Below, piece after piece: positions 1-64,000 of a stretch of 64,000 nucleotides of DNA (the first letter of the stretch is position 1; the number at the start of each line of letters is the position of its first letter). A model generated the notes under the pieces. The model had not been told where the DNA came from. It made no database searches and was given only the letters and a program-made list of their open reading frames with translations. Location of the stretch: IMG/VR virus record IMGVR_UViG_3300035668_000001, one strand, 5' to 3'. The translations under genes were made by a program, and so were the position numbers. The DNA comes from an uncultured virus (IMG/VR IMGVR_UViG_3300035668_000001) (taxonomy: Duplodnaviria > Heunggongvirae > Uroviricota > Caudoviricetes).

Positions 1-34
1 GGGCACAGCAGGAAAGCAGAGAGGGGGCTGCTGG

Positions 35-454
35 ATGACCCCGTACGTCAACCCCGAACCCTTCGACCACCGCGTCAAATGGCCTGACGACCTCGACGAG
101 GCCGGGCAGGCACTGCCCGGTGACAGCGCTGACGCGCGGGCCCGGTGCCGCCACGCCATGGACGTGTTCGCCGCCGCCATCCTCACCGACGGCCGGCGGC
201 TCGCATTGGCCGTGTTCGAGCGGCCGCCCGATCACCCCTACTTGCGGGTCGCCCATCCCGGCGGTGTCGCGAAAGGCGAGTACCAGGTGTACCCGTACCC
301 GGACGTCGTCCGCGTCGACTGGCGGCCGTACACGATGCCCCCCGTCGTCCTCGTGGAGGTGATGACGCCGTCCGCCGCGCTGTCCGTCGTCCTCGACCAC
401 GTGTGCGGCATGCAGCCGTATGTGCCCGGCCCTGCATCCGCGGGTGACCGGTAG
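35..454 (+). CDS. hypothetical protein
   Basis: ATG ORF of 139 aa with GC3-rich codons and a purine-rich upstream tract. Confidence 0.6.
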   Translation: MTPYVNPEPFDHRVKWPDDLDEAGQALPGDSADARARCRHAMDVFAAAILTDGRRLALAVFERPPDHPYLRVAHPGGVAKGEYQVYPYPDVVRVDWRPYTMPPVVLVEVMTPSAALSVVLDHVCGMQPYVPGPASAGDR

Positions 455-477
455 CCCCTTTGTCCCAGGAGCACACT

Positions 478-2064
478 GTGCGGGTATCACGCTACGTCGT
501 CTACGGCATCCCCGTCGTCGCCTTGTTCTTGTTCCGTTGGTTCGCGCCCTACTACTCGACCCAGATCATGTGGGAGGGCCGCAAGGCGCTGTTCTGGCTG
601 CTGCCACTCGCCGCGGTGGCGGCGTGCGCGTGTGTCGCCCTCGCCGGATTCGCGATGGGGGAGGGCGCCGGGGGCTCCGCCAAGACCAGTCTCAGAACCG
701 TCGGCGGCCTGTTCGCCGCCGCGACCGTCGCCGCGCTCGTGGGCGGCGTCTGGTGGGCAGGCTCGACCCACGGCTACCTACAGGCCCGCGACTACTACAC
801 GGCGACGACGGTGACGTCGGACCCGGTGCCCGTCATCGGTCAACGCGCCCCGTACACCGTCGCGCACAAGCAGGCGCAGGCGAACCTCGGCGACCAGTCG
901 GGGGACATCGACGAGTCCAACTACTTGCCCGCCACCGACACGTACACCACTCTCCTGAACCGCCGCGGGCCGTTGCAGGGCTACCAGACGTTGCTGTCCC
1001 AGACGTTGCCCCTCACCGGCCACGGCGTCGGCCGGACCTGCGGCTTCGACCGGGCGCACGCCAACCGGTCGCTGGCCGCGTTTTTCGGGCACAGCCTCGG
1101 CAGGGCCGTCAACACCGCGCGGCGTGACGTCAACTGGTCCGCGTCCGACGTCTACGCCTACTGCGACTCCGCAGGCGCCCCGGTCGTCGTCGTCCCCCTC
1201 AAGAAGCAGACGGGGTGGACGGTCGTCACCGAACGCCCCGCCGGGGTGGCCCTCTACAACGGCAAGACGGGCGCTCTGACGTTCAGAGACGACGGCGCGG
1301 GACTCCCCGGCCCCTCATATCCACTGTCCATCGCAGCGCGCCAGCGTGAGGCGCTGAACGCCCCCGGCGGGTACTGGGACTACCGGGCGAACCGCACCGG
1401 ACACGAGGCCGACTCCGAACCCGACTCGCCGAATGTCCAAGGCGGCAACTCGACCGAGTTCGTCGCCGCCGTCGGCGCGAGGGGGCATGGGGGATACCTG
1501 ACGATGGTGACCGGTCGCGGGTCCGCCACGTCGATCTCCGCCGTCGCGGTCGTCGACGCCAACCCGGCCGTGGGGCAGCTCCGGCACGGCCTGGCGCCCC
1601 TCACCCTGCACATGCAACGCCCGGCGTGGAAGTCACCCGGGGCGGTCGCCAAGCGGATCCGCGCCGACTACGGCGACATCCCCAACTGGCAGCAGTTGCA
1701 CATCTTCGAAGTCATCCCGATCGGCGGGAACCGGTGGGCCGCGACCATCGGCAACGACCAGAACGTGCTGTACCGGGTCCAAGGCGACGGCACACTTCCC
1801 GACGACCCCACCGCGACGTGCCTGCACGAAAAGGACGGGACGGCGATCCGGTGCGGCACCCGCGCGAACATCGGCGGCAACGGCGTAGGGGTCCAGTACG
1901 GGCCCGACGGGACCCCGCAGGCCGCTCTGGGACCGGCGACGGTCGTGGTCCGCGGCGACGACCTGACGACGCTGTCCCCGACCGAGCTCGCGACGCTGCA
2001 ACGGCAGATCACAGACGAGTACATCCGGCGGCTGACCAAGCCTGCCCCTTCCCCTTCCCGCTAG
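478..2064 (+). CDS. membrane-anchored hypothetical protein (N-terminal TM helices, large extracytoplasmic domain)
   Basis: Long ORF; AGGAG precedes GTG at 478; three hydrophobic segments at the N-terminus. Confidence 0.75.
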   Translation: MRVSRYVVYGIPVVALFLFRWFAPYYSTQIMWEGRKALFWLLPLAAVAACACVALAGFAMGEGAGGSAKTSLRTVGGLFAAATVAALVGGVWWAGSTHGYLQARDYYTATTVTSDPVPVIGQRAPYTVAHKQAQANLGDQSGDIDESNYLPATDTYTTLLNRRGPLQGYQTLLSQTLPLTGHGVGRTCGFDRAHANRSLAAFFGHSLGRAVNTARRDVNWSASDVYAYCDSAGAPVVVVPLKKQTGWTVVTERPAGVALYNGKTGALTFRDDGAGLPGPSYPLSIAARQREALNAPGGYWDYRANRTGHEADSEPDSPNVQGGNSTEFVAAVGARGHGGYLTMVTGRGSATSISAVAVVDANPAVGQLRHGLAPLTLHMQRPAWKSPGAVAKRIRADYGDIPNWQQLHIFEVIPIGGNRWAATIGNDQNVLYRVQGDGTLPDDPTATCLHEKDGTAIRCGTRANIGGNGVGVQYGPDGTPQAALGPATVVVRGDDLTTLSPTELATLQRQITDEYIRRLTKPAPSPSR

Positions 2065-2495
2065 GAGCTGATCGACCCGTGCAACGTCTCCTCGTACCCT
2101 TCACCGCCGCCGTCTGCTTCGCCGGTATCGCGACGATCCTGTACATCCTGCGGCCCGTCGGTAACCAGCCACTCATGTACATCCTCGTGTTCACGACCAT
2201 CATCACGTGTGTCGCCGTCAACGCCGCCGACCCGGGGGAGGAACCCCCGGGTCAGACGCCGCCGGGCGACCCTTTCGACCCGTCGAAGTGAACGACGACC
2301 CGCGCCAGCGCGCCCCCCGACGTGACACCCAGCCGCGGCCCGCGCGGCCGCGTGAGCACCGTCAGCCGCCCGCGGCGCCGGCGGAGGAACGGCGCCCCCG
2401 CGGACCCAAGTTCCAGCCGAAACCGGCGCCGTGATCGGCCACCCTGCCCCAGCTCGGGAGCGACCCCGGGCCAGACCCGAAGGACTGATGCACCC

Positions 2496-3449
2496 GTGAC
2501 CGTCACCGACCAGACCACCGCACCCCCCGACGCGGCCCTGCCGCACCTCCTCGTCATCACCGGCCCTTGCGAGGAACGGGACCCGGACACGGGGGAATGC
2601 GACACCACGCCGCCGCACGTCCACACGTACCGGTGGCACGTCGAATGCCCTGGCGTCACCGACATCTGCCGGACGTGGTGGGCGTGCACCGAATGCACCC
2701 CGGCGGACCTTGCCCGGTTCGCCGAGCAAGGGGACGACGAGGCCCACGGCGTCCAGCACCAGTTCATCAGCGGCTGCGGTTGGTCCGTCCCCGCCGCCGG
2801 ATGCTACGTCCAGTACGCGGCCGCGGAGTCCGACGCCGTGCCCGACCTCGACCTCGACCCGGGCACGTACCGGATCAGACACGACTACCTGGGTGAGCCC
2901 GGGGAGATGGAGGTCTACGTCGACGGCCGGGAGCCTGACCAGCTCGCCCTGCCCGTGAAGGTCCAGAGGGCCGACACCCAGCACCACGTCCAGATCCTCC
3001 CGGGCTGTCTGTACGCCGACCGGGTCACCGGCCGATGCCCGCCGACCGACGTCTCTGTGGTGCCGTGCGACACCGCCAACGTGACGGCCATCGACGACAC
3101 GGCGCCGCACGTCCACCGCTTCGACGTCAAGGTCGAATGCCCGGGTGTCACCGACGCCTGCCGGTCGTGGGAGGACTGTGACGAGTGCACCCCCGAAGAC
3201 GAAGAGGCGATGGACCGGACCGGCGACGGGTGGGCGCACGGCGTCGCCCACTTCCGCCGCGGCGACGAAGGCTGGTTCGTCCCGGGCGAGGACTGCGACT
3301 ACCGGCTGTGCGTCTACAGGCACGACGCGCGGGACATGTTCCAGGGCCACGCCCCGGGCACGTACCCGGTCAGCTACGTGTGCGACGACGCGAGTGAACG
3401 GATGGTGGTCCGTGTCGAGTCCGACGCAGGTGCGGAGGTGGGGGAGTGA
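2496..3449 (+). CDS. Cys/His-rich hypothetical protein with a duplicated metal-binding module
   Basis: PHVHxxxxxVECPGVTDxCRxWxxCxECTP...AHGVxH occurs twice; AAGGA upstream. Confidence 0.7.
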   Translation: MTVTDQTTAPPDAALPHLLVITGPCEERDPDTGECDTTPPHVHTYRWHVECPGVTDICRTWWACTECTPADLARFAEQGDDEAHGVQHQFISGCGWSVPAAGCYVQYAAAESDAVPDLDLDPGTYRIRHDYLGEPGEMEVYVDGREPDQLALPVKVQRADTQHHVQILPGCLYADRVTGRCPPTDVSVVPCDTANVTAIDDTAPHVHRFDVKVECPGVTDACRSWEDCDECTPEDEEAMDRTGDGWAHGVAHFRRGDEGWFVPGEDCDYRLCVYRHDARDMFQGHAPGTYPVSYVCDDASERMVVRVESDAGAEVGE

Positions 3450-3688
3450 CCGGTAAACCTAGGCAGGAGCCCGGCCCCGGCGAGTACTTGCGGATCACGG
3501 TCTCCATCGGACCGGCCTCCCGGCCGAGGCTTGCCCGGCTCATGGCCGTGCTGCACCTCACGCAGTCCGGGGCGATCTGCCGGGCACTCGCCGTCTGCGC
3601 CCTCATCGTCCAGCGTGACGGGGAAGGGTACGAGGTGGTGTTCCGGCACCGCGAGACGGGACAAGAGAGGGTTGTCGAGCTGCTGTGA
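3446..3688 (+). CDS. small hypothetical protein (possible ribbon-helix-helix type)
   Basis: GTGA overlap with the previous stop; 80 aa. Confidence 0.5.
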   Translation: MTGKPRQEPGPGEYLRITVSIGPASRPRLARLMAVLHLTQSGAICRALAVCALIVQRDGEGYEVVFRHRETGQERVVELL

Positions 3689-3770
3689 CGGCACACAAGG
3701 GTGGTCTCCTCCCCGGCGGCCGCCCGGTAGCGCACACTAGGCGGCGTACACCCCGGTCAAAGGAAAGGAC

Positions 3771-5480
3771 GTGATGGTGCGGACCCGGCCGGCGCCACCT
3801 GACACCGGTCTGGTGATCGCCGACGACTGCACCCTGCCCCTGGACACGGCCACCGACACGTTCGCGATCCTGGCGAAGCGGGGCCGCGGGAAGACGTACA
3901 CCGCGATGGTCCTCGCCGAGGAGCTTGTCGACGCCGGGGTGCCCGTGTGTGTCCTCGACCCGACCGGCGTGTGGTGGGGCCTGCGGTCCTCCGCGGACGG
4001 CACCGCGCCCGGCCTTCCGGTGGTCATCTTCGGCGGTGAGCACGCCGACGTGCCGTTGGACGAGACCGCCGGCGCGCTGATCGCCGAGGTCGTCATCGAG
4101 GGCCGGTTCCCCGCCGTCCTCGACCTGTCACTGCTGTCGAAGTCCGCGACCCGCCGGTTCGCCACCGAGTTCCTCGAGACGCTGTACCGGCGCAACCGGA
4201 ACGCGCTGCACGTCCTCATCGACGAGGCCGACATGTTCGCCCCACAGCGCGCGTACCAGGGTGTCGAGCGGCTCCTCGGCGCGATGGAGGACGTGGTGCG
4301 CCGCGGCCGGGCCCGTGGCCTCGGCGTCACCTTGATTTCGCAGCGGTCGGCCGCGCTCAACAAGACCGTCCTGTCGCAGCTCGACTCCCTGTTCGTCCTC
4401 GGCATGCGCGCCCCGAACGACATCGCCGCGATCGACGACTGGGTGAGCCAGCATGACGTCGAGGACGCCGCCCCCGCCGTGAAGGCGTCGCTGCCGTCCT
4501 TGCCTGTCGGCACCGGCTGGCTGTGGGCGCCAGAGCGGGACCTGATGCAGCGGGTGCGGGTGCGCCGCCGGCGGACGTTCGACTCTTCGGCGACACCGAA
4601 GGTGGGGGAGTCGCGGATCGAGCCGCAGAGGTGGGCGACCGTCGACGTCGCGGCCCTCGGGGAACGCGTCGCCGCGCTCACCGCCCGCGCCGAGGACGAC
4701 GACCCGAAGCGGCTCCGCGCCCGTATCCGCGAGTTGGAGAAGCAGGTCGCGAAAACCGCGGCGGCTACCCGCGGCCGGACGGTGGAAGTGGAGGTGCCGG
4801 TCCTGGCGGACGGCCAGGTCGCGGAACTCGCCCGCATGGTCGACGACTTGCGTACCGCGGCCGGTGCGATCACCGAGGCGGCCCGGGGGATCTCCGACGC
4901 CCTCAGCCGCACCCGGCCTTCCCCGCCCCGCCGCGAGACGGCCGCCACTCCCGCACCCGCCGCCCCGCTGCGCCTCGTGGACCCCCCGGCCCTTCCCGGC
5001 GGGGACGCGGCACTCGGCCGGGCGGAGCGGCGCATCCTCGCCGTCCTCGCGCAGCACGGCCGCCGCTCCACCGTGCAGGTCGCGATGCTCACCGGCTACA
5101 GCCACAAGTCGGGGGGCTTCCGCAACGCCCTGTCGTCGCTGCGCACCGCCGGGTACATCACCCGCGACGGCAACGGCGAGGTGGACGTGACCGGCGCCGG
5201 CTTCGCCGCCCTCGGCGGCGACTACGAGATGCTCCCGTCCGGCCCCGCGCTCCTCCACTGGTGGTACGGGCAGCTCGGGAAGGCCGAACGGCTCATCCTC
5301 GCGGAAGTCGTCGCCGCCTGGCCCGACCCGCTCAGCGTCGAGGACATCGCCCGACGCACCGGCTACTCGGCGACGTCGGGCGGGTTCCGCAACGCGATGT
5401 CCCGGCTGCGGACACTCCAACTCGCCCAAGGAACCCGGGAGCTCCGTGCCGCGGATGTCCTCGGGGACGCCCGGGCCTGA
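3771..5480 (+). CDS. HerA/FtsK-superfamily P-loop ATPase with two C-terminal winged-helix-like repeats
   Basis: Walker A AKRGRGKT, Walker B VLIDEAD, LISQR motif; repeats GYSHKSGGFRNALSSLR and GYSATSGGFRNAMSRLR; RBS AAGGA. Confidence 0.85.
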   Translation: MMVRTRPAPPDTGLVIADDCTLPLDTATDTFAILAKRGRGKTYTAMVLAEELVDAGVPVCVLDPTGVWWGLRSSADGTAPGLPVVIFGGEHADVPLDETAGALIAEVVIEGRFPAVLDLSLLSKSATRRFATEFLETLYRRNRNALHVLIDEADMFAPQRAYQGVERLLGAMEDVVRRGRARGLGVTLISQRSAALNKTVLSQLDSLFVLGMRAPNDIAAIDDWVSQHDVEDAAPAVKASLPSLPVGTGWLWAPERDLMQRVRVRRRRTFDSSATPKVGESRIEPQRWATVDVAALGERVAALTARAEDDDPKRLRARIRELEKQVAKTAAATRGRTVEVEVPVLADGQVAELARMVDDLRTAAGAITEAARGISDALSRTRPSPPRRETAATPAPAAPLRLVDPPALPGGDAALGRAERRILAVLAQHGRRSTVQVAMLTGYSHKSGGFRNALSSLRTAGYITRDGNGEVDVTGAGFAALGGDYEMLPSGPALLHWWYGQLGKAERLILAEVVAAWPDPLSVEDIARRTGYSATSGGFRNAMSRLRTLQLAQGTRELRAADVLGDARA

Positions 5481-5486
5481 CCGCCT

Positions 5487-6269
5487 CTACCCGGCCGCGG
5501 CGAGGCGCTCGAGCGCGGCCACGTCGGGCAGCAACGCGGGGGCGCCGCGGGGAACCAAAGTCATCACGTCGCCGCGGCGGGTGAAGACCAGGTCTTGGAA
5601 CGTGGCCCACGACATCCACGCCCGACCCGACAGCCCCCAGCCGGGCCCCCACGAGTTGGTGAACCACACCCGCTTCCGCTCCACGTCGAGCTCGTCGAAG
5701 CACGTCTCGTGCCCGCCGCGCACGTACGCGTCCGCCGCGATCTTCACCTCACCCGATGCGGCCGGGGTGTCGAACGACGAGAACCAGCTCTGCCCGACGA
5801 TGAACGGCCGCTGCATCAACGCGGCCAACGCCGAGGTGTAGTCGAGGACCGCCTGGTACCCGGAGATCCAGTTGTACTGCTGCGCGGCCTTCGACACCGC
5901 GAGCCCGGAGGATCCGGTGTCGTCCGGGGGCCACGAGCCGGCCCACACGTCGAGGGTGGTGGCGACGCTGTAGAAGGACCGGGCCAGGGACTCGTCGAAC
6001 GTCTGCGTCGTCGCGAACGTCGCCCGGAACGGGTCCGCCGACAAGGCGTGGACGAGCGCGTTGCCGGTGCACGAGCCGGTGGTGCCTTGATTGAGTGCCG
6101 CGATCAGCCGCTTGTGGCGGACCGACTTGAGGACGACCACGGTGGCGGATACGCGATACGCGTACGCCTTCGACAAGGGGTCGTGTTCGAGGTGCCGACC
6201 GAGGGGCTTGCCCTCGACCGCCACTTCCGGGATGCGGTTGAACTCGATGTTCCGGCGCATGGGCGACAT
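5487..6269 (-). CDS. papain-like (C1 family) cysteine peptidase
   Basis: NQGTTGSCTGNA (Gln, Cys), GGHE (His), FTNSWG (Asn); start at 6269 or 6260. Confidence 0.85.
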   Translation of the reverse strand: MSPMRRNIEFNRIPEVAVEGKPLGRHLEHDPLSKAYAYRVSATVVVLKSVRHKRLIAALNQGTTGSCTGNALVHALSADPFRATFATTQTFDESLARSFYSVATTLDVWAGSWPPDDTGSSGLAVSKAAQQYNWISGYQAVLDYTSALAALMQRPFIVGQSWFSSFDTPAASGEVKIAADAYVRGGHETCFDELDVERKRVWFTNSWGPGWGLSGRAWMSWATFQDLVFTRRGDVMTLVPRGAPALLPDVAALERLAAAG

Positions 6270-6330
6270 GCCCCGCACCGTGAACGACGGGGGGTAGTTG
6301 TGTCGCGACCCGGCGGGTAGCGAACGTGAG

Positions 6331-6373
6331 TCAACTGCGTGTATATTCGGGCGCGTGGAGGGAGCGACCCCCC
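6331..6373 (+). promoter_or_regulatory. putative phage promoter (-10 TATATT) plus GGGAGCGACCCC leader motif
   Basis: Variant of the motif recurring at 13087, 27705, 35649, 36512 and 54313. Confidence 0.55.
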
Positions 6374-6428
6374 GCGAGACTCGAGGAGCCCGACGTGGTT
6401 CTCTACGGCTTGAACAAGGTTGGGTGAC

Positions 6429-7112
6429 ATGACTGTCAAGGCATCGCCCAACCCCCAGTACACTCCGCCGGAACCGACGGGCGGAGTGCCCGTCCCTGAC
6501 GCTGCGGAGGTAGTACAGGTGGCGACGACGTCCTTGGCGAAGATCGCCGAACTCGAGGACCCCCGCGCGCGTGCGGAACAAGCCGCTGCCCTCGTGACGA
6601 CGTACAAGCCGCAGGTGAAGGAACTCCGTGGCCGGCGTGACGCCTACATCTACATGATGCTGCACCAGTGCGGAGAGCGTCGCGGCGACGGGGAAGCCGT
6701 CGTGAAGGCACTGTCCTGCCACCGCAACCTGTGGAACCAGATCCGGCTCCGCCGCGGCCCCGTCCTCGACGGCCGCATGACCCGCACCGAATCCGTTCCC
6801 GGCCGCACGTCGAAGACCAACCCGCGGGAGCGCACCAAGGTCGTCACACTGCCCGTCGTCCCGAACTTGGGGAAGGACCCGCAGCCGTATCTCGACGCGG
6901 CGGCGGAGGCGCACCGCGGATCCGAGGCGTTGCAGAAGAAGATCAACGAGGCGTTGGACGTCCGCGACTCTGCCGTCGACGAACTGCTCGACGACTCGTC
7001 CATGAACGGCGAAGAGATCGCCGCCCTGATCGGCGTCACCGCGCAGCGGATCTCCGACATCAAGAGGACCCGGGACGCGCGCCTCGCCGAGGAAGCGCTC
7101 GAAACCGGGTGA
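6429..7112 (+). CDS. putative DNA-binding protein with C-terminal helix-turn-helix
   Basis: MNGEEIAALIGVTAQRISDI fits an HTH pattern. Confidence 0.7.
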   Translation: MTVKASPNPQYTPPEPTGGVPVPDAAEVVQVATTSLAKIAELEDPRARAEQAAALVTTYKPQVKELRGRRDAYIYMMLHQCGERRGDGEAVVKALSCHRNLWNQIRLRRGPVLDGRMTRTESVPGRTSKTNPRERTKVVTLPVVPNLGKDPQPYLDAAAEAHRGSEALQKKINEALDVRDSAVDELLDDSSMNGEEIAALIGVTAQRISDIKRTRDARLAEEALETG

Positions 7113-7123
7113 ACACCACCGCT

Positions 7124-7174
7124 AGACGGCTTCGGCCCCCGACAGGAATCCCCTGCCGGGGGCCGAAGCCGTCT
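7124..7174 (+). terminator. long inverted repeat, probable terminator
   Basis: Perfect 18-bp arms AGACGGCTTCGGCCCCCG / CGGGGGCCGAAGCCGTCT just after a stop codon. Confidence 0.7.
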
Positions 7175-7250
7175 CCGACCTGAAAGACATCCCTCCGGGG
7201 CCGTGAGCAGCCGAGCGACCGGCAGCTCGCCCCATCGCAGGAGACATCTC

Positions 7251-7781
7251 GTGGACGACGACCTCTGTACCACCCGCGGGCACCGGCCCGTGTTGCTCCG
7301 CCGGACACCGTGGCGGACTCGCCGCTTCCTCCGTTGCGTCGTGTGCGACGAACGGGTGCCCGAACCCGACGACCTGCCGGCGTGGCCCACCGACCGGCGC
7401 GGCACCCGCGCAGTGCTGCGCCTGGTCGCCTTCGGCGCGGGCACCGCCTGCCTGGGGGGCTTCGCCAGTTACCTCCGCGACCCGGCCGAGCAGAGCGCCA
7501 TGTGGGTCGGCCTGGCCCTCCTGTACACGGCCGCTCTCGCCGCCGCCGCCCTCACTCTGCTGGGACCGTCGAAGACGCCCGCCCGCCCGCCCCCCGCCCA
7601 CCGGAGGCGCACCGTGGACGACCAGTACAACGTCGTCGAGATCCACCCCATCGGCCCCCCCGTGTACGTCACCGGGCCGTATTCCAAAGAGGAAGCCGAG
7701 TGCCGCGTCGCGGAGTACAACACCCGGCCCAAGTGGGGATTCGAGTACGGCATCGCACCGGCCGAACAGGAAGCGGACTGA
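7251..7781 (+). CDS. hypothetical membrane protein
   Basis: AGGAG RBS; two hydrophobic segments. Confidence 0.55.
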   Translation: MDDDLCTTRGHRPVLLRRTPWRTRRFLRCVVCDERVPEPDDLPAWPTDRRGTRAVLRLVAFGAGTACLGGFASYLRDPAEQSAMWVGLALLYTAALAAAALTLLGPSKTPARPPPAHRRRTVDDQYNVVEIHPIGPPVYVTGPYSKEEAECRVAEYNTRPKWGFEYGIAPAEQEAD

Positions 7782-7983
7782 CAATGGTTATCACTTGCCC
7801 CCGCGCCAAGACCGACATGACCCCGTGCGTGGCCCGCGACGGGAAGGCGGCGTGCACCGGCGACGGGAAGTGCGTCGGCTGCGCCCACCATCCCGCCGAC
7901 CTCCTGACCGACCTCGTCGCCCGCTACGTCGAGGTCACCACCCTGATGAGGTCCGGGGCGAAGTCCGGGCGGAAAGGAGTCGG

Positions 7984-8337
7984 ATGACCGCCTGGTTCGG
8001 GTCGTCCTGGGGGGCGCCCGTCAACGAAGGCCCCCGCGTCCCCGTCCCGGTCGGCATGTCGTGCTCGTGGTGCGCCGAGGCGATCGAGACCGGTGACTCC
8101 GGCGTCGTCATGCCCCACGTCGAGGAGCCGAAGCCGGGCGTGTTCGTCACCCGCATCCGGCCGCTGCACTGCAACTGCCACCTGCGGTCCGTCATCGGCC
8201 CCTTGGTGCACGTCGAAGAACAGTGCGGCTGCTACACCAGCCACTTCACCGACAACGACCCGCCGGGCATGACCCGCCGGCAGGCCGCGGACGCCGCCGT
8301 AGACGCTTTCTACGCCAAGTACGGGCACGCCTTGTGA
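7984..8337 (+). CDS. Cys/His-containing hypothetical protein
   Basis: AAGGAG RBS, ATGA overlap, CSWC...HCNC. Confidence 0.65.
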   Translation: MTAWFGSSWGAPVNEGPRVPVPVGMSCSWCAEAIETGDSGVVMPHVEEPKPGVFVTRIRPLHCNCHLRSVIGPLVHVEEQCGCYTSHFTDNDPPGMTRRQAADAAVDAFYAKYGHAL

Positions 8338-8353
8338 CCGCCGGGAGGCCGTG

Positions 8354-8527
8354 ATGTGGTGGTGGAAAGAACCGATCCTCGTGATGAACCCCGAGGAGTA
8401 CCGGGAGTACGTGCGCCGCAGGCGTCTCATCTACACCTGGGCCGCGGCGGTCGTCGCCGTCGTCCTACTCCTCTGCTGCTGCGGTGTCCCACTCCTGTCC
8501 GTCCTCTTCCAGCCGGTGGCGCCGTGA
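8354..8527 (+). CDS. small membrane protein (not in ORF track)
   Basis: GGAGG RBS; MWWWKEPILVMNPEEYREYVRRRRLIYTWAAAVVAVVLLLCCC... Confidence 0.55.
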   Translation: MWWWKEPILVMNPEEYREYVRRRRLIYTWAAAVVAVVLLLCCCGVPLLSVLFQPVAP

Positions 8528-9183
8528 CCGACGCCGCACCCGACCCGACCGCCGCGACGCAGACCGCCGCGACGCTGGTCGCCGCCCGCGCCCGCAAGGG
8601 CCTCTGCGTCTGCTGCGGTGTCGACCCCGCGAGGTGGGGCGCCCCGGCCGTAGGTATCGGCGAAGGGGTCCTCCTGTGCGCCGACTGTGTCGACCGCTGC
8701 CACGACGACGCGGACCACGTCGCCTGGCTACTCGAAGCCGCGATATCCGGGGGGGCGCCGTGATGCTCGGCTGCCTCCTCCACGGTGCCGGCGGGGGCGA
8801 AGACGACCCCGCAAGCCATCCAGAGAATCCGCCCGACCTAGGCGGCGCCCCCTACCGATGGTGCGGCTTCTGCGGGGCGAAACAGTACTTGCCCAAGAAG
8901 ATCCCGGCGCTGCGGTTCCCCGAGGTCGACCGGTGCCCGCGGTGCCGCGAGCGCGACTGGCGCGACGAGATCGACGAGATCACCGCGCCGGACTACCGCG
9001 AGGACAGGGAGGGCCGATGATCGGCACCCACGTCATCGGTTTCACCGCTGCCACCGTCGCCGCGCTCGCCGCCCTGGTCGTCATCGCCATCGGACGGCAC
9101 CCCTGGACCGGCAGCATCCTCCTCGCGTTCTCGGTGGTCGCCCTCCTCGCGCACGGCACGTCCCTCCTCGCCGGCAGCCCGAC

Positions 9184-9447
9184 GTGACCCTGGAACGCTG
9201 CGAGACGTCGTGGGCGGCCGCGCACGGCCAGTGCGCCGTGTGGCTCAACGCCGACACCCTCTGCGACCAGCCCCGCGGCCACTACCCGCAGACGAACCAC
9301 CGCGGCCACGACCCGTCCGGGCTCACCGCCCGGTGGGTCGACTACATCGAGCAGGACGGGCACGCCGTCGAGGTCGACCGCGGCGGCGGCTGGCCCAAGG
9401 AGGGCGACCCTGAGATGACGACCCCCGGACCGAAAGGCACGCCATGA
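9184..9447 (+). CDS. hypothetical protein
   Basis: Coupled ORF in a chain of small genes. Confidence 0.55.
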   Translation: MTLERCETSWAAAHGQCAVWLNADTLCDQPRGHYPQTNHRGHDPSGLTARWVDYIEQDGHAVEVDRGGGWPKEGDPEMTTPGPKGTP

Positions 9448-9887
9448 CCGACACGGTGACCGCCGCGATGGTCGCGTTTGTGACCTCCCGCCTCGACGAC
9501 CGCGAGGCTGCGGCCCGCGCCTTCGCCGACGACGGGTGGGTCGTAGCCATCTACGGCACACCCGGCGCCGACGAAGGCGACCCCTCCGTGGCTGTGCGCC
9601 TCATCGGCGGACCCAAGCCGTACGCCCGTATCTTCCGGGGGGCCGCCCACCTTGTCGACTGGGGCCACGCCGTCCACAACTCCGCGATCACGCTCTGGTC
9701 CCTCCAACAGGAACTACGCGAGATCAAGGCCCAGCGGTTCATCATCCGGTCCCTCGACTACGCCGAGCCGGGGAGCGACCACTGGGTGGCCGTCATGGCG
9801 CAGATCGGCCACCTGGCCGAGGCCCACGACGACCACCTCGAATACCACCCGGAGTGGTCGACGACCCCGGGCGGTGAGCCCCGGTGA
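9444..9887 (+). CDS. DUF6221-like actinobacterial phage protein
   Basis: FVTSRLDDREAAA ... LREIKAQRFII ... LAEAHDDHLEYHPEW. Confidence 0.65.
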   Translation: MTDTVTAAMVAFVTSRLDDREAAARAFADDGWVVAIYGTPGADEGDPSVAVRLIGGPKPYARIFRGAAHLVDWGHAVHNSAITLWSLQQELREIKAQRFIIRSLDYAEPGSDHWVAVMAQIGHLAEAHDDHLEYHPEWSTTPGGEPR

Positions 9888-10050
9888 TCCGTCGTTGCAT
9901 CGCCAACGCCCTCCGCCGCGCCGCCGCGCGCCTTGACGGGGAGGTCCCCGCCGTCACCACGATGCCGGGCGGCGGCTACGAGATCAGCCTCCACGGCCTC
10001 CCGCTCGCGCGGGTCAGCCCCGGGCAGATCCAGACCACCCGGGACACCAC

Positions 10051-10512
10051 ATGAAGGCACTGACGGTCCAGCAGCCCTACGCCTGGGCCATCGCCTTCGG
10101 GGGGAAGCCGGTCGAGAACCGCCGCCAGCGGTGGAAGTACCGAGGCCCCCTCGCGATCCACGCCGGCGCCCGCTGGGCCTCCTACGCCGCCGACGACATG
10201 CGGATCGTCCTGGCCGTCGCCAACGACCCCGACCCCCGGCACCTGTACACCTTCGGCGCGATCCTGGCTGTCGTCGACCTGGTCGACGTCCACGCCGACG
10301 CCGCCTGCTGCGACCCGTGGGGCGAACACGCCGCGGCCACCCCCGGCGACGGATCGCACACCGTCGTCCACCTCGTCCTGCGGGACGTGCGCCCACTGCC
10401 CGAACCCGTTCCCGCCAGCGGGCGCCTCGGGCTGTGGGACCTGCCCGGCGACGTCGAGGAATCGGTACGGCGACAACTCACCCCCGACCGGATAGGACGG
10501 ACAGCGCCATGA
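10051..10512 (+). CDS. ASCH domain protein
   Basis: MKALTVQQPYAWAIAFGGKPVENR...YRGPLAIHAG...GRLGLW. Confidence 0.9.
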   Translation: MKALTVQQPYAWAIAFGGKPVENRRQRWKYRGPLAIHAGARWASYAADDMRIVLAVANDPDPRHLYTFGAILAVVDLVDVHADAACCDPWGEHAAATPGDGSHTVVHLVLRDVRPLPEPVPASGRLGLWDLPGDVEESVRRQLTPDRIGRTAP

Positions 10513-10904
10513 GCATGTACGAAATGGTGTTCGGCACCGACGGCCGCGGCCGCGCAGAAGTCCTGCTGCCACTCCTCGGCAACCCCGACGTCGGCCGGTT
10601 CCGCGACTGCTGGATAGAGAAGGCACCCGACGGCGACCCGGTCATCGCCGTCTACACCCGCAACGGCGGCGGGAACCGGCCGGACTACGCCGACGTCATC
10701 ACCGCGCTCCAACAGCACGAGCTGTACCTGCGGGACACCGACGACGACTTCGATTCGACGTACGCCACGTTCTACTTCCGCACCCCGGCCAAGTACCGCG
10801 ACATGTTTCGGCAAGTCGCCGGCGACCCCGTGGACATGGACGAACGGTGGGCCGTCGCCATCGAGGCGATCGGCGGTGCGATCGACGGCACATCGGCGCC
10901 TTGA
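10509..10904 (+). CDS. conserved phage hypothetical protein
   Basis: ATGA overlap; RFRDCW...VYTRNGGGNR...DDDFDSTYATFYFR. Confidence 0.7.
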   Translation: MSMYEMVFGTDGRGRAEVLLPLLGNPDVGRFRDCWIEKAPDGDPVIAVYTRNGGGNRPDYADVITALQQHELYLRDTDDDFDSTYATFYFRTPAKYRDMFRQVAGDPVDMDERWAVAIEAIGGAIDGTSAP

Positions 10905-10944
10905 GCCCCCTCGACGGCCAAGCCCAAGACGACAGCGACACGCC

Positions 10945-11220
10945 ATGAGCCACCACCGCCGCGAACACTCTGACGTCTCCGTCATAGTCCCCGCCGGCGC
11001 CACCGGCCACCAGGCCCTCGTCGGCAAACAGCTCGCCATGCTGTCGGAGGGCTACTGCCCGTACGGCTGTGGGCGGCTCGACGTCCGCGACCCGCCCTGG
11101 ACGTACTGCTCGTGTTGCGACCGGTACCTGCGCACCTACACGGACGGCCGCGGGCCCGCCTTCGAGACGGTCGTCGGATGGTACTTCCGGGCCGAACCCG
11201 TCCCCGACGGCTGGTGGTGA
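10945..11220 (+). CDS. small Zn-ribbon protein, paralogue 1 of 4
   Basis: LSEGYCPYGCGRLDVRDPPWTYCSCC. Confidence 0.7.
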   Translation: MSHHRREHSDVSVIVPAGATGHQALVGKQLAMLSEGYCPYGCGRLDVRDPPWTYCSCCDRYLRTYTDGRGPAFETVVGWYFRAEPVPDGWW

Positions 11221-11226
11221 CCCCCG

Positions 11227-11466
11227 ATGAACTTGTGGGCCAGTATCGCCGCGGCGAGAGCCACCGGCAGGGCCGCCATATCCGAAGGCTTCTGCCCGGC
11301 CTGCCGCGGCCGCCTGCAACCATCCGACCCGCCCTGGCTGTACTGCCCCCCGTGCAGCCTGTCCTGGCATGTGACGGACGACGACGACCTACTGCTGGGG
11401 ATCGGCAAGAACCCGCCGCTGCCACCGCCGCGGCCGAGAAAGCCCCAGGCCAACAACGGAAGGTGA
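11227..11466 (+). CDS. small Zn-ribbon protein, paralogue 2 of 4
   Basis: ISEGFCPACRGRLQPSDPPWLYCPPC. Confidence 0.7.
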   Translation: MNLWASIAAARATGRAAISEGFCPACRGRLQPSDPPWLYCPPCSLSWHVTDDDDLLLGIGKNPPLPPPRPRKPQANNGR

Positions 11467-11471
11467 CGGAG

Positions 11472-11711
11472 ATGCCTCGACGCGATGATGCGGAAGCCGC
11501 GGCGACCGCCGCCTTGGCGAGCCACGTCCTGGCGCAGGTCTCCCTCGCGGAGGCCGCCCTGTCCGAGGGCTTCTGCCCGAAGTGCCACGGACGCCTGCGA
11601 CCCACCGAGCTGCACTGGCTGTACTGCCCCCCATGCGACCTGTCCTGGCTGGTGACGCGCGAGGGCACCCTGCTCCAGGCAGTCGGCGAGTACCCGCCGC
11701 CACCGCCGTGA
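11472..11711 (+). CDS. small Zn-ribbon protein, paralogue 3 of 4
   Basis: LSEGFCPKCHGRLRPTELHWLYCPPC. Confidence 0.7.
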   Translation: MPRRDDAEAAATAALASHVLAQVSLAEAALSEGFCPKCHGRLRPTELHWLYCPPCDLSWLVTREGTLLQAVGEYPPPPP

Positions 11712-11744
11712 GCGCCCCCGGGGGAACGACGGAAGGTGACATCC

Positions 11745-11975
11745 ATGGCCATGTGGGCCCGCGCCTCCTTCGCGAACGTCGCCCGCGCTAAGGCGTCCCT
11801 GTCCGAAGGCTTCTGTCCCGACTGTCACCACCGCCTGCAATCCACCGATCCGCCCTGGCTGTACTGCTCGTACGGCGAGATGTCCTGGCATGTGGCGGAC
11901 GGCCAGATACTGATGGCGGCCGGCCAGCACCCGCCGCCCCCACCGCCGCTGCGAGGGTCCCCATGGGAGACGTAG
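11745..11975 (+). CDS. small Zn-ribbon protein, paralogue 4 of 4
   Basis: LSEGFCPDCHHRLQSTDPPWLYCSYG. Confidence 0.7.
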   Translation: MAMWARASFANVARAKASLSEGFCPDCHHRLQSTDPPWLYCSYGEMSWHVADGQILMAAGQHPPPPPPLRGSPWET

Positions 11976-12031
11976 GACAGACCTATGTCTCCACAAGGCC
12001 GCCCCGGCGCGGTGTCACAACCAGACGGGTT

Positions 12032-12060
12032 ACTTCCGATAATGTTCTCTTATCGGAAGT
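12032..12060. other. lox/dif-like recombination site (11-bp inverted arms, 7-bp asymmetric spacer)
   Basis: ACTTCCGATAA-TGTTCTC-TTATCGGAAGT, 20 bp upstream of the recombinase gene. Confidence 0.75.
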
Positions 12061-12080
12061 GAAAAATTGGGGGTCGGGGA

Positions 12081-13067
12081 GTGGCTGAGAACACCGATAT
12101 CGAGCTGTCGACCACCTACGGGGTGGCCCTGCCGGGCGAGCTGGACACCCTCGAAGAGTACGAGGCCGCGTCGATCGCTGAGAACACCATCGCCGCGTAC
12201 ACGCGGGACTGGAACGCCTGGGTGGCCTGGTGTGCCACCCGGGGCACCAGCCCGCGGCCGGCCGACACGACGATGCTCGGCGTCTACCTCACGCAGAAGG
12301 CGCGCGCCGGGGTGCCTCCGACGTCCCTCGCCCGGTACCTCGCCGGGATCGGCCACTTCCACGAGGAGGCCGGGTACGACCGGCCCGCACACATCCCCGG
12401 GCTGCGGCGGATCATGCGCGGTATCCGGCACAAGGCGCGGGATGCCGGTATCCGGCCCGTGAAGGCGCGGGCACTGGACACCGACGCGATCAAGGCGCTC
12501 GTGTCCGACTTGCCAGCGGGCCGCGCCGGGGTCCGTGACCGGGCGGTCATCCTCGTCGGCTACGCCCTCGGGCTGCGCGTCTCCGAGCTCGTAGCGCTCG
12601 AGGCCCGTGACGTGAGCCCCGGGTACGGCGACGGCCTGGACGTGTACCTCGCCAGCGGCAAGACCGACCAGGAGGGCAAGGGCCGCACTCTCGCCTTGGC
12701 CCGGGGTACCCGCGTCGACACGTGCCCGGTCACCGCGCTACAGCACTGGGTCGCCGCCGCCGGCATCACCGAGGGCCCGATCTTCCGCCGCGTCTACAAG
12801 GGCACCGCGCAGACGGTCGGCGTCCGGCCGTTGGACGTGAAGTCGGTGCGGCTGATCTTGCAGCGCGCCGCCGATCGCGCCGGGGTGTCCTTGGAACGGC
12901 TGTCCCCGCACTCTCTGCGCGGCGGCCACATCACGACCGCGTACCGCAAGGGCACGTCCGAACCGAAGATGGCCGAGACGACGGGGCACCGTTCGATCCT
13001 CGTCATGCGCGGCTACAACGACTCCGAGCGGTGGGAGAACCCGTCGTCCGCGAACCTCGGCCTGTAG
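12081..13067 (+). CDS. Cre-like tyrosine recombinase
   Basis: Catalytic R (GLRVSE), K (GKTDQEG), HSLR, TGHRS, Y (MRGY); N-terminal 'NTIAAYTRDW' SAM-like helix. Confidence 0.92.
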   Translation: MAENTDIELSTTYGVALPGELDTLEEYEAASIAENTIAAYTRDWNAWVAWCATRGTSPRPADTTMLGVYLTQKARAGVPPTSLARYLAGIGHFHEEAGYDRPAHIPGLRRIMRGIRHKARDAGIRPVKARALDTDAIKALVSDLPAGRAGVRDRAVILVGYALGLRVSELVALEARDVSPGYGDGLDVYLASGKTDQEGKGRTLALARGTRVDTCPVTALQHWVAAAGITEGPIFRRVYKGTAQTVGVRPLDVKSVRLILQRAADRAGVSLERLSPHSLRGGHITTAYRKGTSEPKMAETTGHRSILVMRGYNDSERWENPSSANLGL

Positions 13068-13086
13068 CGGAACCTAGGCAAGCCCA

Positions 13087-13103
13087 TAAACCCCGTGTAC
13101 GAT
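13087..13103 (+). promoter_or_regulatory. putative phage promoter TAAACCCCGTG-TACGAT
   Basis: Matches the recurring motif; lies upstream of the operon leading into the TIGR-like locus. Confidence 0.65.
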
Positions 13104-13134
13104 CGGTCTTCTCGACAGCGACCGAGGAGTACCC

Positions 13135-13482
13135 GTGAGTGAAGCCCGAGGACGGACCCGGAGTATGGCCGCCGGGAAACCCCACCTCACCTGCGCCTGT
13201 GGCCGGGACGTGTGGAGCAACATCGGTATCGCCTCCCACCGGAAATCGTGTGAGGCGAGCTTGGAGCGGGACGGGTGGCCGATCGACGCGGGCATGGCGA
13301 AGGCGATCCGGGAGGAGTACCCGCGCAACGCCGCCCCCACCATCTTGTACGTGTCGCGTCAGCTCGGCCGCGTCTACCTTGAACGTCGCCGCGGCGGTGA
13401 CAACGCCGAGATGCCTTGGCGGGAGTACCGGGATCTCGTGTGGCAGCTCGCGGCCGAAGCACAGTCGCAGCCGGTGGCCTAG
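13135..13482 (+). CDS. hypothetical protein (CxC...HxxxC)
   Basis: GAGGAG RBS; 115 aa. Confidence 0.65.
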   Translation: MSEARGRTRSMAAGKPHLTCACGRDVWSNIGIASHRKSCEASLERDGWPIDAGMAKAIREEYPRNAAPTILYVSRQLGRVYLERRRGGDNAEMPWREYRDLVWQLAAEAQSQPVA

Positions 13483-13743
13483 GTGACCGCCTCCAAGGTG
13501 ACGTGCCCCCACTGCCGGAGTGCCGACCTGAACGTCATCGAGGACTGGTCCGGGTTCTCCATGTCGTTCCCGTCGGAGTCGTACACCGTCGGCCCCGACG
13601 GCGTGACGATCACCGGCGAGGGCTGGCTGCACGAGGGCGAACCGACCGGCCGGTACGTCTGGCGTTGCAACGACTGCGGCCACTGCTGGCGGATCCGGCG
13701 CGCGGTTGTCGTCGACAACTACGGCGAGGCGAGGCACCTGTGA
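13483..13743 (+). CDS. Zn-ribbon hypothetical protein
   Basis: CPHC...CNDC. Confidence 0.65.
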   Translation: MTASKVTCPHCRSADLNVIEDWSGFSMSFPSESYTVGPDGVTITGEGWLHEGEPTGRYVWRCNDCGHCWRIRRAVVVDNYGEARHL

Positions 13744-13994
13744 CCGATCCGACGATGCCCCACGTGACGGCCCCCGCCGTCCCGGTCATGGCGGGGATGC
13801 GCGACGCAAGCGTCCACAACCACCCGGGCCGGGCCGCCGTCTACCACGTCGTCAAGTACCGGGGCGACGTCCCCCACCCGGCGTGCAACACCTGGTCGCA
13901 AGTGGTCGTCGAGACGACGGTGCGGCCGGCTGAACGCGTCGAGCCCGCTTTGCGGTGTCAGGGTCACGGGTGCCGTAGCCGGTGGCCGCAGTGA
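13740..13994 (+). CDS. hypothetical protein
   Basis: GTGA overlap with the previous gene. Confidence 0.6.
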   Translation: MTDPTMPHVTAPAVPVMAGMRDASVHNHPGRAAVYHVVKYRGDVPHPACNTWSQVVVETTVRPAERVEPALRCQGHGCRSRWPQ

Positions 13995-14218
13995 CCGCCG
14001 TGTCCGGTCCCTCGAGCTCCCTCGACGGCCAGGGGTTACGCGTCACCCATCATGAGGCCGCCGTCGAGGGGCCATTTCACTCCCAGCCGACCATCGGTCC
14101 GGCGACGCCCATGGCGGACACGTCGGCTGGGCTTTACTCCCCGGCGGCCACATCCAGCGCGGCGCCCAATACGCTGCCGCCGCCGGGGCCCCACCCACAC
14201 CGTAGGGATCTGAGATGA
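13991..14218 (+). CDS. possible small ORF carrying three TIGR-like stem-loop units
   Basis: GTGA overlap with the upstream stop and ATGA overlap with the 14215 start; low-complexity product. Confidence 0.4.
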   Translation: MTAVSGPSSSLDGQGLRVTHHEAAVEGPFHSQPTIGPATPMADTSAGLYSPAATSSAAPNTLPPPGPHPHRRDLR

Positions 14219-14460
14219 CGGAGCAGAAGTCCGCGAAGGTGGCCGGGATCCGCCGGTACGGTGCCCGGCGGCGCGGCGCCCCCACCGACCCCCTCGACGG
14301 CCACGGCCTCGCCGTTGCCCAAGACAGCAGCGCCGTCGAGGGCACAGACTCCCCGGCGGCCACCACAGATCCGACACCCACGGCCGCCGCGCCGCCGGGG
14401 CCCACAGACACCTCGGCGGCCAACGAAGATCCGGCGCCCACAAGCAACGCGCTGCCGAGG
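14019..14460 (+). ncRNA. TIGR-like stem-loop guide array, 5' block (6 units)
   Basis: stem-CCA-N9-CG-N4-CCA-N9-CG-stem with first CCA at 14029, 14091, 14148, 14301, 14360 and 14420. Confidence 0.8.
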
Positions 14461-15807
14461 CCCAGCATCGCCGACCCCCTCCTGGCCTTGCTCGCCGACG
14501 CGGTCGACGACTTGGAGCGGACGAGGATCGCGAACGAGAACCGGGTCCGGCAGCTCACCCGCGCCGGGGAGGACAGTGACGGGGCGGAGCGCGGCTTCGG
14601 GCTCACCTTGGATCAGCCGCAGGTCGCGTCCCTCGCCCGGGTCGTCGCCGGGTTGGCGGACCTGGAAGCGGAGGCGGTGCTGAACCTGCGGCGCCGTCTG
14701 CGGCAGCACCCGCTGGGGGCGTGGATACAGGGGCAGGTGGGGATCGGGGAGAAGCAAGGTGCCCGCCTGCTGGCCGCGATCGGCGACCCGTACTGGAACA
14801 CCCTGTACGGGCGGCCGCGGACCGTGTCAGAGTTGTGGGCGTTCTGCGGCCTCCACGTTCTCCCCGCCGGCCAGCCACCACCCGTGGCCCATCTTCCTGC
14901 CGCCGGTGGGGACCAGACCGATCCCGGCCATAACGTCGTCGACGCCCAGTCAGCCCGCGCCGGGATCGCCCACGAGCCCCCCGCCGGCCAATGCGCAGAC
15001 GATCCCCATGGCGATCTCGTCGGCGGGGCACAGACCGACCCCGGCCAGGATGTCCACGACACCCAGGATGCGCGCGCCGGGGTCGCCCACGAGCCCCCCG
15101 CTGGCCATCACGGTACCGATGCCCATACAAGGTCCGCCGGTGGGGACCAGACCGACCTCGGCCATCCTCCCAGCGGAACCCATTCCAAGCCCGCCGGGGT
15201 CGCCCACGTACTCCCCGCCGGCCAAGCAGCCCTCGATTCCCATGTGTCGGGCGCCGGCGGGGCCCAGAACGGTCCCGGCCATAGCGTCGCCGACACCCAC
15301 TCACCTCGCGCCGGGGTCGACCACGAACTCCCCGTCGGCCATCACGCAGCCGATGCCCCTGGCAGGTACGCCGGCGGGGCCCAGACCGACCCCGGCCATA
15401 ACGTCGCCGACACCCAGTCAGCTCGCGCCGGGGTCGCACCATCACGGCAGCGTGGCCAGCGCACCAACTGGTCCACCGCCGCGAAGATGCGCGTCTACCT
15501 GATCGCCGAGACGTGCATCAAGTTCGACGGCAAACCCGACAAGAACGATCAGCCCCGTCCGCTGTCCCCGTACCGGGCCGTGTACGACGAAGGGCGGGCC
15601 AAGTACGCCGGGGCGGTCCACCCGGCCGTATGCCGCCGGTGCGGCCCGTCCGGGCATCCCGCGGCCGTGGGGTCGCCGTTGTCGCCTGGGCACCAGCATG
15701 CGCGGGGGCTGCGTCTGGTGATGAAGGCGATCCTCCGGGACTTGTGGATCGAGGCCCGGGGGCTCCACGGCGACCACGCGGCGACCACGCGGCGACCATG
15801 CCCATGA
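14215..15807 (+). CDS. IS110-Tnp/Nop-domain protein lacking a nuclease domain (TasA-like), with in-frame repeat insertion
   Basis: Coiled coil DDLERTRIANENR; HhH-like GIGEKQGARLLAAIGD; ELWAFCGL; RQRGQRTNWS; SPYRAVYD; HARGLRLVMKAILRDLW; no DEDD/RuvC N-terminus. Confidence 0.82.
   Translation: MTEQKSAKVAGIRRYGARRRGAPTDPLDGHGLAVAQDSSAVEGTDSPAATTDPTPTAAAPPGPTDTSAANEDPAPTSNALPRPSIADPLLALLADAVDDLERTRIANENRVRQLTRAGEDSDGAERGFGLTLDQPQVASLARVVAGLADLEAEAVLNLRRRLRQHPLGAWIQGQVGIGEKQGARLLAAIGDPYWNTLYGRPRTVSELWAFCGLHVLPAGQPPPVAHLPAAGGDQTDPGHNVVDAQSARAGIAHEPPAGQCADDPHGDLVGGAQTDPGQDVHDTQDARAGVAHEPPAGHHGTDAHTRSAGGDQTDLGHPPSGTHSKPAGVAHVLPAGQAALDSHVSGAGGAQNGPGHSVADTHSPRAGVDHELPVGHHAADAPGRYAGGAQTDPGHNVADTQSARAGVAPSRQRGQRTNWSTAAKMRVYLIAETCIKFDGKPDKNDQPRPLSPYRAVYDEGRAKYAGAVHPAVCRRCGPSGHPAAVGSPLSPGHQHARGLRLVMKAILRDLWIEARGLHGDHAATTRRPCP
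14861..15435 (+). ncRNA. TIGR-like stem-loop guide array, intragenic block (10 units, 57/60-bp alternating period)
   Basis: First CCA at 14871, 14928, 14988, 15045, 15105, 15162, 15222, 15279, 15339 and 15396; variable 9-nt spacers, invariant CCA/CG (one CCC variant), complementary stems. Confidence 0.85.
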
Positions 15808-15823
15808 CGAGGAGGCCCGCCGC

Positions 15824-16189
15824 ATGACCCCGAACCTGCCACTCATCGACGACGTCATGCACCACATCGACACCCACCCCGAAGAGTGGGACCAAACGCT
15901 TTGGTTTTGCGATACCACTGCCTGCTTCGCCGGGCACACCGCCCTCATCTCCGGACTACATGTGAACCGGAGGCTCAGCACCGTATTCGCGCCCGAGGAC
16001 CGCAAGTGGCGCAGGGCGGCAAGCGTGGCCGAGAAGCTCCTCGGCTTGGACTCTTGTACGGCCGACCGCCTGTTCTGCGCCGGGAACACCCTCGACGACC
16101 TGCACCAGGTCGTGAAGGAACTCCACGGCGCGCCCCACCAACCCCTCTCGTGGGAGCCGAAGCCGTTCGACGACGAGGAGTCGGCCTGA
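15824..16189 (+). CDS. conserved actinophage hypothetical protein
   Basis: GAGGAGG RBS; WDQTLWFCDTTACFAGH. Confidence 0.7.
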   Translation: MTPNLPLIDDVMHHIDTHPEEWDQTLWFCDTTACFAGHTALISGLHVNRRLSTVFAPEDRKWRRAASVAEKLLGLDSCTADRLFCAGNTLDDLHQVVKELHGAPHQPLSWEPKPFDDEESA

Positions 16190-16782
16190 TGCCTGGGGCG
16201 TGGACGTGGTTCCCGGCGGCCTTCTACGCCCTGTGCGGGGTCGGCGTGGCCCTCGCCGTCGCGCACGTTGTGCTCGCCTGGCGGTTTCTGCACGACGCCG
16301 CCAGGGCCGTCGCGCCGTGACCATCCACGTCGACCTGTCCAGCAGTGACCCGAAGGTCGAGTCCCTGCTGCGGCAGGTCGAGGCCCTGCCGATGGGCAGC
16401 TCGGCGCGGTCCGAATGCGAGGGCGCCCTGTACTTGGCGCTAGCCCGGGTGTGCTGGCGGGATGCCGACCGGTGCCGCGAGCTCGAGCGGCACCGCGCCG
16501 CACGCGACGCGAGGAGGGGCGAGGCGTGAGCCCCCGAGATCCGCAGTCCGAGATTCACGACATCGACATGGGCACCCCAGCCATGGGTACCCCAGTTCCG
16601 GTCGGCGGCTGGTACTGCGGTGTGCTCCGTGATGCCGTCGGCGTGGTGGTGTACCGCACCGAGCCGCGCCTGCTATCCGCCGGTGACACCCTCGCCGGCG
16701 GGCCCTTCCGCTGGGTCGGATCGTCATACTCCGGTGATATGCCAGACCCCTCCGCGCACCAACCTCCGGAAGGAACCGCCCC

Positions 16783-17106
16783 GTGACGACACCGAACACC
16801 AACGCCCCGGACCTGGCAGCGAGGAAGGCCCTCGCACAATCTGCGATCCAGGTCGCGAAGGACATGCGCGCGCTCATCGAGCAAGCCGAGGCACTGGGCC
16901 TGAACCCCGAGGGCGTGCCACCCGAGTACGCCCCGTCGCACGCCCCGACTTGGGGACCGGTGCGGGCCGCGGCGGACCTCGTGAGCGGTCTGGCGTGGGG
17001 CGTCGCGTTCGAGACGGAGGACAACGACCTGATAGGTGCGTTGACCGACGGGCGTCGGCAGTTCAAGTTCGCCCCGTCCGTACCGGAGGACGGGCGGCCC
17101 ACGTGA
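16783..17106 (+). CDS. hypothetical protein
   Basis: GAAGGAA RBS; coupled ORF. Confidence 0.6.
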   Translation: MTTPNTNAPDLAARKALAQSAIQVAKDMRALIEQAEALGLNPEGVPPEYAPSHAPTWGPVRAAADLVSGLAWGVAFETEDNDLIGALTDGRRQFKFAPSVPEDGRPT

Positions 17107-17714
17107 ACGACCAGACGGTCGAACCCGACGAGGTCGACCCCACATCCCTGACCCTCGACGAACGCGCTGTAGGGCTGCGCCGCTACGCGAAGGGCACGTA
17201 CCCTGCCGAGGCCGCCGCCGAGCTGCTGATCGCCCACGACTCGTGGCTACGCCGCGACGACTTCATCCGCGTCTGCACGTGGGCGCTGTGGCCCTCTCAC
17301 ACCCCTGGTGTGCCGTTCCTCGGCGTCGACTGGGAGACGGCCGCGGACTTCGCCTGCAACACGGCCGGGTCGAGTGGCGAGTTGAAGATGCTGGCGATCG
17401 CCGCGACCATCGCCGGGCAGCCCATCATCGAATGCCCTGTGTGGAAGGGCTTCGGGGATCTCCTCATGTCCCTCGACAACACGAACGTGCAGATCGTGTT
17501 GGAGGCGATCGCGCACGCGTGCGGATGGCACGAGCAAGGTGTCGCGCGGGAGGTCACCGGCCGGGCACCGTTCCGGACCGATCCGGTGCGGTCCCCCGAG
17601 GACGAGCGGTACTACGGGCAGGGTGTCGACAGCGACGTGCTCGCCGTGCTGACGCGGCGCGCCGAAGAGTGGCATGCCGCCGCGCGGGTCGACGACGCGC
17701 CTGAGGTGCCGTGA
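17103..17714 (+). CDS. hypothetical protein
   Basis: GGAGG RBS, GTGA overlap; EAAAELLIAHDSWLRRDDF...SSGELKMLAIAATI. Confidence 0.65.
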   Translation: MNDQTVEPDEVDPTSLTLDERAVGLRRYAKGTYPAEAAAELLIAHDSWLRRDDFIRVCTWALWPSHTPGVPFLGVDWETAADFACNTAGSSGELKMLAIAATIAGQPIIECPVWKGFGDLLMSLDNTNVQIVLEAIAHACGWHEQGVAREVTGRAPFRTDPVRSPEDERYYGQGVDSDVLAVLTRRAEEWHAAARVDDAPEVP

Positions 17715-17830
17715 CACCCCTTACGGCAGGGCGCTGACACTCCTTGGATGGGCCACCCGGCGGGTACCGTCAAGGTTCACCGGGAGCGACCTCGGTGCCA
17801 CTTTTAGGAAGCGCCGGAAGGTGCCCCGCC

Positions 17831-18109
17831 GTGAAAGTTGTCATCCACTCGCACAGACACCTCGTGCCGATTCAGCGGGCCGGCCGGTTCCGGAGCTGGC
17901 TGGGGCCCCGCCAGTCGTGTGTCGGTGTCGTCCCCGTCCGGACCGTCCTCGAGTTCGAGACGACCCTCGCCGCGATGGGTAACCGTCCACCGGCGGCCGG
18001 CACCATCGTCGAGACGCCCGACGGGTGGAAGGGGTTCGTCAAGTACGTCATGTTCGTGATGCCTTCCGAGGACGACCCACAGCCGCACTTCAAGGTCGTC
18101 GCCATCTGA
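17831..18109 (+). CDS. hypothetical protein
   Basis: GAAGG upstream; GC3-rich 3' half. Confidence 0.45.
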   Translation: MKVVIHSHRHLVPIQRAGRFRSWLGPRQSCVGVVPVRTVLEFETTLAAMGNRPPAAGTIVETPDGWKGFVKYVMFVMPSEDDPQPHFKVVAI

Positions 18110-18116
18110 CCCTCGG

Positions 18117-18761
18117 CTACGCCACCTCCGGGAACTGGGTCGGGGTGTCGTCGCGGTACACGTGGTGTGTGTTCGCGACGTCGAGGAACCCCGACGCGTC
18201 GGTCTGCAACGTCAGCATCTGGGCCAGCCACACGTCCGGCGCCGGCAGGCCGCCGGGCGGGTGGGCGCACAACTGGTACGTGTACCTGTCTTCGGTCAGG
18301 CGGACGTTGCCCACCGTCGTGTCGCAGTGGATCCGGAAGGTGCGCCCGTCGTCGGCTTGCACGTCGAACCCGCGGTTGTCGACGTAGTCGGCCCGTTGCG
18401 CCGCGGTGAGGAAGGACAGCAGTAGGGCTTCCGCGCGGCGGAACGCGAAGTCGTCCCGCTGTCGCGCCTCCGCGCGTTCCCGTTGTCGCGCCTCTGCGTG
18501 TTCCCGCCTACGGACTGCCTCGGCCTCGGCTTGGTGGCGGCGGGTGTCGTCGACTTCGGCGTAGTGCTGCACGGTCTGGGGCCACCAGAACGGATCCAGG
18601 GACGCCCACGTCTGGGGAGACGCCGCCGTGGCCGTGACCGCGTGCGTGTGTGTGTAGGTGAGCGTGGTTGTACTCGTGGTGGTGGCCGTCGCCCACATCC
18701 ACGCGTCGACCCTGCCCGTGCCCGTGTCGTGCCACTCGGGACGGTGGTCGTAGTGGGGCAT
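18117..18761 (-). CDS. conserved phage hypothetical protein
   Basis: AEALLLSFLTAAQRADY...GRTFRI...LCAHP...DVWLAQMLTL...FLDVAN. Confidence 0.7.
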   Translation of the reverse strand: MPHYDHRPEWHDTGTGRVDAWMWATATTTSTTTLTYTHTHAVTATAASPQTWASLDPFWWPQTVQHYAEVDDTRRHQAEAEAVRRREHAEARQRERAEARQRDDFAFRRAEALLLSFLTAAQRADYVDNRGFDVQADDGRTFRIHCDTTVGNVRLTEDRYTYQLCAHPPGGLPAPDVWLAQMLTLQTDASGFLDVANTHHVYRDDTPTQFPEVA

Positions 18762-18768
18762 CGGGGCG

Positions 18769-19011
18769 TCAGCCGCCTACGTGCCCCATGAAGAACACGA
18801 CCCGCTCCTCGTCGCCCTCGAGCTCTCGGATCATCTCGCGGTCGTGTTCGGCCGCACCCTCGCCTTCCGCCTTGTACGCCGAGAAACCTTGGGCCTTCAT
18901 CATCGCGAAGTGGAGCCGCGCCGCCGCCACCTCTACCGGGTTGTCCGAGTCCCACTCGTACTTGACGTCACCTTCGTGTGCCTTGAGCATCGTCATCGTT
19001 CCGACGGACAT
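18769..19011 (-). CDS. small protein ending in Gly-Gly
   Basis: AGGAGG RBS; GDVKYEWDSDNPVEVAAAR...FFMGHVGG*. Confidence 0.75.
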   Translation of the reverse strand: MSVGTMTMLKAHEGDVKYEWDSDNPVEVAAARLHFAMMKAQGFSAYKAEGEGAAEHDREMIRELEGDEERVVFFMGHVGG

Positions 19012-19556
19012 GACGCCCTCCTGGGGTGTGGGTTCCTGACGGGGGTCGCTCCCCACAGCAGGAGAATTCACGGTAGTCCCCCGGTCAGCCTCTCGAAAAG
19101 GACAAGACGCGGGACGTAACCGGTCCGCGGCGCGCATGGTGCCCGGCATGGGTACCGTCACGTCTCTCTCCGACGTCCGTGAGCGCCGCGCCGCCGCGAT
19201 CGCCTCGGTCGCGCCGATGCACCCCGCCTTGCGGTACTTGGTCGGCGGCGACGGCTCGGTCGCGCACCGGCGCACACCCATGGGCCGCACCGTGTGCGGC
19301 ACACCCGGGGACCTCTACGTGGCCCGCGTCGAGACGCCCTTGTGTGACGTCTGTTACGAGGGACGCGCCGGGTGACCCCCGAGATCCGTCCCGCTGCCGC
19401 GACCGTAGACGTCGTGTGGATCTGCACGGGGCCGTGCGGCCGCCCGATCCTCGTCCGGCTCCCGTTCCTGTACATCGACGACGTCACGACCGAGGCGATG
19501 TACGACTGGTGGGAACTACAGCGGGCAGGGGTCATGCATCTGCGGGACTGCGGCCG

Positions 19557-21317
19557 GTGAGCCCCGTCCGGGCGGCGTCCCGGACCCCGCCCCCGGGCCG
19601 TGACGCCCTCTCCCCCGGCGCGAAGCGGATGCTCGCGGACCTCGCCGCGTTACCCCCGACCGTCCGGCGGGACATCTACCGGAACATGGGGGAACGGGAC
19701 CTGTCCGTTCTCCTCGCCGTGTCCGAGGTCCAACTCGGCACGCCGTACGGGCTGTGGGTCGACGACCCGGCCGGGTTCATCCTCGACGTCATCGGCGACG
19801 CCTTGTGGTCCATGCCGACGCGGATCGCGGACACGGTCACCACCGCGCGGAAAGTCGCGGTCCCGTCGTGCTACGGGTCCTCGAAGACGTGGACTAGCGC
19901 GAGATTGGCGGTCTGGCATTCGTTCGTGCACCCGCCCGGGACCGCCCTGACAGTCACCCTCGCGCCGAAGTGGCGGCAGGTGGTGCGCCTCATCTGGCCC
20001 GAGATCAGGCGGGCCCACAAAAAGGCCGGGCTGCCTGGGCACGCCGACATGGCGCAGTTGAAGATCACCGACCGGACCGGGCTGGACCACGTCGTCGCGT
20101 ACGGGCTCGCGGCCGAACCCCGCGACGAGTCGGCCGTGCAGGGCATCCACGCCGCCGGCGGCGTGCTCCTGATCGTCGAGGAGGCGGGGGGTATCCACGC
20201 CACGATCGGGCGAAGCATCCTCGGCGCGTTGACCGGCGCCGACTCCCGCATGCTGGCGATCGGGAACCCGCCGACGTCGGACGAGGGCGGCTGGTTCGAG
20301 GAGTTGTGCGCCGCTGACGACGTCGTCACCATCCCCATCACCGCACAGTCGACGCCGAACCTGTCTGGGGAACGGCCGGTCCGGTGCCACACGTGCCCGC
20401 CGACGGCGCCGGTGCACGCCTTGTCCAACCACTTGATCGACCAGCAGTGGGTGGATGACGCGATCCGGGACAACGGCATCGACTCGCCGTACTGCCAGGC
20501 CAAGATTTTCGCCCGGTTCCCGAAGGGCGGCGGGTCGCGGATCATCCCGTCCCAGTGGCTCGACGGGGCACTGGACGTGCAGGCCACCGAGCCGGACGCG
20601 GAGCCGGGGCAGTCGGTGCGGCTGTGCGACCTCGGGCTGCCGGACGAGACGGACCCGTGGGTGGTGGCGTACGGGGCGTGGATCCGGCTCGGCGTCGACG
20701 TCGCGTCCGACGGCGGCGACGAGTTCGTGGTGGCCCGCCAGGTTGGGGACCTGGGGACGATCGAGCACTACTCGGCGGGGGCGACGAACGCCGATGCGAT
20801 CAACGTCGCCGGGAAGGTGCTGGTGCAGATCCGGCGCGCGGAGGCCCTCCGTGCCGCGATCGGCTCGGAGGCGCAGATCCGGGTGAAAGTCGACGTGATC
20901 GGGCTCGGGTGGGGCGTCGTCGGGGCCCTCACCGCGTGGGGCAAAGAGGGGGTCCACGACGCGGCCATCGTAGCGGTGAACGTCGCGGAAGCTACGGACC
21001 GTGAGCCCGATGGGACGTCGATGATTCCGGACCGCAAGCGGGACGAGCTGTGGCTGACGGGGCGCACGTTGGTGCAGCCGGATCCGCGGACCGCAGAACC
21101 ACAGGTGCGGCTGCGGGTTGACAAGAAGACTGCGTCCCAGTTGCGCGGCCCGAAGTACGGAACGACTATGGCCGGGGGCCGGATCAAAGTCGAGTCGAAG
21201 AAGTCGATGCGGGAGCGGGGCCTGTCGTCGCCGGACCGGGGGGAGGCTTGGCTACTGTGCGTATACGAGCCTGCGCCGCCGCGTGACGCCAAGAAGAAGG
21301 CTCGGCTAGTCGCTTGA
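19557..21317 (+). CDS. terL: terminase large subunit
   Basis: Walker A-like SCYGSSKT, Walker B LLIVEEAGG, IGNP coupling motif, nuclease LGVDVA and SPDRGEA; precedes the portal gene. Confidence 0.9.
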   Translation: MSPVRAASRTPPPGRDALSPGAKRMLADLAALPPTVRRDIYRNMGERDLSVLLAVSEVQLGTPYGLWVDDPAGFILDVIGDALWSMPTRIADTVTTARKVAVPSCYGSSKTWTSARLAVWHSFVHPPGTALTVTLAPKWRQVVRLIWPEIRRAHKKAGLPGHADMAQLKITDRTGLDHVVAYGLAAEPRDESAVQGIHAAGGVLLIVEEAGGIHATIGRSILGALTGADSRMLAIGNPPTSDEGGWFEELCAADDVVTIPITAQSTPNLSGERPVRCHTCPPTAPVHALSNHLIDQQWVDDAIRDNGIDSPYCQAKIFARFPKGGGSRIIPSQWLDGALDVQATEPDAEPGQSVRLCDLGLPDETDPWVVAYGAWIRLGVDVASDGGDEFVVARQVGDLGTIEHYSAGATNADAINVAGKVLVQIRRAEALRAAIGSEAQIRVKVDVIGLGWGVVGALTAWGKEGVHDAAIVAVNVAEATDREPDGTSMIPDRKRDELWLTGRTLVQPDPRTAEPQVRLRVDKKTASQLRGPKYGTTMAGGRIKVESKKSMRERGLSSPDRGEAWLLCVYEPAPPRDAKKKARLVA

Positions 21318-21639
21318 TTCAACTGCCCGGAACGTCTACCGCGCCACGCAAACGGGTCTACTCTCACTCGCAGGGCCCGACAGCCGGTAAGTGAGGGGCC
21401 ACGCTTAGTCGGTCGCTTTACCCCGGTTCGACACGCACAGCACGCAGCATCGTACAAACGGTCAACTCCGTAGAACTCGTGGTTGGTACGTCTAGCGTTG
21501 CTATTGGTTACCGGCGGCACCATGGAGCACCGTCGCCGCCGGGGCCGCCTGTGTGGCACAAGCTCCCACACAGGTCTTCCTGTGGAGGGGACCTAGCGAC
21601 AGATCCCCCCCGCGCACGGCACCAAGGGTGGCACTTACC

Positions 21640-21981
21640 ATGCCGAAGCGGATCGTGTCCTCAACTCACCAGTGGGAGATCGCAGCACTCATCTCGGCCG
21701 ACGACCGGGACGCGTCGAAGGCCAGCTTGCGGGGTTACCTCAGATGCGAGGTCGACCGGCGCATCGAGGCGATCGACGTGTACTGCGTACAGTGCCGGCG
21801 GACGTACGACCAGGTCGGCGACCGTGAGTGTGAAGCGGCGAAGTCGAACGAGCACCTGATCGGCGGACCCACCGGAGAGCGGGCGAAGCGGGTCCACACG
21901 GATCACGACTGCGCCATGTACGGGTGTGTACGTGACGTGGAGGCGGATCGGCAGGCAGTCGGATACCAAACCGGCGCTTGA
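21640..21981 (+). CDS. hypothetical protein with CxxC
   Basis: YCVQCRR...HLIGGP; 113 aa. Confidence 0.65.
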   Translation: MPKRIVSSTHQWEIAALISADDRDASKASLRGYLRCEVDRRIEAIDVYCVQCRRTYDQVGDRECEAAKSNEHLIGGPTGERAKRVHTDHDCAMYGCVRDVEADRQAVGYQTGA

Positions 21982-22035
21982 CGTGGGGTAGCCGGGCCGC
22001 GACACAACGTCAGCGGCGCTCGTAGCGTCCGCGTC

Positions 22036-22215
22036 GTGACGTCGCCGCAGCTCAACCCCAACACCCGAGACGTGGCTGCCTTCGGCGTCATGGTCGTCGG
22101 CGCCCTCACGGTCCTGCTGTGCGCGTTCCTCGCCGACCCGCTCCTCGGCTTCGCCGTCCTCGGCGTGCTGTGCATGGCCGCCGGCGCCGCCGCCGGGTAC
22201 CGGCCCGGGCGATGA
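22036..22215 (+). CDS. small two-TM membrane protein preceding portal (not in ORF track)
   Basis: VTSPQLNPNTRDVAAFGVMVVGALTVLLCAFLADPLLGFAVLGVLCMAAG... Confidence 0.6.
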   Translation: MTSPQLNPNTRDVAAFGVMVVGALTVLLCAFLADPLLGFAVLGVLCMAAGAAAGYRPGR

Positions 22216-22218
22216 CCC

Positions 22219-24711
22219 GTGGCCTTCTTCCCGACCCTCCTCCCCCGCGGACGGCGCAGCACCGAACAGAAGGTGCTGCTGTCGGACTACTACAGCACGC
22301 TGATCAACGCCGGGATCGACGTCCACACCCGGTCCAAGCCGTGGCCTGTCGAACGCGCCGTCGCCGAGGGGTACGAGCGGGTCAACCTCGTATTCCGGTC
22401 CGTGAACACCATCGCCGGGGACTGCGCTCGGCGGGACATTCCGTTCCGGTTCCGGGAGGGCGACAAAGTCCTCGACGACCACCCCCTCTACCGGCTGCTG
22501 AACCGGCGCGCGAACCCGATGGAGGACTCGCACGCCTTCCGGACCCGCCTCGTGTCCCAGATCCTGCTGTCCAAGCGGGGCGCGTTCGTCGAAGAAACCC
22601 GCTCCAACGGCGGCACCCCCGTGCGCTTGGACCTGCTGCCACCCGGCCGGACCCGCATCGTGCCGCCGATGAACGTCACCACCACGCAGGCCATGACCGC
22701 CCGCGACACCGGCAACGACCTGATCGACCACTACGAGGTGTGGCGTAACGACGGGTCCCGGTACGACATCGACCCGGAGCGGGTCCGCTGGTTCCGTAAC
22801 CCGCACCCGTTGGATCCGTACAGCGGAACCACCCCCCTCGAATCCCTCGGGTTGACGGTCGAGCTCGACTATTTCGCCCGCCTCTACAACACCCGCTTCC
22901 TGCGCAACGACGGCCGCCCCGGTGGGGTGCTGGCCGTCAAGAACGACATGGAAGACGACGGGATGGAGCAGCTCGAGGCCCGGTTCGGGAAGGGCCCGAC
23001 GGAGGCGGGCAAGCTGTCCGTCATCGCCGGCGAGGTGTCGTACGTCGACCTCGCCGCCCGCCCCAGGGACATGCAGTACGGGTCGCTGGCGAAGGTCACC
23101 AAGGACGACCTGTTGGTCGGGTTCGGCACCCCGGAGTCGGTCATGGGCAACGCCGCGGGAAGAACTTTCGACAACGCCGAGAACGAGGCGTACATCTACT
23201 GGTCCCGCACCGTCATGGGCTCCCTGTCCCTCGTCGCCGCGGGGTTCGACGACGACGCGTCCGACGACCTCGAGCCGTTCTTCGACACCGAGGCCATCGA
23301 CGTCCTGCAACTGCCGGTCCGCAAGAGGCGGGAGGAGATGCGGCTCGAGGTCACAGACGGGCTCCGGTCCCCCAAGTCGTACGCGGACGCCGCCGGGTAC
23401 GGCCACGAGATCGAAGACACCCCGAAGACACGGGCCTTGCGGCAGCCCGCTGGCGTCACCCTCCTGGCTGTGCGGGCGGACGACGAGGACGCTCTGGCCC
23501 CAGCGGCACCGTCCGGCCCCACCGTGCCCGGCCCGGCCCTCCGGGGCGCCGTGGTGCCCGAGAGCACCCCGCCGGGCACGACCCCGCAAGAGGACACGGC
23601 CCCGTCCGCCGCCAAGCCACCGCCGGGCAACACCTTCCTCGCGGGTGGCGCCCGCGCGACCCCAGCCGCCGCCGATACACCCGCCACCCCAACGGCGACG
23701 CCCAAGGGCGACGAGCAGAAGAGGCTGCCGCAGCCCACATCCCGGGTCGTCGTCCCCATCAACATCAAGGCCGCCGCCGCGCAGTGGGTCGACGTGTCCC
23801 CCGCCGACACGGAAGCCGACGCGGAGGCGAAGATCGGGGACGTTCTCGCGAAAGTGATGGACGGCTGGCTGTCCCGTGCCGTGGCCCGCGTCAAGTCCCC
23901 GAAGACGCGCAAGGGCACCAGGCACTGGAAGGCCGACGGGACGCTGCCCGCCGACACCCGCGGCGGGCACAAGGCGCTGGACGTGGCCTACGCCGCCGAC
24001 GAGGACACGACCGCGAAGGAGATCGACGCCAAGACGCGGCCCCTGGTCGTCGACGCGGCACTCGCCGCCGCCGCCGCCTACCTCACCGCCGCCGGGCCCG
24101 CCCTGCTGGGAGGCGCCGAACACAAGGCGAGGGCGAAGCAGCCACCCGAGCTCGACGCGCTCGTGGCCGCGATGCGCGACGGCGCGAAGATCACCGTCGA
24201 CATGATCCCCCCGGACGTCGGCAAGAGGATCCGGGACCGGGCGCAGGCGATCGTGCCGCACCTCGACGCGGGGGCGCGGGGTCAGATCCGGACTGCTGCG
24301 CGCGCGGCCGCGGCGAAGGACGCCGACGGAGGCACGGTCGAGGACATCGTGGCGCAGCTCGAGGACCGCCGGGACGCCGTCGAGCAGTGGGCGCGCGCCG
24401 CGGCCGCGGACGCCGCCGGTGCCGCCGCAGCGGTCGGACACGACTTGGCCGCCGCGCAGGTACAGAAGGCCCTCGGTGGGGACGTGTACCGGCAGTGGTT
24501 CTCCCGCCACGACGAGAAGACGCGGGACACGCACCGCGGGGCACACGGGCAGCGGCGGGACATCGGGGTGCCGTTCAAGGTCGGCGCGGCGTCGTTGCAG
24601 TACCCGAAGGACCCACTCGGGCCGCCCGGTGAGGTGAAGAACTGCCGGTGCCACGCCATCTACCGGCACCGCCGGTCGGGCCGGTTCGACTTCGAAGTCG
24701 CCGCGTCGTGA
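22219..24711 (+). CDS. portal protein fused to a C-terminal head-morphogenesis (MuF/SPP1 gp7-like) domain
   Basis: HK97-type portal motifs (HPLYRLLN.RANP, FLRNDGRPGGVL, FGTPESVMG, TFDNAE); C-terminal QWFSRHDEKTRDTH...HGQ...YPKDP...EVKNCRC. Confidence 0.9.
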   Translation: MAFFPTLLPRGRRSTEQKVLLSDYYSTLINAGIDVHTRSKPWPVERAVAEGYERVNLVFRSVNTIAGDCARRDIPFRFREGDKVLDDHPLYRLLNRRANPMEDSHAFRTRLVSQILLSKRGAFVEETRSNGGTPVRLDLLPPGRTRIVPPMNVTTTQAMTARDTGNDLIDHYEVWRNDGSRYDIDPERVRWFRNPHPLDPYSGTTPLESLGLTVELDYFARLYNTRFLRNDGRPGGVLAVKNDMEDDGMEQLEARFGKGPTEAGKLSVIAGEVSYVDLAARPRDMQYGSLAKVTKDDLLVGFGTPESVMGNAAGRTFDNAENEAYIYWSRTVMGSLSLVAAGFDDDASDDLEPFFDTEAIDVLQLPVRKRREEMRLEVTDGLRSPKSYADAAGYGHEIEDTPKTRALRQPAGVTLLAVRADDEDALAPAAPSGPTVPGPALRGAVVPESTPPGTTPQEDTAPSAAKPPPGNTFLAGGARATPAAADTPATPTATPKGDEQKRLPQPTSRVVVPINIKAAAAQWVDVSPADTEADAEAKIGDVLAKVMDGWLSRAVARVKSPKTRKGTRHWKADGTLPADTRGGHKALDVAYAADEDTTAKEIDAKTRPLVVDAALAAAAAYLTAAGPALLGGAEHKARAKQPPELDALVAAMRDGAKITVDMIPPDVGKRIRDRAQAIVPHLDAGARGQIRTAARAAAAKDADGGTVEDIVAQLEDRRDAVEQWARAAAADAAGAAAAVGHDLAAAQVQKALGGDVYRQWFSRHDEKTRDTHRGAHGQRRDIGVPFKVGAASLQYPKDPLGPPGEVKNCRCHAIYRHRRSGRFDFEVAAS

Positions 24712-26363
24712 CGGGGCCGTCGTTGTTCAGCGTGGGTGGCGTGGAGTACGAGATCACGCCGGTCGACCCCGCCGGCGCGAAGTCGTGGACCACCGGCGGG
24801 GTCCGGTACGAGGTGAAGGGCCTGTTCACCTCGGCCTTGCATCCGCGGGACGGGCACGGCCGGTTCGTGCGCGTCGGCGGGACCGTCCACCTCCCCGGCG
24901 GTGGCACCGGAACCGTGTCCGCGATCGGGGACGGGAAGAAGAAGGGGAAGAACGGCGTCGTCATCCCCCGCGGGCACGTCGAGGTCACGAAAGCCGGGGC
25001 CGGGTCGGTGGTCGTCACGCCCGGCAAGCTCAGTGTCGCGAGCCCGAAGAAACCCGCTGCGAAGCTGCCGCCCGCACGTCCCGCCCCTCCGGGTCCGGCA
25101 ACCCCCGCGGGCATCACTGTCGGCGACCGCATCCACTCGTGGACGTCCGCCCGCGGCGGCCCCGCGATCGGCATGGGCGACCGCACGGTCGTGTCGGTGG
25201 TGCCGAAGAAGGTCGGGAAACGCGACGCCTTCCACGTCACCTTCTCCGACGGGGTCGAGGTGGACCTTCCCGCCGACGCCACCATCGGCCACGCCGCCGA
25301 GCCGGGGGACGGCAAGGTGTCCCTTCCCGCCGGCCACCGGGTCACGATGCCGGACGGCACCCACGGGAGGGTCGTCGACGTCGACCACGGAAAGGTGAAC
25401 GTCGAGGTCGCTGTGCCCGGCGACGGGCCGCGAACCGTCACGGTGCCCGTCGCCGCCGTCGCCGTGGTGCACCGCACCGGCGCGAAGGGTGACGCGGTCA
25501 AGGGCGATCCCACGGAGATGAGCCAGGAGGAGTACGCCACCCACCTGACCCGCGTCGAAGCCGTCCTCGACCAGGCGGTCGAGGACGGCCAGACGACCGA
25601 CCAACTGCACACTGTCGGGAAGGACGAGAAGGGCCGGGATGTCTACACCAAGGCCCGCGTCGAGCAGCATCAGCGGATCATCGACAAGGTCACCCGGGGG
25701 TGGGACGAGGTGCCCAACGGCGGGAGGGCGGTCATCGCCGGCGGGCTCGGTGGCGCCGGGAAGTCGACGGTCCTCGGCAAGTACGCGGGCATCGACCAGT
25801 CGCAGTACGCGACGCTCAACCCCGACGACGTCAAGGAACTCATGGCCGAGGCGGGCATGATCCCGGACGTGTCCGGGCTGTCGCCGATGGAGGCGTCCGC
25901 ACTGGTCCACGAGGAGTCGTCGCACATCGTCGGGATCCTCGCCGAGATGGCGTACCGGCAGAAGAAGAACGTCATCTGGGACATCACCATGTCCGGGCAA
26001 GATTCGGTACAGAAGCGCATCGACGACCTGCGGGCCAGCGGCTACGGGTTCATCAACGGCGTGTTCGTCGACATCCCGGTGGAGACGTCGGTGGTCCGCG
26101 CGTTGGGCCGACACCGCCGCGGCGCGGAACAGTACCGGGCCGGTGAGGGGGCCGGGGGCCGGTTCGTGCCGCCCCACATCATCCGCAAGAACAACCCGAC
26201 CCCCGGCTCGACGGCGCAGTCGAGGAACCGGGAGGTGTTCGACGCGCAGCGGGTCCAGTTCAACAGTTGGTCGGTGTACGACAACTCGGGGACGGCCCCG
26301 GTGCTGACCATGACGGGCATTGGCGCGGAGACGGGTCAGCCGCCCCCGTTCGGGGCTGGCTGA
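24708..26363 (+). CDS. protein with C-terminal zeta-toxin-family P-loop kinase domain
   Basis: GGLGGAGKST, LNPDDVKE, VHEESS, NVIWDIT, GRFVP, VYDNS; N-terminal HPRDGHGRF motif. Confidence 0.82.
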   Translation: MTGPSLFSVGGVEYEITPVDPAGAKSWTTGGVRYEVKGLFTSALHPRDGHGRFVRVGGTVHLPGGGTGTVSAIGDGKKKGKNGVVIPRGHVEVTKAGAGSVVVTPGKLSVASPKKPAAKLPPARPAPPGPATPAGITVGDRIHSWTSARGGPAIGMGDRTVVSVVPKKVGKRDAFHVTFSDGVEVDLPADATIGHAAEPGDGKVSLPAGHRVTMPDGTHGRVVDVDHGKVNVEVAVPGDGPRTVTVPVAAVAVVHRTGAKGDAVKGDPTEMSQEEYATHLTRVEAVLDQAVEDGQTTDQLHTVGKDEKGRDVYTKARVEQHQRIIDKVTRGWDEVPNGGRAVIAGGLGGAGKSTVLGKYAGIDQSQYATLNPDDVKELMAEAGMIPDVSGLSPMEASALVHEESSHIVGILAEMAYRQKKNVIWDITMSGQDSVQKRIDDLRASGYGFINGVFVDIPVETSVVRALGRHRRGAEQYRAGEGAGGRFVPPHIIRKNNPTPGSTAQSRNREVFDAQRVQFNSWSVYDNSGTAPVLTMTGIGAETGQPPPFGAG

Positions 26364-26382
26364 CCCGTCTGCCCGCGCTCCG

Positions 26383-26670
26383 CTACTGCCCGGCCGTGGC
26401 GTCCTTGTACGCGGCCAGCAGCGTGTCGTAGTGGTCCATCGGCACGTCACCCATCGCGAACGCGACCGCCACCTCGTCCCACGATCCCGGGGTGAGCGGG
26501 TCCGGGTCCTGGGCGGCCCGCTCGAGGAGCTGCGCGCCCGTGGTGACCGGCGGGCCGGACCGGACGTGCGCCACCCACGGCAAGGTGCGGAACCTCTCCG
26601 CCGCCTGGTCGGCGGTGATCCGCTGCGCGGCCAGGTCTTCCAGCACGGCGGTCACACCTGTGCGTTCCAT
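26383..26670 (-). CDS. small hypothetical protein
   Basis: GGAGG RBS; MERTGVTAVLEDLAAQRITADQAAERFR. Confidence 0.65.
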   Translation of the reverse strand: MERTGVTAVLEDLAAQRITADQAAERFRTLPWVAHVRSGPPVTTGAQLLERAAQDPDPLTPGSWDEVAVAFAMGDVPMDHYDTLLAAYKDATAGQ

Positions 26671-26753
26671 GTCCGTTTCCTCCGGTCGGGTGGTGCGTCT
26701 TTCGGTACGGTGTCCCGCCGCGGCGGCTTGCGTCCGCCGCGGGACACCCCAGG

Positions 26754-27683
26754 TCACTCTGTCGCGCGCCCGGTGGTGTCGGCCGGGGTGTGCTTGCCGG
26801 TGATGTTGTCGTACGGGACGGTGTCGGTCCACGAGTAGCCGGTTTCGACGCTCACCGACTTCTTGTTGACCCGGGTGATCGGCCCGCGCCACGTGCCGCG
26901 CACCTTCGCCCAGTCGCCCTTGGTGAAGTCGTCCGGGCCCCAGATCTTGAACCCGTCGGCCTCGGCCTGCGCGACGTGCGCCTTCCAGCCCGCGATGTCC
27001 TCGACCAGGCGGGCCCGGCTGGTAGCGTGCCATTCGATCGCCCGGGCGCGGCTCTCGTCGGTGGTGGCCTTTGCGATGTTCCGGTCGATGCCGCGGAGCT
27101 CGGCCTCGAGCGTGGCGATCCGGCGGATCGTGGTCGGGATGTTCTTGCGGTGCTGCTCGTACCGTGCCGCCGTGTCGGACGCCTCGGCCAGGCGCTTGGC
27201 CTTGGCGCCCTCTTCGAACGCGCGGCGTGTGCCGTTGTGGACGCGTTCCATGTCCCTCTCGGCGCCGCGCTGCGAGTGGTGGCCGAGCAGGATCGGCTGG
27301 CCGCCGGCGAACCGCTCGGAGATCCGGTCGGCGCGCTCGTGGGCGGCCTCGCTGCGTGCGGCCGCGTTCTCGGCGTACCCGGCCAGCCGCTCGGCCCGGT
27401 CTTCGGCGCGGGCGACCTTGTCGTCCTCCCGTTCGTCGAAGGTCCGCGTCTCGGCGGTGATGTCGACTTCCACCTCGAACCCGGCTGCGCGCAGTGCGGT
27501 CGCGGCGGCTTCGATGCGGCCGGTCTGTGCGGCCTTGTCGCGGGACTGGCCGATGCCCCACAACTTCAACGACGGGAACCAACGGAACCGCTGGGCCTTG
27601 AGGACTTCGGCGGTGCCGTCGCCCTTCGCAGTGCCGTAGACGAGGGTGCCTTCCGCCGGGCTGTGGCTGATCGTGACCGTCAT
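26754..27683 (-). CDS. DUF3560 domain protein
   Basis: ITISHSPAEGTLVYGT; GQPILLGHHSQR; TVPYDNI. Confidence 0.85.
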   Translation of the reverse strand: MTVTISHSPAEGTLVYGTAKGDGTAEVLKAQRFRWFPSLKLWGIGQSRDKAAQTGRIEAAATALRAAGFEVEVDITAETRTFDEREDDKVARAEDRAERLAGYAENAAARSEAAHERADRISERFAGGQPILLGHHSQRGAERDMERVHNGTRRAFEEGAKAKRLAEASDTAARYEQHRKNIPTTIRRIATLEAELRGIDRNIAKATTDESRARAIEWHATSRARLVEDIAGWKAHVAQAEADGFKIWGPDDFTKGDWAKVRGTWRGPITRVNKKSVSVETGYSWTDTVPYDNITGKHTPADTTGRATE

Positions 27684-27704
27684 CGTCGGACTCCTCCATC
27701 AAGA

Positions 27705-27749
27705 GGCGGGGTCGCTCCCGCCCACACCACTATTGTACATGGGGTTTAG
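27705..27749 (-). promoter_or_regulatory. putative phage promoter (-10 TACAAT) plus leader motif
   Basis: Minus strand: CTAAACCCCATG-TACAAT-AGTGGTGTGGGCGGGAGCGACCCCGCC. Confidence 0.75.
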
Positions 27750-27804
27750 AGGCGTGGGAAGTGGGCCGCGACACTACCGACTGCGATGGATCACCGTGCA
27801 TCGC

Positions 27805-29202
27805 ATGACCGAAACCGAGGGCGCCTCCGCCGAGCCCGTCGTCACAAACGCCGGGCCGCAGACGATCAACGTCGAACCTCCCGTGATCGACGTCGAAGCT
27901 CTCGGCGCGTCCATCGCGGCGCAGCTCAAGTGGACCCGCCGCGACGAGGCGAAGAGGTTCGTGCCCGCGCCCGTGTCCGACCACGCCGGAGCCATGCTCG
28001 CCTTGTACCCGCCGGCCGACGTTGCCGCGAAACTGTCCCAGCCGGGCGGGGTGGAACCGTCCGACATGCACCTCACCCTCGTGTTCGCCGGGGATGCCGA
28101 CCTGATCGCCGCAGCCACCCTCACCGCCGCCGCCAGGTCCGCCGCCGGTGCCGGGCAGGTCACCGGCACCGTGTCCGGGCACGCCCGTTTCACCGGCGGT
28201 CCGCAGGACGCCCTTGTCGCCCTCGTCGACTCCCCCGACCTCGAGGAACTGCGGCGGGCTGCCGTCCACGCGCTCGAGGCCGCAGGTGTCGACCTGCCCC
28301 GCGACCACGGATTCACCCCCCACATCACCATCGGGTACCTCGCCCCCGGTGACGCCTCACCATTGACCCGTCTCGGCGCCGTGCCCGTCAGCTTCGACAT
28401 CCTCACCGCTGTCCACGCCACTACCCGCACCGGCATCCCTTTGTCCGGCGGCCCGGGCTCCGACATCGGGGCACCGGGCGAGGACGGCGACATGTGGGGC
28501 GGGAAGGCGATGACGCGGGACCAGATGGGCGAACCGCACCCGTACACCAAGACCGCGGAGTCGGGCGCGGGGAACTGCGAGTGCGGGGCCGCCGAGGATG
28601 ACAAGATCCACACCCCTGCCGAAGGCAAAGGCATGGCCCCGCCGTTCGTGAAGAAGACGCCCGGCGGGAAGAACGAGGGCGCAGCCAAGGGCGGCAACCC
28701 GATTACCGCCGGTGCTTTCGTGTCCGCCGGGAACGTGAAGGGTCGCGTCGACCTGGTCGTCACCACCGGGGTAGTGCCCGGCGCCACCGGCTCCGACGAC
28801 AAGCCCGTCGAAGGCTCCGCGTCCGCGCCGGCCGCCCGCGTCGTCGTGTACGAGTCCGCGGGTGCGGGGACGTGGAAGGCCACCGGCAAGAAGATCGCGG
28901 CGAAGGCCAGCTCACTGCACCGCACCCCTCCGTTGCGCACGGGGCAGGGCAAGAGTGTCGACGAGACGATCGTGACGATGGTCATCGAGTACACCGGGAT
29001 ACTGCCCGCCGGCCGGCTCCCCGACCCGGGAGTCGTCCGCCAAGTCTTCGACCGGGGCGTCGCATCGTGGCCCGGTGAGGCGAAGACAGCGCTCACCCCC
29101 GACCAGTGGGGCATGGGCCGTGTCGAGGCGTTCCTGCACGCCGCCACAGGTGACCGACCGGAGGGGTACCGCGGCGACGACGACCTCCTCCCGGAGGCAT
29201 GA
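27805..29202 (+). CDS. 2H phosphoesterase (2'-5' RNA ligase-like) domain protein with additional C-terminal domains
   Basis: Two HxT motifs, MHLTLVF and FTPHITIGY; C-terminal VRQVFDRGVASW...QWGMGRVEAFL. Confidence 0.82.
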   Translation: MTETEGASAEPVVTNAGPQTINVEPPVIDVEALGASIAAQLKWTRRDEAKRFVPAPVSDHAGAMLALYPPADVAAKLSQPGGVEPSDMHLTLVFAGDADLIAAATLTAAARSAAGAGQVTGTVSGHARFTGGPQDALVALVDSPDLEELRRAAVHALEAAGVDLPRDHGFTPHITIGYLAPGDASPLTRLGAVPVSFDILTAVHATTRTGIPLSGGPGSDIGAPGEDGDMWGGKAMTRDQMGEPHPYTKTAESGAGNCECGAAEDDKIHTPAEGKGMAPPFVKKTPGGKNEGAAKGGNPITAGAFVSAGNVKGRVDLVVTTGVVPGATGSDDKPVEGSASAPAARVVVYESAGAGTWKATGKKIAAKASSLHRTPPLRTGQGKSVDETIVTMVIEYTGILPAGRLPDPGVVRQVFDRGVASWPGEAKTALTPDQWGMGRVEAFLHAATGDRPEGYRGDDDLLPEA

Positions 29203-29211
29203 CCCGACGGC

Positions 29212-29862
29212 GTGCGCCGTCACTGGAACCCACGTGATAGCTGCGGTGTAGCAGGTGGCCGGGCCCGGACGTACCCGGAGGACGTCGACGACATCGTGCG
29301 CCTCGCCCACGGTATTGCCCGGAAGCATGCCCGCCGGTATGGGAACCGGACGTGGGATCCGGAAGAGATGGCCTCCGACGCCATGTTCCACGGCGCGCGA
29401 GCACTGCTCCGGTGGGACCCGACGAGGGGCCCGCCGTGGCAGACGTACGTGGCCACGCGGATGACTTACGGGCTCATCGACGACATGCGTCACCGCAGCC
29501 TCCTCACCCGGACCGAGATGAATCGGGGCGACTCGGTCGACGACCTCCCCGAATGTCGGTTGAACCCCGTCCACTACGAAGGGGTCCGCGAAGGTCCCGA
29601 CACCGCCCGCTGGGACATGCCCGACCCGGCCGCCGAGCACAGCCTCAACGCGGTCGTCGCCGAGATCGCCGTGTCCGCGTTCCTCGCCCGGCTCACCCCC
29701 CGGCAGCGGGACGTCGTCATCCGGCACGACCTCCGGGGGGAGGTGTACAGGGAGATCGCGGAGCAGATGGGCGTCACCGAGTCGCGGGTCTGCCAGATCC
29801 GGAACCAAGCGATCAAGCGGATGCAGTTGTGGGCCGCGACGTTAGAGGGCGGCCGCTCCTAG
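29212..29862 (+). CDS. sigma-70 family factor (FliA/WhiG-like)
   Basis: Region 2 WDPTRGPPWQTYVATRMTYGLIDDMR; region 4 YREIAEQMGVTESRVCQI. Confidence 0.88.
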   Translation: MRRHWNPRDSCGVAGGRARTYPEDVDDIVRLAHGIARKHARRYGNRTWDPEEMASDAMFHGARALLRWDPTRGPPWQTYVATRMTYGLIDDMRHRSLLTRTEMNRGDSVDDLPECRLNPVHYEGVREGPDTARWDMPDPAAEHSLNAVVAEIAVSAFLARLTPRQRDVVIRHDLRGEVYREIAEQMGVTESRVCQIRNQAIKRMQLWAATLEGGRS

Positions 29863-29904
29863 CTTCCGAGACGACCCCGGTCAACCAGAGAGGCCACTGG
29901 CCCC

Positions 29905-30405
29905 ATGACGACCCCGATCCCGCTCGACTTGCCCGCCCGACCGGACCTGATGTTCGCCCGGTACGCGCGCCGTCTGTTGGTCACCGAGCCGTTGCGCGAC
30001 CCGCTGCCGCCGGTGATGGTGCCGACCCGGGTGCTCGTCGACGGGCAGGACATCACCGCCCTGTTCCCACCGACCGTGTGGCTCCGCGGCGTCGCCGCCC
30101 CCGGACGGAACCTGGACCGGCACATCGGCATCGACTTCGACGACGTGCCCGTCGTGTCCCTCACCTTGTCCGCCGACGCCGTCCATGTCGACTACAAGAC
30201 GCGGGAAGTGTGGATCGGGAAGGGCGTGGACGGCATCACCCCCTTCCAGGTGTTGACCCCGGCACTCGGCGCGCCGTTCGGCTCGGTCCGGTTCACGCCG
30301 ACCGACGAGAACGACCGGCCCATCCCGTCGCGGGCCACCGAGTGCACCCGTGTGCGCATCTACTTCGGGTCGATCGTCATCGCCCCGACCGACGGGTCGA
30401 CATGA
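29905..30405 (+). CDS. hypothetical protein
   Basis: GAGG RBS; RVLVDGQDITAL resembles the 31496 ORF. Confidence 0.65.
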   Translation: MTTPIPLDLPARPDLMFARYARRLLVTEPLRDPLPPVMVPTRVLVDGQDITALFPPTVWLRGVAAPGRNLDRHIGIDFDDVPVVSLTLSADAVHVDYKTREVWIGKGVDGITPFQVLTPALGAPFGSVRFTPTDENDRPIPSRATECTRVRIYFGSIVIAPTDGST

Positions 30406-30610
30406 CCGGGCCCCGCGACGACGAAGAGGGGGTCCCTTGCCGTTGCGGGCACGTTGACCACGACGACGACCTCGGCTGCATGCTGTGCGGCTGCCCGATG
30501 TACCGCCCGGTCACCTCCTACAGCTACGGGGTGCCGCCGGTCGTCGTGAAGGTGCTGCGCAAGCCGCTCCCGGAGGACTACATCGGACCCGAAGAGAACG
30601 GGGCGGCGTG

Positions 30611-30847
30611 ATGCAGCGAAGGCAGGGCGTGTCCACATTCGAGTTCGAGTTCGACCTCGGCGGCGACGAGATGCGCCGCCGCGTCGAGATGCTCCACGCC
30701 GACCCAGGCTGGGATCCGGCGGAGCAGATCGCCGGTGAAGACGAGGCGTACGCCCTGCTGTACTCGGGTCTCGACCCCGAGCAGGCTGCCGTCCACCGGC
30801 AGCTCGTCGAGGCCGGGGTCCTGCCGCCGCGGGTCGCCGCGCCGTGA
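30611..30847 (+). CDS. DUF6400-like protein
   Basis: FDLGGDEMRRR...WDP...EDEAYALLYSGLDPEQAAVHRQLVEAGVLP. Confidence 0.65.
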   Translation: MQRRQGVSTFEFEFDLGGDEMRRRVEMLHADPGWDPAEQIAGEDEAYALLYSGLDPEQAAVHRQLVEAGVLPPRVAAP

Positions 30848-31482
30848 AGACGATCCCGCTGCCCCTGCCCGACCCGCCGATCCGCGAGCTCGCCGAGCTG
30901 CCCATCATGCCGCCGCAAGCCGGTGACATCGGCCTGACTGTGATCACCGGACGGGTCGGAGAGACGATCGCGTGGGCGCAGCGGATCACCGGCGACGGTG
31001 CCCCGTTCCAGCACGCTTTCGGGGTCGTCGACGACCAGGGCAACACCGCGGAGGCCATGCCCGGGTACCGGGGTGCCCGGGTCCGGCACGTCGCCCGCTA
31101 CGACCACACCCGCACCGTCTACATCCGGGTCGCGATGACCGAGGCGCAGCGGTACGCGGTTGGTGACGAGTGGCAGGCGATGCTCGGCACCCGCTACTCC
31201 TACGTCCAGTACCCGGCGCTGGCCCTCCTCGCCGGGTCGGAGAAGGTCGCGGAGTGGACCGGCCGGCCGCGCCAGGAGATGCGGCCGCCTTGGCTGACGG
31301 AGTACATCAAGCGGTCCGACCGGCTCATCTGCTCGCAGTACGTCGACGAGGGCGCGTGCCGCCACGGCGTGCACCTGTTCACCAACGAACGGGCACCCGG
31401 TGACGTGACACCCGGGGACTTCTGGTGCCACCTCGACGTCGAGCACTTCCTGTTCCTGTCCGACCCGATCGCCGCCGCGTGA
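30844..31482 (+). CDS. permuted papain-like (NlpC/P60, YiiX-type) amidase
   Basis: AGDIGL, FQHAFG (His before Cys), LICSQYVD, VTPGD. Confidence 0.78.
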   Translation: MKTIPLPLPDPPIRELAELPIMPPQAGDIGLTVITGRVGETIAWAQRITGDGAPFQHAFGVVDDQGNTAEAMPGYRGARVRHVARYDHTRTVYIRVAMTEAQRYAVGDEWQAMLGTRYSYVQYPALALLAGSEKVAEWTGRPRQEMRPPWLTEYIKRSDRLICSQYVDEGACRHGVHLFTNERAPGDVTPGDFWCHLDVEHFLFLSDPIAAA

Positions 31483-31495
31483 GGAGCACGCCCCG

Positions 31496-31966
31496 ATGAC
31501 GACCTACGCGCGGCGGCTCGAGTTCGTCGACTACGGGCAGGCATTCGACGCGGCGCACCCTGCCCACTGCACAGACCGTGTCCTGCTGGAAGGCCGCGAC
31601 ATCACACCCATCGTGTTGCGCCACGCGGACAGGGCACACGGGCTGGAATTCGACCAGGGACGCGTGCTACTCGCAGACCTCCTCCTCCGGGAAGGCTCCG
31701 TCGTCTGGCACGACGCGGTCGAGGTGAGCGACCGCTACCTGCGGGTCGCGGTGCCGAGCGGGGAGTGGCTGGACCTGCTCGGCAGGGTCGATCCGGTGGA
31801 AGACGTACTCGTCCCCAGCGGATGCGACTGCCCCGCATCGCCGGGGACCCGCGTGTTCTTTTTCGTAGACGACGTGCGAGTTCGACGGGCCACAGAGGAC
31901 GAGCAGAAAGCCCGCGCAGAAGGGCTCGGGTTCTCGGTGCCCGACACATTGGATATGGAGAATTGA
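31496..31966 (+). CDS. hypothetical protein
   Basis: GAGGAG RBS; RVLLEGRDITPI. Confidence 0.6.
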   Translation: MTTYARRLEFVDYGQAFDAAHPAHCTDRVLLEGRDITPIVLRHADRAHGLEFDQGRVLLADLLLREGSVVWHDAVEVSDRYLRVAVPSGEWLDLLGRVDPVEDVLVPSGCDCPASPGTRVFFFVDDVRVRRATEDEQKARAEGLGFSVPDTLDMEN

Positions 31967-31967
31967 C

Positions 31968-32177
31968 GTGGATCACACCGATCTCGAGAACCGGTTCACC
32001 TACCACCCGCCGAAGACTGGGCAGAACGAGGTGTACGCGGCGATCCGCGCCCGGGCGTTGACGTTCGCGGTGTACCTCGACGACGTGTGCCCGGACTCCC
32101 GAGAGTTGTCGCTGGCGATCACGCACCTCGAGGAAGTGGTGTACGCGGCGAACGCCTCGATCGCCCGGCACGGGTGA
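31968..32177 (+). CDS. Acb2/Tad1-like small helical-hairpin protein (putative cyclic-nucleotide sponge)
   Basis: NRFTYHPP...YAAIR...CPDSRELSLAITHLEEVVYAANASIAR. Confidence 0.7.
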   Translation: MDHTDLENRFTYHPPKTGQNEVYAAIRARALTFAVYLDDVCPDSRELSLAITHLEEVVYAANASIARHG

Positions 32178-32304
32178 CGGTCTCGGGGCGCGGGCCATGA
32201 CCCAGCCACCTCGCCCGGGGTAGTCGGTCCGCGACACTACGTGCTCGGCGTACCTACCGTCCGCCCCGTGACACGCATCTGCGTGTCGGGGCGGAGGACC
32301 AGCG

Positions 32305-34500
32305 GTGGGCACTCTCGAGTTCACGGTCGAAGCGAAGTCGGTGCCGAAGACCGTCGAGGCCGCGCCGACGTCCGTGGAACCGACCGGCGATCCCTACACC
32401 TACCGGATCATCGGTTCCGTGACCGGCCTGGAAGACGAGGTCGGCGACATCGTCGTCCCGGGCGCGTTCAAGAGCACCCTCAAGAAGCGCATCCCGAAGG
32501 TCATCGAGGCCCACGCCTGGGACAAGCCCATCGGCAAGGTGCTCGAGATCGACGAACTGCTGCCCGGCAACAAAGACCTCCCGGCGACCACCGCGCAAGG
32601 CGACCCGTGGCCGAAGGTCGCCGGCGCGCTCGTCGCGAAGGTCCAACTGTTCCGTACCCCGCAGGGTGAGGCCGCGAAGATCCGGTGGGACGGATACGGC
32701 GCCGACCAACAGTTCTCCATCGGATACCGGGCCAAGCGGGCAACGAAGGACAAGAAGGGGATCCGTTCCCTCCACGAGATCGACCTGTTCGAGATCTCCG
32801 ACGTGCTGTGGGGCGCCATGCCCCTCGCCGGGCCGATGCCCGCCGCCCTCGCCGCGAAGGTCATCGCCGGGATGGGCGAGATCGAAGTCAAGGGAGCTGA
32901 CGGCACCGGCGTCATCACGGACCCGTCGGTCGACGGCGACGAATGGAAGGACGCGGACCCGGCCGCGCTGTTCGAGGCGGCGAAGGACGCCATCGACTGG
33001 ACCGAGGTCGACGAGGCCGCCGCGGCGCACGGTGACTTGAATTCTGGCGACGAGATTTCAAGTGAACCGCCTCCGGCCTTGAATTCTGGCGACGACGCGG
33101 GCGACGGCGCGGGCGACGAGGCCGCACACCAGCCGCTCGACGACGGCTCCGGACCGGGTGAGGGTAAGAGGTACCTCGACCCGGCCGACCTCGAAGCGGC
33201 GATGGCCGTCCTCGGCGACGACTCGGAGTCCAAGCGGGCGTTCACTGCCGCCGCCGGGCAGAAGGTCGTTGTCGCGCAAGACCTCGGCATGCCGAAGATC
33301 ACCGACCAAGCGTCCTTGGTGGCCGCGATCCAGCTTGTCCGTGACGCCGACGACGAGGCCGCAGCGAAGAAGACCGTGGTCACCGCCGCCCGCAAGCTGG
33401 GCCTCGAGGACGTCCTCCCCGCCGAATGGGTAGACGCCTCCGACGACGCCGAAGGGAAGGCCGCCGGCGGGGCCGACAAGAACAAGGGCGGGGCCGAGAA
33501 GCTGCGCCGCTACTGGGTCGATGGCCCCGGCGCGGCGAAGATCGGGTGGGGCACCCCCGGCGACTACATGCGGTGCGTCAAGGAACTCACCCCGCACATG
33601 GGCGTGCGGGCACACGGATACTGCCAACTCCGCCACTTCGATGCTCTGGGCGTGTACGCGGGGCAGGAGAAGACGGCCGAAGTCCCCGACGCCCCCGACG
33701 GCCTCGACGCTCCGGACGTTCCGGTCGTAGAGCCGACGCCGTTGCTCGACGCGTGGGCCCCCGACGCCGAAGTCGGGGACTTGGCCGCGCACCGGGACCC
33801 GCCGCCGCCGGAGGCGAAGGGTGTCACTGTCGAAGAGTGGCCGGGGACCCTCGAGGAGCGGCGCGACAAGGTGCGGGACGCGGTCAACGTCGCGCTGCGG
33901 GGCGCGCAGCGTCTCAACGTGGGTTCCGCCGGCGGCATCCGGTACGAGTGGGACCACGTCGGCGTCCAAGGCACCTGGCCGGACCATGTCGTCGCCACCC
34001 GCAGCAACTGGGACGGTGACCACGACAACTGCGAGTCGTTCATGGTGCCGTACACCATCGACAGCGACGGCAACGTGACGTTGGGCGACCCGCAGCCGGT
34101 GAGGTTGCAGGCGATGATCGTGCCCGGGACGAAGGACGCGGAGGTCCCGCCGAGTCCGGTCCCCGGCATGATCGACGACGCCGCCTACGTGGTGCAGGCC
34201 ATCCGTTCCGTCGAAGGCAAGGCGGGCCGGATGCTGTCCGGGCAGAACTCGGACCGGATCAAGCGGGCTGTCGTCACCCTCCTCGGCGTGTTGCTCGACG
34301 CAGGGGTGGAAATCGACCCTCCGCACCCGCCGGCGGGGGAAGCTTCGGGTCGGCAAGAGGGGGAACCGGTGACGGTTCCGGACACGACGTCACCGGGTGC
34401 GCGGGAGGGGAAGTCCGAGGATCTGCCGGACGGCAAGATGGTCCTCCCGGCCGCGGCACTCGCGGAAGGACTTGCGCTCCTCGGCCACAGCGTCCGTTAG
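32305..34500 (+). CDS. HK97-family prohead protease with long C-terminal extension
   Basis: DEVGDIVVPGAF, HAWDKPIGK, QFSIGY, DLFEISDVLWGA; also LRRYWVDGPGAAKIGWGTPGDYMRCV domain. Confidence 0.88.
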   Translation: MGTLEFTVEAKSVPKTVEAAPTSVEPTGDPYTYRIIGSVTGLEDEVGDIVVPGAFKSTLKKRIPKVIEAHAWDKPIGKVLEIDELLPGNKDLPATTAQGDPWPKVAGALVAKVQLFRTPQGEAAKIRWDGYGADQQFSIGYRAKRATKDKKGIRSLHEIDLFEISDVLWGAMPLAGPMPAALAAKVIAGMGEIEVKGADGTGVITDPSVDGDEWKDADPAALFEAAKDAIDWTEVDEAAAAHGDLNSGDEISSEPPPALNSGDDAGDGAGDEAAHQPLDDGSGPGEGKRYLDPADLEAAMAVLGDDSESKRAFTAAAGQKVVVAQDLGMPKITDQASLVAAIQLVRDADDEAAAKKTVVTAARKLGLEDVLPAEWVDASDDAEGKAAGGADKNKGGAEKLRRYWVDGPGAAKIGWGTPGDYMRCVKELTPHMGVRAHGYCQLRHFDALGVYAGQEKTAEVPDAPDGLDAPDVPVVEPTPLLDAWAPDAEVGDLAAHRDPPPPEAKGVTVEEWPGTLEERRDKVRDAVNVALRGAQRLNVGSAGGIRYEWDHVGVQGTWPDHVVATRSNWDGDHDNCESFMVPYTIDSDGNVTLGDPQPVRLQAMIVPGTKDAEVPPSPVPGMIDDAAYVVQAIRSVEGKAGRMLSGQNSDRIKRAVVTLLGVLLDAGVEIDPPHPPAGEASGRQEGEPVTVPDTTSPGAREGKSEDLPDGKMVLPAAALAEGLALLGHSVR

Positions 34501-34714
34501 GCGTGGCGTTACGTGTCGCACCAGTCGAGCAGCGTCGTGGAGGTGACCATGACGCACCGCGGGTGGACCGCGACCATCTGAGCTGCCGCCAGCATGGCGT
34601 CGACGTCGTCCCGTCCAGTCACGATCACGCGGCAGACGTGTTGGTCGGGGACGACGGGGCGGCGCGATGTCCACCCCACCGCGACCGTCAACGTCACCAT
34701 GCCACCCCGCTCAG

Positions 34715-35080
34715 TCACGCCCGACCGGCTTGCGTGTCGGCCATCTCGTCGTAGTTCGCGAACAACTCGGGCCACCCCTCGCCGGGAGTGAGCACGGCGC
34801 CGGGCAGTCGTCCCGTTGCTACTGCCAGCCGGACACCGATGTGCTCGGCGCCGACGGCCGCGAGCCACCCGGCGCACGCCTCTTCGCTGCCTTCGGGGGA
34901 CTTGTGGCAGGCGAACATGGGCGCCCCGATCGGGGCTTCCATGCCGGGCCCGCCGGTGGTGCAGGCGAGTGCGTCGTACCGCTCGGCCGGGAACTGACCG
35001 GGCTCGGTGTCACGGCGCCACGGGCACTCCGCGCACGGACGCCGACGGTGCGGAACCTCGCAGAGCGAGTACGTGGTCAT
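34715..35080 (-). CDS. DUF6283-like Cys-rich protein
   Basis: PCAECPWRRD...PMFACHKS...CAGWL. Confidence 0.75.
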   Translation of the reverse strand: MTTYSLCEVPHRRRPCAECPWRRDTEPGQFPAERYDALACTTGGPGMEAPIGAPMFACHKSPEGSEEACAGWLAAVGAEHIGVRLAVATGRLPGAVLTPGEGWPELFANYDEMADTQAGRA

Positions 35081-35330
35081 GGGTCAGTCCTCACGTGAGA
35101 TACCGGGCGCGTTGCCATATCTCTCTTCGAGTCGGTCGGCGCAGTCCGAGCACAGGAGGGTCCCGGTGGCCCAAGGGGCGCGGGAGGCAGCCTGGACGCG
35201 GCCGGCGTAGCTGCCGTCGAGGATGCCCCCGTGACAGCGGTGACACGTGGCGTCACCGACCTGCGTGAAGCGGGTGATCCCGGCGCGCTGACTCGCCGCA
35301 CTCTGGTCGTCCGGTGCGGTAGCCATCTGG

Positions 35331-35627
35331 TCAGTCCTCCGTCAGCACATGGCCGGGGCAGTACACGAGCACGCCGTCGCGCCCGTCGAGCATCGTCTCG
35401 TTGACGACGCGGGTGTCGGCGGCGTCGATGCCGAGGTTCCGCAGGACGTCCATCGCCAGGTTCTCTTCGGCGGTGTCGACGAGGAGGCCGAAGCCTGCCA
35501 GGGGCTGCCGGTGGGTGCGGTAGCTGGTGACGATCACGTCGTCCGGGTCCATCCAGTCGAAGTCGGCTTCACAGACGGCGTCGACAACCAGCTCGCGGCG
35601 GTGCGTGGTGGGGAGGACGACGGTCAT
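35331..35627 (-). CDS. hypothetical protein
   Basis: First gene after a promoter motif; GAAGG RBS. Confidence 0.6.
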   Translation of the reverse strand: MTVVLPTTHRRELVVDAVCEADFDWMDPDDVIVTSYRTHRQPLAGFGLLVDTAEENLAMDVLRNLGIDAADTRVVNETMLDGRDGVLVYCPGHVLTED

Positions 35628-35648
35628 GGCGGGCCTTCCGATCGGGTT

Positions 35649-35691
35649 GCGGGGTTCGCTGCCCCACACCACTAGCATACACGGGGTTTAG
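35649..35691 (-). promoter_or_regulatory. putative phage promoter (-10 TATGCT) plus leader motif
   Basis: Minus strand: CTAAACCCCGTG-TATGCT-AGTGGTGTGGGGCAGCGAACCCCGC. Confidence 0.7.
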
Positions 35692-35713
35692 TGCCCGGGG
35701 CAGTGCTCGCGTC

Positions 35714-35752
35714 GACAAAACGGAGGGCCCGCTCCCCGAAGGGTGCGGGCCC
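35714..35752 (-). terminator. intrinsic terminator-like hairpin
   Basis: GGGCCCGC...GCGGGCCC stem followed by GTTTTG on the minus strand, just after the 35773 stop. Confidence 0.6.
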
Positions 35753-35772
35753 CGCCCATGTTGCGTCTCCGG

Positions 35773-36180
35773 TCAGTCCACGGTGGAACCGTCGGGCCAG
35801 CGGATCTCGGCCCTCTCCCTGGTCACCTCGTTGTCCCGCACCACGACCCGGGAGATGTCGCCGGCGTCCTCGCCGTAGATGACGATCTCCCCGTCGAACC
35901 GGTGCCCAGCTCCGTGCAGTACGACGGCCTCCTCGACGTGCTCCTCGACCTCGTACCCCTTGTAGTTGTCCTCGGACCACGGCACCAGCGCGGAGGCGGT
36001 GATCCGCAACACCAGGTCGTCGTCGACTTCCGTCTTCGCCGTGTCGAGCGCGAAGACCACGTCACGGCCGCCACTCCCGTACCCCTTGTTCCCGGGCGTG
36101 TCCGGGTTGAACGGCGACTCCTTGAGTTCGGGATACGCCAGCGGGGGCTTGACCCGGATGCGCCCCGTCACGCGGGCCAT
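35773..36180 (-). CDS. hypothetical protein (DUF6205-like)
   Basis: GRIRVKPPL...YKGY...GEDAGDISRVVVRDNEV...IRWPDG. Confidence 0.65.
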   Translation of the reverse strand: MARVTGRIRVKPPLAYPELKESPFNPDTPGNKGYGSGGRDVVFALDTAKTEVDDDLVLRITASALVPWSEDNYKGYEVEEHVEEAVVLHGAGHRFDGEIVIYGEDAGDISRVVVRDNEVTRERAEIRWPDGSTVD

Positions 36181-36485
36181 CAGGGCACCAGCTCGACACC
36201 GCGGAAGTACACGATGGTGTCGCGGCCCATGCTGTCCGTGGCGACCTCGTCGAGGAGCGCGTCGACGTCTCCGTCCTCTTCGGCCAGTGCGACCGCGAGG
36301 TACCCGACGACCTTCGGCGCGTCGGATCTGCTCGGGACGACGATGCCGAGGCAGGTGGCGCCGTACATTCCGCGGCCTGAGTAGTCGGTGTAGATGACGT
36401 CCGCGAAGTCGTCTTCGGAGCTTTCGACGTCGGCCTCCACGAGCGCGCCTTCGACGACGTGGCGGGGGATTTCGAGACGTGCCAT
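36180..36485 (-). CDS. conserved phage hypothetical protein
   Basis: YSGRGMYGATCLGIV...DSMGRDTIVYF. Confidence 0.75.
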   Translation of the reverse strand: MARLEIPRHVVEGALVEADVESSEDDFADVIYTDYSGRGMYGATCLGIVVPSRSDAPKVVGYLAVALAEEDGDVDALLDEVATDSMGRDTIVYFRGVELVP

Positions 36486-36511
36486 GTCGGTTGCCCCTTC
36501 CGGGATCAGGA

Positions 36512-36555
36512 GGCGGGGTCGCTCCCGCCCACACCCCTAATGTACACGGGGTTGA
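36512..36555 (-). promoter_or_regulatory. putative phage promoter (-10 TACATT) plus leader motif
   Basis: Minus strand: TCAACCCCGTG-TACATT-AGGGGTGTGGGCGGGAGCGACCCCGCC. Confidence 0.75.
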
Positions 36556-36775
36556 CCCCGGGTGGGGTGGATGGGTGTCACCGAAATAAAGTTGTCACTG
36601 GGCCAAGACGCTACGTAGCCACCGCGTCTACGGTGCGCATCACGAGCCTTCGGGTGTCCCGGTACTGACCGGGCGGGTCCGGTGCTCGGAACCCCAGCAC
36701 ACCCACCCGACCCTGCCTGTGCGCCCACTTCCCCGAGGCGCGCCGCAGGGGACACCCGCGTACGGAGTGAGTCCC

Positions 36776-38080
36776 GTGACCCAGTCAACTGTGGACCGTA
36801 AGGCCATCCAGGCGGCGCTCGAGACGAAGCAGGAAACGCTCGAGCGTATCCACGCGTCCTTCACGATGGAGGACGACGGCAAGGGCGAGCCGAAGGTCGT
36901 CATCTCCACCGAGCAGTACAACGACTACCTGTCCACCCTCGAAGAGGCGAAGACCCTCCAGGGCATCCTCGCGGCCACCAAGTCCGCCGAGGAGATCAAG
37001 GAGTGGATGGCCAGCCCCGACGGCAACCCCGCCGCCGCCGCCGAAGCCGCCGCCGCACAGCAGCAGCAGCAGATCCAGCAGAAGGATCTCGCGTCACTGC
37101 TCATGGAGACGGAAGAGTTCAAGAACCGCAACCAGAACCACCCCAACTTCCGGGTCGAGTTCGACGGCTTCAACGCCCACGAAGCGAAGGCGATCTACGG
37201 CGGCGGGCAGACCCCGACCGGCGGCACCACGTCCTACAACGCCCTCGGCGGCGCCACCGACGTCGGCATCACCGAGATGCGCCTGCGGCAGCAGCACATC
37301 CGCGACCTGTTCCCGAAGGCCACCACCACCGACGCCGTCCTCATCGGCGTCCGCGAGACGGGCTTCACCAACAACGCCGCGGTCGTCAACGTCCGCAACT
37401 CCGGGAACACCGACTGGCAGATCAAGCCCGAGTCGACGATCACCCTCGCCCCGGTCAGCTACCCGGTCGCGACCGTAGCCCACTGGTTGGTCGCACACCA
37501 GAACATCCTCGCCGACGCCCCCCGCCTCAAGGACTTCCTGAACCGCCGCATGCTCGACGGGCTGATGCTCGCCGAGGACCGCGAAATCCTGTACGGCACC
37601 GCCGGCGCCGAATCCATCACCGGCATCACCAACACGTCCGGGGTCCAGGCGTACACCGGGCTCGCCACCGACCAGTTGTCCGCGCAGATCCGGCGCGGCG
37701 TCACCCTCGCCTCCATCGCCCAGTACGAGCCCAACGGGATCGCAATGCATCCCACAGACTGGGAAACATTGGAATTGGAGCAGACGGCCACCGGCGAATA
37801 CCGCATCGCGATCTCCGTCGCAATCGGCGGCCAGAAGCGCATCTGGCAGATGCAGATCGTCGCCACCACCGCCGTCACCGCCGGCCACTGGCTCCTCGGC
37901 TCATTCGGGCTGGGGGCACAGCTCTACGACCGGCAGAAGGCTTCCGTCCTCGTATCCACAGAGGACAGCGATAATTTCCGCAAGAACTTGATCACGATTC
38001 GCGCGGAGGAACGCGCTGCCTTGGAGGTCGGGCGACCAGAGTCGTTCGTGTACGGGGCTGTGACGGCGTATACCGGATAG
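36776..38080 (+). CDS. major capsid protein (HK97 fold)
   Basis: IRDLFP, KPES, TVAHW, ILADAPRL, EDREILYG, MHPTDW, FRKNLITIRAEERAAL...PESF. Confidence 0.93.
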   Translation: MTQSTVDRKAIQAALETKQETLERIHASFTMEDDGKGEPKVVISTEQYNDYLSTLEEAKTLQGILAATKSAEEIKEWMASPDGNPAAAAEAAAAQQQQQIQQKDLASLLMETEEFKNRNQNHPNFRVEFDGFNAHEAKAIYGGGQTPTGGTTSYNALGGATDVGITEMRLRQQHIRDLFPKATTTDAVLIGVRETGFTNNAAVVNVRNSGNTDWQIKPESTITLAPVSYPVATVAHWLVAHQNILADAPRLKDFLNRRMLDGLMLAEDREILYGTAGAESITGITNTSGVQAYTGLATDQLSAQIRRGVTLASIAQYEPNGIAMHPTDWETLELEQTATGEYRIAISVAIGGQKRIWQMQIVATTAVTAGHWLLGSFGLGAQLYDRQKASVLVSTEDSDNFRKNLITIRAEERAALEVGRPESFVYGAVTAYTG

Positions 38081-38499
38081 TTTGGCCCGTGTGGGGGCGG
38101 AATTCGTCATCATGCGTCCCGAGGACCCCTTGTGCTGCTAGTCGCGGCACGGGGGGTCTTCGGGTTCTGCCTGGGGTTACGGCACGGACGAGGAGCGGGC
38201 ACGGTCCGCGACGCTCCCGTAGGAGCGTGTCTAGCATCCGGTGACATGACCCCTGAGGAGAGCGACCTCCGGTTCTGGGTGCAGGTCGCCAAAGATTCGG
38301 AGCGGATGGTCGTCTGCCACCCGGACCTAGAGTCACGGATCAAGACGGGCCTTGACGCGCGCGGCATCACCGGGATGAAAGTCGTCGCGAACCCGTACTG
38401 TCCGAAGGACTCCGTGTACGTGGTCGACTGGAACGCCCTCGACGCGTCGGCGCGTCAGTCGCTCACGCGGAGCCTGCGGCCTGGACAGTGGCGGCTGCC

Positions 38500-38946
38500 G
38501 TGACGCTGGTGAAGTTCCTGACCGCGATGATCGACCTGGACGAGGATGGGGCGGTCGCGGCTGCCGTCGCCGGGCCGAAGTGGAAGTACGCCGATTCCTA
38601 CGGGTCGATGCAGATAGAGAGCGAAGACGGCACGAACATCACCCACGACCAGGAGGGCCTGTCCGACTCCGTGAGGGGCTTCGCCGGGCCCCACATCGCC
38701 CGGCACGATCCGGCGCGGGCGCTGCGGGAGGTCGAGGCGAAGCGGCGGATCATCGAACGGGCACGCCTGGTGCTCGACTCGTGGGCTCGAGCCGAGGCGG
38801 GGCAGGGCGGGGCGGTGTCGTATCCCGACGTGACACGACGTGAACGGTCGTTCTGGCTGTCCACGCTCGCCGACATGGCCGCCGTCTACAGCGACCACCC
38901 GGATTACCGGGTGTTCGTGGACCGCGAAGGCGAGTTCATCCGCTGA
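38500..38946 (+). CDS. DUF6221 family protein
   Basis: HIARHDPARALREVEAKRRI...YSDHPDYR. Confidence 0.85.
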   Translation: MTLVKFLTAMIDLDEDGAVAAAVAGPKWKYADSYGSMQIESEDGTNITHDQEGLSDSVRGFAGPHIARHDPARALREVEAKRRIIERARLVLDSWARAEAGQGGAVSYPDVTRRERSFWLSTLADMAAVYSDHPDYRVFVDREGEFIR

Positions 38947-39007
38947 CCCAACGTTCGTTGCATCGTGACGGCCACGCTCCAACGAACCGGGCCGTTTCGT
39001 TGGAGCG

Positions 39008-39274
39008 TCACGTCTTCTTCGGAGTCCCACGTTGGCGGCGCCCACCGGCCGGGGCAGGTGCCGGTGCGGGCCGCGGAGCCGGGCGGTCGACCCACACGGT
39101 GCCGTCGGGGTCGGCCTTGATCCGCGTCCAGTCGCCGCCGGCCCGGTCGTAGGCCAACACCACGGCGGCCACCGGGCAGTGTCGGAGACGGGTACGGGGG
39201 CCTGGCGGCCAGGTCATGGGGTCGGTGTGGCTGTTCGCGCTGCGGAGGACATCGGCGATGTCGAAGGTTGTCAT
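39008..39274 (-). CDS. hypothetical protein
   Basis: MTTFDIADVLRSANSH...; 88 aa. Confidence 0.45.
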   Translation of the reverse strand: MTTFDIADVLRSANSHTDPMTWPPGPRTRLRHCPVAAVVLAYDRAGGDWTRIKADPDGTVWVDRPAPRPAPAPAPAGGRRQRGTPKKT

Positions 39275-39569
39275 GCATGTGGACCGTACCGGGGTTTTCG
39301 GGGGCGACGTAAACGATCTGCGGGTGTGACGGTGCGGGCCGGGCGGACATCCCGTGCGTCCACTGCCGCGAAGTGAGGTGATTTCCCGTGTCGTTCGTCG
39401 ACTTCGTCCAGGCCCTAGTCCACGCCCTGGTGAACATCGTCCTCTGACCGTTCGGCGCGCCCCCCGGCCCGGCCGCCGGGGGGCGCCGCAATGCTGGGGC
39501 GAGACGCTAAGGGTGGCCGGATGCCTACGGTGCGGCGTCCGCCCGACGAGCGCCACCCAGGAGGCCGCC

Positions 39570-40244
39570 GTGAGCAACACCCCCAGCAAGTCGACGCCCG
39601 CGAAGAAGGCCCCCGTGAAGGCCACCACCCCCCACGAGGAGCCGCCGCGCACCGGGCGGGCCGCGCCGGCGCATCCGGTACAGGGCGGCGACCACGTGTT
39701 GCCCTCCGGGGACCCCGGCCCCACCGTGCCCACCGAGGGCTACCCGGACGCCGTCGTGCTCACCACACAGCACCCGGGAGAGGACGCGGAGCTCGAGGCC
39801 GCGTACGACGTCCACGCCGGAGGCGGTGAACGGATCACCGACACCCACACCCCGGTCCCCGACGACGTGCAGCGGGCCACCAAGTTCCCCCTCGCGGGGC
39901 CACTGGACGCGCCGAAGCCGAAGGTGAAGCCGGACGAGCCGCTGCCGATGGGTATAGCGCAGTCCGGCGCGCTGGCACTGTCCCTCGCGCACCGGCACAC
40001 CGGGGTCGTCGGCGAGGACGACGAACCGGTGGACCTCGAGTCCGTGTTCGACAAGTCGAAGGGCGCGACCCTGTGGGTCGCGACGCGGCGGGTGTACGAG
40101 ACGTACGAGATCGACAACACCGACCGGGTGGGGAAGCGCCTCCTGTACGCGGAGGGAACGCCGGTCCCGAAGGCGGTGGCGGAGCAGGTGATCGCGGCCG
40201 CGAAGGCGAAGAAGTCGACGATCGACGCGGCGCTCAAGAGCTGA
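39570..40244 (+). CDS. hypothetical virion-associated protein
   Basis: GGAGG RBS; position after the capsid gene; GC3-rich. Confidence 0.7.
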   Translation: MSNTPSKSTPAKKAPVKATTPHEEPPRTGRAAPAHPVQGGDHVLPSGDPGPTVPTEGYPDAVVLTTQHPGEDAELEAAYDVHAGGGERITDTHTPVPDDVQRATKFPLAGPLDAPKPKVKPDEPLPMGIAQSGALALSLAHRHTGVVGEDDEPVDLESVFDKSKGATLWVATRRVYETYEIDNTDRVGKRLLYAEGTPVPKAVAEQVIAAAKAKKSTIDAALKS

Positions 40245-40316
40245 GCGTCGGGGCGCGACGCTACCGCCGGGCGCTACATACGGTGCTGGCGACATCACTA
40301 GATGGAGGGCCGGGAC

Positions 40317-40703
40317 ATGGGTAACAAGGTCGTCACCACCGACAGCGGCGGACGGATCCGCCTCGCCAACGCGATCGCCGCGGCGGGTCGCGTCGTCGCC
40401 GCGTCGAGCACGGCGCAGACGATCCCAGACACCGCGGTCGGCGGGCTCCACAAGATCACGCTGACCGGGAACTGCACACTGACTTTCCCCACCGGGGCGG
40501 TCGGTAAGTCGTTCCACTTGATCCTCAAGCAGGACGCGACCGGTTCCCGCACGGTCGTGTGGCCGTCCGGCGCCGGCGGCGCCAAGTGGGCGGGCGGCAC
40601 CGCGCCGACACTCACCACCACGGCCGCGGCCGTGGACTGGATCGAGTTCGTCCACGACGGGGTCGCCTGGAACGGCAAGGCGATCGCCCAGGCCCTCGCC
40701 TAG
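40317..40703 (+). CDS. phage structural/fibre-type beta domain protein
   Basis: ITLTGNCTLTF...LILKQDATGSRTVVWP...WAGGTAPTLTT. Confidence 0.75.
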   Translation: MGNKVVTTDSGGRIRLANAIAAAGRVVAASSTAQTIPDTAVGGLHKITLTGNCTLTFPTGAVGKSFHLILKQDATGSRTVVWPSGAGGAKWAGGTAPTLTTTAAAVDWIEFVHDGVAWNGKAIAQALA

Positions 40704-40720
40704 ATCGCCGCGAACGAGAC

Positions 40721-40756
40721 GGAACCCCGGGTTACGCCCCCCGCGCCCGGGGTTCC
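40721..40756 (+). terminator. inverted repeat, probable terminator
   Basis: GGAACCCCGGG / CCCGGGGTTCC after a stop codon. Confidence 0.55.
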
Positions 40757-40858
40757 GCCGCGTCCGGGGGTCGTTGCCCCGCGACGCAAGTACCCCGGTG
40801 CCCATACGTTCCGCCACGACACGACAGCGCGGCGCGACCGGAGGAGTCGGAGAGGTAC

Positions 40859-41278
40859 ATGGCGACCACAGAGATCACCGTCCCCCGCCCCAAGCGGGTG
40901 TGTGACGTGTGCGGCGGATTCGACGACCACCCGAGGCACGTCATCGGCCACACCGCGGACGCGGCGCCCGCCGTCGACCAGGCCGTCGTCAAGGCCCTCG
41001 CCGCGCACGTCGATTTCGCCACCGACGAGGGCGCCGCGGCGATCGCCGACCTCATGGACACCACGCTGCAACTGCGGCACATGGACTGCTGTGCCGCCGC
41101 CGGGTGCCCCGACGGAACCTGCGCCGAGATCCACCGCCGCGCCCCGGCGCCGGCCGGCTCCCCGCTGCGTGGCGACGACCTCCTCGAGTTCTTGACCTCC
41201 GGCACTGTCGACGACGTACCCACCGCCCTCCACCCGCTGCACGTCGGTTCCACCCGGCTCGACCAGGAAGGCGAGTGA
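40859..41278 (+). CDS. Cys/His hypothetical protein
   Basis: GAGG RBS; CDVCGGFDDHPRH...RHMDCCAAAGC...C. Confidence 0.7.
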   Translation: MATTEITVPRPKRVCDVCGGFDDHPRHVIGHTADAAPAVDQAVVKALAAHVDFATDEGAAAIADLMDTTLQLRHMDCCAAAGCPDGTCAEIHRRAPAPAGSPLRGDDLLEFLTSGTVDDVPTALHPLHVGSTRLDQEGE

Positions 41279-41279
41279 C

Positions 41280-41672
41280 ATGGCCCTCGACCAGACCCGC
41301 GCGAACCAGATCCTCGACGCCATCCACGCCGTCACCACCCTCGTCGCATCGACCGCCCCGATCCACACCCGGTTCATGACCGCGAACGGCAGCTCGACCT
41401 CCAACGGCACCGAGCTGGCGACCGGCGGCGGCTACACCCAGGGCACCGGCGCCCCGTCCGCGACGTGGAACGCCGCCGCGTCCGGCACCTCGTCCAAGCA
41501 GGCGTTGTCCGTGACCAACATGCCCGCCACGACGATCGTCGGCATCGAGGAGTGGGACTCTGCGGGTACGCCGAAGCGGCAGGAATTCGGGGCCCTCACC
41601 GCATCCAAGACGACCGCGTCAGGTGACACTCTCTCGTTCGCGGCAGCCGCGGTGACAAGCGCCTTGGCCTAG
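41280..41672 (+). CDS. phage minor structural (tail-fibre-associated) protein
   Basis: GTELATGGGY...GALTASKTTASGDTLSF. Confidence 0.75.
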   Translation: MALDQTRANQILDAIHAVTTLVASTAPIHTRFMTANGSSTSNGTELATGGGYTQGTGAPSATWNAAASGTSSKQALSVTNMPATTIVGIEEWDSAGTPKRQEFGALTASKTTASGDTLSFAAAAVTSALA

Positions 41673-41699
41673 GTGTCCCCCGGCTGCTAACATTGGGGG

Positions 41700-42659
41700 A
41701 TGCGATCCCCGATGTTCACCCCGGAGCAAGACCGTGAACTGGCTGCCGCGTATCGCGGTGGGCGCACGACGAGAGACCTGGCGCGCGAGTACGGCTGTTC
41801 GGATGTGACCGTGCTCCACGCACTCGAGCGCGTAGGTGAGCCGCGGCGGACTGGCGGGATGCGGCCCGCGCCCAATGATCTGAGCGACCCTGTGCGCCGT
41901 GCTGAGGCGTTGCAGTTCTACTTGGATGGCGGGTCGGTGAAGCGGGTCGCCAAGAGGTTCCAGTGCCGCACGGACGTCGTGAGCGCCCTACTGGCCGAAG
42001 AGGGCGTGCAGTTGAAGCCCGGCGGCCACCGGCACCCGAAGTTCGACAAGGCGCGGTCCCGGCAGATCGCCGACGAGTACGCGGCCGGGGCCACGCTCCA
42101 ACAGCTTGCGGAGCGGTACGACAGCAACACCCTGACAATCAAGAACGCTGTCACCCGCGTCGGCGGCGCGCTTCGGCACACGGGCCGCCCCGCGTTCTGG
42201 ACCGATGAGCGTCGAGCCTGGGTCGTCGAGCAGTACGGCACGGGGCGAAGTCAGCAGGACATCGCCGACGAGCTCGGCATCCACCAGACGGCCGTTTCGA
42301 GAGTGCTGCGAGCCGCGGGCGCGATCGCGGACCCGTCGCGCCCGGCTGGTGAGAGCCACGGAAGCTGGAAGGGTGGCCGGGTCAAGGTCGGCGGCTACAT
42401 CTGGGTCCTGCCAGTCGCCGAGGACATGGAGTTCTGCACCCCCAACGCGTCCGGGTACGTGCCCGAGCACCGGCTCGTCATGGGGCGTGCGCTCGGCCGG
42501 CGGTTGACCCGCAAGGAGTCCGTGCACCACATCGACGGCCGCCGGGACCACAACGCGCTCGAGAACCTGCAACTGCGGCAGGGGTCCCACGGGTCAGGTG
42601 TGGTGGTCCAGTGCTTGGACTGCGGGTCGCGCAATGTGGAGGCCACTGCACTCGCCTGA
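41700..42659 (+). CDS. HNH endonuclease with tandem N-terminal HTH modules (homing-endonuclease-like)
   Basis: SWKGG, YVPEHRLVM, VHHIDGRRDHNALENL; four HTH-like repeats; atypical codon use. Confidence 0.88.
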   Translation: MRSPMFTPEQDRELAAAYRGGRTTRDLAREYGCSDVTVLHALERVGEPRRTGGMRPAPNDLSDPVRRAEALQFYLDGGSVKRVAKRFQCRTDVVSALLAEEGVQLKPGGHRHPKFDKARSRQIADEYAAGATLQQLAERYDSNTLTIKNAVTRVGGALRHTGRPAFWTDERRAWVVEQYGTGRSQQDIADELGIHQTAVSRVLRAAGAIADPSRPAGESHGSWKGGRVKVGGYIWVLPVAEDMEFCTPNASGYVPEHRLVMGRALGRRLTRKESVHHIDGRRDHNALENLQLRQGSHGSGVVVQCLDCGSRNVEATALA

Positions 42660-42754
42660 CGCTCCGCGTCTGGCCCAGGACGTTACGTAGTCGCCGTCCG
42701 TAGCTTCCCCTCCGTGGCCCGCAACCCCGCGGCCACGGGAAAGGGGTGGACCCG

Positions 42755-43297
42755 ATGGCGCTGACTCTCGACCAGGGCTCGAAATGGACCGCCGATGTCG
42801 GCTACATCGCCCGCATCCGCGACGGCATGGTCCGGTACTCCCTCACCGTCAAGAACGAGACGCAGGGCGCACTGACGTCCGCCGTGTACGCGAAGCGGCA
42901 GGAGCAGGCGAGGCGGTGCCTCAACTCGCCCGCGGCCGAAGTGTCGAAGTTCGTGGAGGCCGTCGCGGCGGACGCCGGGTTCTCCCTCACCTGGTATACG
43001 CCGGTGAACATCGCCTCTTCGACGAACGCGAACCCGTCGGTGGTCACCACCGCCACCGTCCACGGCCTTGCCGTCGGTGACGTGGTGGAGATCGCCGGGC
43101 ACCTGGTGAACCTCAACATCGTCGGCGTGTGGACGGTCGCCACCGTCGGGTCCACCACCTTGTTCACGGTGCCGTACCCGGCGAACGGGCTCGGGGCGGC
43201 GACCGGCACGGCGATGAAGATGGAAACCGACCTGAACCTGAACGTCACCATCCAGAACGTGTTCAACCCCATCGCCGGAGTGATCCCCGGTGAGTGA
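42755..43297 (+). CDS. putative virion structural protein
   Basis: VVTTATVHGLAVGDVVEIAG beta motif. Confidence 0.7.
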   Translation: MALTLDQGSKWTADVGYIARIRDGMVRYSLTVKNETQGALTSAVYAKRQEQARRCLNSPAAEVSKFVEAVAADAGFSLTWYTPVNIASSTNANPSVVTTATVHGLAVGDVVEIAGHLVNLNIVGVWTVATVGSTTLFTVPYPANGLGAATGTAMKMETDLNLNVTIQNVFNPIAGVIPGE

Positions 43298-43616
43298 GTT
43301 CACCCCGTTCCCGGTGCCGAGACTGCCCGGTGACACGCCGCTGGTGTACCCGTCCTCGGTGGTGATGTTCGGCGCCTCGATGGGCGTGTACCGGTGCTCC
43401 GGCTGCCACGAGCCGATGCAGCAGGGCTGCTGGATGCACGAGACGGTCGAGACGGTCGACGGCGTCGACATGGTGACCGGCCTCGACGCGTACGCCGGCC
43501 AGGACGGGGCGATGGTGCACCACTGCGGTGCGGACCAACCGGAGTCGCCGGCGTGGACCCGGCAGGGATGGGCGCACGACGAGAACGAGTTGCAGCGCAA
43601 GCGGCAGGGCGGCTGA
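43290..43616 (+). CDS. hypothetical protein
   Basis: Overlapping ORF with CSGC. Confidence 0.55.
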   Translation: MSEFTPFPVPRLPGDTPLVYPSSVVMFGASMGVYRCSGCHEPMQQGCWMHETVETVDGVDMVTGLDAYAGQDGAMVHHCGADQPESPAWTRQGWAHDENELQRKRQGG

Positions 43617-43617
43617 G

Positions 43618-44067
43618 ATGGCCACCCAGTACAGCGTGTCGACCGGCGCGGTCGCCCTCGTCGCGGCGACGGCGAAGACCGTCATCGAATGCCCCACCGG
43701 GGCGACGGCGCCCTTGACGGTGGTCAGCCTGGAGGTGTCGTTCTCGATGGCGACCGCCGGGTCGTGCGTCGTCGAGTGGGGCACGTACGCGACGACGGGG
43801 ACCGGAACGACGGTGACGCCGATGAAGTTCGGCATGGATCAGGGCCCGGCGGCAATCATGGGAACGGTGAAGATCACGGACACGGTCGAGCCCGCCACGT
43901 TCGCCCGCGGCACGTTGCCGCACTGGATCATTCCGCTGCCCGGCATGTACTCGGCGTTCCTGCCGTACGCGCGAGAGCTCTACCAGCCGCTGTCGATCTT
44001 GCGGGCCCTCCGCTGCACGTCCACGGTGGCGGGTAACGTGTCGGTCAACCTGGTCTTCGAGCAGTGA
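43618..44067 (+). CDS. putative virion structural protein
   Basis: Thr/Val-rich beta-type ORF in the structural operon. Confidence 0.7.
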   Translation: MATQYSVSTGAVALVAATAKTVIECPTGATAPLTVVSLEVSFSMATAGSCVVEWGTYATTGTGTTVTPMKFGMDQGPAAIMGTVKITDTVEPATFARGTLPHWIIPLPGMYSAFLPYARELYQPLSILRALRCTSTVAGNVSVNLVFEQ

Positions 44068-44822
44068 CGGTTCTCGAGAACAACTTCGACGGCGGCCCCT
44101 CGGGGACGACACTGACGGCGGCGAACTCGGCGCAGGGCGGCGACGCGTTCGACCTGGTGTTGAACGCCAATATCTCGGGTGCGGTGATCCGGTATTCGGC
44201 CACCCCGGCGCGGCCGACCGCCGAGTACTCGATGGAGCTCAGCACCGGGTCGACGAGCACGACCCCGAAGTTCAACTGGAACACGTCGATGGGCACCCAG
44301 ACCCAGGTGTGGGCGCGGTTCTACCTGTACTACGCGAGCCTGCCGACGGGGAACAAGAACTACGTGTGGCGTGCGGAGTCCCCGGCATCGCCGACCGGGG
44401 TGTGTTCCATAGTGGGCGTCGAGCCGTCGACCGGACGGTTGTTCCTGGCCAACTTCGACGCCACCGTGTTCGTCTACTCGACGGCCACGGTGGTGGCCGG
44501 GTCGTGGATGCGCATCGAGGCCCGGGTGCAGCCCAGCACCACGACGGGCAACGCGGACGCGTGGCTGTACAAGGGCAACGACGTCGACACCGACAACGTG
44601 TCGGACACGATCACCATGTCGGGGCAGAACTTCGGGGCGGCGTCGGCCACCAACTACTTGTACGGCTACACGTCGCCCAGCGCGAACCTGCCGCAGATGT
44701 TCCTGTCGGGCGTGGGGTTGTCCAGTGACGGCCCCTTGGGACCGTTGCCGTTCCGGCTGGGGAAGGGGTCGCCGGCGGGGAACCTGTCGAACCCGATCGC
44801 CATCCACACCGACTGCTTCTAA
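44064..44822 (+). CDS. putative virion protein (concanavalin-like beta sandwich)
   Basis: NNFDGGPSGTTLT...WARFYLY...WMRIEARV. Confidence 0.7.
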   Translation: MTVLENNFDGGPSGTTLTAANSAQGGDAFDLVLNANISGAVIRYSATPARPTAEYSMELSTGSTSTTPKFNWNTSMGTQTQVWARFYLYYASLPTGNKNYVWRAESPASPTGVCSIVGVEPSTGRLFLANFDATVFVYSTATVVAGSWMRIEARVQPSTTTGNADAWLYKGNDVDTDNVSDTITMSGQNFGAASATNYLYGYTSPSANLPQMFLSGVGLSSDGPLGPLPFRLGKGSPAGNLSNPIAIHTDCF

Positions 44823-44843
44823 CGGTGGAAAGGGGCGGGACAG

Positions 44844-47800
44844 GTGCCGACTCCGATCCTCGGCCGTGGGACACCGATCCAGCCCCGGACGTTCTGGCAT
44901 CCCGGGATCTGGCCGACCACATGCGCCCGGTTCGACGCCGACGGGGAGGACTACACCCGCACGGTGTCCCTGGGCACGATCAGCGCCTTCACCATCGTGT
45001 GGTGGGGGAAGATCTCGGTCGACCGCAACGACTTCTCGACGTTCGTGTGTCTCGACAACAACACGACCGCTGACCTGCACGCCTGCCAGACCGAACCCGA
45101 CGGCACGAGCGCGTCGATCTTCGACGAGCTCGTGACTGTTGCGAGTCACCCCCTCACGGTCGGCACGTGGTACGGCATGGCGACGTCCCGGTCCGGCGTG
45201 ACGGGGGCATTGCTGACACGCGCATACGGGGCCCCCACGTCGACCTACAGCACGTTCGCCACCATGTCGGCCAGCACCGTCGCGACGACACTGCGCATCG
45301 GCGAGTCCGTGTTCGGGGCCGAATGGCTCAACGGCTGCGTAGCCGGGGTCAAGGTGTGGTCCGTCGCCTTGTCCCAGGCGGAGATCGAAGCCGAGCTCGT
45401 CCAGTACGCGCCGATCCGCAGCGCTGACCTGGTCGGGTACTGGCCTCTCACCGACGGCAGCCCGAACGACTTCTCCGGCAACGGGCGCCACCTGTCGGGT
45501 GGTGCCGGTTCCAGTATCGAGCCGGGGCCGCAGATCCCGGTCGGGGAGTTCGCGGCGACGACGGTCCAGGCCGCGGACGCCGCGATGACTGCCACCTCGA
45601 CCATGACCGCCGTCGGGGACCTGGACGCCGTGGGCGCGGCGGCCATGGCCGCCACCTCGACCATGACCGCAGCGGCGGTCCAGGGCGTTGCCGGTGCGGC
45701 GGCGATGACGGCCACCTCGACCATGACCGCGGCGGCGGTCCAGGACACCACCGGTTCGGCGGCCATGGCCGCCACTTCGACCATGACCGCTGCCGGGGTG
45801 CGGGACGCCGCGGGCGCCGTCGGCATGACCGCCGCCTCGACGTTCACCGCGGCCGGGGACCGGGACGTGCCCGCGGCCGCCGCGATGGCGGCCACGGGCA
45901 CCTTCGCCGCGGCGGGGGTCCGGGCCGCCGCCGGGGCCGTCGACATGACCGCCGCCTCGACGTTCACCGCCGGGGCAACACGGGAGGCGGCCGGCGCGGC
46001 GGCGATGACTTCCGCCGGGACGATGTCCGCCTTCGGCCGGTTGCAGACCGACCTCGACTTCCGGGCGGCGACCGGCGTCTTGGGCCTGTCGGGCACCGGC
46101 GCGAACTTGTCCGTCGCCGTCCCCGCCACTGTGCAAGCCGGGGACGGAATGTTCTTGTTCTACTCCGAGGCGATCATCACCAGCACGATCACCGACCCGG
46201 CCGGGTGGACACTCGTCGCCACCGTCGACACCCCGACCACCTTGAGGACCCGCGTGTTGTGGCGGGTCGCGCAAGCCGGGGACGCCGGGACGACCGTCAC
46301 GGTCGTCACGACCGGCACCACGGTGAAGCGGACCTTGCAGTTGGTGGCCTACGCCGGGTCCGACACCACCAACCCGCTCCACGTGTACGCGGCGGCCAAC
46401 GAGACGACAGTCACCGTCTCCCACGCGCTCCCCACCGTGTCCGTGACGCTCCCCGGGGCGTGGATCATCGGTTTCGTCGTAGACCGTGCCTCTCCGGGTT
46501 CGACCGCGTTCACGGCCCCCGCCGGGTGGGCGACCCGTGACGCCCGGTACGGCACCGGCGGGGGTGCCACGTCGGCCATCGTCGCCGACACCGACAGCCC
46601 CGTCCCGACCGGGACGAGCGGTGGGGACACGTTCACCGGCACCGTCGCGTTGATCAACGCGACGATGTGGACCATCGCGGTGCGGCAGTTGGTCATCCAG
46701 TACGCGGTGGCGGCGATGACCGCCACGTCGACCACGACCGCCGGGGGGTCGTTGGGGCAGCAGGCCGTGGCGGCGATGACCGCCGCTGCCGTCACGACCG
46801 CGGCGGGGACACGGACACAGCCCGCCGCGGCGCCCCTCGCTGCGGCTGGGACGTTGGCGGCCACCGGGACGCGGGAACTGGTCGCCACCGCCCCGCTCGC
46901 AGCCACACAGACACTCGCAGCGTCCGCCGTGACGGTCGTACCCGCCGCGGCCTCCATGGTCGCCGTGGGCGTCCTCAGCGCCCCGGGGGTGCTCGGGGCG
47001 TTCGGCGCGGCCACGATGACCGGCGCCGGGGTGCTCACCGCCGCCGGGGACCGCACCGCCGTGGGCACCGCCGCGTTGACGGGGACCGGCACGTTCACCG
47101 CCGCCGCCGTCCGGGCCGCCGCCGTCGCCGCGGCGCTCACCGCGGCCGGGACTTTCACCGCCGACGGGGACCGCACCGTGGTCGTCGCCGCCGCGTTCAC
47201 CGCGGCCGGGACGCTCACTGCCGCCGCGGACCGGACGGCCGTGGCCACCGCCGCGATGGTCGCCGCCGGGACTTTCACTGCCGCCGCTGTCCGCGCCGCC
47301 GTGGCCGCCGCCGCGTACACCGCCGTGGCCACCCTCGCGGCGGCCCCGACGCTCACACAGCTCGCGGCGGCCGCCATGACGGCGGCGGGCGTGTTCACCG
47401 CGACCGCCGCCGAGCTGGCGGCTTCCGCCATGACCGCCGTATCCACCCTCACCGCGCCTGCCGACCGGACCGCGGTCGCCGCCGCCGCCATGTCGGCGGC
47501 CGCCGTCCTCGCCGCCGCCGCGGCCATCGTGAAGGTCGCCGCCGCGGCCATGACAGCGGCCGGCGTGTTCACCGCGGCCGCAGTCCGGGCCGCCGCCGCC
47601 GCCGCCGCGATGGCCTCCGCGGGCATCTTGACCGCCGCCGCCGTGCGGACCGCGACCGTGGCCGCCGACATGGCGGCCACCGGGACGCTCACCGCCGCCG
47701 CGGACCGCACCGTAGTCGTCGCCGCCGCACTCACCGCCGTATCGACCACGACCGCCGACGGGGTCCGCACCGTCACGCCCGCCGCCGCGATGACCGCCGC

Positions 47801-48866
47801 CGCCGTCTTGTCGGCAAGCGGGACGAGGATCTTGCTGGCGGTTTCGCCCCTCACCGCCGCCGGCACCCTCACGGCGACCGGCACACTCACCCAGTTCGCG
47901 TTCGCGGCAATGTCGGCGGCCGCCGTCCTCACCGCCGCCGCGGTGCGCACCCAGCCCGGTGCGGCCGCGTACACCGCAACGGGCACCCTCGTCGCCGCCG
48001 CGGTGGTGACGAAGGTCGGCGTCGTGGTCCTCGTCGCCGTCCACACCACCACCGCGGCCGGCGTGCCGGGCCGGGCCGGTTCCGCCGCCCTCGTCGCCGC
48101 GGGCACGTTGACGGCCGAACCGACACTGACGCAAGCCGCGGTCGTCGCCTTCATCGCCGTCGCGGTACTCGCCGCCGACGCCGTGCGGGGACAGCCGGCG
48201 GCGGCCGCCCTGGTCGCGGCCGCCGTACTCACACCTGTACCGCTACTCACCCAAGCCGCCGCGGCGGTACTCGCCGCCGCCGGGGTACTCGCCGCCGCCG
48301 GGATCGTGACCCGGCACGGCGTCGCCGCCCTCACCGCCGACGGGGCCCTCACCGCCGACGGGGTCTTGGGTGTCGCCGCGGCCGCCGTGTTCACCGCCGC
48401 CGCCCAACTCGCCGCCACCGGCACCGTGTCACGGGTCGGCGCCGCCGAACTCGCCGCCGTCGCAGTCCTCACCGCGGCCGCGCTCAGGGTGGCCGTCGTA
48501 CTGGCCGACCTGACCGCCGCGGGAGCCCTCACCGCCGACGGGCACGTCTTCCCACTGCACTCGTCCACGGCCTTCCTGTACGCCGCGCACACCCTCACCG
48601 CGACCGGGACCGGGACCACGATCGGCGCCGTCGTCATGACCGCGTTCGCCTTCATGGTCGCCGCCGCCGCCACCGCCCCACCCGGCGGGCACCTGGCCGC
48701 CGAGTGGTCCGACCCCGACACGTCGACCCTGCGCTACCACTCCCCCGGCCCCGGCGGTGGACTGTCCGGCCCGGCGCTCGAGCACGGCTCCTTGGTCGAC
48801 GCCGCGCCCGGACAGGGGACACTCACCGGGAACCCCACCGGCGGCGGAACCCTTCGCCCCCGGTGA
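44844..48866 (+). CDS. large fibre-like protein: LamG domain plus long Ala/Thr repeats
   Basis: LamG motifs (FTIVWW, LRIG, LNG, VWSVALSQAEI, LVGYWPL); ~20-aa repeats AAAMTATSTMTAA. Confidence 0.85.
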   Translation: MPTPILGRGTPIQPRTFWHPGIWPTTCARFDADGEDYTRTVSLGTISAFTIVWWGKISVDRNDFSTFVCLDNNTTADLHACQTEPDGTSASIFDELVTVASHPLTVGTWYGMATSRSGVTGALLTRAYGAPTSTYSTFATMSASTVATTLRIGESVFGAEWLNGCVAGVKVWSVALSQAEIEAELVQYAPIRSADLVGYWPLTDGSPNDFSGNGRHLSGGAGSSIEPGPQIPVGEFAATTVQAADAAMTATSTMTAVGDLDAVGAAAMAATSTMTAAAVQGVAGAAAMTATSTMTAAAVQDTTGSAAMAATSTMTAAGVRDAAGAVGMTAASTFTAAGDRDVPAAAAMAATGTFAAAGVRAAAGAVDMTAASTFTAGATREAAGAAAMTSAGTMSAFGRLQTDLDFRAATGVLGLSGTGANLSVAVPATVQAGDGMFLFYSEAIITSTITDPAGWTLVATVDTPTTLRTRVLWRVAQAGDAGTTVTVVTTGTTVKRTLQLVAYAGSDTTNPLHVYAAANETTVTVSHALPTVSVTLPGAWIIGFVVDRASPGSTAFTAPAGWATRDARYGTGGGATSAIVADTDSPVPTGTSGGDTFTGTVALINATMWTIAVRQLVIQYAVAAMTATSTTTAGGSLGQQAVAAMTAAAVTTAAGTRTQPAAAPLAAAGTLAATGTRELVATAPLAATQTLAASAVTVVPAAASMVAVGVLSAPGVLGAFGAATMTGAGVLTAAGDRTAVGTAALTGTGTFTAAAVRAAAVAAALTAAGTFTADGDRTVVVAAAFTAAGTLTAAADRTAVATAAMVAAGTFTAAAVRAAVAAAAYTAVATLAAAPTLTQLAAAAMTAAGVFTATAAELAASAMTAVSTLTAPADRTAVAAAAMSAAAVLAAAAAIVKVAAAAMTAAGVFTAAAVRAAAAAAAMASAGILTAAAVRTATVAADMAATGTLTAAADRTVVVAAALTAVSTTTADGVRTVTPAAAMTAAAVLSASGTRILLAVSPLTAAGTLTATGTLTQFAFAAMSAAAVLTAAAVRTQPGAAAYTATGTLVAAAVVTKVGVVVLVAVHTTTAAGVPGRAGSAALVAAGTLTAEPTLTQAAVVAFIAVAVLAADAVRGQPAAAALVAAAVLTPVPLLTQAAAAVLAAAGVLAAAGIVTRHGVAALTADGALTADGVLGVAAAAVFTAAAQLAATGTVSRVGAAELAAVAVLTAAALRVAVVLADLTAAGALTADGHVFPLHSSTAFLYAAHTLTATGTGTTIGAVVMTAFAFMVAAAATAPPGGHLAAEWSDPDTSTLRYHSPGPGGGLSGPALEHGSLVDAAPGQGTLTGNPTGGGTLRPR

Positions 48867-48908
48867 CGGGCCGCGACACTACCGGCCCCCACCTGGCTTG
48901 ATCGTCAG

Positions 48909-49826
48909 GTGAGCAACCTCGACTACTCCCCCGCGCTCGACGGGGCCTCGGTCGACCCCGACGACGGGGTAGCCGGTGGCTCCGTCGACACCCTCGCCCT
49001 GTACCCGGTCGCCGACCGGTCCGGTGCCCCGACCGCCACGTACGGGCCCGCCGCCCGAATCTCCGCCGGCCGGTACCGGTTCACCGTGCCCGACACGGTC
49101 ACCGGCCGGTACTGGCCCCGGGTCCTGTGGACCGAGGCCGCCGCGGCGGTACAGCGCACCGACGACCTGCCGCACATCGATCTGCCGATCCGCGACTGGC
49201 TCGTCACTTCCCCCGAGTCGATCGCGACCCGCCTCGGGATGCCGTTGCCGATCACTGTGTCGCAGCGGGAGATCTTGTCCGACGTCATCCTCGACGCGCA
49301 GGCCGCCGTCGAGGCGTACCTCGGGCGGCCGATCATTCCCGCCACGTACGTCGACCGGCGCATCTGGCCGTCCGGTGGGCGGTGGGTGCTGTCGCAGTCA
49401 CCCGTCCTCGACGTCGTGTCCGAAGTCGAGGAAGTCGACGAGAACAGCGCCGGGACCGGCTACTGGCTTGTCACGTACCGGGCCGGGCTGGATGTGCGCG
49501 GCGACCCCCAGTACGGGCCGATCATGCGAGTCTTGCGGGCCCACGCCGTCGAGCACCCGGAGTCGATCCGGCTGTGGCGGACTGTGGGCCACGGGTCGGC
49601 GGCCGGTGACCGGCGCACCAAGACTCTGTCCGCCGAAGGCCAGTCGGTGACGTACGAGTTCACCGGCTTCGACGGGACCGCCGAATCGTCGAGGGCAGTC
49701 GGGGCTTCCGTCGGAGGGCCCGTGCTGTGGGCCTCCATCGACCGGTGGCGGACCGCTGGCCGTCGCGTGTTCCAGCGGGCCGGATCGCTGTCGCCCGCCG
49801 ACGACACCGGCTGGCGCTGGACATGA
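48909..49826 (+). CDS. putative head-tail adaptor
   Basis: ILDAQAAVEAYLGRPI...VTYRAGLD...LSAEGQSVTY. Confidence 0.7.
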   Translation: MSNLDYSPALDGASVDPDDGVAGGSVDTLALYPVADRSGAPTATYGPAARISAGRYRFTVPDTVTGRYWPRVLWTEAAAAVQRTDDLPHIDLPIRDWLVTSPESIATRLGMPLPITVSQREILSDVILDAQAAVEAYLGRPIIPATYVDRRIWPSGGRWVLSQSPVLDVVSEVEEVDENSAGTGYWLVTYRAGLDVRGDPQYGPIMRVLRAHAVEHPESIRLWRTVGHGSAAGDRRTKTLSAEGQSVTYEFTGFDGTAESSRAVGASVGGPVLWASIDRWRTAGRRVFQRAGSLSPADDTGWRWT

Positions 49827-50572
49827 CCCGGCAGATCAGGTTCGCCCACTTCGTGACCTTCGACCGGAGGTCGTACCAGCCCGGCGACATCGCCACCTTC
49901 CCCAGCGCGGACGCGTCCGCGCTGGTCTCTGCCGGGCAGGCCGGATACGTGACCGGGCTGGTCGACACGCCACCGCGTACCGCGATGCGGTCGGACACTT
50001 TCAACCTGCTCAGCGTCGAGCAGGAAACCGTCCCGTGGTGGACGGCGGACGCTGGCACGGTCGCCATGACGTCAGGGCTGGCACGGTTCGCCATGTTCAC
50101 CGCCCGCCGCACCATGACGGCGGGCGGCGTCCGGGTCCTCGCCGGCGACACTGCCGCCGGAGGGACGCCGACGCTGGTGAAGCTGGCGCTCTACAGCGCC
50201 GACTCGAGCCGGGATCTCACCTTCACCGCACTCACCCGCATCGCCGTCACGGCGTCCGATGTCACCGTGTTCGCCGCCGCGAACACGTCCTACTCGACAG
50301 CGTTCATCACGCCTACCGTGATCGACGAAGGCGCCCGGTACGCCGTAGGTGTCCTCGTCGTCACCGCTGCCACCGCGCCGACGGTGTGGGGCATCGTCGG
50401 CGGCGCCGCCTACGCCGGGCCGTGGTACGGGGCCCAAGCCGCCGGCCAGACCGACCTTGCCGCGTCCTACACGGCCGGGGCGCTCGCCAACACCCCCACC
50501 GTCCCGTACGCCACCGTCCCCCCGGTGCCCGTGGGCGGCTCGTTCGGCGCGGTGTTCACCGCAACCTTCTGA
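49823..50572 (+). CDS. virion protein, paralogue of 52007-52708
   Basis: MTSGLARF..FTARR...TPTLVKL. Confidence 0.75.
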   Translation: MTRQIRFAHFVTFDRRSYQPGDIATFPSADASALVSAGQAGYVTGLVDTPPRTAMRSDTFNLLSVEQETVPWWTADAGTVAMTSGLARFAMFTARRTMTAGGVRVLAGDTAAGGTPTLVKLALYSADSSRDLTFTALTRIAVTASDVTVFAAANTSYSTAFITPTVIDEGARYAVGVLVVTAATAPTVWGIVGGAAYAGPWYGAQAAGQTDLAASYTAGALANTPTVPYATVPPVPVGGSFGAVFTATF

Positions 50573-50584
50573 GGAGCTGGACAG

Positions 50585-51136
50585 ATGACAACCCTGCGAA
50601 CCAATTTCGTGCAGGACGAACCGGGCCACCCGGCGTCTCACAACGACGTGAACGCCGCAGTCAACACCCACACCGTCGACACCGCGAACCCGCACTCTAC
50701 GACGCTGGCGAAGATCTCCGGCGCCATCGACTCGGTGGTCACCCTCGCCGGCACCCTCGTCCAATGGGTGCGGGTCAACATCCCCGCCGCAGCAGGCGGG
50801 GAAGACACCGCCACCTGGCCCGACCGGCTCGTGTTTTTCTACAACGGCACCCGCACCGGACACTTCAACGAATACGGGGAACTGCGGGCGCGTCCCCACA
50901 ACACCACCGCGGTCGCGTTACGCACCCAAGGCGCGCTGACAGGGCACGCCGGCGACATCTTCCAGGTCACCAGCTACGACAACCTGACCGTCTACTTCGG
51001 GGCGTCGCCCACGTCGGTGCACGCCACCGTGCCGATCACCGGCCCGAACCTGCCGCCGTCGATTCTCGTGCTCAATGCAGCCGAGGCCGTGCCGAACGGG
51101 ACCCCGGCCGGGTCGATCGTGTGCAGGCGACCGTAG
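50585..51136 (+). CDS. putative virion protein
   Basis: GAGGAG RBS; FNEYGELR; VPNGTPAGSIV. Confidence 0.7.
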   Translation: MTTLRTNFVQDEPGHPASHNDVNAAVNTHTVDTANPHSTTLAKISGAIDSVVTLAGTLVQWVRVNIPAAAGGEDTATWPDRLVFFYNGTRTGHFNEYGELRARPHNTTAVALRTQGALTGHAGDIFQVTSYDNLTVYFGASPTSVHATVPITGPNLPPSILVLNAAEAVPNGTPAGSIVCRRP

Positions 51137-51907
51137 GTGGCCCACGTCGGCTCTCCGACCAGCGGCGCCACCGGCGCCGCCGGAACCGTGTGCAACTGCA
51201 CCGCCCTGGCGGCCGGGATCGCCGCCGGGCACACCCTGGCGCTCGGCCTCGCCACCACGGCGATCGACGCGACCGTGCCGGTGGTCACCGTCACCGACCC
51301 GCGCGGCAACGTCTGGACTACAGAGCCCGGCGTCAATGCCGCCTCCGCGACCGCCCTCGCCGTCGTCACCTGCCGGGTCGCCACCGCCCTACAGGCCGGT
51401 GACGTCATCACCGTCACCATCTCCCCGTCTGCGACCCGCATGGCCGTCACCGTCGAAGACTTCGGCGACACCACCTTCGGTGTCGACAAGAACGCCTCCA
51501 ACAACGGATCTTCCGGAAGCCTGTCCTCCGGTGTCACCACAGCCACCGTCCAGGCCAGCGAGCTCGTCGTCGGCGGGTTCGCGCTCACCAACTCGGGCCG
51601 CATCTTCACCGCCGGAGCCGGCTTCACCGCCGGGCCGAAGGTCATCTCCGTCGGCGGGTCCAGCGACCGGGCCGTCGTCCTCGAATGGAAGTACGTCACT
51701 TCCACCGGCACCCAGGAAGCCACCGGCACCCTCAACTCCGCCGGCGGCTATGCCGGGCATGTCGTCACACTCAAATCGGTCGACGACACACCCCCCGCCG
51801 GGGCCGCTGTCTACGAATGGAACGGGACGAGCCTGATCGGACCGCTCACCGTCTATGAATGGAACGGGACGAGCCTGGTCGGGCCGCTGGCCGTCGAAGA
51901 GACGTGA
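51137..51907 (+). CDS. putative virion protein with C-terminal VYEWNGTS tandem repeat
   Basis: Thr/Ser/Gly-rich; 42-bp tandem duplication near the 3' end. Confidence 0.7.
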   Translation: MAHVGSPTSGATGAAGTVCNCTALAAGIAAGHTLALGLATTAIDATVPVVTVTDPRGNVWTTEPGVNAASATALAVVTCRVATALQAGDVITVTISPSATRMAVTVEDFGDTTFGVDKNASNNGSSGSLSSGVTTATVQASELVVGGFALTNSGRIFTAGAGFTAGPKVISVGGSSDRAVVLEWKYVTSTGTQEATGTLNSAGGYAGHVVTLKSVDDTPPAGAAVYEWNGTSLIGPLTVYEWNGTSLVGPLAVEET

Positions 51908-52006
51908 ACGCCGTCCCGTTGTTCGGCCGCGACACAACGGCTGGCCATCGTCCATCCTCGCCGTGACCTCCCCGGGCCGCCCTGCACACGAAGTGGATCC
52001 CCCGAC

Positions 52007-52708
52007 ATGACGACACAAGTACGCCTCAGCCACTTCATCACGCTCAACACCACGCCGTACGCCCCCGGCGACGTCGCCGCCCTCACCGACGATCTCGCCA
52101 CCGAGGTCATCAGCGCCGGGATGGGCACCCTCGTGTCCGGGCAGGTCGTGACGGCGCCTCGGATCCCGCTGCGCACCGACACACTGAACATGCTCACCGG
52201 GGAGCAGGAGAACATGCCTTGGTGGGCGTCGAAGGACGCCACGATCACCATGACCTCCGGGCTGGCCCGGTTCGGGTTCTTCACCGCCCGCCGGTCGTTC
52301 ACCGTCACATCGCTGCGGCTCGTGTCCGGCGGAACGGCCGCCGCGGCGACCCCCTCATTGGTCAAGTTCGGGCTGTATTCGGTGAGCTACGCAGCCGGTG
52401 TGGAGACGACACTCACCCGGATCGGGCTCACCGCATCCGACACGTCCACGTTCGCCGCCACGGCCACCGCCTACACGAAGGCCCTCGCCACCGCGGTCGG
52501 GATAGCGGAAGGCACCCGGTACGCGATCGGCGCCCTGGTCGTCACCGCCGCCGCGGCGCCCACCGTGCAGGGCCTCGTCGGCGGACCCGTCCAGGCGTTG
52601 CCGATCTACGCCGCGCAGATCGCCGCGCAGGCGGACCTCGGCGCCTCCTACGCCGTGTCGGCCCTGACGAACAGCGCTTCGGTGCCGTACACGGTCGCCG
52701 TTCCGTGA
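52007..52708 (+). CDS. virion protein, paralogue of 49823-50572
   Basis: Co-linear similarity over the whole length. Confidence 0.75.
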   Translation: MTTQVRLSHFITLNTTPYAPGDVAALTDDLATEVISAGMGTLVSGQVVTAPRIPLRTDTLNMLTGEQENMPWWASKDATITMTSGLARFGFFTARRSFTVTSLRLVSGGTAAAATPSLVKFGLYSVSYAAGVETTLTRIGLTASDTSTFAATATAYTKALATAVGIAEGTRYAIGALVVTAAAAPTVQGLVGGPVQALPIYAAQIAAQADLGASYAVSALTNSASVPYTVAVP

Positions 52709-52715
52709 CCCGCGC

Positions 52716-53330
52716 CTAGGCCGTCTTCGCGCGCGCGGCCTCGCGGTGTTGCGCGCGCGTCAGGTCCGCGGCCTCACCGGCGGTGACCGGGATGGCAAGC
52801 TGCCCCGGCATGGGCGCGGCGACCCGTCCGCGGCCGCGCAGCCGTTTACAGATGAGGCACTCGCGTCGCCCGGACGACGGGTGGATGTACACGGTCGGCC
52901 CGGACAGCGGGTGGCCGCAGTCGCCGACCAGTTTTCGTGCGTTCATCGCCGACGGGCACCCGGAGCGGGCCAGGTTTTCGGCGTCGGTGAGCGCGCGCAG
53001 GTGAGACTGGCGCACGCATGCACGGTGCGGGCAGTCGTCGGTGCGCGCGCACGCGCGCCAGTCGTGGCAGGCGTGGTCCACCTCGTACCCGGGCGGCACC
53101 GGGCCGTTGGCGGCCTCGAAGGCGTAGACGTGCGCGCGCACGACCCGGTCCGGGCCGACGCGGAAGATGCCGTACCCGTCGGCGTTCAAGGCACCGGTCC
53201 ACAGGATGCACCGGCCGAGGTCCGGGTCGGCCGGGAGCGGGCCGTCCAGGTCCAGTTTGGCCGCGAACAGGGCTGCCCGGGCGGTCGGGGGCAGGTGCAG
53301 GCCGTGGGTGACTGTCGAGGCGGAGGTCAC
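52716..53330 (-). CDS. HNH endonuclease (HNH_3 type)
   Basis: CILWTGALNADGYG...AHV...VDHAC...CVRQSHL...EN...CGH...RECLIC. Confidence 0.85.
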   Translation of the reverse strand: MTSASTVTHGLHLPPTARAALFAAKLDLDGPLPADPDLGRCILWTGALNADGYGIFRVGPDRVVRAHVYAFEAANGPVPPGYEVDHACHDWRACARTDDCPHRACVRQSHLRALTDAENLARSGCPSAMNARKLVGDCGHPLSGPTVYIHPSSGRRECLICKRLRGRGRVAAPMPGQLAIPVTAGEAADLTRAQHREAARAKTA

Positions 53331-53580
53331 GTCGCGTAGTGAACCACGGCCCGCCCTGCCGGGAGGACAGGCGGGCCGGAGGATCACTCCCGGTGGTCGG
53401 GGCAGTGTGCGTGTTCGGGGCTGGCGGCGTTGCAGCCGGGGGTCAGGCAGATCCCGGCGGCGTCGCAGGCGTCTGCGTAGGCGTCCCACGCGGACTGCTC
53501 CCTGGCCGCGAGGCGGTCGTCGTCGGGGTCCAGCTCCTCGGCGGCTCGCGCGGCTCGCCACGCAGCCTCTAGGGATGGCA

Positions 53581-53862
53581 TCAGGACTCGGACCATTGAA
53601 GGAAAGTGACGGTGAGCCGCGGCTCGCCGGTGTTCGGGTCGAGGCGGGTGAACCCGCCGTCCGGGTTGACCCGGATCTCGGCCGCCTTCGGCCACCGGAA
53701 CCAGGAGCGGGTGTGCTTCCCACCGGGCGGCACGCTCAACGCGATCGCGTTGGTTTGGACCGTGACGACGGTGGCGTCATGAGACATGCCGGGGTTCCGG
53801 TGGTTCTCGATGTGGACCGCGGTTCCCACGGTGAGCCGACGCTTGATCGCCGCGAGACTCAT
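53581..53862 (-). CDS. hypothetical protein
   Basis: Coupled ORF in a reverse cassette. Confidence 0.6.
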   Translation of the reverse strand: MSLAAIKRRLTVGTAVHIENHRNPGMSHDATVVTVQTNAIALSVPPGGKHTRSWFRWPKAAEIRVNPDGGFTRLDPNTGEPRLTVTFLQWSES

Positions 53863-54287
53863 GCCGACACCGCCTCGGCGGTCCAGTACGCCTCGGAGGC
53901 GTCCTCGAGGCAGCTTGTGGTGCAGTAGACGGCCCAGTCGTCCTCGTGCCCCGGGCGCCAAGCCATCTCTCCGTCGTCGTACACCGGGACAGCGACCGGG
54001 CCTTCGCACTTGCTGCACGCCCGCTCCACGACCAGTGCTTTGATCGCCCGGCGGACGGCCCTCGCGCCCTCGAACTTCTGTGTGGATCCGTGGTTGCCGT
54101 AAGTGAGGGTGGCGCGGAGGACGGCGCCGGTCTTGGTGCCGACGACGATCGTGCCGAAGGTAGCGTGCTCGCCGCTCCCGTTCAGGTTGACGGCGACCGC
54201 GCCGCGGTACGTCCCGCTCTCTTCCGGCCGCAGACCGGCTTGCGCCGCGTAGGCGATGGTCCGGTCGGTGTAGGCGGTGGTGAGCAT
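53859..54287 (-). CDS. hypothetical protein with C-terminal CxxC...CxxxC
   Basis: GAAGG RBS; first gene after a promoter motif. Confidence 0.65.
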   Translation of the reverse strand: MLTTAYTDRTIAYAAQAGLRPEESGTYRGAVAVNLNGSGEHATFGTIVVGTKTGAVLRATLTYGNHGSTQKFEGARAVRRAIKALVVERACSKCEGPVAVPVYDDGEMAWRPGHEDDWAVYCTTSCLEDASEAYWTAEAVSA

Positions 54288-54312
54288 GGGGCCCCCTTCC
54301 GGGTGGTGGTCC

Positions 54313-54359
54313 GGGGGTCGCTCCCCGTCCCTACACCCGCAAGTATACACGGGATTTAG
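54313..54359 (-). promoter_or_regulatory. putative phage promoter (-10 TATACT) plus leader motif
   Basis: Minus strand: CTAAATCCCGTG-TATACT-TGCGGGTGTAGGGACGGGGAGCGACCCCC. Confidence 0.72.
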
Positions 54360-54592
54360 TAAGGCCGGAAGTGCCCCGCGACGTAACCGGAACAGACCTG
54401 CGACGGTTGCGTCGCCTCGACCCCCGGGCGCGGATGGCGGAGCCGCCGGGCCCTACTCGAGGACAACGCGCGGCGGTGGGCAGTCACCGGGGTCCGTCCA
54501 CCGCCGCGCCCCGGGGCACGACCGCGTCAGCGGATGGATCATCACGGGCTTGGGCCGCGACGTAAACGGTCACCGCCGAGCAACCTGCCCGG

Positions 54593-54919
54593 GTGGCAGT
54601 CATCCTCTCCGATGGCACGTACCGGGTGCGGCACCGTCCGCACCCGTTCACCGAGGACGCCCACGGCCTGCCCGTCGCCGCCTCGGCGCCCGCGCCCGGG
54701 CCGTGGCGCGCCGGCGCGCGGAGTCGGCAGACCGACGGCTCCTACCACCTGCGGCTCGACCCGGCCGAGTGGCCGGTGCGCCCCGGGGACCAGGTCGACG
54801 GACAGGACGGGGCCACGTTCATCCTCACCGGCTGGCCGAAGAAGTCGTTCAACCCGGCCGGGTCCGATGTGGACCACGTCGCCGCCACAGCCGCCCTCAA
54901 ACCCCCGGAGACACCGTGA
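54593..54919 (+). CDS. putative head-closure protein
   Basis: Position and size; LRLDPAEWPVRPGD. Confidence 0.6.
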   Translation: MAVILSDGTYRVRHRPHPFTEDAHGLPVAASAPAPGPWRAGARSRQTDGSYHLRLDPAEWPVRPGDQVDGQDGATFILTGWPKKSFNPAGSDVDHVAATAALKPPETP

Positions 54920-55278
54920 CCTACGACGCCCCGCCCGGCCTCGACGACGCCGCACCGGCGGCCACCGAAGCCGCCGCCGACCCGGGGCCACTCGTCGAGG
55001 TCGTGCGCGTCTACCTCGTCACCGGCCAAGTCGTCCGATGGAAGCTCAGCGCGCCGACTCCCTTCCTCGATGTCGTCCGCCGACTCGAACAAGCCGACGA
55101 CGCCGGCCACGACATCACCGCCCTCTACATCGACGACGCCGCCACCGGCCAGCCCATCTACATCCGCATGGCGCACATCGTCGACATCGTCCCCGAAGTC
55201 GACGGGCCGCCGACACCCGACCTCACCAAGCCCCCCTCCGTGGCCCCGTGGGCGCCGCAAAAGGGAGGCGGTCGGTGA
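54916..55278 (+). CDS. hypothetical protein
   Basis: GGAG RBS; GTGA overlap. Confidence 0.6.
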   Translation: MTYDAPPGLDDAAPAATEAAADPGPLVEVVRVYLVTGQVVRWKLSAPTPFLDVVRRLEQADDAGHDITALYIDDAATGQPIYIRMAHIVDIVPEVDGPPTPDLTKPPSVAPWAPQKGGGR

Positions 55279-55793
55279 TGGCCGCCACCTTCACCGCCTC
55301 GACCGGCCTCAACGAACGCGTCGCGCAGATGATCGTGCCCGACGTGACCCGCATTGCCCGCAACGTCGAGGACGCCGCGAAGACGCTCGCCCCGTCGGAG
55401 AAGGTGTGGACGACGTCCGGAGACGTGTTGGTCCGCAAGTGGCACCGGGACGTGGCCGGGCAGACCGTGCCGTCCAACCTGCGGTTCACCCTCGAGACGC
55501 CCGAGTGGGAGATCCAGCACGAGGGTTACGGGCCGACGGAGATGGCGGCCGAGCCGCGCGACCGCGTGTTGTCGTACGTGAACTCTGTCCACTGCCGGTG
55601 CTGGCTCGAGTACGTGCCCGACGGGGTGTCCAAGACGATCCACGCCGAGCCTGCGCGTGCGATGGGGACCACTTGCCGGTCACGCGTCTACTGCGATCAC
55701 GAGCTCGCCGTCACGGCCGAGTTCGGCAACGACATCGACCGCGGGGCCCGCTTCATGGCGGGCGGTATCCGCGTCGCCGCCTCCCGTCTCTGA
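55278..55793 (+). CDS. HK97 gp10-like neck protein with inserted MuF-like segment
   Basis: AKTLAP...AEFG...RFM frame enclosing KVWTTSGDVLVRKWH...HCRC. Confidence 0.65.
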   Translation: MAATFTASTGLNERVAQMIVPDVTRIARNVEDAAKTLAPSEKVWTTSGDVLVRKWHRDVAGQTVPSNLRFTLETPEWEIQHEGYGPTEMAAEPRDRVLSYVNSVHCRCWLEYVPDGVSKTIHAEPARAMGTTCRSRVYCDHELAVTAEFGNDIDRGARFMAGGIRVAASRL

Positions 55794-56068
55794 CCCGCCC
55801 GCAACCGAGGAGTGTCCATGACCGAAAAGAAGGTCGAGTCGAAGACGACGCAGACCGCGCCGGGCGCGTCACCCGCGGCGGGGGTCGAAGCGTCCCCCGC
55901 CGAACAGGGCTTCGCGGCGCCTCTCGTCGCGGGCGAGGGGACTGCGACCGTGCGGCTCGCGCACCCGTGGGTCGACGGGGCCGGGACGACCCATTTCCCC
56001 GGCGAGGAAGTCGACGTCGACGTCGACACCGCCGAAGGGCTGCGCGCGGCCGGGTTCGTCGCGACAGG

Positions 56069-56515
56069 ATGACCGGCCCGACGCCAGCCGATCTGGCATC
56101 CGCCGACGCCGTCGCCCGGATGCTGGCGTGGCTGCGCGTCGACCCCGCGGTCCTGGCCGCGTTCGGGGACGCCAACCACGTGTCCGGCCAGAACCGTGCC
56201 CCGTACCCACATATGCGCGTGTCCCCGTCCCCCGGTGGGTCCGACGGTGACCTGCGGTGGCTGTTGGAGCAAGAGGTGGCGCTGACCGCATTCGGGGACC
56301 TCGACGGCACCCTCGGGTCGTCCGCGCTCAAGGCGCTGCTCTACGTCGCCTTGTCGTCCGCGTACGTGCTCGGGGAGACACCGCCGACGGGCGGGGAGTC
56401 GGTGGTGTGCGGGGTGCGCTCGTCGTCCGCGGCGCGGCCCCTCGACATCCCGTTGACGGGCCAGCCGGCGTGGACGGCGACGGTCATCGTGACGATCCAC
56501 CCGCCGGTGCCGTGA
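56069..56515 (+). CDS. putative tail terminator
   Basis: Position before the tail tube gene; APYPHMRV. Confidence 0.65.
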   Translation: MTGPTPADLASADAVARMLAWLRVDPAVLAAFGDANHVSGQNRAPYPHMRVSPSPGGSDGDLRWLLEQEVALTAFGDLDGTLGSSALKALLYVALSSAYVLGETPPTGGESVVCGVRSSSAARPLDIPLTGQPAWTATVIVTIHPPVP

Positions 56516-56524
56516 CCCCGGCGG

Positions 56525-56815
56525 TCACCCTCCGGGCGTGGGAGGCCCGGGAGTCGGCGTGGGATCCGGGGCCGGGTGGTCCGGCCACGCAGCGGTCGAC
56601 CCGAACACACTGACACCGTCCGGGGTGTCGCCCAACGCGATGAACACGGCCTGGGGGGCGCCGCCGAGGGGCATCGCGTCCGAAGCGGTGACGTTGGTGA
56701 CGGCTTCGACGCCACCGTTGACGGGCCACGCGTACTGGTAGCAAGCCAGCAGTTTCGTTGCCGGGTCGTGCGTCTGCAATGCGGTGATCAGGTCACCGAC
56801 GGTCTCGAATGGCAT
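56525..56815 (-). CDS. hypothetical protein
   Basis: GAGGAG RBS; TVGDLITALQTHDP. Confidence 0.6.
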   Translation of the reverse strand: MPFETVGDLITALQTHDPATKLLACYQYAWPVNGGVEAVTNVTASDAMPLGGAPQAVFIALGDTPDGVSVFGSTAAWPDHPAPDPTPTPGPPTPGG

Positions 56816-56870
56816 CGGGGGCGCTCCTCGTCCGGGGACAGTCGCGGACCAGGGTGGCCGACCGGACAGG

Positions 56871-57299
56871 TCAGTGTCGCGGGCCAGGGATTCGGCAGGA
56901 TGCACGCGAGGTCCGGGCCCGGCGCTCCTTGCAGATCCGGCACTCGCGGCGCCCGTCCGGGTGCACGTAGGCGTCGGTGAGGGGATGCCCGGCGGGGCAC
57001 GCGGTCGCCGCCGCGTTCACCGCGGCCGCCGACCCGTTGTTCGTCGCGACTTGCCGCGCAGTCCGGGTTCGCATGTGCCGCCAGTTGCAGCACGCCACGA
57101 CGGTGCACGTCAGGCCGATCCGCAACGGCCCGGGGTCTTCGTGGTGCATGCGGTAGGCGTACCGACGCGCGGTCGTCTTGCGCCCCCGGACGACGAACAC
57201 GCCGACACCGTCCGGATTGGTCGGGCCGGTCCACGGCCAGCATCCGGTCGGCCCCGCGGAGCGGTCCACCTGGGACCAGAAGCGGTCGTACGTGGACAC
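56871..57299 (-). CDS. HNH-endonuclease-like protein with degenerate active site
   Basis: RFWSQVD...CWPWTG...ARRYAY...CCNWRHM...CPAGH...RECRIC; the AHR and DH histidines are absent. Confidence 0.75.
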   Translation of the reverse strand: MSTYDRFWSQVDRSAGPTGCWPWTGPTNPDGVGVFVVRGRKTTARRYAYRMHHEDPGPLRIGLTCTVVACCNWRHMRTRTARQVATNNGSAAAVNAAATACPAGHPLTDAYVHPDGRRECRICKERRARTSRASCRIPGPRH

Positions 57300-57487
57300 C
57301 CCCGGGTCTCCCTTCAAGACGACCTGAACGTGGCCGGTCGTGGTTCAGGTGAACGTCCGGGGACGTGAACCACGCAGGTGACCGGACATGACCCCACGTC
57401 ACGGACGCTAGCTGTGCGTATCGCCCAACGTCGCCCACGACAGCCCCCGCAGCAGGCGGGGACGGCTCTCCCGTGAGGAGCGACGTC

Positions 57488-58060
57488 GTGTCCCAACACG
57501 CAGACCGCATCTACGTCCCCGGCAAGGCGTACGTCTACCTCGGCCCCGTCGGCTCCACCGCCCCCGTCGACGCCGCGCTCGCCCCGGTCGCGCCGATGGT
57601 CGAGGTCGGCTACTTCTCCCAGGACAGCCTCAAGTTCGCGACCTCGCCGAAGATCGACGTGACGATGTCGCACCAGGCGCCGTACCCCACCAGGCGAACC
57701 GAGTCGACGTCGGAGGCCACCGTCGAGGTCGCGCTCCAGGAGTGGAGCTCGGCGTCGTTCATCACCGTCTACGGCGGCGGCAGTGTCGTCGCGATCACCC
57801 CGGCGTCGACCCCGCCGACGTACATGTTCACCCCGCCCGACATCGGCGGCCGCCAGGAAGTCATGGGGATCGTCCGCATCATCGACGGACTCCGGGCCTA
57901 CCAGCTCATCATCCCCCGCTGCATGCAGATCTCCGGCGTCTCCCACGACCTCAAGAAGACCAACGAGTCGGCGCTGCCGATGCAGCTTTCCGTCCTCGGG
58001 TCGTCCATCGGAGCGCCTTTCTACTGGATTTCGAACGACGCCGCCATGGCACCCGCCTGA
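57488..58060 (+). CDS. major tail (tube) protein
   Basis: VYLGPVGSTAP...VGYFSQDSL...LQEWS...IIPRC; precedes chaperone and tape measure. Confidence 0.85.
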   Translation: MSQHADRIYVPGKAYVYLGPVGSTAPVDAALAPVAPMVEVGYFSQDSLKFATSPKIDVTMSHQAPYPTRRTESTSEATVEVALQEWSSASFITVYGGGSVVAITPASTPPTYMFTPPDIGGRQEVMGIVRIIDGLRAYQLIIPRCMQISGVSHDLKKTNESALPMQLSVLGSSIGAPFYWISNDAAMAPA

Positions 58061-58148
58061 TCCGTCCACGTCGAACGGTCCTCGGGCGGGCGTGTCCGGT
58101 CCCGCCCGGGGCCCGCCGAACCCTCCTCCCCCGGGAAGGCACTCCCCC

Positions 58149-58694
58149 GTGATCGACCTCAACGAAGCCAGGGCCAAGCGGCTCGCTGCCGCCCGCGAAG
58201 GACGCGGTGAAGGCGTCCCCGTCGCTTTCGGCGCAGGCAAGTGGATGCTGCCCGCCGAAGTCCCCGCCGACGTCCTGCAACGCCTCCTCGACCCCGACGT
58301 CGAAGTCGCGCAGCTCCTCGTCGTGGCACTACGCGCCTACCGGGCCGGGACCGACCGGGCCGCCGACACGATCATCGAAGTCCTCACCGATCAGCCGAAC
58401 CTCCCCCACGGCTTCGTCCGCGCCGTCCTCGACGCCATCGAGTCCCTGTTCGGCCCGGAGCAGTGGGCCGCGTTCCGGGCCGAGAAGCCGTCCCTGCAAG
58501 ACCTGTGGGCGCTCGTCAGCGGTTTGTTCCGCGAGTACGGGGTGGGCCTGGGGGAAGCGTTGCGGTCACGCGCGCCCTCACCGAACGGTGGGACGACATC
58601 GAGTCCGACCTCCCTCGTTTCTATCCCGGACTCGACGCCCGCGACATCTGGGCCCGACGAGGCGACCCCCGACACATCGGCCTCCGTCGCCTGA
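58149..58694 (+). CDS. tail assembly chaperone (G)
   Basis: IDLNEARAKR; lies between tail tube and tape measure; contains a slippery site. Confidence 0.85.
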   Translation: MIDLNEARAKRLAAAREGRGEGVPVAFGAGKWMLPAEVPADVLQRLLDPDVEVAQLLVVALRAYRAGTDRAADTIIEVLTDQPNLPHGFVRAVLDAIESLFGPEQWAAFRAEKPSLQDLWALVSGLFREYGVGLGEALRSRAPSPNGGTTSSPTSLVSIPDSTPATSGPDEATPDTSASVA

Positions 58695-58975
58695 CCGCGC
58701 TCCTCCACGGGCTCCCCGATGACGCGCTGCTCTCGCGCCCCGAGGGCCAAACCGAGGTGTGGACCCGGCTTCACGAACTCCTCGCGACGGTGGTGGAGGT
58801 GACGAGCGTGCCAGCGGCAGAGCACAAGTTGCACGAGCCGGTCGAGATCCCCCGGCCTCAGCGCGCGCACACCGCCGAAACGGAGTACGCGGCCGGCGCG
58901 ATCACCGTCGACCAGGCGATGGCGAAGTTTGCGTCCACCGGCCACGTACAGCCGTCCGGCCCGGCCGGGGAGTGA
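58550..58975 (+). CDS. -1 frameshift extension (T part of G-T chaperone)
   Basis: G GGG GAA at 58550-58556; -1 frame open to 58975 (WDDIESDLPRFY...LLHGLPDDA). Confidence 0.8.
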   Translation, partial: GGSVAVTRALTERWDDIESDLPRFYPGLDARDIWARRGDPRHIGLRRLTALLHGLPDDALLSRPEGQTEVWTRLHELLATVVEVTSVPAAEHKLHEPVEIPRPQRAHTAETEYAAGAITVDQAMAKFASTGHVQPSGPAGE

Positions 58976-58979
58976 CCGG

Positions 58980-61900
58980 GTGACGGCCGCCGGCGGCGGG
59001 TACGTCGACTCGGGAAAGCTCAAGATCGACGTCGTCGCCGACCTCCGCGGGTTCGGCAAGGAGCTCAAGAAGAAGGTCGAGGCGGAGTGCCGCGGCGTCG
59101 AGGGCCAGGTCAAGGTCAAGGCCGAGCTCGACGCCGACGGGATGCGCGCCAAGCTCCGCGCCGTCGTCGCCGAGCTGTCCACGGAGACAGTCACCCTCGG
59201 TGTCACAGCCGACACGAGCAAGGCGTTGGCCGATCTCGCCACCGTGGCCCGGGACCGCAAGGCGACGATCAAGGCCGAGGTCGACAGGTCGAAGGTCGAC
59301 GAGGTCAAGGACGTGCTCGACCGCCTCGGCGACTCGGCGTCGAAGGCAGGCGGCGCCCTCGTGGGCATGATGATGCCCCAGCTCTGGTCCGGGCTCGCGA
59401 TCGCCGCCGTCCCCGTCATAGAGGCACTTGCCGCGGGACTACTGGCCGTCGTCGCCTCCGCATCCCAAGCGGTCGGCGTCATCGGACTCCTCCCCGCCGC
59501 GCTCGGCGCCGCCGGGCTCGCCGCGTTCACCCTCAAGTTGGGGTTCACCGGTGTCGGCGCGGCGATGAAGGCCATCGCCGACGGTGACGCGAAAAAGCTG
59601 GCGGAGGCGATGAAGGAACTCGCCCCGGCCGGGCGGGACTTCGTCAAGCAGATCCACTCGCTCGAACCCGCATTCGACAAGCTCAAGAGGTCGGTACAGC
59701 AGGCGCTGCTCGACGGCGTCGGCGGTGCGATCAGGAGACTCGCCAACGAGTACCTGCCCGCCCTCAAGTCGTCGATGACGACCGCGGCGGCGGGGATGAA
59801 CACCGCGTTCCGGTCGGCGGTCGCGTTCCTTCGCGACCCGGGCATCTTCGGGGAGTTCCGCCGGGCACTGAACACCTCCGGGCAGTCGGTGGGCGTCCTC
59901 GCCGGTGCGATGCGGCCCCTCGTGTCGATCTTCCACAGCCTGTTCGTCGTCGGCGCGCCGTTCATCCTCCGCACGTCGACCTACATCCGGGACTTGACCG
60001 AGCGGTTCGCCGGGTTCCTCACGACCGCGAAGCAGACCGGGGGCCTCGCGTCGTTCTTCGACAAGGCCGTCGCGTCCCTGACGCAGCTCGGCCGGATCGT
60101 CGGCAACGTCGCCGTCGGCCTGTTCGGGCTGCTCCGCGGCGGCGTGTCCACCGGCAACGGGCTACTGACCACGTTCGAGAAGATCACGAAGACGTTCGCG
60201 GTGTGGGCCAACTCAGTCGGCGGCCAGGCCGCGATCCGCAAGTGGTTCGAGGACATGCGGGTCGTCGGCCAATCCCTCGGGCAGGCCCTGACCGTTCTCC
60301 TCGGGATCATCAAGAGGGTCCACGAGGCGTTCACGTCGATGCCCGTCGGCGTCCAGCAGGCGATCCTCGTCACCGGCATCCTCGTCGCCGCCCTGGCCCC
60401 CCTCACCGGGGCGATCGGATTGGTGGCCAAGGCGGTCGGGTTCCTCGCGCCCGCGATCGCCGGGCTCGTCTCCACGTTCGGCACCGCCCTCACCGGCGCC
60501 CTCACCGCCGGGGCCGGCGGGTTCGCGGCAGTCGGGACCGGGATTTCCGCGGTACTCGGACCGGTCGGCCTCGTCGTCGCCGGGGTCCTCGGCGTCGTCG
60601 CAGTCTTCGCCGCACTCCTCGCGTCTTCACAGAACCTCCGCGACGCGGTCAAGTCCAGCTTCACCGTCGTCAAGGCCGTCATCACCGACGCGATCAACAC
60701 AGTCAAGCCGATCTTCACCGGCATGGTCGGCATCTGGGACAACGCCGTGATGCCCGCGCTCCAGAAGATCGGCGACGTCATCGCCGACCAAGTCGGGCCC
60801 GCCTTCAAGTCGATCAAGACGGTTTACGAGCAGAACGTCAAGCCTGCCCTCGACAGCCTCGTCAAGGCGTTCGAGAACAACCGGCCCGCGATCGAGTCGT
60901 TCGTCCGCGGCATCGGCAACGTCATCGCGTTCATCCTGCGGCTCGTCCCGATCGGCACGGTCCTGTCGGTCGCGTTCCGGCTGATCGGCGTCGTGATCGG
61001 CGTGGCCATCCAGATCATCTCGCGGCTCATCTCCGTGGTCGGCGCGGTGATCCGCCTCTTCGCGAGCATCCCCGGCGCACTCGCCGCGGCCGGCCGGTTC
61101 TTCTCACGCCTCTGGTCCGACATCGCGTCCGGGGCGCAGTCGATGGTGTCCGCGGTGGGCGGGTTCTTCTCACGCCTCGGGTCGACGTTGGCGTCGATCG
61201 CGTCGGCCATCGGGTCGGGGATCACCGGCTTCTTCGGCCGCATGTGGGCGACCGTCAAGATGATCTTCTCCGGGTCCATATCGGACATCGTCGCCCGGTT
61301 CGTGCGGGCACCGTTCCTGATGATCGCCGGGATCATCAACCTCCTCGCGATGCTCGTCACCTTCCTCACCAACGTGTTCGTCGCGGCGGCGGGGGCGGTC
61401 GCCGCCGGGTGGAACGCGGTCATCCGGTTCTTCGTCACCTTCCCGCCCCGCGCCATGGCCGCGATCGGCTCCCTGGCCGGGGCCATCGGTGCGTTCTTCG
61501 CCCGCCTGTGGGCGACGGTGCAGCGTCTCACCGTCGCCGGGGTCGCCGGGGCGATCGCCTTCTTCGCCCAACTGCCGGGGCGGGCCATGGCCGCGGTCCG
61601 GTCACTGCTGTCGTCGATCGGATCGTTCTTCACCAGCGTCTGGCGTGGGGCACGCAGCGCGGTCGTCACCGGCGCCACGTCGGTCGTCACCTACGTCGCC
61701 GGGATACCGGGCCGCATTGTCGGTGCCTTGGCCGGTCTCGCCGGGCGACTGCTGCAAATGGGCCGCGACATCATCCATGGCCTCGCGAACGGCATCCGGC
61801 AAGGCTTCTCCGCGGTGTCGAGCGCGATCAGTGGCCTCATCGACGCGATCCCCGGGCCGATCGCCAGGGCGCTGGGCCTGCGGTCCCCGTCGCGGCTCAT

Positions 61901-63077
61901 GCACCAGTTCGGTGTGTGGATCACCGCAGGGCTCGCGGCGGGCATCAACTCGACAGTCGCCGTCGTCGAGCGGGCGGCGTTGAACATGGTCCGGGTCTAC
62001 CGCAACGCGGTGAACACCCACATCCGGCACGCCTCCGCGTCCCTCCTCGCGACCCTGACCCGGGAGAACGCGGCACTCGACCGGCTCGGGGACAAGCGGG
62101 CAGCGATCCTCAAGAAGCTGGCTGCCGCAGAAAAGGCGTACGCGGCGCAGTTGAAAGCCAGTGTCGACTACGCGAAGCAGGTCGCCGACTCGGCCCGGCA
62201 GTCCGCGTCCATCGTCGGGATCTTGGGTGCCGCCGCCGGTGCCGCCGGCCAGGCGGCGACCGCCGGCGCCTCCGGGGTGACGTCGGTGACCGCGTCCCTC
62301 GCGGCGCAAGCGCGAGGTTACGTGACGTCCGTCGCCCGGTCGGTCACCGCCGCCCCCGGACCCGCGCCCTCCGGCGCCTCGATCATCGTCGCCGGGCTCA
62401 AGGACCGGCTGGCGAAGCTCAAGGCGTTCGCCGCCGACATCGCCACCCTCAAGAAGAAGGGCCTCAACGCCACCGCGCTCGGGGAGATCATCCAGGCCGG
62501 TGTCGAGCAAGGCGCGGAGGTGGCCCGGGCCCTCGTGCTGGGCGGCGTGTCGGCGATCGCCAGCACGAACACGTTGCAGGCGCAGATCAACAAGGCCGCC
62601 GACGCGTTGGGGGCGACCGCGGCGAGCTCCATGTACAAGTCGGGGCTGAACGCGGCGAAGGGCCTCATCGCCGGGCTCAAGTCGCAAGAGAAGGCGCTGG
62701 CGGCGCAGATGGCCCGCATCGCGCACCTCATGGCGGACCAGATCCGCCGCAACCTCGGTATCAAGTCGCCGTCGACCGTGCTGGAAACCGTGGGGCACTG
62801 GACGGCGCGCGGGTTGGAGAAGGGACTGCTGTCCCGCATCCCGGTCATCGCCGCCCTCGCCCGGCGGATGGCGGCCGCCGCGTCCGGTGCCACCGGCCGG
62901 CTCACCGTCGGGTCACTGTCGTCGATAGGCAACGGCCCGCTGCGGCCGTACCCGGGTGATGGCCGCGGCGGCGGCGGGGGGGCCGTGTCGATCAGCGTCG
63001 TCGCGTCTCCCGGTATGGACCTCGACGCCCTCGCGGCGGCGATCGCGCACAAGCTCGAGTGGAGCCGCGCATCATGA
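58980..63077 (+). CDS. tape measure protein
   Basis: About 1365 aa, Ala/Gly-rich amphipathic repeats, two GxxSPS motifs. Confidence 0.93.
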   Translation: MTAAGGGYVDSGKLKIDVVADLRGFGKELKKKVEAECRGVEGQVKVKAELDADGMRAKLRAVVAELSTETVTLGVTADTSKALADLATVARDRKATIKAEVDRSKVDEVKDVLDRLGDSASKAGGALVGMMMPQLWSGLAIAAVPVIEALAAGLLAVVASASQAVGVIGLLPAALGAAGLAAFTLKLGFTGVGAAMKAIADGDAKKLAEAMKELAPAGRDFVKQIHSLEPAFDKLKRSVQQALLDGVGGAIRRLANEYLPALKSSMTTAAAGMNTAFRSAVAFLRDPGIFGEFRRALNTSGQSVGVLAGAMRPLVSIFHSLFVVGAPFILRTSTYIRDLTERFAGFLTTAKQTGGLASFFDKAVASLTQLGRIVGNVAVGLFGLLRGGVSTGNGLLTTFEKITKTFAVWANSVGGQAAIRKWFEDMRVVGQSLGQALTVLLGIIKRVHEAFTSMPVGVQQAILVTGILVAALAPLTGAIGLVAKAVGFLAPAIAGLVSTFGTALTGALTAGAGGFAAVGTGISAVLGPVGLVVAGVLGVVAVFAALLASSQNLRDAVKSSFTVVKAVITDAINTVKPIFTGMVGIWDNAVMPALQKIGDVIADQVGPAFKSIKTVYEQNVKPALDSLVKAFENNRPAIESFVRGIGNVIAFILRLVPIGTVLSVAFRLIGVVIGVAIQIISRLISVVGAVIRLFASIPGALAAAGRFFSRLWSDIASGAQSMVSAVGGFFSRLGSTLASIASAIGSGITGFFGRMWATVKMIFSGSISDIVARFVRAPFLMIAGIINLLAMLVTFLTNVFVAAAGAVAAGWNAVIRFFVTFPPRAMAAIGSLAGAIGAFFARLWATVQRLTVAGVAGAIAFFAQLPGRAMAAVRSLLSSIGSFFTSVWRGARSAVVTGATSVVTYVAGIPGRIVGALAGLAGRLLQMGRDIIHGLANGIRQGFSAVSSAISGLIDAIPGPIARALGLRSPSRLMHQFGVWITAGLAAGINSTVAVVERAALNMVRVYRNAVNTHIRHASASLLATLTRENAALDRLGDKRAAILKKLAAAEKAYAAQLKASVDYAKQVADSARQSASIVGILGAAAGAAGQAATAGASGVTSVTASLAAQARGYVTSVARSVTAAPGPAPSGASIIVAGLKDRLAKLKAFAADIATLKKKGLNATALGEIIQAGVEQGAEVARALVLGGVSAIASTNTLQAQINKAADALGATAASSMYKSGLNAAKGLIAGLKSQEKALAAQMARIAHLMADQIRRNLGIKSPSTVLETVGHWTARGLEKGLLSRIPVIAALARRMAAAASGATGRLTVGSLSSIGNGPLRPYPGDGRGGGGGAVSISVVASPGMDLDALAAAIAHKLEWSRAS

Positions 63078-63937
63078 CCGCGACCTGGGCTCCACTCAAC
63101 GAGACGCCGACGTACACGGTCGGCGACTGGTACGGCAACGCCACCGACGTGTACGACTGCGACTGGATCGTCGAGACGATCAAGGGATGGTCGGAACCTC
63201 CGACCGTCACCGGCACCACGGTGTCGCGGGAATTCGACGACGGTGAAGACGCCGGGGACGTGTACTACGGCGCCCGGTTCATCATGTTGTCCGGCACCAC
63301 CATCGCCCGGTCCCGGGCGGCGATGGTGGCCGCGAAGGACCGGTTCGCGGCCGTGGCGAGTGGACGGTCCGGGGCGACGCTGATCGTCGCCGAGGCGCAC
63401 CTGACCCGCATGTGTGTCGTCCACCGAGACGGCGGTTCGTCGTGCGAGGACATGGGTCCCGCCAAGTTTCGGTGGGAGTTCACGCTGCGCGCCTCCGACC
63501 CGCGCCGGTACGACGTCACCACGTCCTCCGCCGGGGTCGCGGCCGCGGTTGGCACCGGCGGCCTCCCGATCCCCTTGACATTCCCCCTCGACTTCGGGGC
63601 GTCCTCCCCCGCGAACCGGGTGACGCTCACCAACACCGGGACTTGGCGGACGCCGCTGCGGGCCGTGTTCTCAGGGCCGTACATCTCCCCGGGACTCACC
63701 TCCGAGGCGGCGGGCCGGTCACTCGACTTCGACCTGACCCTCGCCTCCGGTGACCAGCTCACCGTCGACACCGGCACCCGCGAGGTGCTGTTGCAGGGCA
63801 CCTCGTCGCGGCTCTACACGATCCGGCCCGGATCCCAGTGGTTCCAGCTCGTGCCCGGCCCGAACGACCTCCGGGTCAACGGCGACGGCAGCAGCGGCGG
63901 CCGCGTCGACCTGACCTACCAGTCCGCGTGGATCTGA
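63074..63937 (+). CDS. distal tail protein (Dit)
   Basis: Follows tape measure; FTLRASDPRRY, TNTG, WFQLVPGPN, YQSAW. Confidence 0.85.
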   Translation: MTATWAPLNETPTYTVGDWYGNATDVYDCDWIVETIKGWSEPPTVTGTTVSREFDDGEDAGDVYYGARFIMLSGTTIARSRAAMVAAKDRFAAVASGRSGATLIVAEAHLTRMCVVHRDGGSSCEDMGPAKFRWEFTLRASDPRRYDVTTSSAGVAAAVGTGGLPIPLTFPLDFGASSPANRVTLTNTGTWRTPLRAVFSGPYISPGLTSEAAGRSLDFDLTLASGDQLTVDTGTREVLLQGTSSRLYTIRPGSQWFQLVPGPNDLRVNGDGSSGGRVDLTYQSAWI

Positions 63938-63947
63938 GGAGAAGCTC

Positions 63948-64000
63948 ATGGGACGCCTGATGTACGCCGACAGCACGCTCTACACCACGGCCGACGACAT
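63948..64000 (+). CDS. start of next tail gene (truncated by window edge)
   Basis: GAGGAG RBS then ATG. Confidence 0.5.
   Translation, partial: MGRLMYADSTLYTTADD

Follow-up and report, generated by a model that had tools for sequence, protein, structure and literature searches.

First described in 2025 (Faure et al. 2025, PMC12045711), the TIGR-Tas systems of phages bind DNA under RNA guidance and combine a Tas protein with a TIGR (tandem interspaced guide RNA) array. The dual-repeat TIGR array is built from two alternating conserved repeats of 8–12 nt, the edge and the loop repeat; TaTasR uses CCA as box C and UG as box D (Faure et al. 2025, PMC12045711). For the stem-loop arrays, of which 2,559 are reported by Xu et al. 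(2026; preprint 10.64898/2026.09.09.750476), the same preprint describes a loop of mostly 9 nt, a CUU motif at the stem base, positions within tas at the 5' end, at the 3' end or internally with the reading frame unbroken, a wedge loop carrying two guides in BlTasA, disorder of the segments encoded by the tigRNAs, and RNA-guided transcriptional repression by TasA. Guides upstream of and inside tas are a published architecture (Faure et al. 2025, PMC12045711; Xu et al. 2026, 10.64898/2026.09.09.750476). Our comparisons with these reports draw on parts of each of them.

The locus analyzed here lies in a 64-kb stretch of DNA, referred to below as the window. It is a fresh example of stem-loop TIGR-TasA, of the kind published in 2025–2026, and ordinary as an instance: 16 hairpins very probably form the stem-loop TIGR array of a nuclease-free TasA encoded at 14215–15807. 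With the published stem-loop TIGR-TasA systems (PlTasA, BlTasA, and MbTasA; Faure et al. 2025, Xu et al. 2026, and the preprint of Guan et al. 2026) it shares a nuclease-free Nop-domain protein with a coiled coil, units that precede tas as well as units within it, both at its 5' end and in the wedge loop, that leave the frame intact, and the format of a 9-nt loop with 9-nt spacers. It differs from BlTasA in the number of wedge-loop units (ten, against two), and from the published stem-loop TasA systems in having CG instead of UG as box D, a stem base that is mostly CU followed by C instead of CUU, and three units in a separate small open reading frame (ORF). Compared with the dual-repeat TIGR-TasR (TaTasR, PDB 9MTY), the locus has a homologous Nop domain, a CCA box C, a YG box D, 9-nt spacers, and a 9-nt loop repeat, but no conserved edge repeat, as the stems vary and pair, no RuvC, and units of about 50 nt instead of 36.

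More distant guide systems show partial likeness. IS110/IS621 with its bridge RNA has a related RNA-binding domain (TM 0.55–0.57) and loops with two guide segments each, whereas the window protein has no DEDD/RuvC, there is no sign of a mobile element, and many single-loop guides are found in place of one two-loop RNA. Box C/D sRNPs (Nop5) likewise have a Nop domain on a coiled-coil dimer and guides bracketed by box C and box D, a likeness raised in the discussion of Faure et al. (PMC12045711); no K-turn, L7Ae, or fibrillarin partner is evident here, however, and the characterized Tas proteins target DNA. CRISPR arrays resemble the locus in their tandem units, variable guide segments, and adjoining effector gene, but the window array lacks both a conserved repeat (near-identical and 25–36 nt long in CRISPR) and cas genes, its guides are split into 9 + 9 nt, and its units may be coding.

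Format and Covariation of the Hairpin Units

The 16 hairpin units, all on the + strand, lie between 14019 and 15436, six of them within 14019–14460. Each is about 50 nt long and consists of a variable self-complementary stem of 9–10 bp enclosing a 32-nt core, CCA-N9-CG-N3-CCCA-N9-CG; the order within the loop is box C (CCA), the 9-nt spacer A, box D (CG), a 4-nt linker, box C (CCA), the 9-nt spacer B, and box D (CG). The format CCA-N9-CG-N4-CCA-N9-CG is present in 16 of 16 window units, including one CCC variant (unit 15). The initial annotation of this DNA had placed six units with their stems and 9-nt segments in the upstream part and counted 16 units in total: all six were found at those positions, the count proved correct, and the upstream core starts (14029, 14091, 14148, 14301, 14360, and 14420) reproduce the spacings it gave, 62, 57, 153, 59, and 60. 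The remaining ten core starts run from 14871 to 15396. The candidate tigRNA units are listed below with their scores in the covariance model R1, which is described further on.

14019..14070, + strand: unit 1, 10-bp stem; box C CCA; spacer A GGGGTTACG; 9-nt loop; spacer B TCATGAGGC; box D CG; 46.4 bits
14082..14131, + strand: unit 2, spacers TCGGTCCGG / TGGCGGACA; 37.8 bits
14139..14188, + strand: unit 3, spacers CATCCAGCG / ATACGCTGC; 49.3 bits
14291..14342, + strand: unit 4, in the disordered N-terminus of tasA; spacers CGGCCTCGC / AGACAGCAG; 50.2 bits
14351..14400, + strand: unit 5, spacers CCACAGATC / CGGCCGCCG; 37.3 bits
14411..14460, + strand: unit 6, spacers ACGAAGATC / CAAGCAACG; one G-U (G-T) stem pair; 42.1 bits
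14862..14911, + strand: unit 7, first of the ten wedge-loop units; 34.6 bits
14919..14968, + strand: unit 8; 47.4 bits
14979..15028, + strand: unit 9; 35.1 bits
15036..15085, + strand: unit 10; 49.0 bits
15096..15145, + strand: unit 11; 46.2 bits
15153..15202, + strand: unit 12; 36.1 bits
15213..15262, + strand: unit 13; 52.2 bits
15270..15319, + strand: unit 14; 31.8 bits
15330..15379, + strand: unit 15, second box C is CCC instead of CCA; 35.1 bits
15387..15436, + strand: unit 16, end of the wedge-loop array; 49.4 bits

With at most one mismatch allowed, the core pattern matches at 33 places in the window, whereas 100 shuffles averaged 7.35 matches and never exceeded 14. Twenty-three of the 33 matches fall inside 14029–15427, all on the + strand: 15 are exact, one has CCCC for CCCA, and seven are off register by 18 nt. 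Outside the array, the window holds a single exact core match, at 25523. The seven off-register matches (14853–15352) each lie 18 nt upstream of a true core; the linker and left stem of some units mimic a third CCA-N9-CG-N4 module, so that the array has a sub-period of 18 nt. Near-identical direct repeats are absent, the sequences between the cores differing among units; conservation is seen in the loop part, and the edge position is occupied by the variable stems. At the stem base, CU immediately precedes the stem in eight of the 16 window units and is followed by C, where the published motif is CUU; in a set of 226 units, CTT occurs within −6 to +3 of the stem base in 29% and CT in 58%.

The initial annotation had further claimed that the stems carry compensatory changes, which is borne out, and had called for a covariance model. 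In a gapless alignment of the 16 window units, 92.6% of the stem cells are paired, and seven of the 11 pairs have changed on both sides. The covariation score of 0.520 compares with 0.156 in shuffles and was reached by none of 500 shuffles; once the stem partner is slid, it does not exceed 0.20 (maximum 0.195). For 120 units of other contigs the paired fraction of stem cells is 94.1%, and across 266 distinct units the ten stem pairs have a mutual information of 0.58–1.55 bits. The 120 units of other contigs served to train the covariance model R1, to which the window contributed no unit. With default filters, it recovered ten of the 16 window units at E values of 2e-4 or less and nothing else in the 64 kb below an E value of 0.046. 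With the filters off, all 16 units were found on the + strand of the interval 13800–15900, at 31.8–52.2 bits, and the same places on the − strand scored 14.6 bits or less; no unit beyond the 16 was found in this interval. When R1 was run on 21 of 63 related loci, those poor in units by a strict pattern scan, it gave 67 matches at E values of 0.1 or less, all on the + strand, and found units in eight of the ten loci that the strict scan had left blank.

A strand bias is also seen for the core motif without any stem requirement, which occurs 285 times on the + strand of the tas loci and 18 times on the − strand. In these motif matches, stem pairs 1–9 comprise 2,565 cells, 2,229 of them Watson–Crick, 114 G-T, 71 A-C, and 151 other. 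As G-U is only modestly more frequent than A-C, the assignment of the strand of action rests mainly on the motif strand bias and on homology. A search of Rfam with the region 13000–16500 gave no match at an E value of 1 or less, and a consensus scan of 12900–16700 for promoters and terminators returned no promoter and one terminator, at chance level, on the − strand.

The TasA Protein and Its Relatives

The gene in and beside which the units lie is the following.

14215..15807, + strand: tasA, encoding P0001 (530 aa), a nuclease-free Tas protein with coiled coil and Nop domain; phrog_4285, E value 1.6e-88

A Pfam search with P0001 alone identified no family, no nuclease domain, and no DEDD/RuvC. 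With Pfam blank for the single protein, the link to Tas came only through a family profile: the profile of 43 members (A2) matched the PDB entry 9mty, titled as TIGR-TasR with tigRNA and target DNA, at an E value of 6e-29, and TasH chains at 6e-14. A bridge-RNA-like guide of an IS110 remnant, type III toxin–antitoxin RNA repeats, and integron attC sites had been considered as identities of the repeats and were dropped after this match. The AlphaFold (AF2) model of a short homolog (L042; pLDDT 96.3) agrees with the profile result: a fold search with it returned 9mty first (TM 0.71), then TasH (TM 0.73–0.78) and the IS621 recombinase (0.55–0.57), as well as weak matches to Nop5 and Nop56/58. Weak C-terminal matches to the Pfam family Transposase_20 were seen in five of the 43 family members.

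The folded core of P0001 comprises residues ~86–215 (14470–14859) and 406–524 (15430–15786). In its AlphaFold (AF2) model the Nop core has a pLDDT of 94–98 and includes two long helices (88–115 and 135–164), and residues 1–80 and ~215–405 have a pLDDT of 32–61; these low-scoring parts are the segments encoded by the guides, and are predicted to be disordered. Alignment with the relatives shows a conserved core of ~235 aa, to which P0001 adds ~85 residues in front and ~190 inside, both of these being the repeat-bearing parts. HarryOW gp70 (235 aa), a relative from a Mycobacterium phage, is the Nop core alone. In the A2/9mty alignment, the ten-unit insert falls at the position of the TaTasR wedge, G210–K230, as delimited in the methods of Xu et al. 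(2026; 10.64898/2026.09.09.750476). A disordered insert of 190 residues at the part that contacts RNA and DNA might impair the TasA of the window.

The protein bears on a reading in which the repeats are DNA-level cis sites for the adjoining protein, for example an origin of replication or hairpin signals of single-stranded DNA within an initiator gene. The lambda ori lies within gene O, and single-strand origins have hairpins with conserved loop motifs; the repeats here are likewise in and beside one early gene. We nevertheless regard such sites as very unlikely, because the fold of the protein is that of a Tas Nop-domain protein, with relatives that bind RNA in precisely this format, because loops of 32 nt are too big for cruciforms, and because the 9-nt variable segments turn over fast (see below), unlike iterons.

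Relatives of P0001 occur in Mycobacterium and Gordonia phages, where their genes carry the annotations hypothetical, transposase, or DNA-binding. Homologs were found in 90 records of isolated actinobacteriophages (83 Mycobacterium, five Gordonia, one Rhodococcus, and one Arthrobacter), where the labels among the matches listed are "transposase," "helix-turn-helix DNA binding protein," and "hypothetical"; the PHROGs and GenBank label of the family is "transposase." With the identification as TasA, this gene family of public phage records receives a correct name and a probable mechanism. To gauge the association of units with tas, 61 viral contigs encoding a homolog were examined by the strict unit scan. 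Units lie on the strand of the gene in 51 of the 61, and only one unit was found on the opposite strand. Hairpins of the same format occur at the same places in Gordonia phage Spooky and Mycobacterium phage HarryOW. The related contigs, the window, Spooky, and HarryOW together provide the 266 distinct units, in which CCA and CG are conserved at 95–100% and the composition of the N9 segments is near background. The copy number of the units differs among relatives: the window has ten units in the wedge loop, against at most three found by the strict scan in any of the 61 related loci. For six neighboring ORFs, a comparison with the 63 related loci gave no relative at an E value of 1e-3 or less; since the neighbors are not conserved among tas loci, the conserved module is tasA with its hairpins.

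In HarryOW (locus L001, 1975–2330), about five tigRNA-like hairpins lie in the 334-bp unannotated gap between gp71 and gp70, upstream of the TasA homolog gp70, which is labeled "hypothetical protein." Two of them are well formed (R1 scores of 37.4 and 22.6 bits), and CUU is found right at several of the stem bases.

Rickettsia palindromic elements are selfish palindromes that insert in frame into genes, and the units could be viewed as selfish mini-elements of this type with no function for the phage: they are in-frame insertions in protein loops, and their copy number varies among relatives. This is a highly improbable reading, given that the 64-kb window has no copies elsewhere, that the units invariably adjoin or lie within genes of a single family and share the strand of the gene, that the copies are alike in format and not in sequence, and that the adjoining protein is by homology a binder of guide RNA.

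Taking the units as guides of TasA, a course of events can be proposed from characterized relatives. The region would be transcribed rightward along with its neighbors, and the hairpins would be excised near the stem base, as has been shown for relatives (Xu et al. 2026). With its two Nop domains, a TasA dimer would grip both box C/D pairs, an arrangement seen in solved Tas structures and predicted here by homology. Each of the two spacers may then base-pair with a different strand of a target site of ~18 bp, which is thereby unwound, as shown for TasR, TasH, and PlTasA. As TasA lacks a nuclease, the outcome would be binding and blockage, for example repression of transcription, as Xu et al. 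(2026) demonstrated with MbTasA.

Coding Context, Array Growth, and Spacers

All the units of the window lie in open frames, those upstream of tasA in a small ORF of their own.

13991..14218 (GTG at 13991, TGA to 14218), + strand: 75-codon ORF holding units 1–3, with a GC3 of ~0.80–0.83 in frame; probably translated

This ORF overlaps both of its neighbors: its GTG shares bases with the stop codon of the upstream gene (GTGA), and its TGA with the ATG of tasA (ATGA). Units 1–3 are hence not plainly non-coding; no homolog of the ORF was found in the other tas loci searched. The tasA reading frame contains the remaining 13 of the 16 units (units 4–16), of which the disordered N-terminus accounts for three and the wedge loop for ten. 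Within the window the units are read in two frames, one giving G-[H/Q] (units 1, 4, and 7–16) and the other SPAAT..PPG (units 2, 3, 5, and 6). The initial annotation had argued from spacings that are not all multiples of 3 that the motif is conserved at the nucleotide level independently of frame; with two different frames used across the units, this argument holds. The repeat regions also lose the GC3 signature that is usual in the surrounding DNA of 70% GC.

Could the units be a purely protein-level repeat, that is, a disordered His/Gln-rich linker whose palindromic look comes from GC-rich codons (GCC GGC)? All 16 units do lie in open frames, and the period of the wedge loop, 117 nt, equals 39 codons. 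Furthermore, one frame is almost unused: the 177 distinct units within tas frames divide into 115 in one frame, 58 in a second, and four in the third, from which it follows that translation constrains the placement of units; the extra risk of stop codons in the third frame, which we estimate at about twofold, fails to explain this bias fully. A protein repeat would, however, not be expected to keep the same nucleotide format in two frames and outside ORFs, as seen in 75 units outside the tas frame, which are without such a frame restriction, and in the HarryOW units in their unannotated gap. In addition, the two fixed C's of the core are at codon third positions, A/T is favored after CCA across the 266 units, contrary to the codon bias of these genomes, the stems covary, and the peptide regions are predicted to be disordered. 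Taken together, we consider this reading exceedingly improbable.

The statement of the initial annotation that the repeat is an RNA element rather than a protein repeat therefore stands in its first half, being supported by the use of frames, the wobble C's, the covariation, the strand bias, and the homology to Tas. The opposition in it does not stand, as the units would also be translated, 13 of the 16 in the tasA frame and three in the small coupled ORF. The guides would thus be written into coding sequence as disordered peptide, and the ten guides in the wedge loop make this an extreme case of guide RNAs nested in their own effector gene, in which guide maturation and TasA translation must compete for one transcript.

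A higher-order repeat marks the growth of the wedge-loop array by duplication of a block of two units.

14901..15437, + strand: higher-order tandem repeat, 117-nt two-unit block, 4.6 copies, 72% matches

Among the duplicated wedge-loop units, the stems are 0.84–0.96 identical and the spacers 0.29–0.50. The same pattern is seen between loci: in two orthologous arrays (L038 2100–3271 and L054 2180–3232), identity is 97% in the tasA core, 99% in the linkers, and 95% in the stems, but 58% in the spacers (35 of 60 aligned positions), which also have more gaps. As the spacers are far less identical than stems, linkers, and core, the guides turn over much faster than the scaffold, and those of the two arrays appear to have been swapped in place. 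Targets were sought within the genomes concerned. The 16 spacer pairs matched the rest of the window at best in 12–15 of 17–18 positions, no better than mismatched pairs, and two HarryOW guides had no match above chance in the HarryOW genome. Pairing between the two 9-nt segments inside the loop was likewise not found, the minimum free energy of the loop being −4.58, compared with −4.55 with shuffled segments (p 0.75).

The two spacers are nevertheless linked at one position. In 49% of the 266 units, the last base of spacer A is complementary to that of spacer B (core positions 11 and 29); shuffling within loci gives 29%, and none of 5,000 shuffles reached the observed level. This was replicated on 241 new units fetched by the motif alone (37% against 24%; none of 3,000 shuffles). 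In the pooled set of 508 units, 221 pairs are Watson–Crick where 135.7 are expected (z 10), G-U and A-C are as frequent as expected, and purine–purine and pyrimidine–pyrimidine combinations are depleted (154 against 249). Of the 81 cross-spacer position pairs, no other shows a signal, and complementarity is even across coding classes (0.47–0.55) and independent of frame. In the window, the last bases are complementary in nine of the 16 units (1, 3, 4, 5, 6, 9, 12, 14, and 16). We found no mention of this in those parts of the TIGR-Tas literature that we covered, and do not claim it to be unpublished.

The published 8-nt 3' overhang and C-5 rule would place the 3' ends of both spacers together at the center of the target. 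We tentatively suggest, as a possibility well short of probable, that in the TasA lineage with CCA and CG boxes the complementarity of the last bases of spacers A and B is under selection, and that, with the 3' ends of the spacers meeting at the target center on the two-fold axis of the dimer, the signal reflects either a tertiary RNA pair that spans the dyad or a central base pair shared by both spacers. Speculatively, the tertiary RNA pair would pre-organize the guide; equally a matter of speculation, one central base pair would be read by both spacers. Should the shared-base reading be true, the site would be one of 17 bp with a one-base "core," a step toward the overlapping core of IS110 bridge RNAs. 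Array growth and the cooperation of the two spacers are among the questions that the field, in the parts of its literature used here, states as open; the duplication of a two-unit block, the fast turnover of spacers, the use of two of three frames, and the complementarity of the last bases bear on them.

Surrounding Phage DNA

The carrier of the locus is a temperate phage or prophage, probably from a soil metagenome, the only public run listed with this DNA being a metagenome of that kind; its landmarks are as follows.

12081–13067: integrase
19179: terminase
22219: portal
36719: major capsid protein
58929: tape measure protein

A search for tRNAs found none. Matches to the terminase large subunit family are seen in two ORFs, 3771–5477 and 19179–21314, the left one being weak and partial; the DNA to the left of the integrase (1–12000) may belong to the host or to another element.

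A further set of repeats is found in the structural region, where an ORF of 1,340 codons (44844–48863) contains tandem repeats of 60, 120, and 180 nt with 71–80% matches (45570–46009, 47010–47323, and 48255–48475). It has no PHROG match and a weak N-terminal match to Laminin_G_3 (E value 7e-5). R1 matches in it are weak and mostly on the − strand (E values of 0.05–0.7), and the TIGR core motif is absent. This looks like a protein-level repeat of a tail or fiber protein. Among the head genes there are also RNA ligase-like and sigma-factor-like ORFs (27646–29859 and 41700–42656) and, further on, an HNH endonuclease with DNA-binding repeats.

Follow-up and report, generated by a model that had tools for sequence, protein, structure and literature searches.

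Systems of the TIGR-Tas kind bind DNA under RNA guidance, are compact and need no PAM. The reference for the dual-repeat TIGR-TasR/TasH systems is Faure et al, 2025 (PMC12045711); in that paper, TasR caused plasmid loss rather than a block of plasmid uptake, and a part in how mobile elements are inherited is proposed. In solved Tas complexes, the coiled coil is the element that serves dimerisation and on which the heteroduplex rests. Stem-loop arrays are the subject of a preprint from September 2026 (Xu et al, bioRxiv 10.64898/2026.09.09.750476), which reports both intragenic arrays in tas genes and TasA as a repressor: such arrays can lie within tas with the frame unbroken, the guides of Bifidobacterium longum BlTasA sit in the wedge loop, and TasA acts as a repressor on a reporter and gives a shift of target DNA, repression being the only TasA activity tested. 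It also gives the TIGRFinder rule (tandem units, two 9-nt spacers each flanked by CNA/YG boxes, and a stem of at least 5 bp), a modal loop length of 9 nt for stem-loop arrays, and a CUU motif at processing sites at the stem base. The preprint further names the natural targets, guide maturation and spacer origin of TIGR-Tas systems as open questions.

The window analysed here is a whole 64-kb (64,000-nucleotide) stretch of DNA from an uncultured virus. The only sequencing run found to contain it is one soil DNA metagenome, and no RNA run was found with it. Surrounded by phage genes (integrase, terminase, portal and capsid), the locus very probably represents a phage-borne stem-loop TIGR-Tas system of the nuclease-free TasA type that carries guides inside its own gene. 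It is an extreme case of an arrangement already in print; intragenic guides themselves are not new. The features of the locus are collected in Table 1.

Table 1. Coordinates of the tasA gene, its guide units and its protein segments in the window.
Feature	Positions	Strand	Basis and remarks
Weak 78-aa ORF	13982-14218		covers t1-t3; its stop overlaps the tasA ATG
Units t1-t3	14018-14071, 14080-14133, 14137-14190	+	grammar scan; covariance model 49.6-56.5 bits; upstream of the tasA ATG
tasA ORF	14215..15807	+	open frame of 530 aa, running through the internal array
Units t4-t6	14290..14462	+	grammar scan and covariance model; 5' ORF part for predicted disordered residues 1-85
Coiled-coil hairpin, helices 88-115 and 135-164	14476..14706	+	pLDDT above 90; aligned to the TasR/TasH coiled coil
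C-terminal-domain helices 1-3, including GIGEKQGARLLAAIGDPYWN and RPRTVSELWAFCGLHV	14707..14862	+	invariant columns; aligned to 9mty 144-213
Intragenic array, units t7-t16	14860..15438	+	ten units alternating 57 and 60 nt; predicted in-frame disordered insert
C-terminal-domain helices 4-7 and 13-aa tail	15439..15807	+	RGQRTNWS..K.R.YL.AE.C.K and YR.VYD.GR.KY; pLDDT 90-97
H-x3-C-x2-C-x16-H-x-H element, residues 469-495	15619..15699	+	candidate zinc knuckle between the last helices

The ORF at 14215-15807 was confirmed to encode a nuclease-free TIGR-associated Nop-domain protein, TasA. When a profile of 60 homologues was compared with PDB sequences, it matched TasR (9mty_A, E 1.9e-18) and TasH (E 2.6e-7) and nothing else below E 0.2. 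A structure prediction, which the sequence-only reading had called for, returned a Tas fold: the model matches TasR 9mty_A with Z 18.2 (rmsd 2.8, 184 residues aligned) and TasH 21kl_B with Z 18.1, so that it has a Nop-type domain akin to that of solved Tas proteins, made up of a coiled-coil hairpin and a helical C-terminal domain. Fold matches begin at model residues 84-88, and the part before them is predicted to be disordered (pLDDT 36-59 for residues 1-80). Residues 1-85 are predicted to be disordered and are too short for a RuvC domain; neither HNH nor RuvC was found N-terminal to the Nop domain, which is the mark of the TasA subtype, and the two small ORFs upstream of tasA match neither nuclease. 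A Pfam scan of the 530-aa protein gave a single family at E <= 1, Med3 (E 0.42), which is a chance match. The profile search, the fold match and the array grammar, together with the lack of any RuvC, HNH or DEDD match, thus agree with the earlier proposal of a TasA-like protein without a nuclease. The coiled coil and motifs listed in that proposal are likewise present in an open 530-aa frame and mostly conserved across the family (GIG at residues 176-178, LWAFCGL at 207-213 and R.RGQRTNW at 411-419). Its Zn-like insert near the C-terminus proved to be a constant feature, H469, C473, C476 and H493 being invariant in 60/60 aligned homologues; gp74 of Mycobacterium phage BPBiebs31 and gp50 of Gordonia phage Spooky have the element too.

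Guide units were located with a grammar scan modelled on the TIGRFinder rule. There are 16 stem-loop TIGR units in total: 3 upstream of the ATG, 3 in the 5' part of the ORF (spaced by 59 and 60 nt) and 10 in the wedge loop. Each consists of a 9-11 bp stem around CCA-N9-CG-N4-CCA-N9-CG, that is, box C (CCA), 9-nt spacer A, box D (CG), a 4-nt linker, a second box C (CCA), 9-nt spacer B and a second box D (CG). All 15 units found by the scan have the CCA/CG/CCA/CG boxes with a 4-nt linker; the 16th, t15, is degenerate by one box change (CCC replaces the second CCA). The tandem units, spacers, boxes and stems are thus those of a stem-loop array as the TIGRFinder rule defines it, and the '2+4+3' arrangement of a unit gives a 9-nt 'loop', the modal length in the preprint. 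Tandem Repeats Finder reported the region 14901-15437 as 4.6 copies of a 117-nt period, which the grammar scan splits into the ten units of roughly 57 and 60 nt. Elsewhere in the 64 kb, the scan found only 2 weak look-alikes on both strands, and in a motif-only census of the 64 kb, 21/23 matches on the + strand fell inside 14029-15427, with 1 match on the - strand. A covariance model built from the same 16 units that it scores gave them 49.6-60.5 bits, with the next best match in the window at 23.6. Two covariance matches, at 40967 (23.6 bits) and 47318 (20.2 bits), were rejected as units because their boxes are missing. Rfam returned no family at E <= 1 over 13000-16500, and a promoter and terminator scan gave 0 promoter-like sites and 1 terminator-like site (- strand), which is chance level.

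Translated in frame, the array would form an insert of ~190 aa (residues about 217-408), disordered in the predicted model. Counted from the end of the coiled coil, the helices on either side of it are the third (H204-210) and the fourth (H421-436). The region of helices 4-7 that follows aligns to 9mty 216-262 and 269-297 and to TasH 193-281. The insert-bearing loop is the Tas wedge loop, and at the level of helix order the model supports its correspondence to the S241 loop of IS621; S241 is borne by the loop that joins Tnp helices 3 and 4 (PMC11208158). To this extent the analysis agrees with the sequence-only reading, which had put the array at the IS110 catalytic-loop position. That reading also called the loop dispensable, which does not fit the solved Tas complexes, where the wedge loop separates the DNA strands. 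As for its idea that guides are stored in the loop, ten units are indeed there; the six further units outside the insert had been missed.

Among known systems, the dual-repeat TasR and TasH (9mty; 9w04, 21kl) are the closest solved structures (Z 17-18) and the sole significant profile matches. They share with the phage TasA the coiled coil and C-terminal domain, dual 9-nt spacers, CCA and a YG-type box D. The phage protein differs in having no RuvC or HNH, in guides that are stem-loops rather than 36-nt dual-repeat units, in a C-terminal tail of 13 residues after the last helix, and in the additional HCCH element. A truncated CTD5 without the Tyr/His processing loop is a mark of the stem-loop Tas clade; the short tail would fit such a CTD5, and the phage protein probably lacks the processing loop that dual-repeat Tas has. 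BlTasA, as described in the preprint, is likewise a nuclease-free Nop-domain protein. Systems of its type resemble ours in placing some units ahead of the gene and others within it, where they lie at the wedge loop, in frame and in a disordered segment, and in their actinobacterial or phage setting. Two loop units are described for BlTasA, compared with ten here, and the CUU boundary motif given for these systems is nearly absent from the phage array (CUU in 1/13 short linkers; CUC in 5/13). More distantly, Nop5, Nop56/58 and Prp31 show a fold similarity of Z 6-8 (Nop5 1nt2_B, Z 8.0), which is within the chance range of helical proteins. Box C/D RNPs also resemble the phage system in their guide RNA, which has two guide segments as well as elements like boxes C and D. 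The Nop protein of these RNPs has a fibrillarin-binding N-terminal domain and works with L7Ae and fibrillarin, whereas for the phage protein no partner of either kind is apparent; by homology to Tas, its target would be DNA rather than RNA.

By analogy with characterized Tas proteins, the product most likely works as a TasA dimer in RNA-guided DNA binding or repression. The RNA-guided binder or repressor proposed by the sequence-only reading matches the TasA data of the preprint (10.64898/2026.09.09.750476). No target was found in the window for any of the 16 spacer pairs with 2 mismatches or fewer, gaps of 0-2 and both strand topologies (A + rc B; rc A + B) allowed, beyond array overlaps and one chance-level match: of 4 matches, 3 overlap the array and 1 lies at 47355 with 2 mismatches. 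A search of 307 units against their own related loci gave 3 matches at <= 2 mismatches, and the only independent match in an own locus at <= 1 mismatch was at position 908 of L007/L008 (duplicate records), with 1 mismatch; a control against other loci gave 5 two-mismatch matches in a 2.4x search space. We estimate that a collection of hundreds of gigabases would yield tens of chance matches per 18-mer, and the preprint cautions on false positives in target searches (10.64898/2026.09.09.750476). The lack of a self-target in the 64 kb of phage would suit targets elsewhere, and hence an RNA-guided binder with an output other than repression, such as excluding rival phages or plasmids through a block of their replication or inheritance, or tethering another factor. 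The position of the BPBiebs31 gene near a repressor and a superinfection-immunity gene points the same way, as do the plasmid loss and the suggested inheritance role of TasR (PMC12045711). We nevertheless regard such an output as unlikely, considering that repression is the only activity tested for a TasA and that there is no conserved partner gene: 0/9 window neighbours recur in 71 related loci, which also leaves without support the partner acting in trans that the earlier note had entertained.

The unit stems covary. Stem cells are paired in 84.1% of cases versus 65.4% in shuffles, and the nine pairs adjoining the boxes are formed in 16/16 units, but the choice of the ten wedge units required stems of 6 bp or more, which builds in part of their pairing; this bias spares only unit t15 and, among the nine pairs, the outer three. 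Two-sided changes occur in 27 stem cells, which was matched by 0/500 shuffles. The spacers differ from each other nearly as random sequence does (pairwise identity 0.29, random expectation 0.27), while the stem-and-box frame has an identity of 0.75, rising to 0.88-0.91 within unit types. Related loci share no spacers with this one, the closest unit being 6/18 apart and inside the background distribution. Within the array, spacer differences between unit pairs run through 2, 3, 5, 7, 8 and 9 of 18 up to the random level of ~13. At the low end of this series are near-duplicate wedge units: t8 and t16 differ at 2/18 spacer positions, and t14 and t16 at 3/18. These three near-duplicates (t8, t14, t16) and the wedge unit with a degenerate box C could mean that in a true TasA only t1-t6 function, the wedge units being a tolerated in-frame expansion, a disordered linker or functionless. 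Among distinct viral relatives, 32/54 have no unit in the loop, so that the family can do without wedge units. Such a division into functional and idle units still seems improbable to us. Boxes are perfect in 9/10 wedge units, the 9-10 bp stems carry compensatory changes, and the wedge units score 52.2-60.5 bits, as high as those outside. In addition, t10 and t16 have identical frames and differ at 9/18 spacer positions, which looks like maintained guides, and intragenic units of BlTasA were seen as processed RNAs in the preprint (10.64898/2026.09.09.750476).

Relatives bear on whether the insert is translated. Across 69 related viral loci (574 kb), 331 units lie on the gene strand versus 5 on the opposite strand. 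In phage BPBiebs31, gp74 is preceded by two units. The loop and frame could be compared in 54 of 66 distinct loci, the 12 with unplaceable motifs being omitted; 22/54 have 1-3 units in the same loop, and loop lengths step by whole in-frame units (13-18, 32-37, 46-55, 68-73 and 94 aa). As 3/6 frames are stop-free across the insert here, the open frame alone is weak evidence of translation; the conserved continuity of the frame in relatives is the stronger argument. The insert has a GC content by codon position of 0.85/0.59/0.76, unlike the cores and with no look of coding selection, and ten guides take up 36% of the ORF. Ten stable GC-rich hairpins in a run, in a segment where half of the frames are open, might instead split the gene in effect, processing or ribosome failure in the insert leaving the N-terminal half only or two polypeptides. 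This is very doubtful, as both halves share one frame without a stop across the match in 52/54 distinct loci, in steps of whole units, the Nop-type fold needs both halves, and no in-frame start carrying the conserved RGQRxNW segment follows the array. The preferred reading remains a single TasA translated through its guides, with the frame probably intact because the array grew by in-frame duplication of 117-nt blocks (57 + 60 nt).

IS110 bridge recombinases (IS621 8wt6/8wt9; ISCro4 9t56) share the coiled coil and helical C-terminal fold at Z about 13 (13.1-13.3; model residues 84..518 align to IS621 125..314 with Z 13.1). A further likeness is the position of the array insert in the phage TasA, in the helix 3-4 loop that carries the catalytic S241 in IS621. 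In place of a tandem guide array, IS110 has a single bridge RNA. Neither the DEDD RuvC domain nor the PF02371 Tnp domain with a conserved Ser in the helix 3-4 loop was found: PF01548 (the N-terminal DEDD RuvC-like domain) has no Pfam match in the 530-aa protein, PF02371 is absent from it and from 10 insert-poor homologues at E <= 10, and no invariant Ser occurs in the columns between G212 and V407 of the homologue alignment. The transposase label of phrog_4285 in PHROGs (E 1.6e-88 to the tasA product), the RefSeq transposase annotation of the family members BPBiebs31 gp74 and Pinto gp70, and the fold similarity to IS621 could suggest a degenerate IS110-type recombinase remnant in which the repeat is protein low-complexity without an RNA role, but we give this almost no credence, given the missing domains and serine, the closer structures of TasR and TasH, the covarying stems, the codon-position GC of the insert and the identical units that stand outside the protein frame (ahead of the ATG here, and past the stop in relatives). 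The view of the sequence-only reading that the protein is not a transposase is thus supported.

By analogy with described TIGR-Tas systems, transcription of the locus would run rightwards, and processing would release the units as stem-loop tigRNAs of about 50 nt. One tigRNA would be bound by a TasA dimer, as expected from homology, and an 18-bp site would be recognised through pairing of spacer A to one of its strands and of spacer B to the opposite one. Lacking a nuclease, the complex may then occupy the site and block transcription or another DNA transaction. An mRNA that has given up its internal guides would no longer be translatable; since guide excision would end translation, the supply of guides and the supply of TasA from one transcript would compete. 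As a tentative extension, which we hold to be possible though not probable, the tasA transcript has this dual use and the array records the origin of its spacers by 117-nt duplication and drift. If so, TasA binding to the hairpins of its own mRNA would set the level of protein versus guide, a built-in feedback with no CRISPR counterpart, and spacers would arise by block duplication followed by point-mutation drift with stems and boxes conserved, which would explain spacer origin for the clade without acquisition machinery.

With ten units in a 206-aa loop, where 54 relatives have no more than three units and 94 aa, this is the most extreme case found of guides within an effector ORF, and it gives a measure of how large an insertion the wedge loop can take. 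The series within the array, from near-identical to fully diverged spacers, bears on spacer origin, and the gene is a natural test case for competition between guide excision and translation on one transcript. The family also occurs in phages in culture that infect Mycobacterium smegmatis or Gordonia terrae, where it is annotated as 'transposase' or 'hypothetical'. These annotations could be corrected, and the presence of the family in such phages makes these questions testable in laboratory hosts.

The window has a G+C content of 70%. Tandem Repeats Finder identified a 117-nt period in 4.6 copies at 14901-15437, and a repeat finder returned four 234-nt copies at 117-nt intervals, with consecutive GC-rich segments of about 29 nt that are mutual reverse complements. 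In the published rule for stem-loop TIGR arrays, a box C (CCA, CGA, CTA or CAA), a 9-nt spacer and a box D (TG or CG) form an interval, and two such intervals lie at most 15 nt apart with a flanking stem (10.64898/2026.09.09.750476). We scanned the entire window on both strands with this rule and additionally required ≥6 bp of perfect stem. This yielded 15 units on the + strand at 14029-15427, every one of which (15/15) reads CCA-N9-CG-N4-CCA-N9-CG with stems of 9–11 bp; in a sixteenth unit, at 15339, the second CCA is replaced by CCC. The rest of the 64 kb held just two weak look-alikes (mixed boxes, 6–7 bp stems). Without the stem filter, the bare motif was found 23 times on the + strand (21 within 14029-15427) and once on the − strand, and the three matches outside the array have stems of 0–1 bp. 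By this grammar, the repeat at the tasA locus is a stem-loop TIGR array.

The array stem shows covariation. In the alignment of the 16 units, 84.1% of stem cells pair (65.4% in shuffles) and 27 show changes on both sides, values that were reached by 0/500 shuffles; sliding the partner by 1–3 columns lowered pairing to 33–61%. Nine box-adjacent pairs are formed in 16/16 units, with six of the nine imposed by the stem filter in 15 units, so independent support for the stem comes from the three outermost pairs, from unit t15 and from the compensatory changes. A covariance model trained on the 16 units scores them at 49.6–60.5 bits by construction and gave no score above 23.6 bits in the rest of the window, where the two best extra matches have no boxes. 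The spacers are hypervariable, with a mean pairwise identity of 0.29 versus a random expectation of 0.27; identity in the stem-and-box frame is 0.75 overall and 0.88–0.91 within two unit types.

A Pfam search with the 530-aa tasA product found no domain, and its PHROGs assignment is phrog_4285 (E 1.6e-88), a family labelled “transposase”. It has at least 1318 relatives at E ≤ 0.001 (5.8 billion proteins searched, 8000 candidates scored), some of them in Streptomyces and Kitasatospora records; no Pfam domain was found in these relatives, and all named ones are “hypothetical”. Alignments of 16 and 60 sequences have two conserved blocks with a length-variable segment between them. Against solved chains, the 60-sequence profile matched 9mty_A (TIGR-TasR, E 1.9e-18) and TasH chains (E 2.6e-7), followed by the next match at E 0.24. 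In the AlphaFold model, pLDDT exceeds 90 at approximately residues 90–190 and 420–520, while residues 1–85 and 216–418 are disordered. TasR and TasH were also ranked top by Foldseek, though its E-values were weak, half of the model being disordered. Re-scoring with VIA-align, which considered only Foldseek’s top-ranked chains so that folds missed by Foldseek could not show, gave Z 18.2 for TasR (9mty_A; rmsd 2.8, 184 aligned, 28% identity), 15.9–18.1 for TasH (21kl_B and others), 13.1–13.3 for IS621 and ISCro4 (8wt6, 8wt9, 9t56) and 8.0 for Nop5 (1nt2_B), with all matches starting at model residues 84–88. As there is no domain before the coiled coil, the protein represents the nuclease-free form of Tas, TasA; the nuclease-less TasA-like effector proposed in the sequence-only reading is thus borne out, TasR and TasH being the top matches by both profile and fold. 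H469, C473, C476 and H493, which are invariant in 60/60 sequences and also present in two cultured-phage homologues, may bind zinc.

The catalytic S241 of IS621 sits on the loop that joins Tnp helices 3 and 4 (PMC11208158). The variable segment maps between 9mty residues 213 and 216 in the profile alignment, and the predicted helices after the coiled coil are 168–173, 179–189, 204–210, the insert, 421–436, 454–464 and 491–517, an order that puts the insert in the loop joining helix 3 to helix 4. For Tas proteins, this is the wedge loop, to which intragenic tigRNAs also map in Bifidobacterium longum TasA (10.64898/2026.09.09.750476). The earlier placement of the array at the IS110 catalytic-loop position is backed by this helix order and by the overall superposition with IS621, and the finding as a whole was real and correctly read.

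Positions of array units, tasA and phage genes in the window
Feature	Coordinates	Strand	Remark
Tyrosine integrase	12081-13067		
t1-t3	14018-14190	+	5' of tasA ATG
tasA	14215-15807	+	530-aa ORF
t4-t6	14290-14462	+	in ORF part for residues 1-85
t7-t16	14860-15438	+	within tasA gene
Large terminase	19077-21317		
Portal fused to Mu-F-like domain	22216-24711		
Prohead protease	32272-34500		
Capsid protein	36590-38080		

The intragenic units alternate 57/60 nt, so all intragenic spacings are divisible by three; spacings outside this set are 62, 57, 59 and 60 nt. G+C by codon position is 0.85/0.59/0.76 in the insert, unlike the structured parts of tasA (0.76/0.47/0.93 and 0.69/0.57/0.88), which follow the usual high-GC pattern; the RNA rather than codon choice thus seems to determine base composition in the insert. 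The tasA ORF is open throughout, but as 3/6 frames are stop-free over the insert, its open frame is by itself weak proof. Considering that the disordered residues 1–85 are built from units t4–t6 and that some homologues are annotated with starts immediately before the coiled coil, the true tasA start codon is uncertain. A putative 78-aa ORF (13982-14218; third-position GC only ~0.79) is made nearly wholly of t1–t3, and its TGA overlaps the tasA ATG (ATGA). CUU is described as the boundary motif of stem-loop arrays (10.64898/2026.09.09.750476). Here, the short linkers have CUU in 1/13 and CUC in 5/13 cases and instead share CAGAC- or CCACGA-like words. Between the wedge units (14913-15396), a 7-nt word (ACCAGAC, CACAGAC, CCCAGAA, CCCAGAC) alternates with a 10-nt word (CCCACGAGCC, CCCACGTACT, ACCACGAACT); these conserved words could be processing marks that replace CUU in this clade.

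The same grammar was applied to 69 related loci from viral contigs (574 kb), giving 331 units on the gene strand versus 5 on the opposite strand, with CCA/CG/CCA/CG boxes in 272/331 and a 4-nt linker in 292/331. After three duplicate records were dropped, 66 distinct loci were left, of which 54 allowed the two flanking motifs to be located in a single frame (the remaining 12 were omitted), and 52 of these 54 are stop-free across the match. Loop length in the 54 loci is quantised, at 13–18 aa without a unit (29 loci), then 32–37, 46–55, 68–73 and 94 aa, and 22 loci have 1–3 units in the loop. The window’s loop, at 206 aa and ten units, is more than twice the largest of these relatives, and its protein is the longest among the 120 homologue matches listed. 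None of nine neighbour genes recurs in 71 related loci; with no conserved partner visible, tasA and its array are, judging by gene neighbourhood, a self-contained travelling module.

In the phage collection, 90 records have a homologue (83 Mycobacterium, 5 Gordonia, 1 Rhodococcus, 1 Arthrobacter). BPBiebs31 gp74, a RefSeq “transposase”, is homologous to TasA, carries the HCCH element and has a short loop; two stem-loop units lie upstream of it in the 338-nt gp75-gp74 gap of this Mycobacterium phage (2128-2360 of locus L070). Both the repressor (gp80) and a superinfection-immunity gene (gp78) lie within a few genes of it. In Gordonia phage Spooky, the 5' part of gp50 contains four units, and the gp50 loop one weak unit (5-bp stem).

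The array may have been enlarged via duplication of 117-nt blocks. Spacers differ at 2 of 18 positions between t8 and t16, 3 between t14 and t16, and 5 between t8 and t14; most unit pairs differ at 12–15. Units t10 (15034-15087) and t16 (15385-15438) have identical stems, boxes and linker with spacers that differ at 9/18 positions, a pattern that does not agree with plain neutral divergence and points to either spacer turnover or frame homogenisation.

Its integrase, packaging and head genes mark the window as phage DNA. Sequence identity between the capsid protein and its counterpart in the 129-kb Streptomyces phage Gilgamesh is 42%, the TasA-bearing contig is 140 kb (the window being 45% thereof), and the sole run containing the tasA stretch is a soil DNA metagenome. 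Closely 5' of the integrase, four tandem small ORFs at 10876-11975 (10876-11220, part of 11112-11711, 11227-11466 and 11736-11975) form a paralogous zinc-ribbon-like set, each with the same SEGFCPxCxGRLxPxxxxWLYCPPC-like four-Cys motif, which precedes a Pro-rich tail. In the head module, an ORF at 24633-26363, immediately after the portal/Mu-F gene, has a Zeta-toxin/AAA_33 kinase domain (E 4.3e-17), and the portal-protease interval also encodes a 2'-5' RNA ligase/LigT-like protein (27640-29202) as well as a sigma-70 family factor (29203-29862).

TIGR-Tas was described in 2025, with tigRNAs excised from arrays and bound by Tas dimers, and with spacer A base-paired to one strand, spacer B to the opposite strand, of an 18-bp, PAM-free site (PMC12045711). 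TasA and dead TasR are reported to repress transcription in a spacer-dependent manner and to shift target DNA (10.64898/2026.09.09.750476). Taking this activity together with the fold, family, guide grammar, stems, variable spacers and in-frame position, the locus is most likely an RNA-guided DNA binder with 16 guides in a large Streptomyces-type phage. Excising a guide from the ORF would destroy the mRNA, so guides and TasA may compete for one transcript. No targets of the 16 units were found in the window, where several would be expected if most guides were aimed at the phage, which makes it unlikely that most guides serve self-regulation, considering the 64 kb (45% of the 140-kb contig) examined. 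For units of the relatives, no targets were found near their own loci beyond one near-match. In related locus L007, the unit at 3952 has a dual spacer that matches an 18-bp site at 908, allowing for 1 mismatch and a 2-bp gap (topology A + rc B). This site, also present in the duplicate L008, is 3 kb upstream on the viral contig that carries the unit and falls within a 554-aa ORF (566-2230). As the sole independent near-perfect self-match among 307 units, it may be due to chance.

Many TIGR-Tas loci occur in tailed phages, for which a mycobacteriophage review is cited (PMC12045711); among the papers searched, none joined TIGR-Tas with mycobacteriophages or actinobacteriophages. The preprint of September 2026 reports tas genes with internal stem-loop arrays that preserve the frame and correspond to disordered segments; it also covers guides in the BlTasA wedge loop and repression by TasA, and the window’s contig may already be among its 20,096 tas loci (10.64898/2026.09.09.750476). 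The tasA locus is an extreme case of this already described in-gene guide arrangement.
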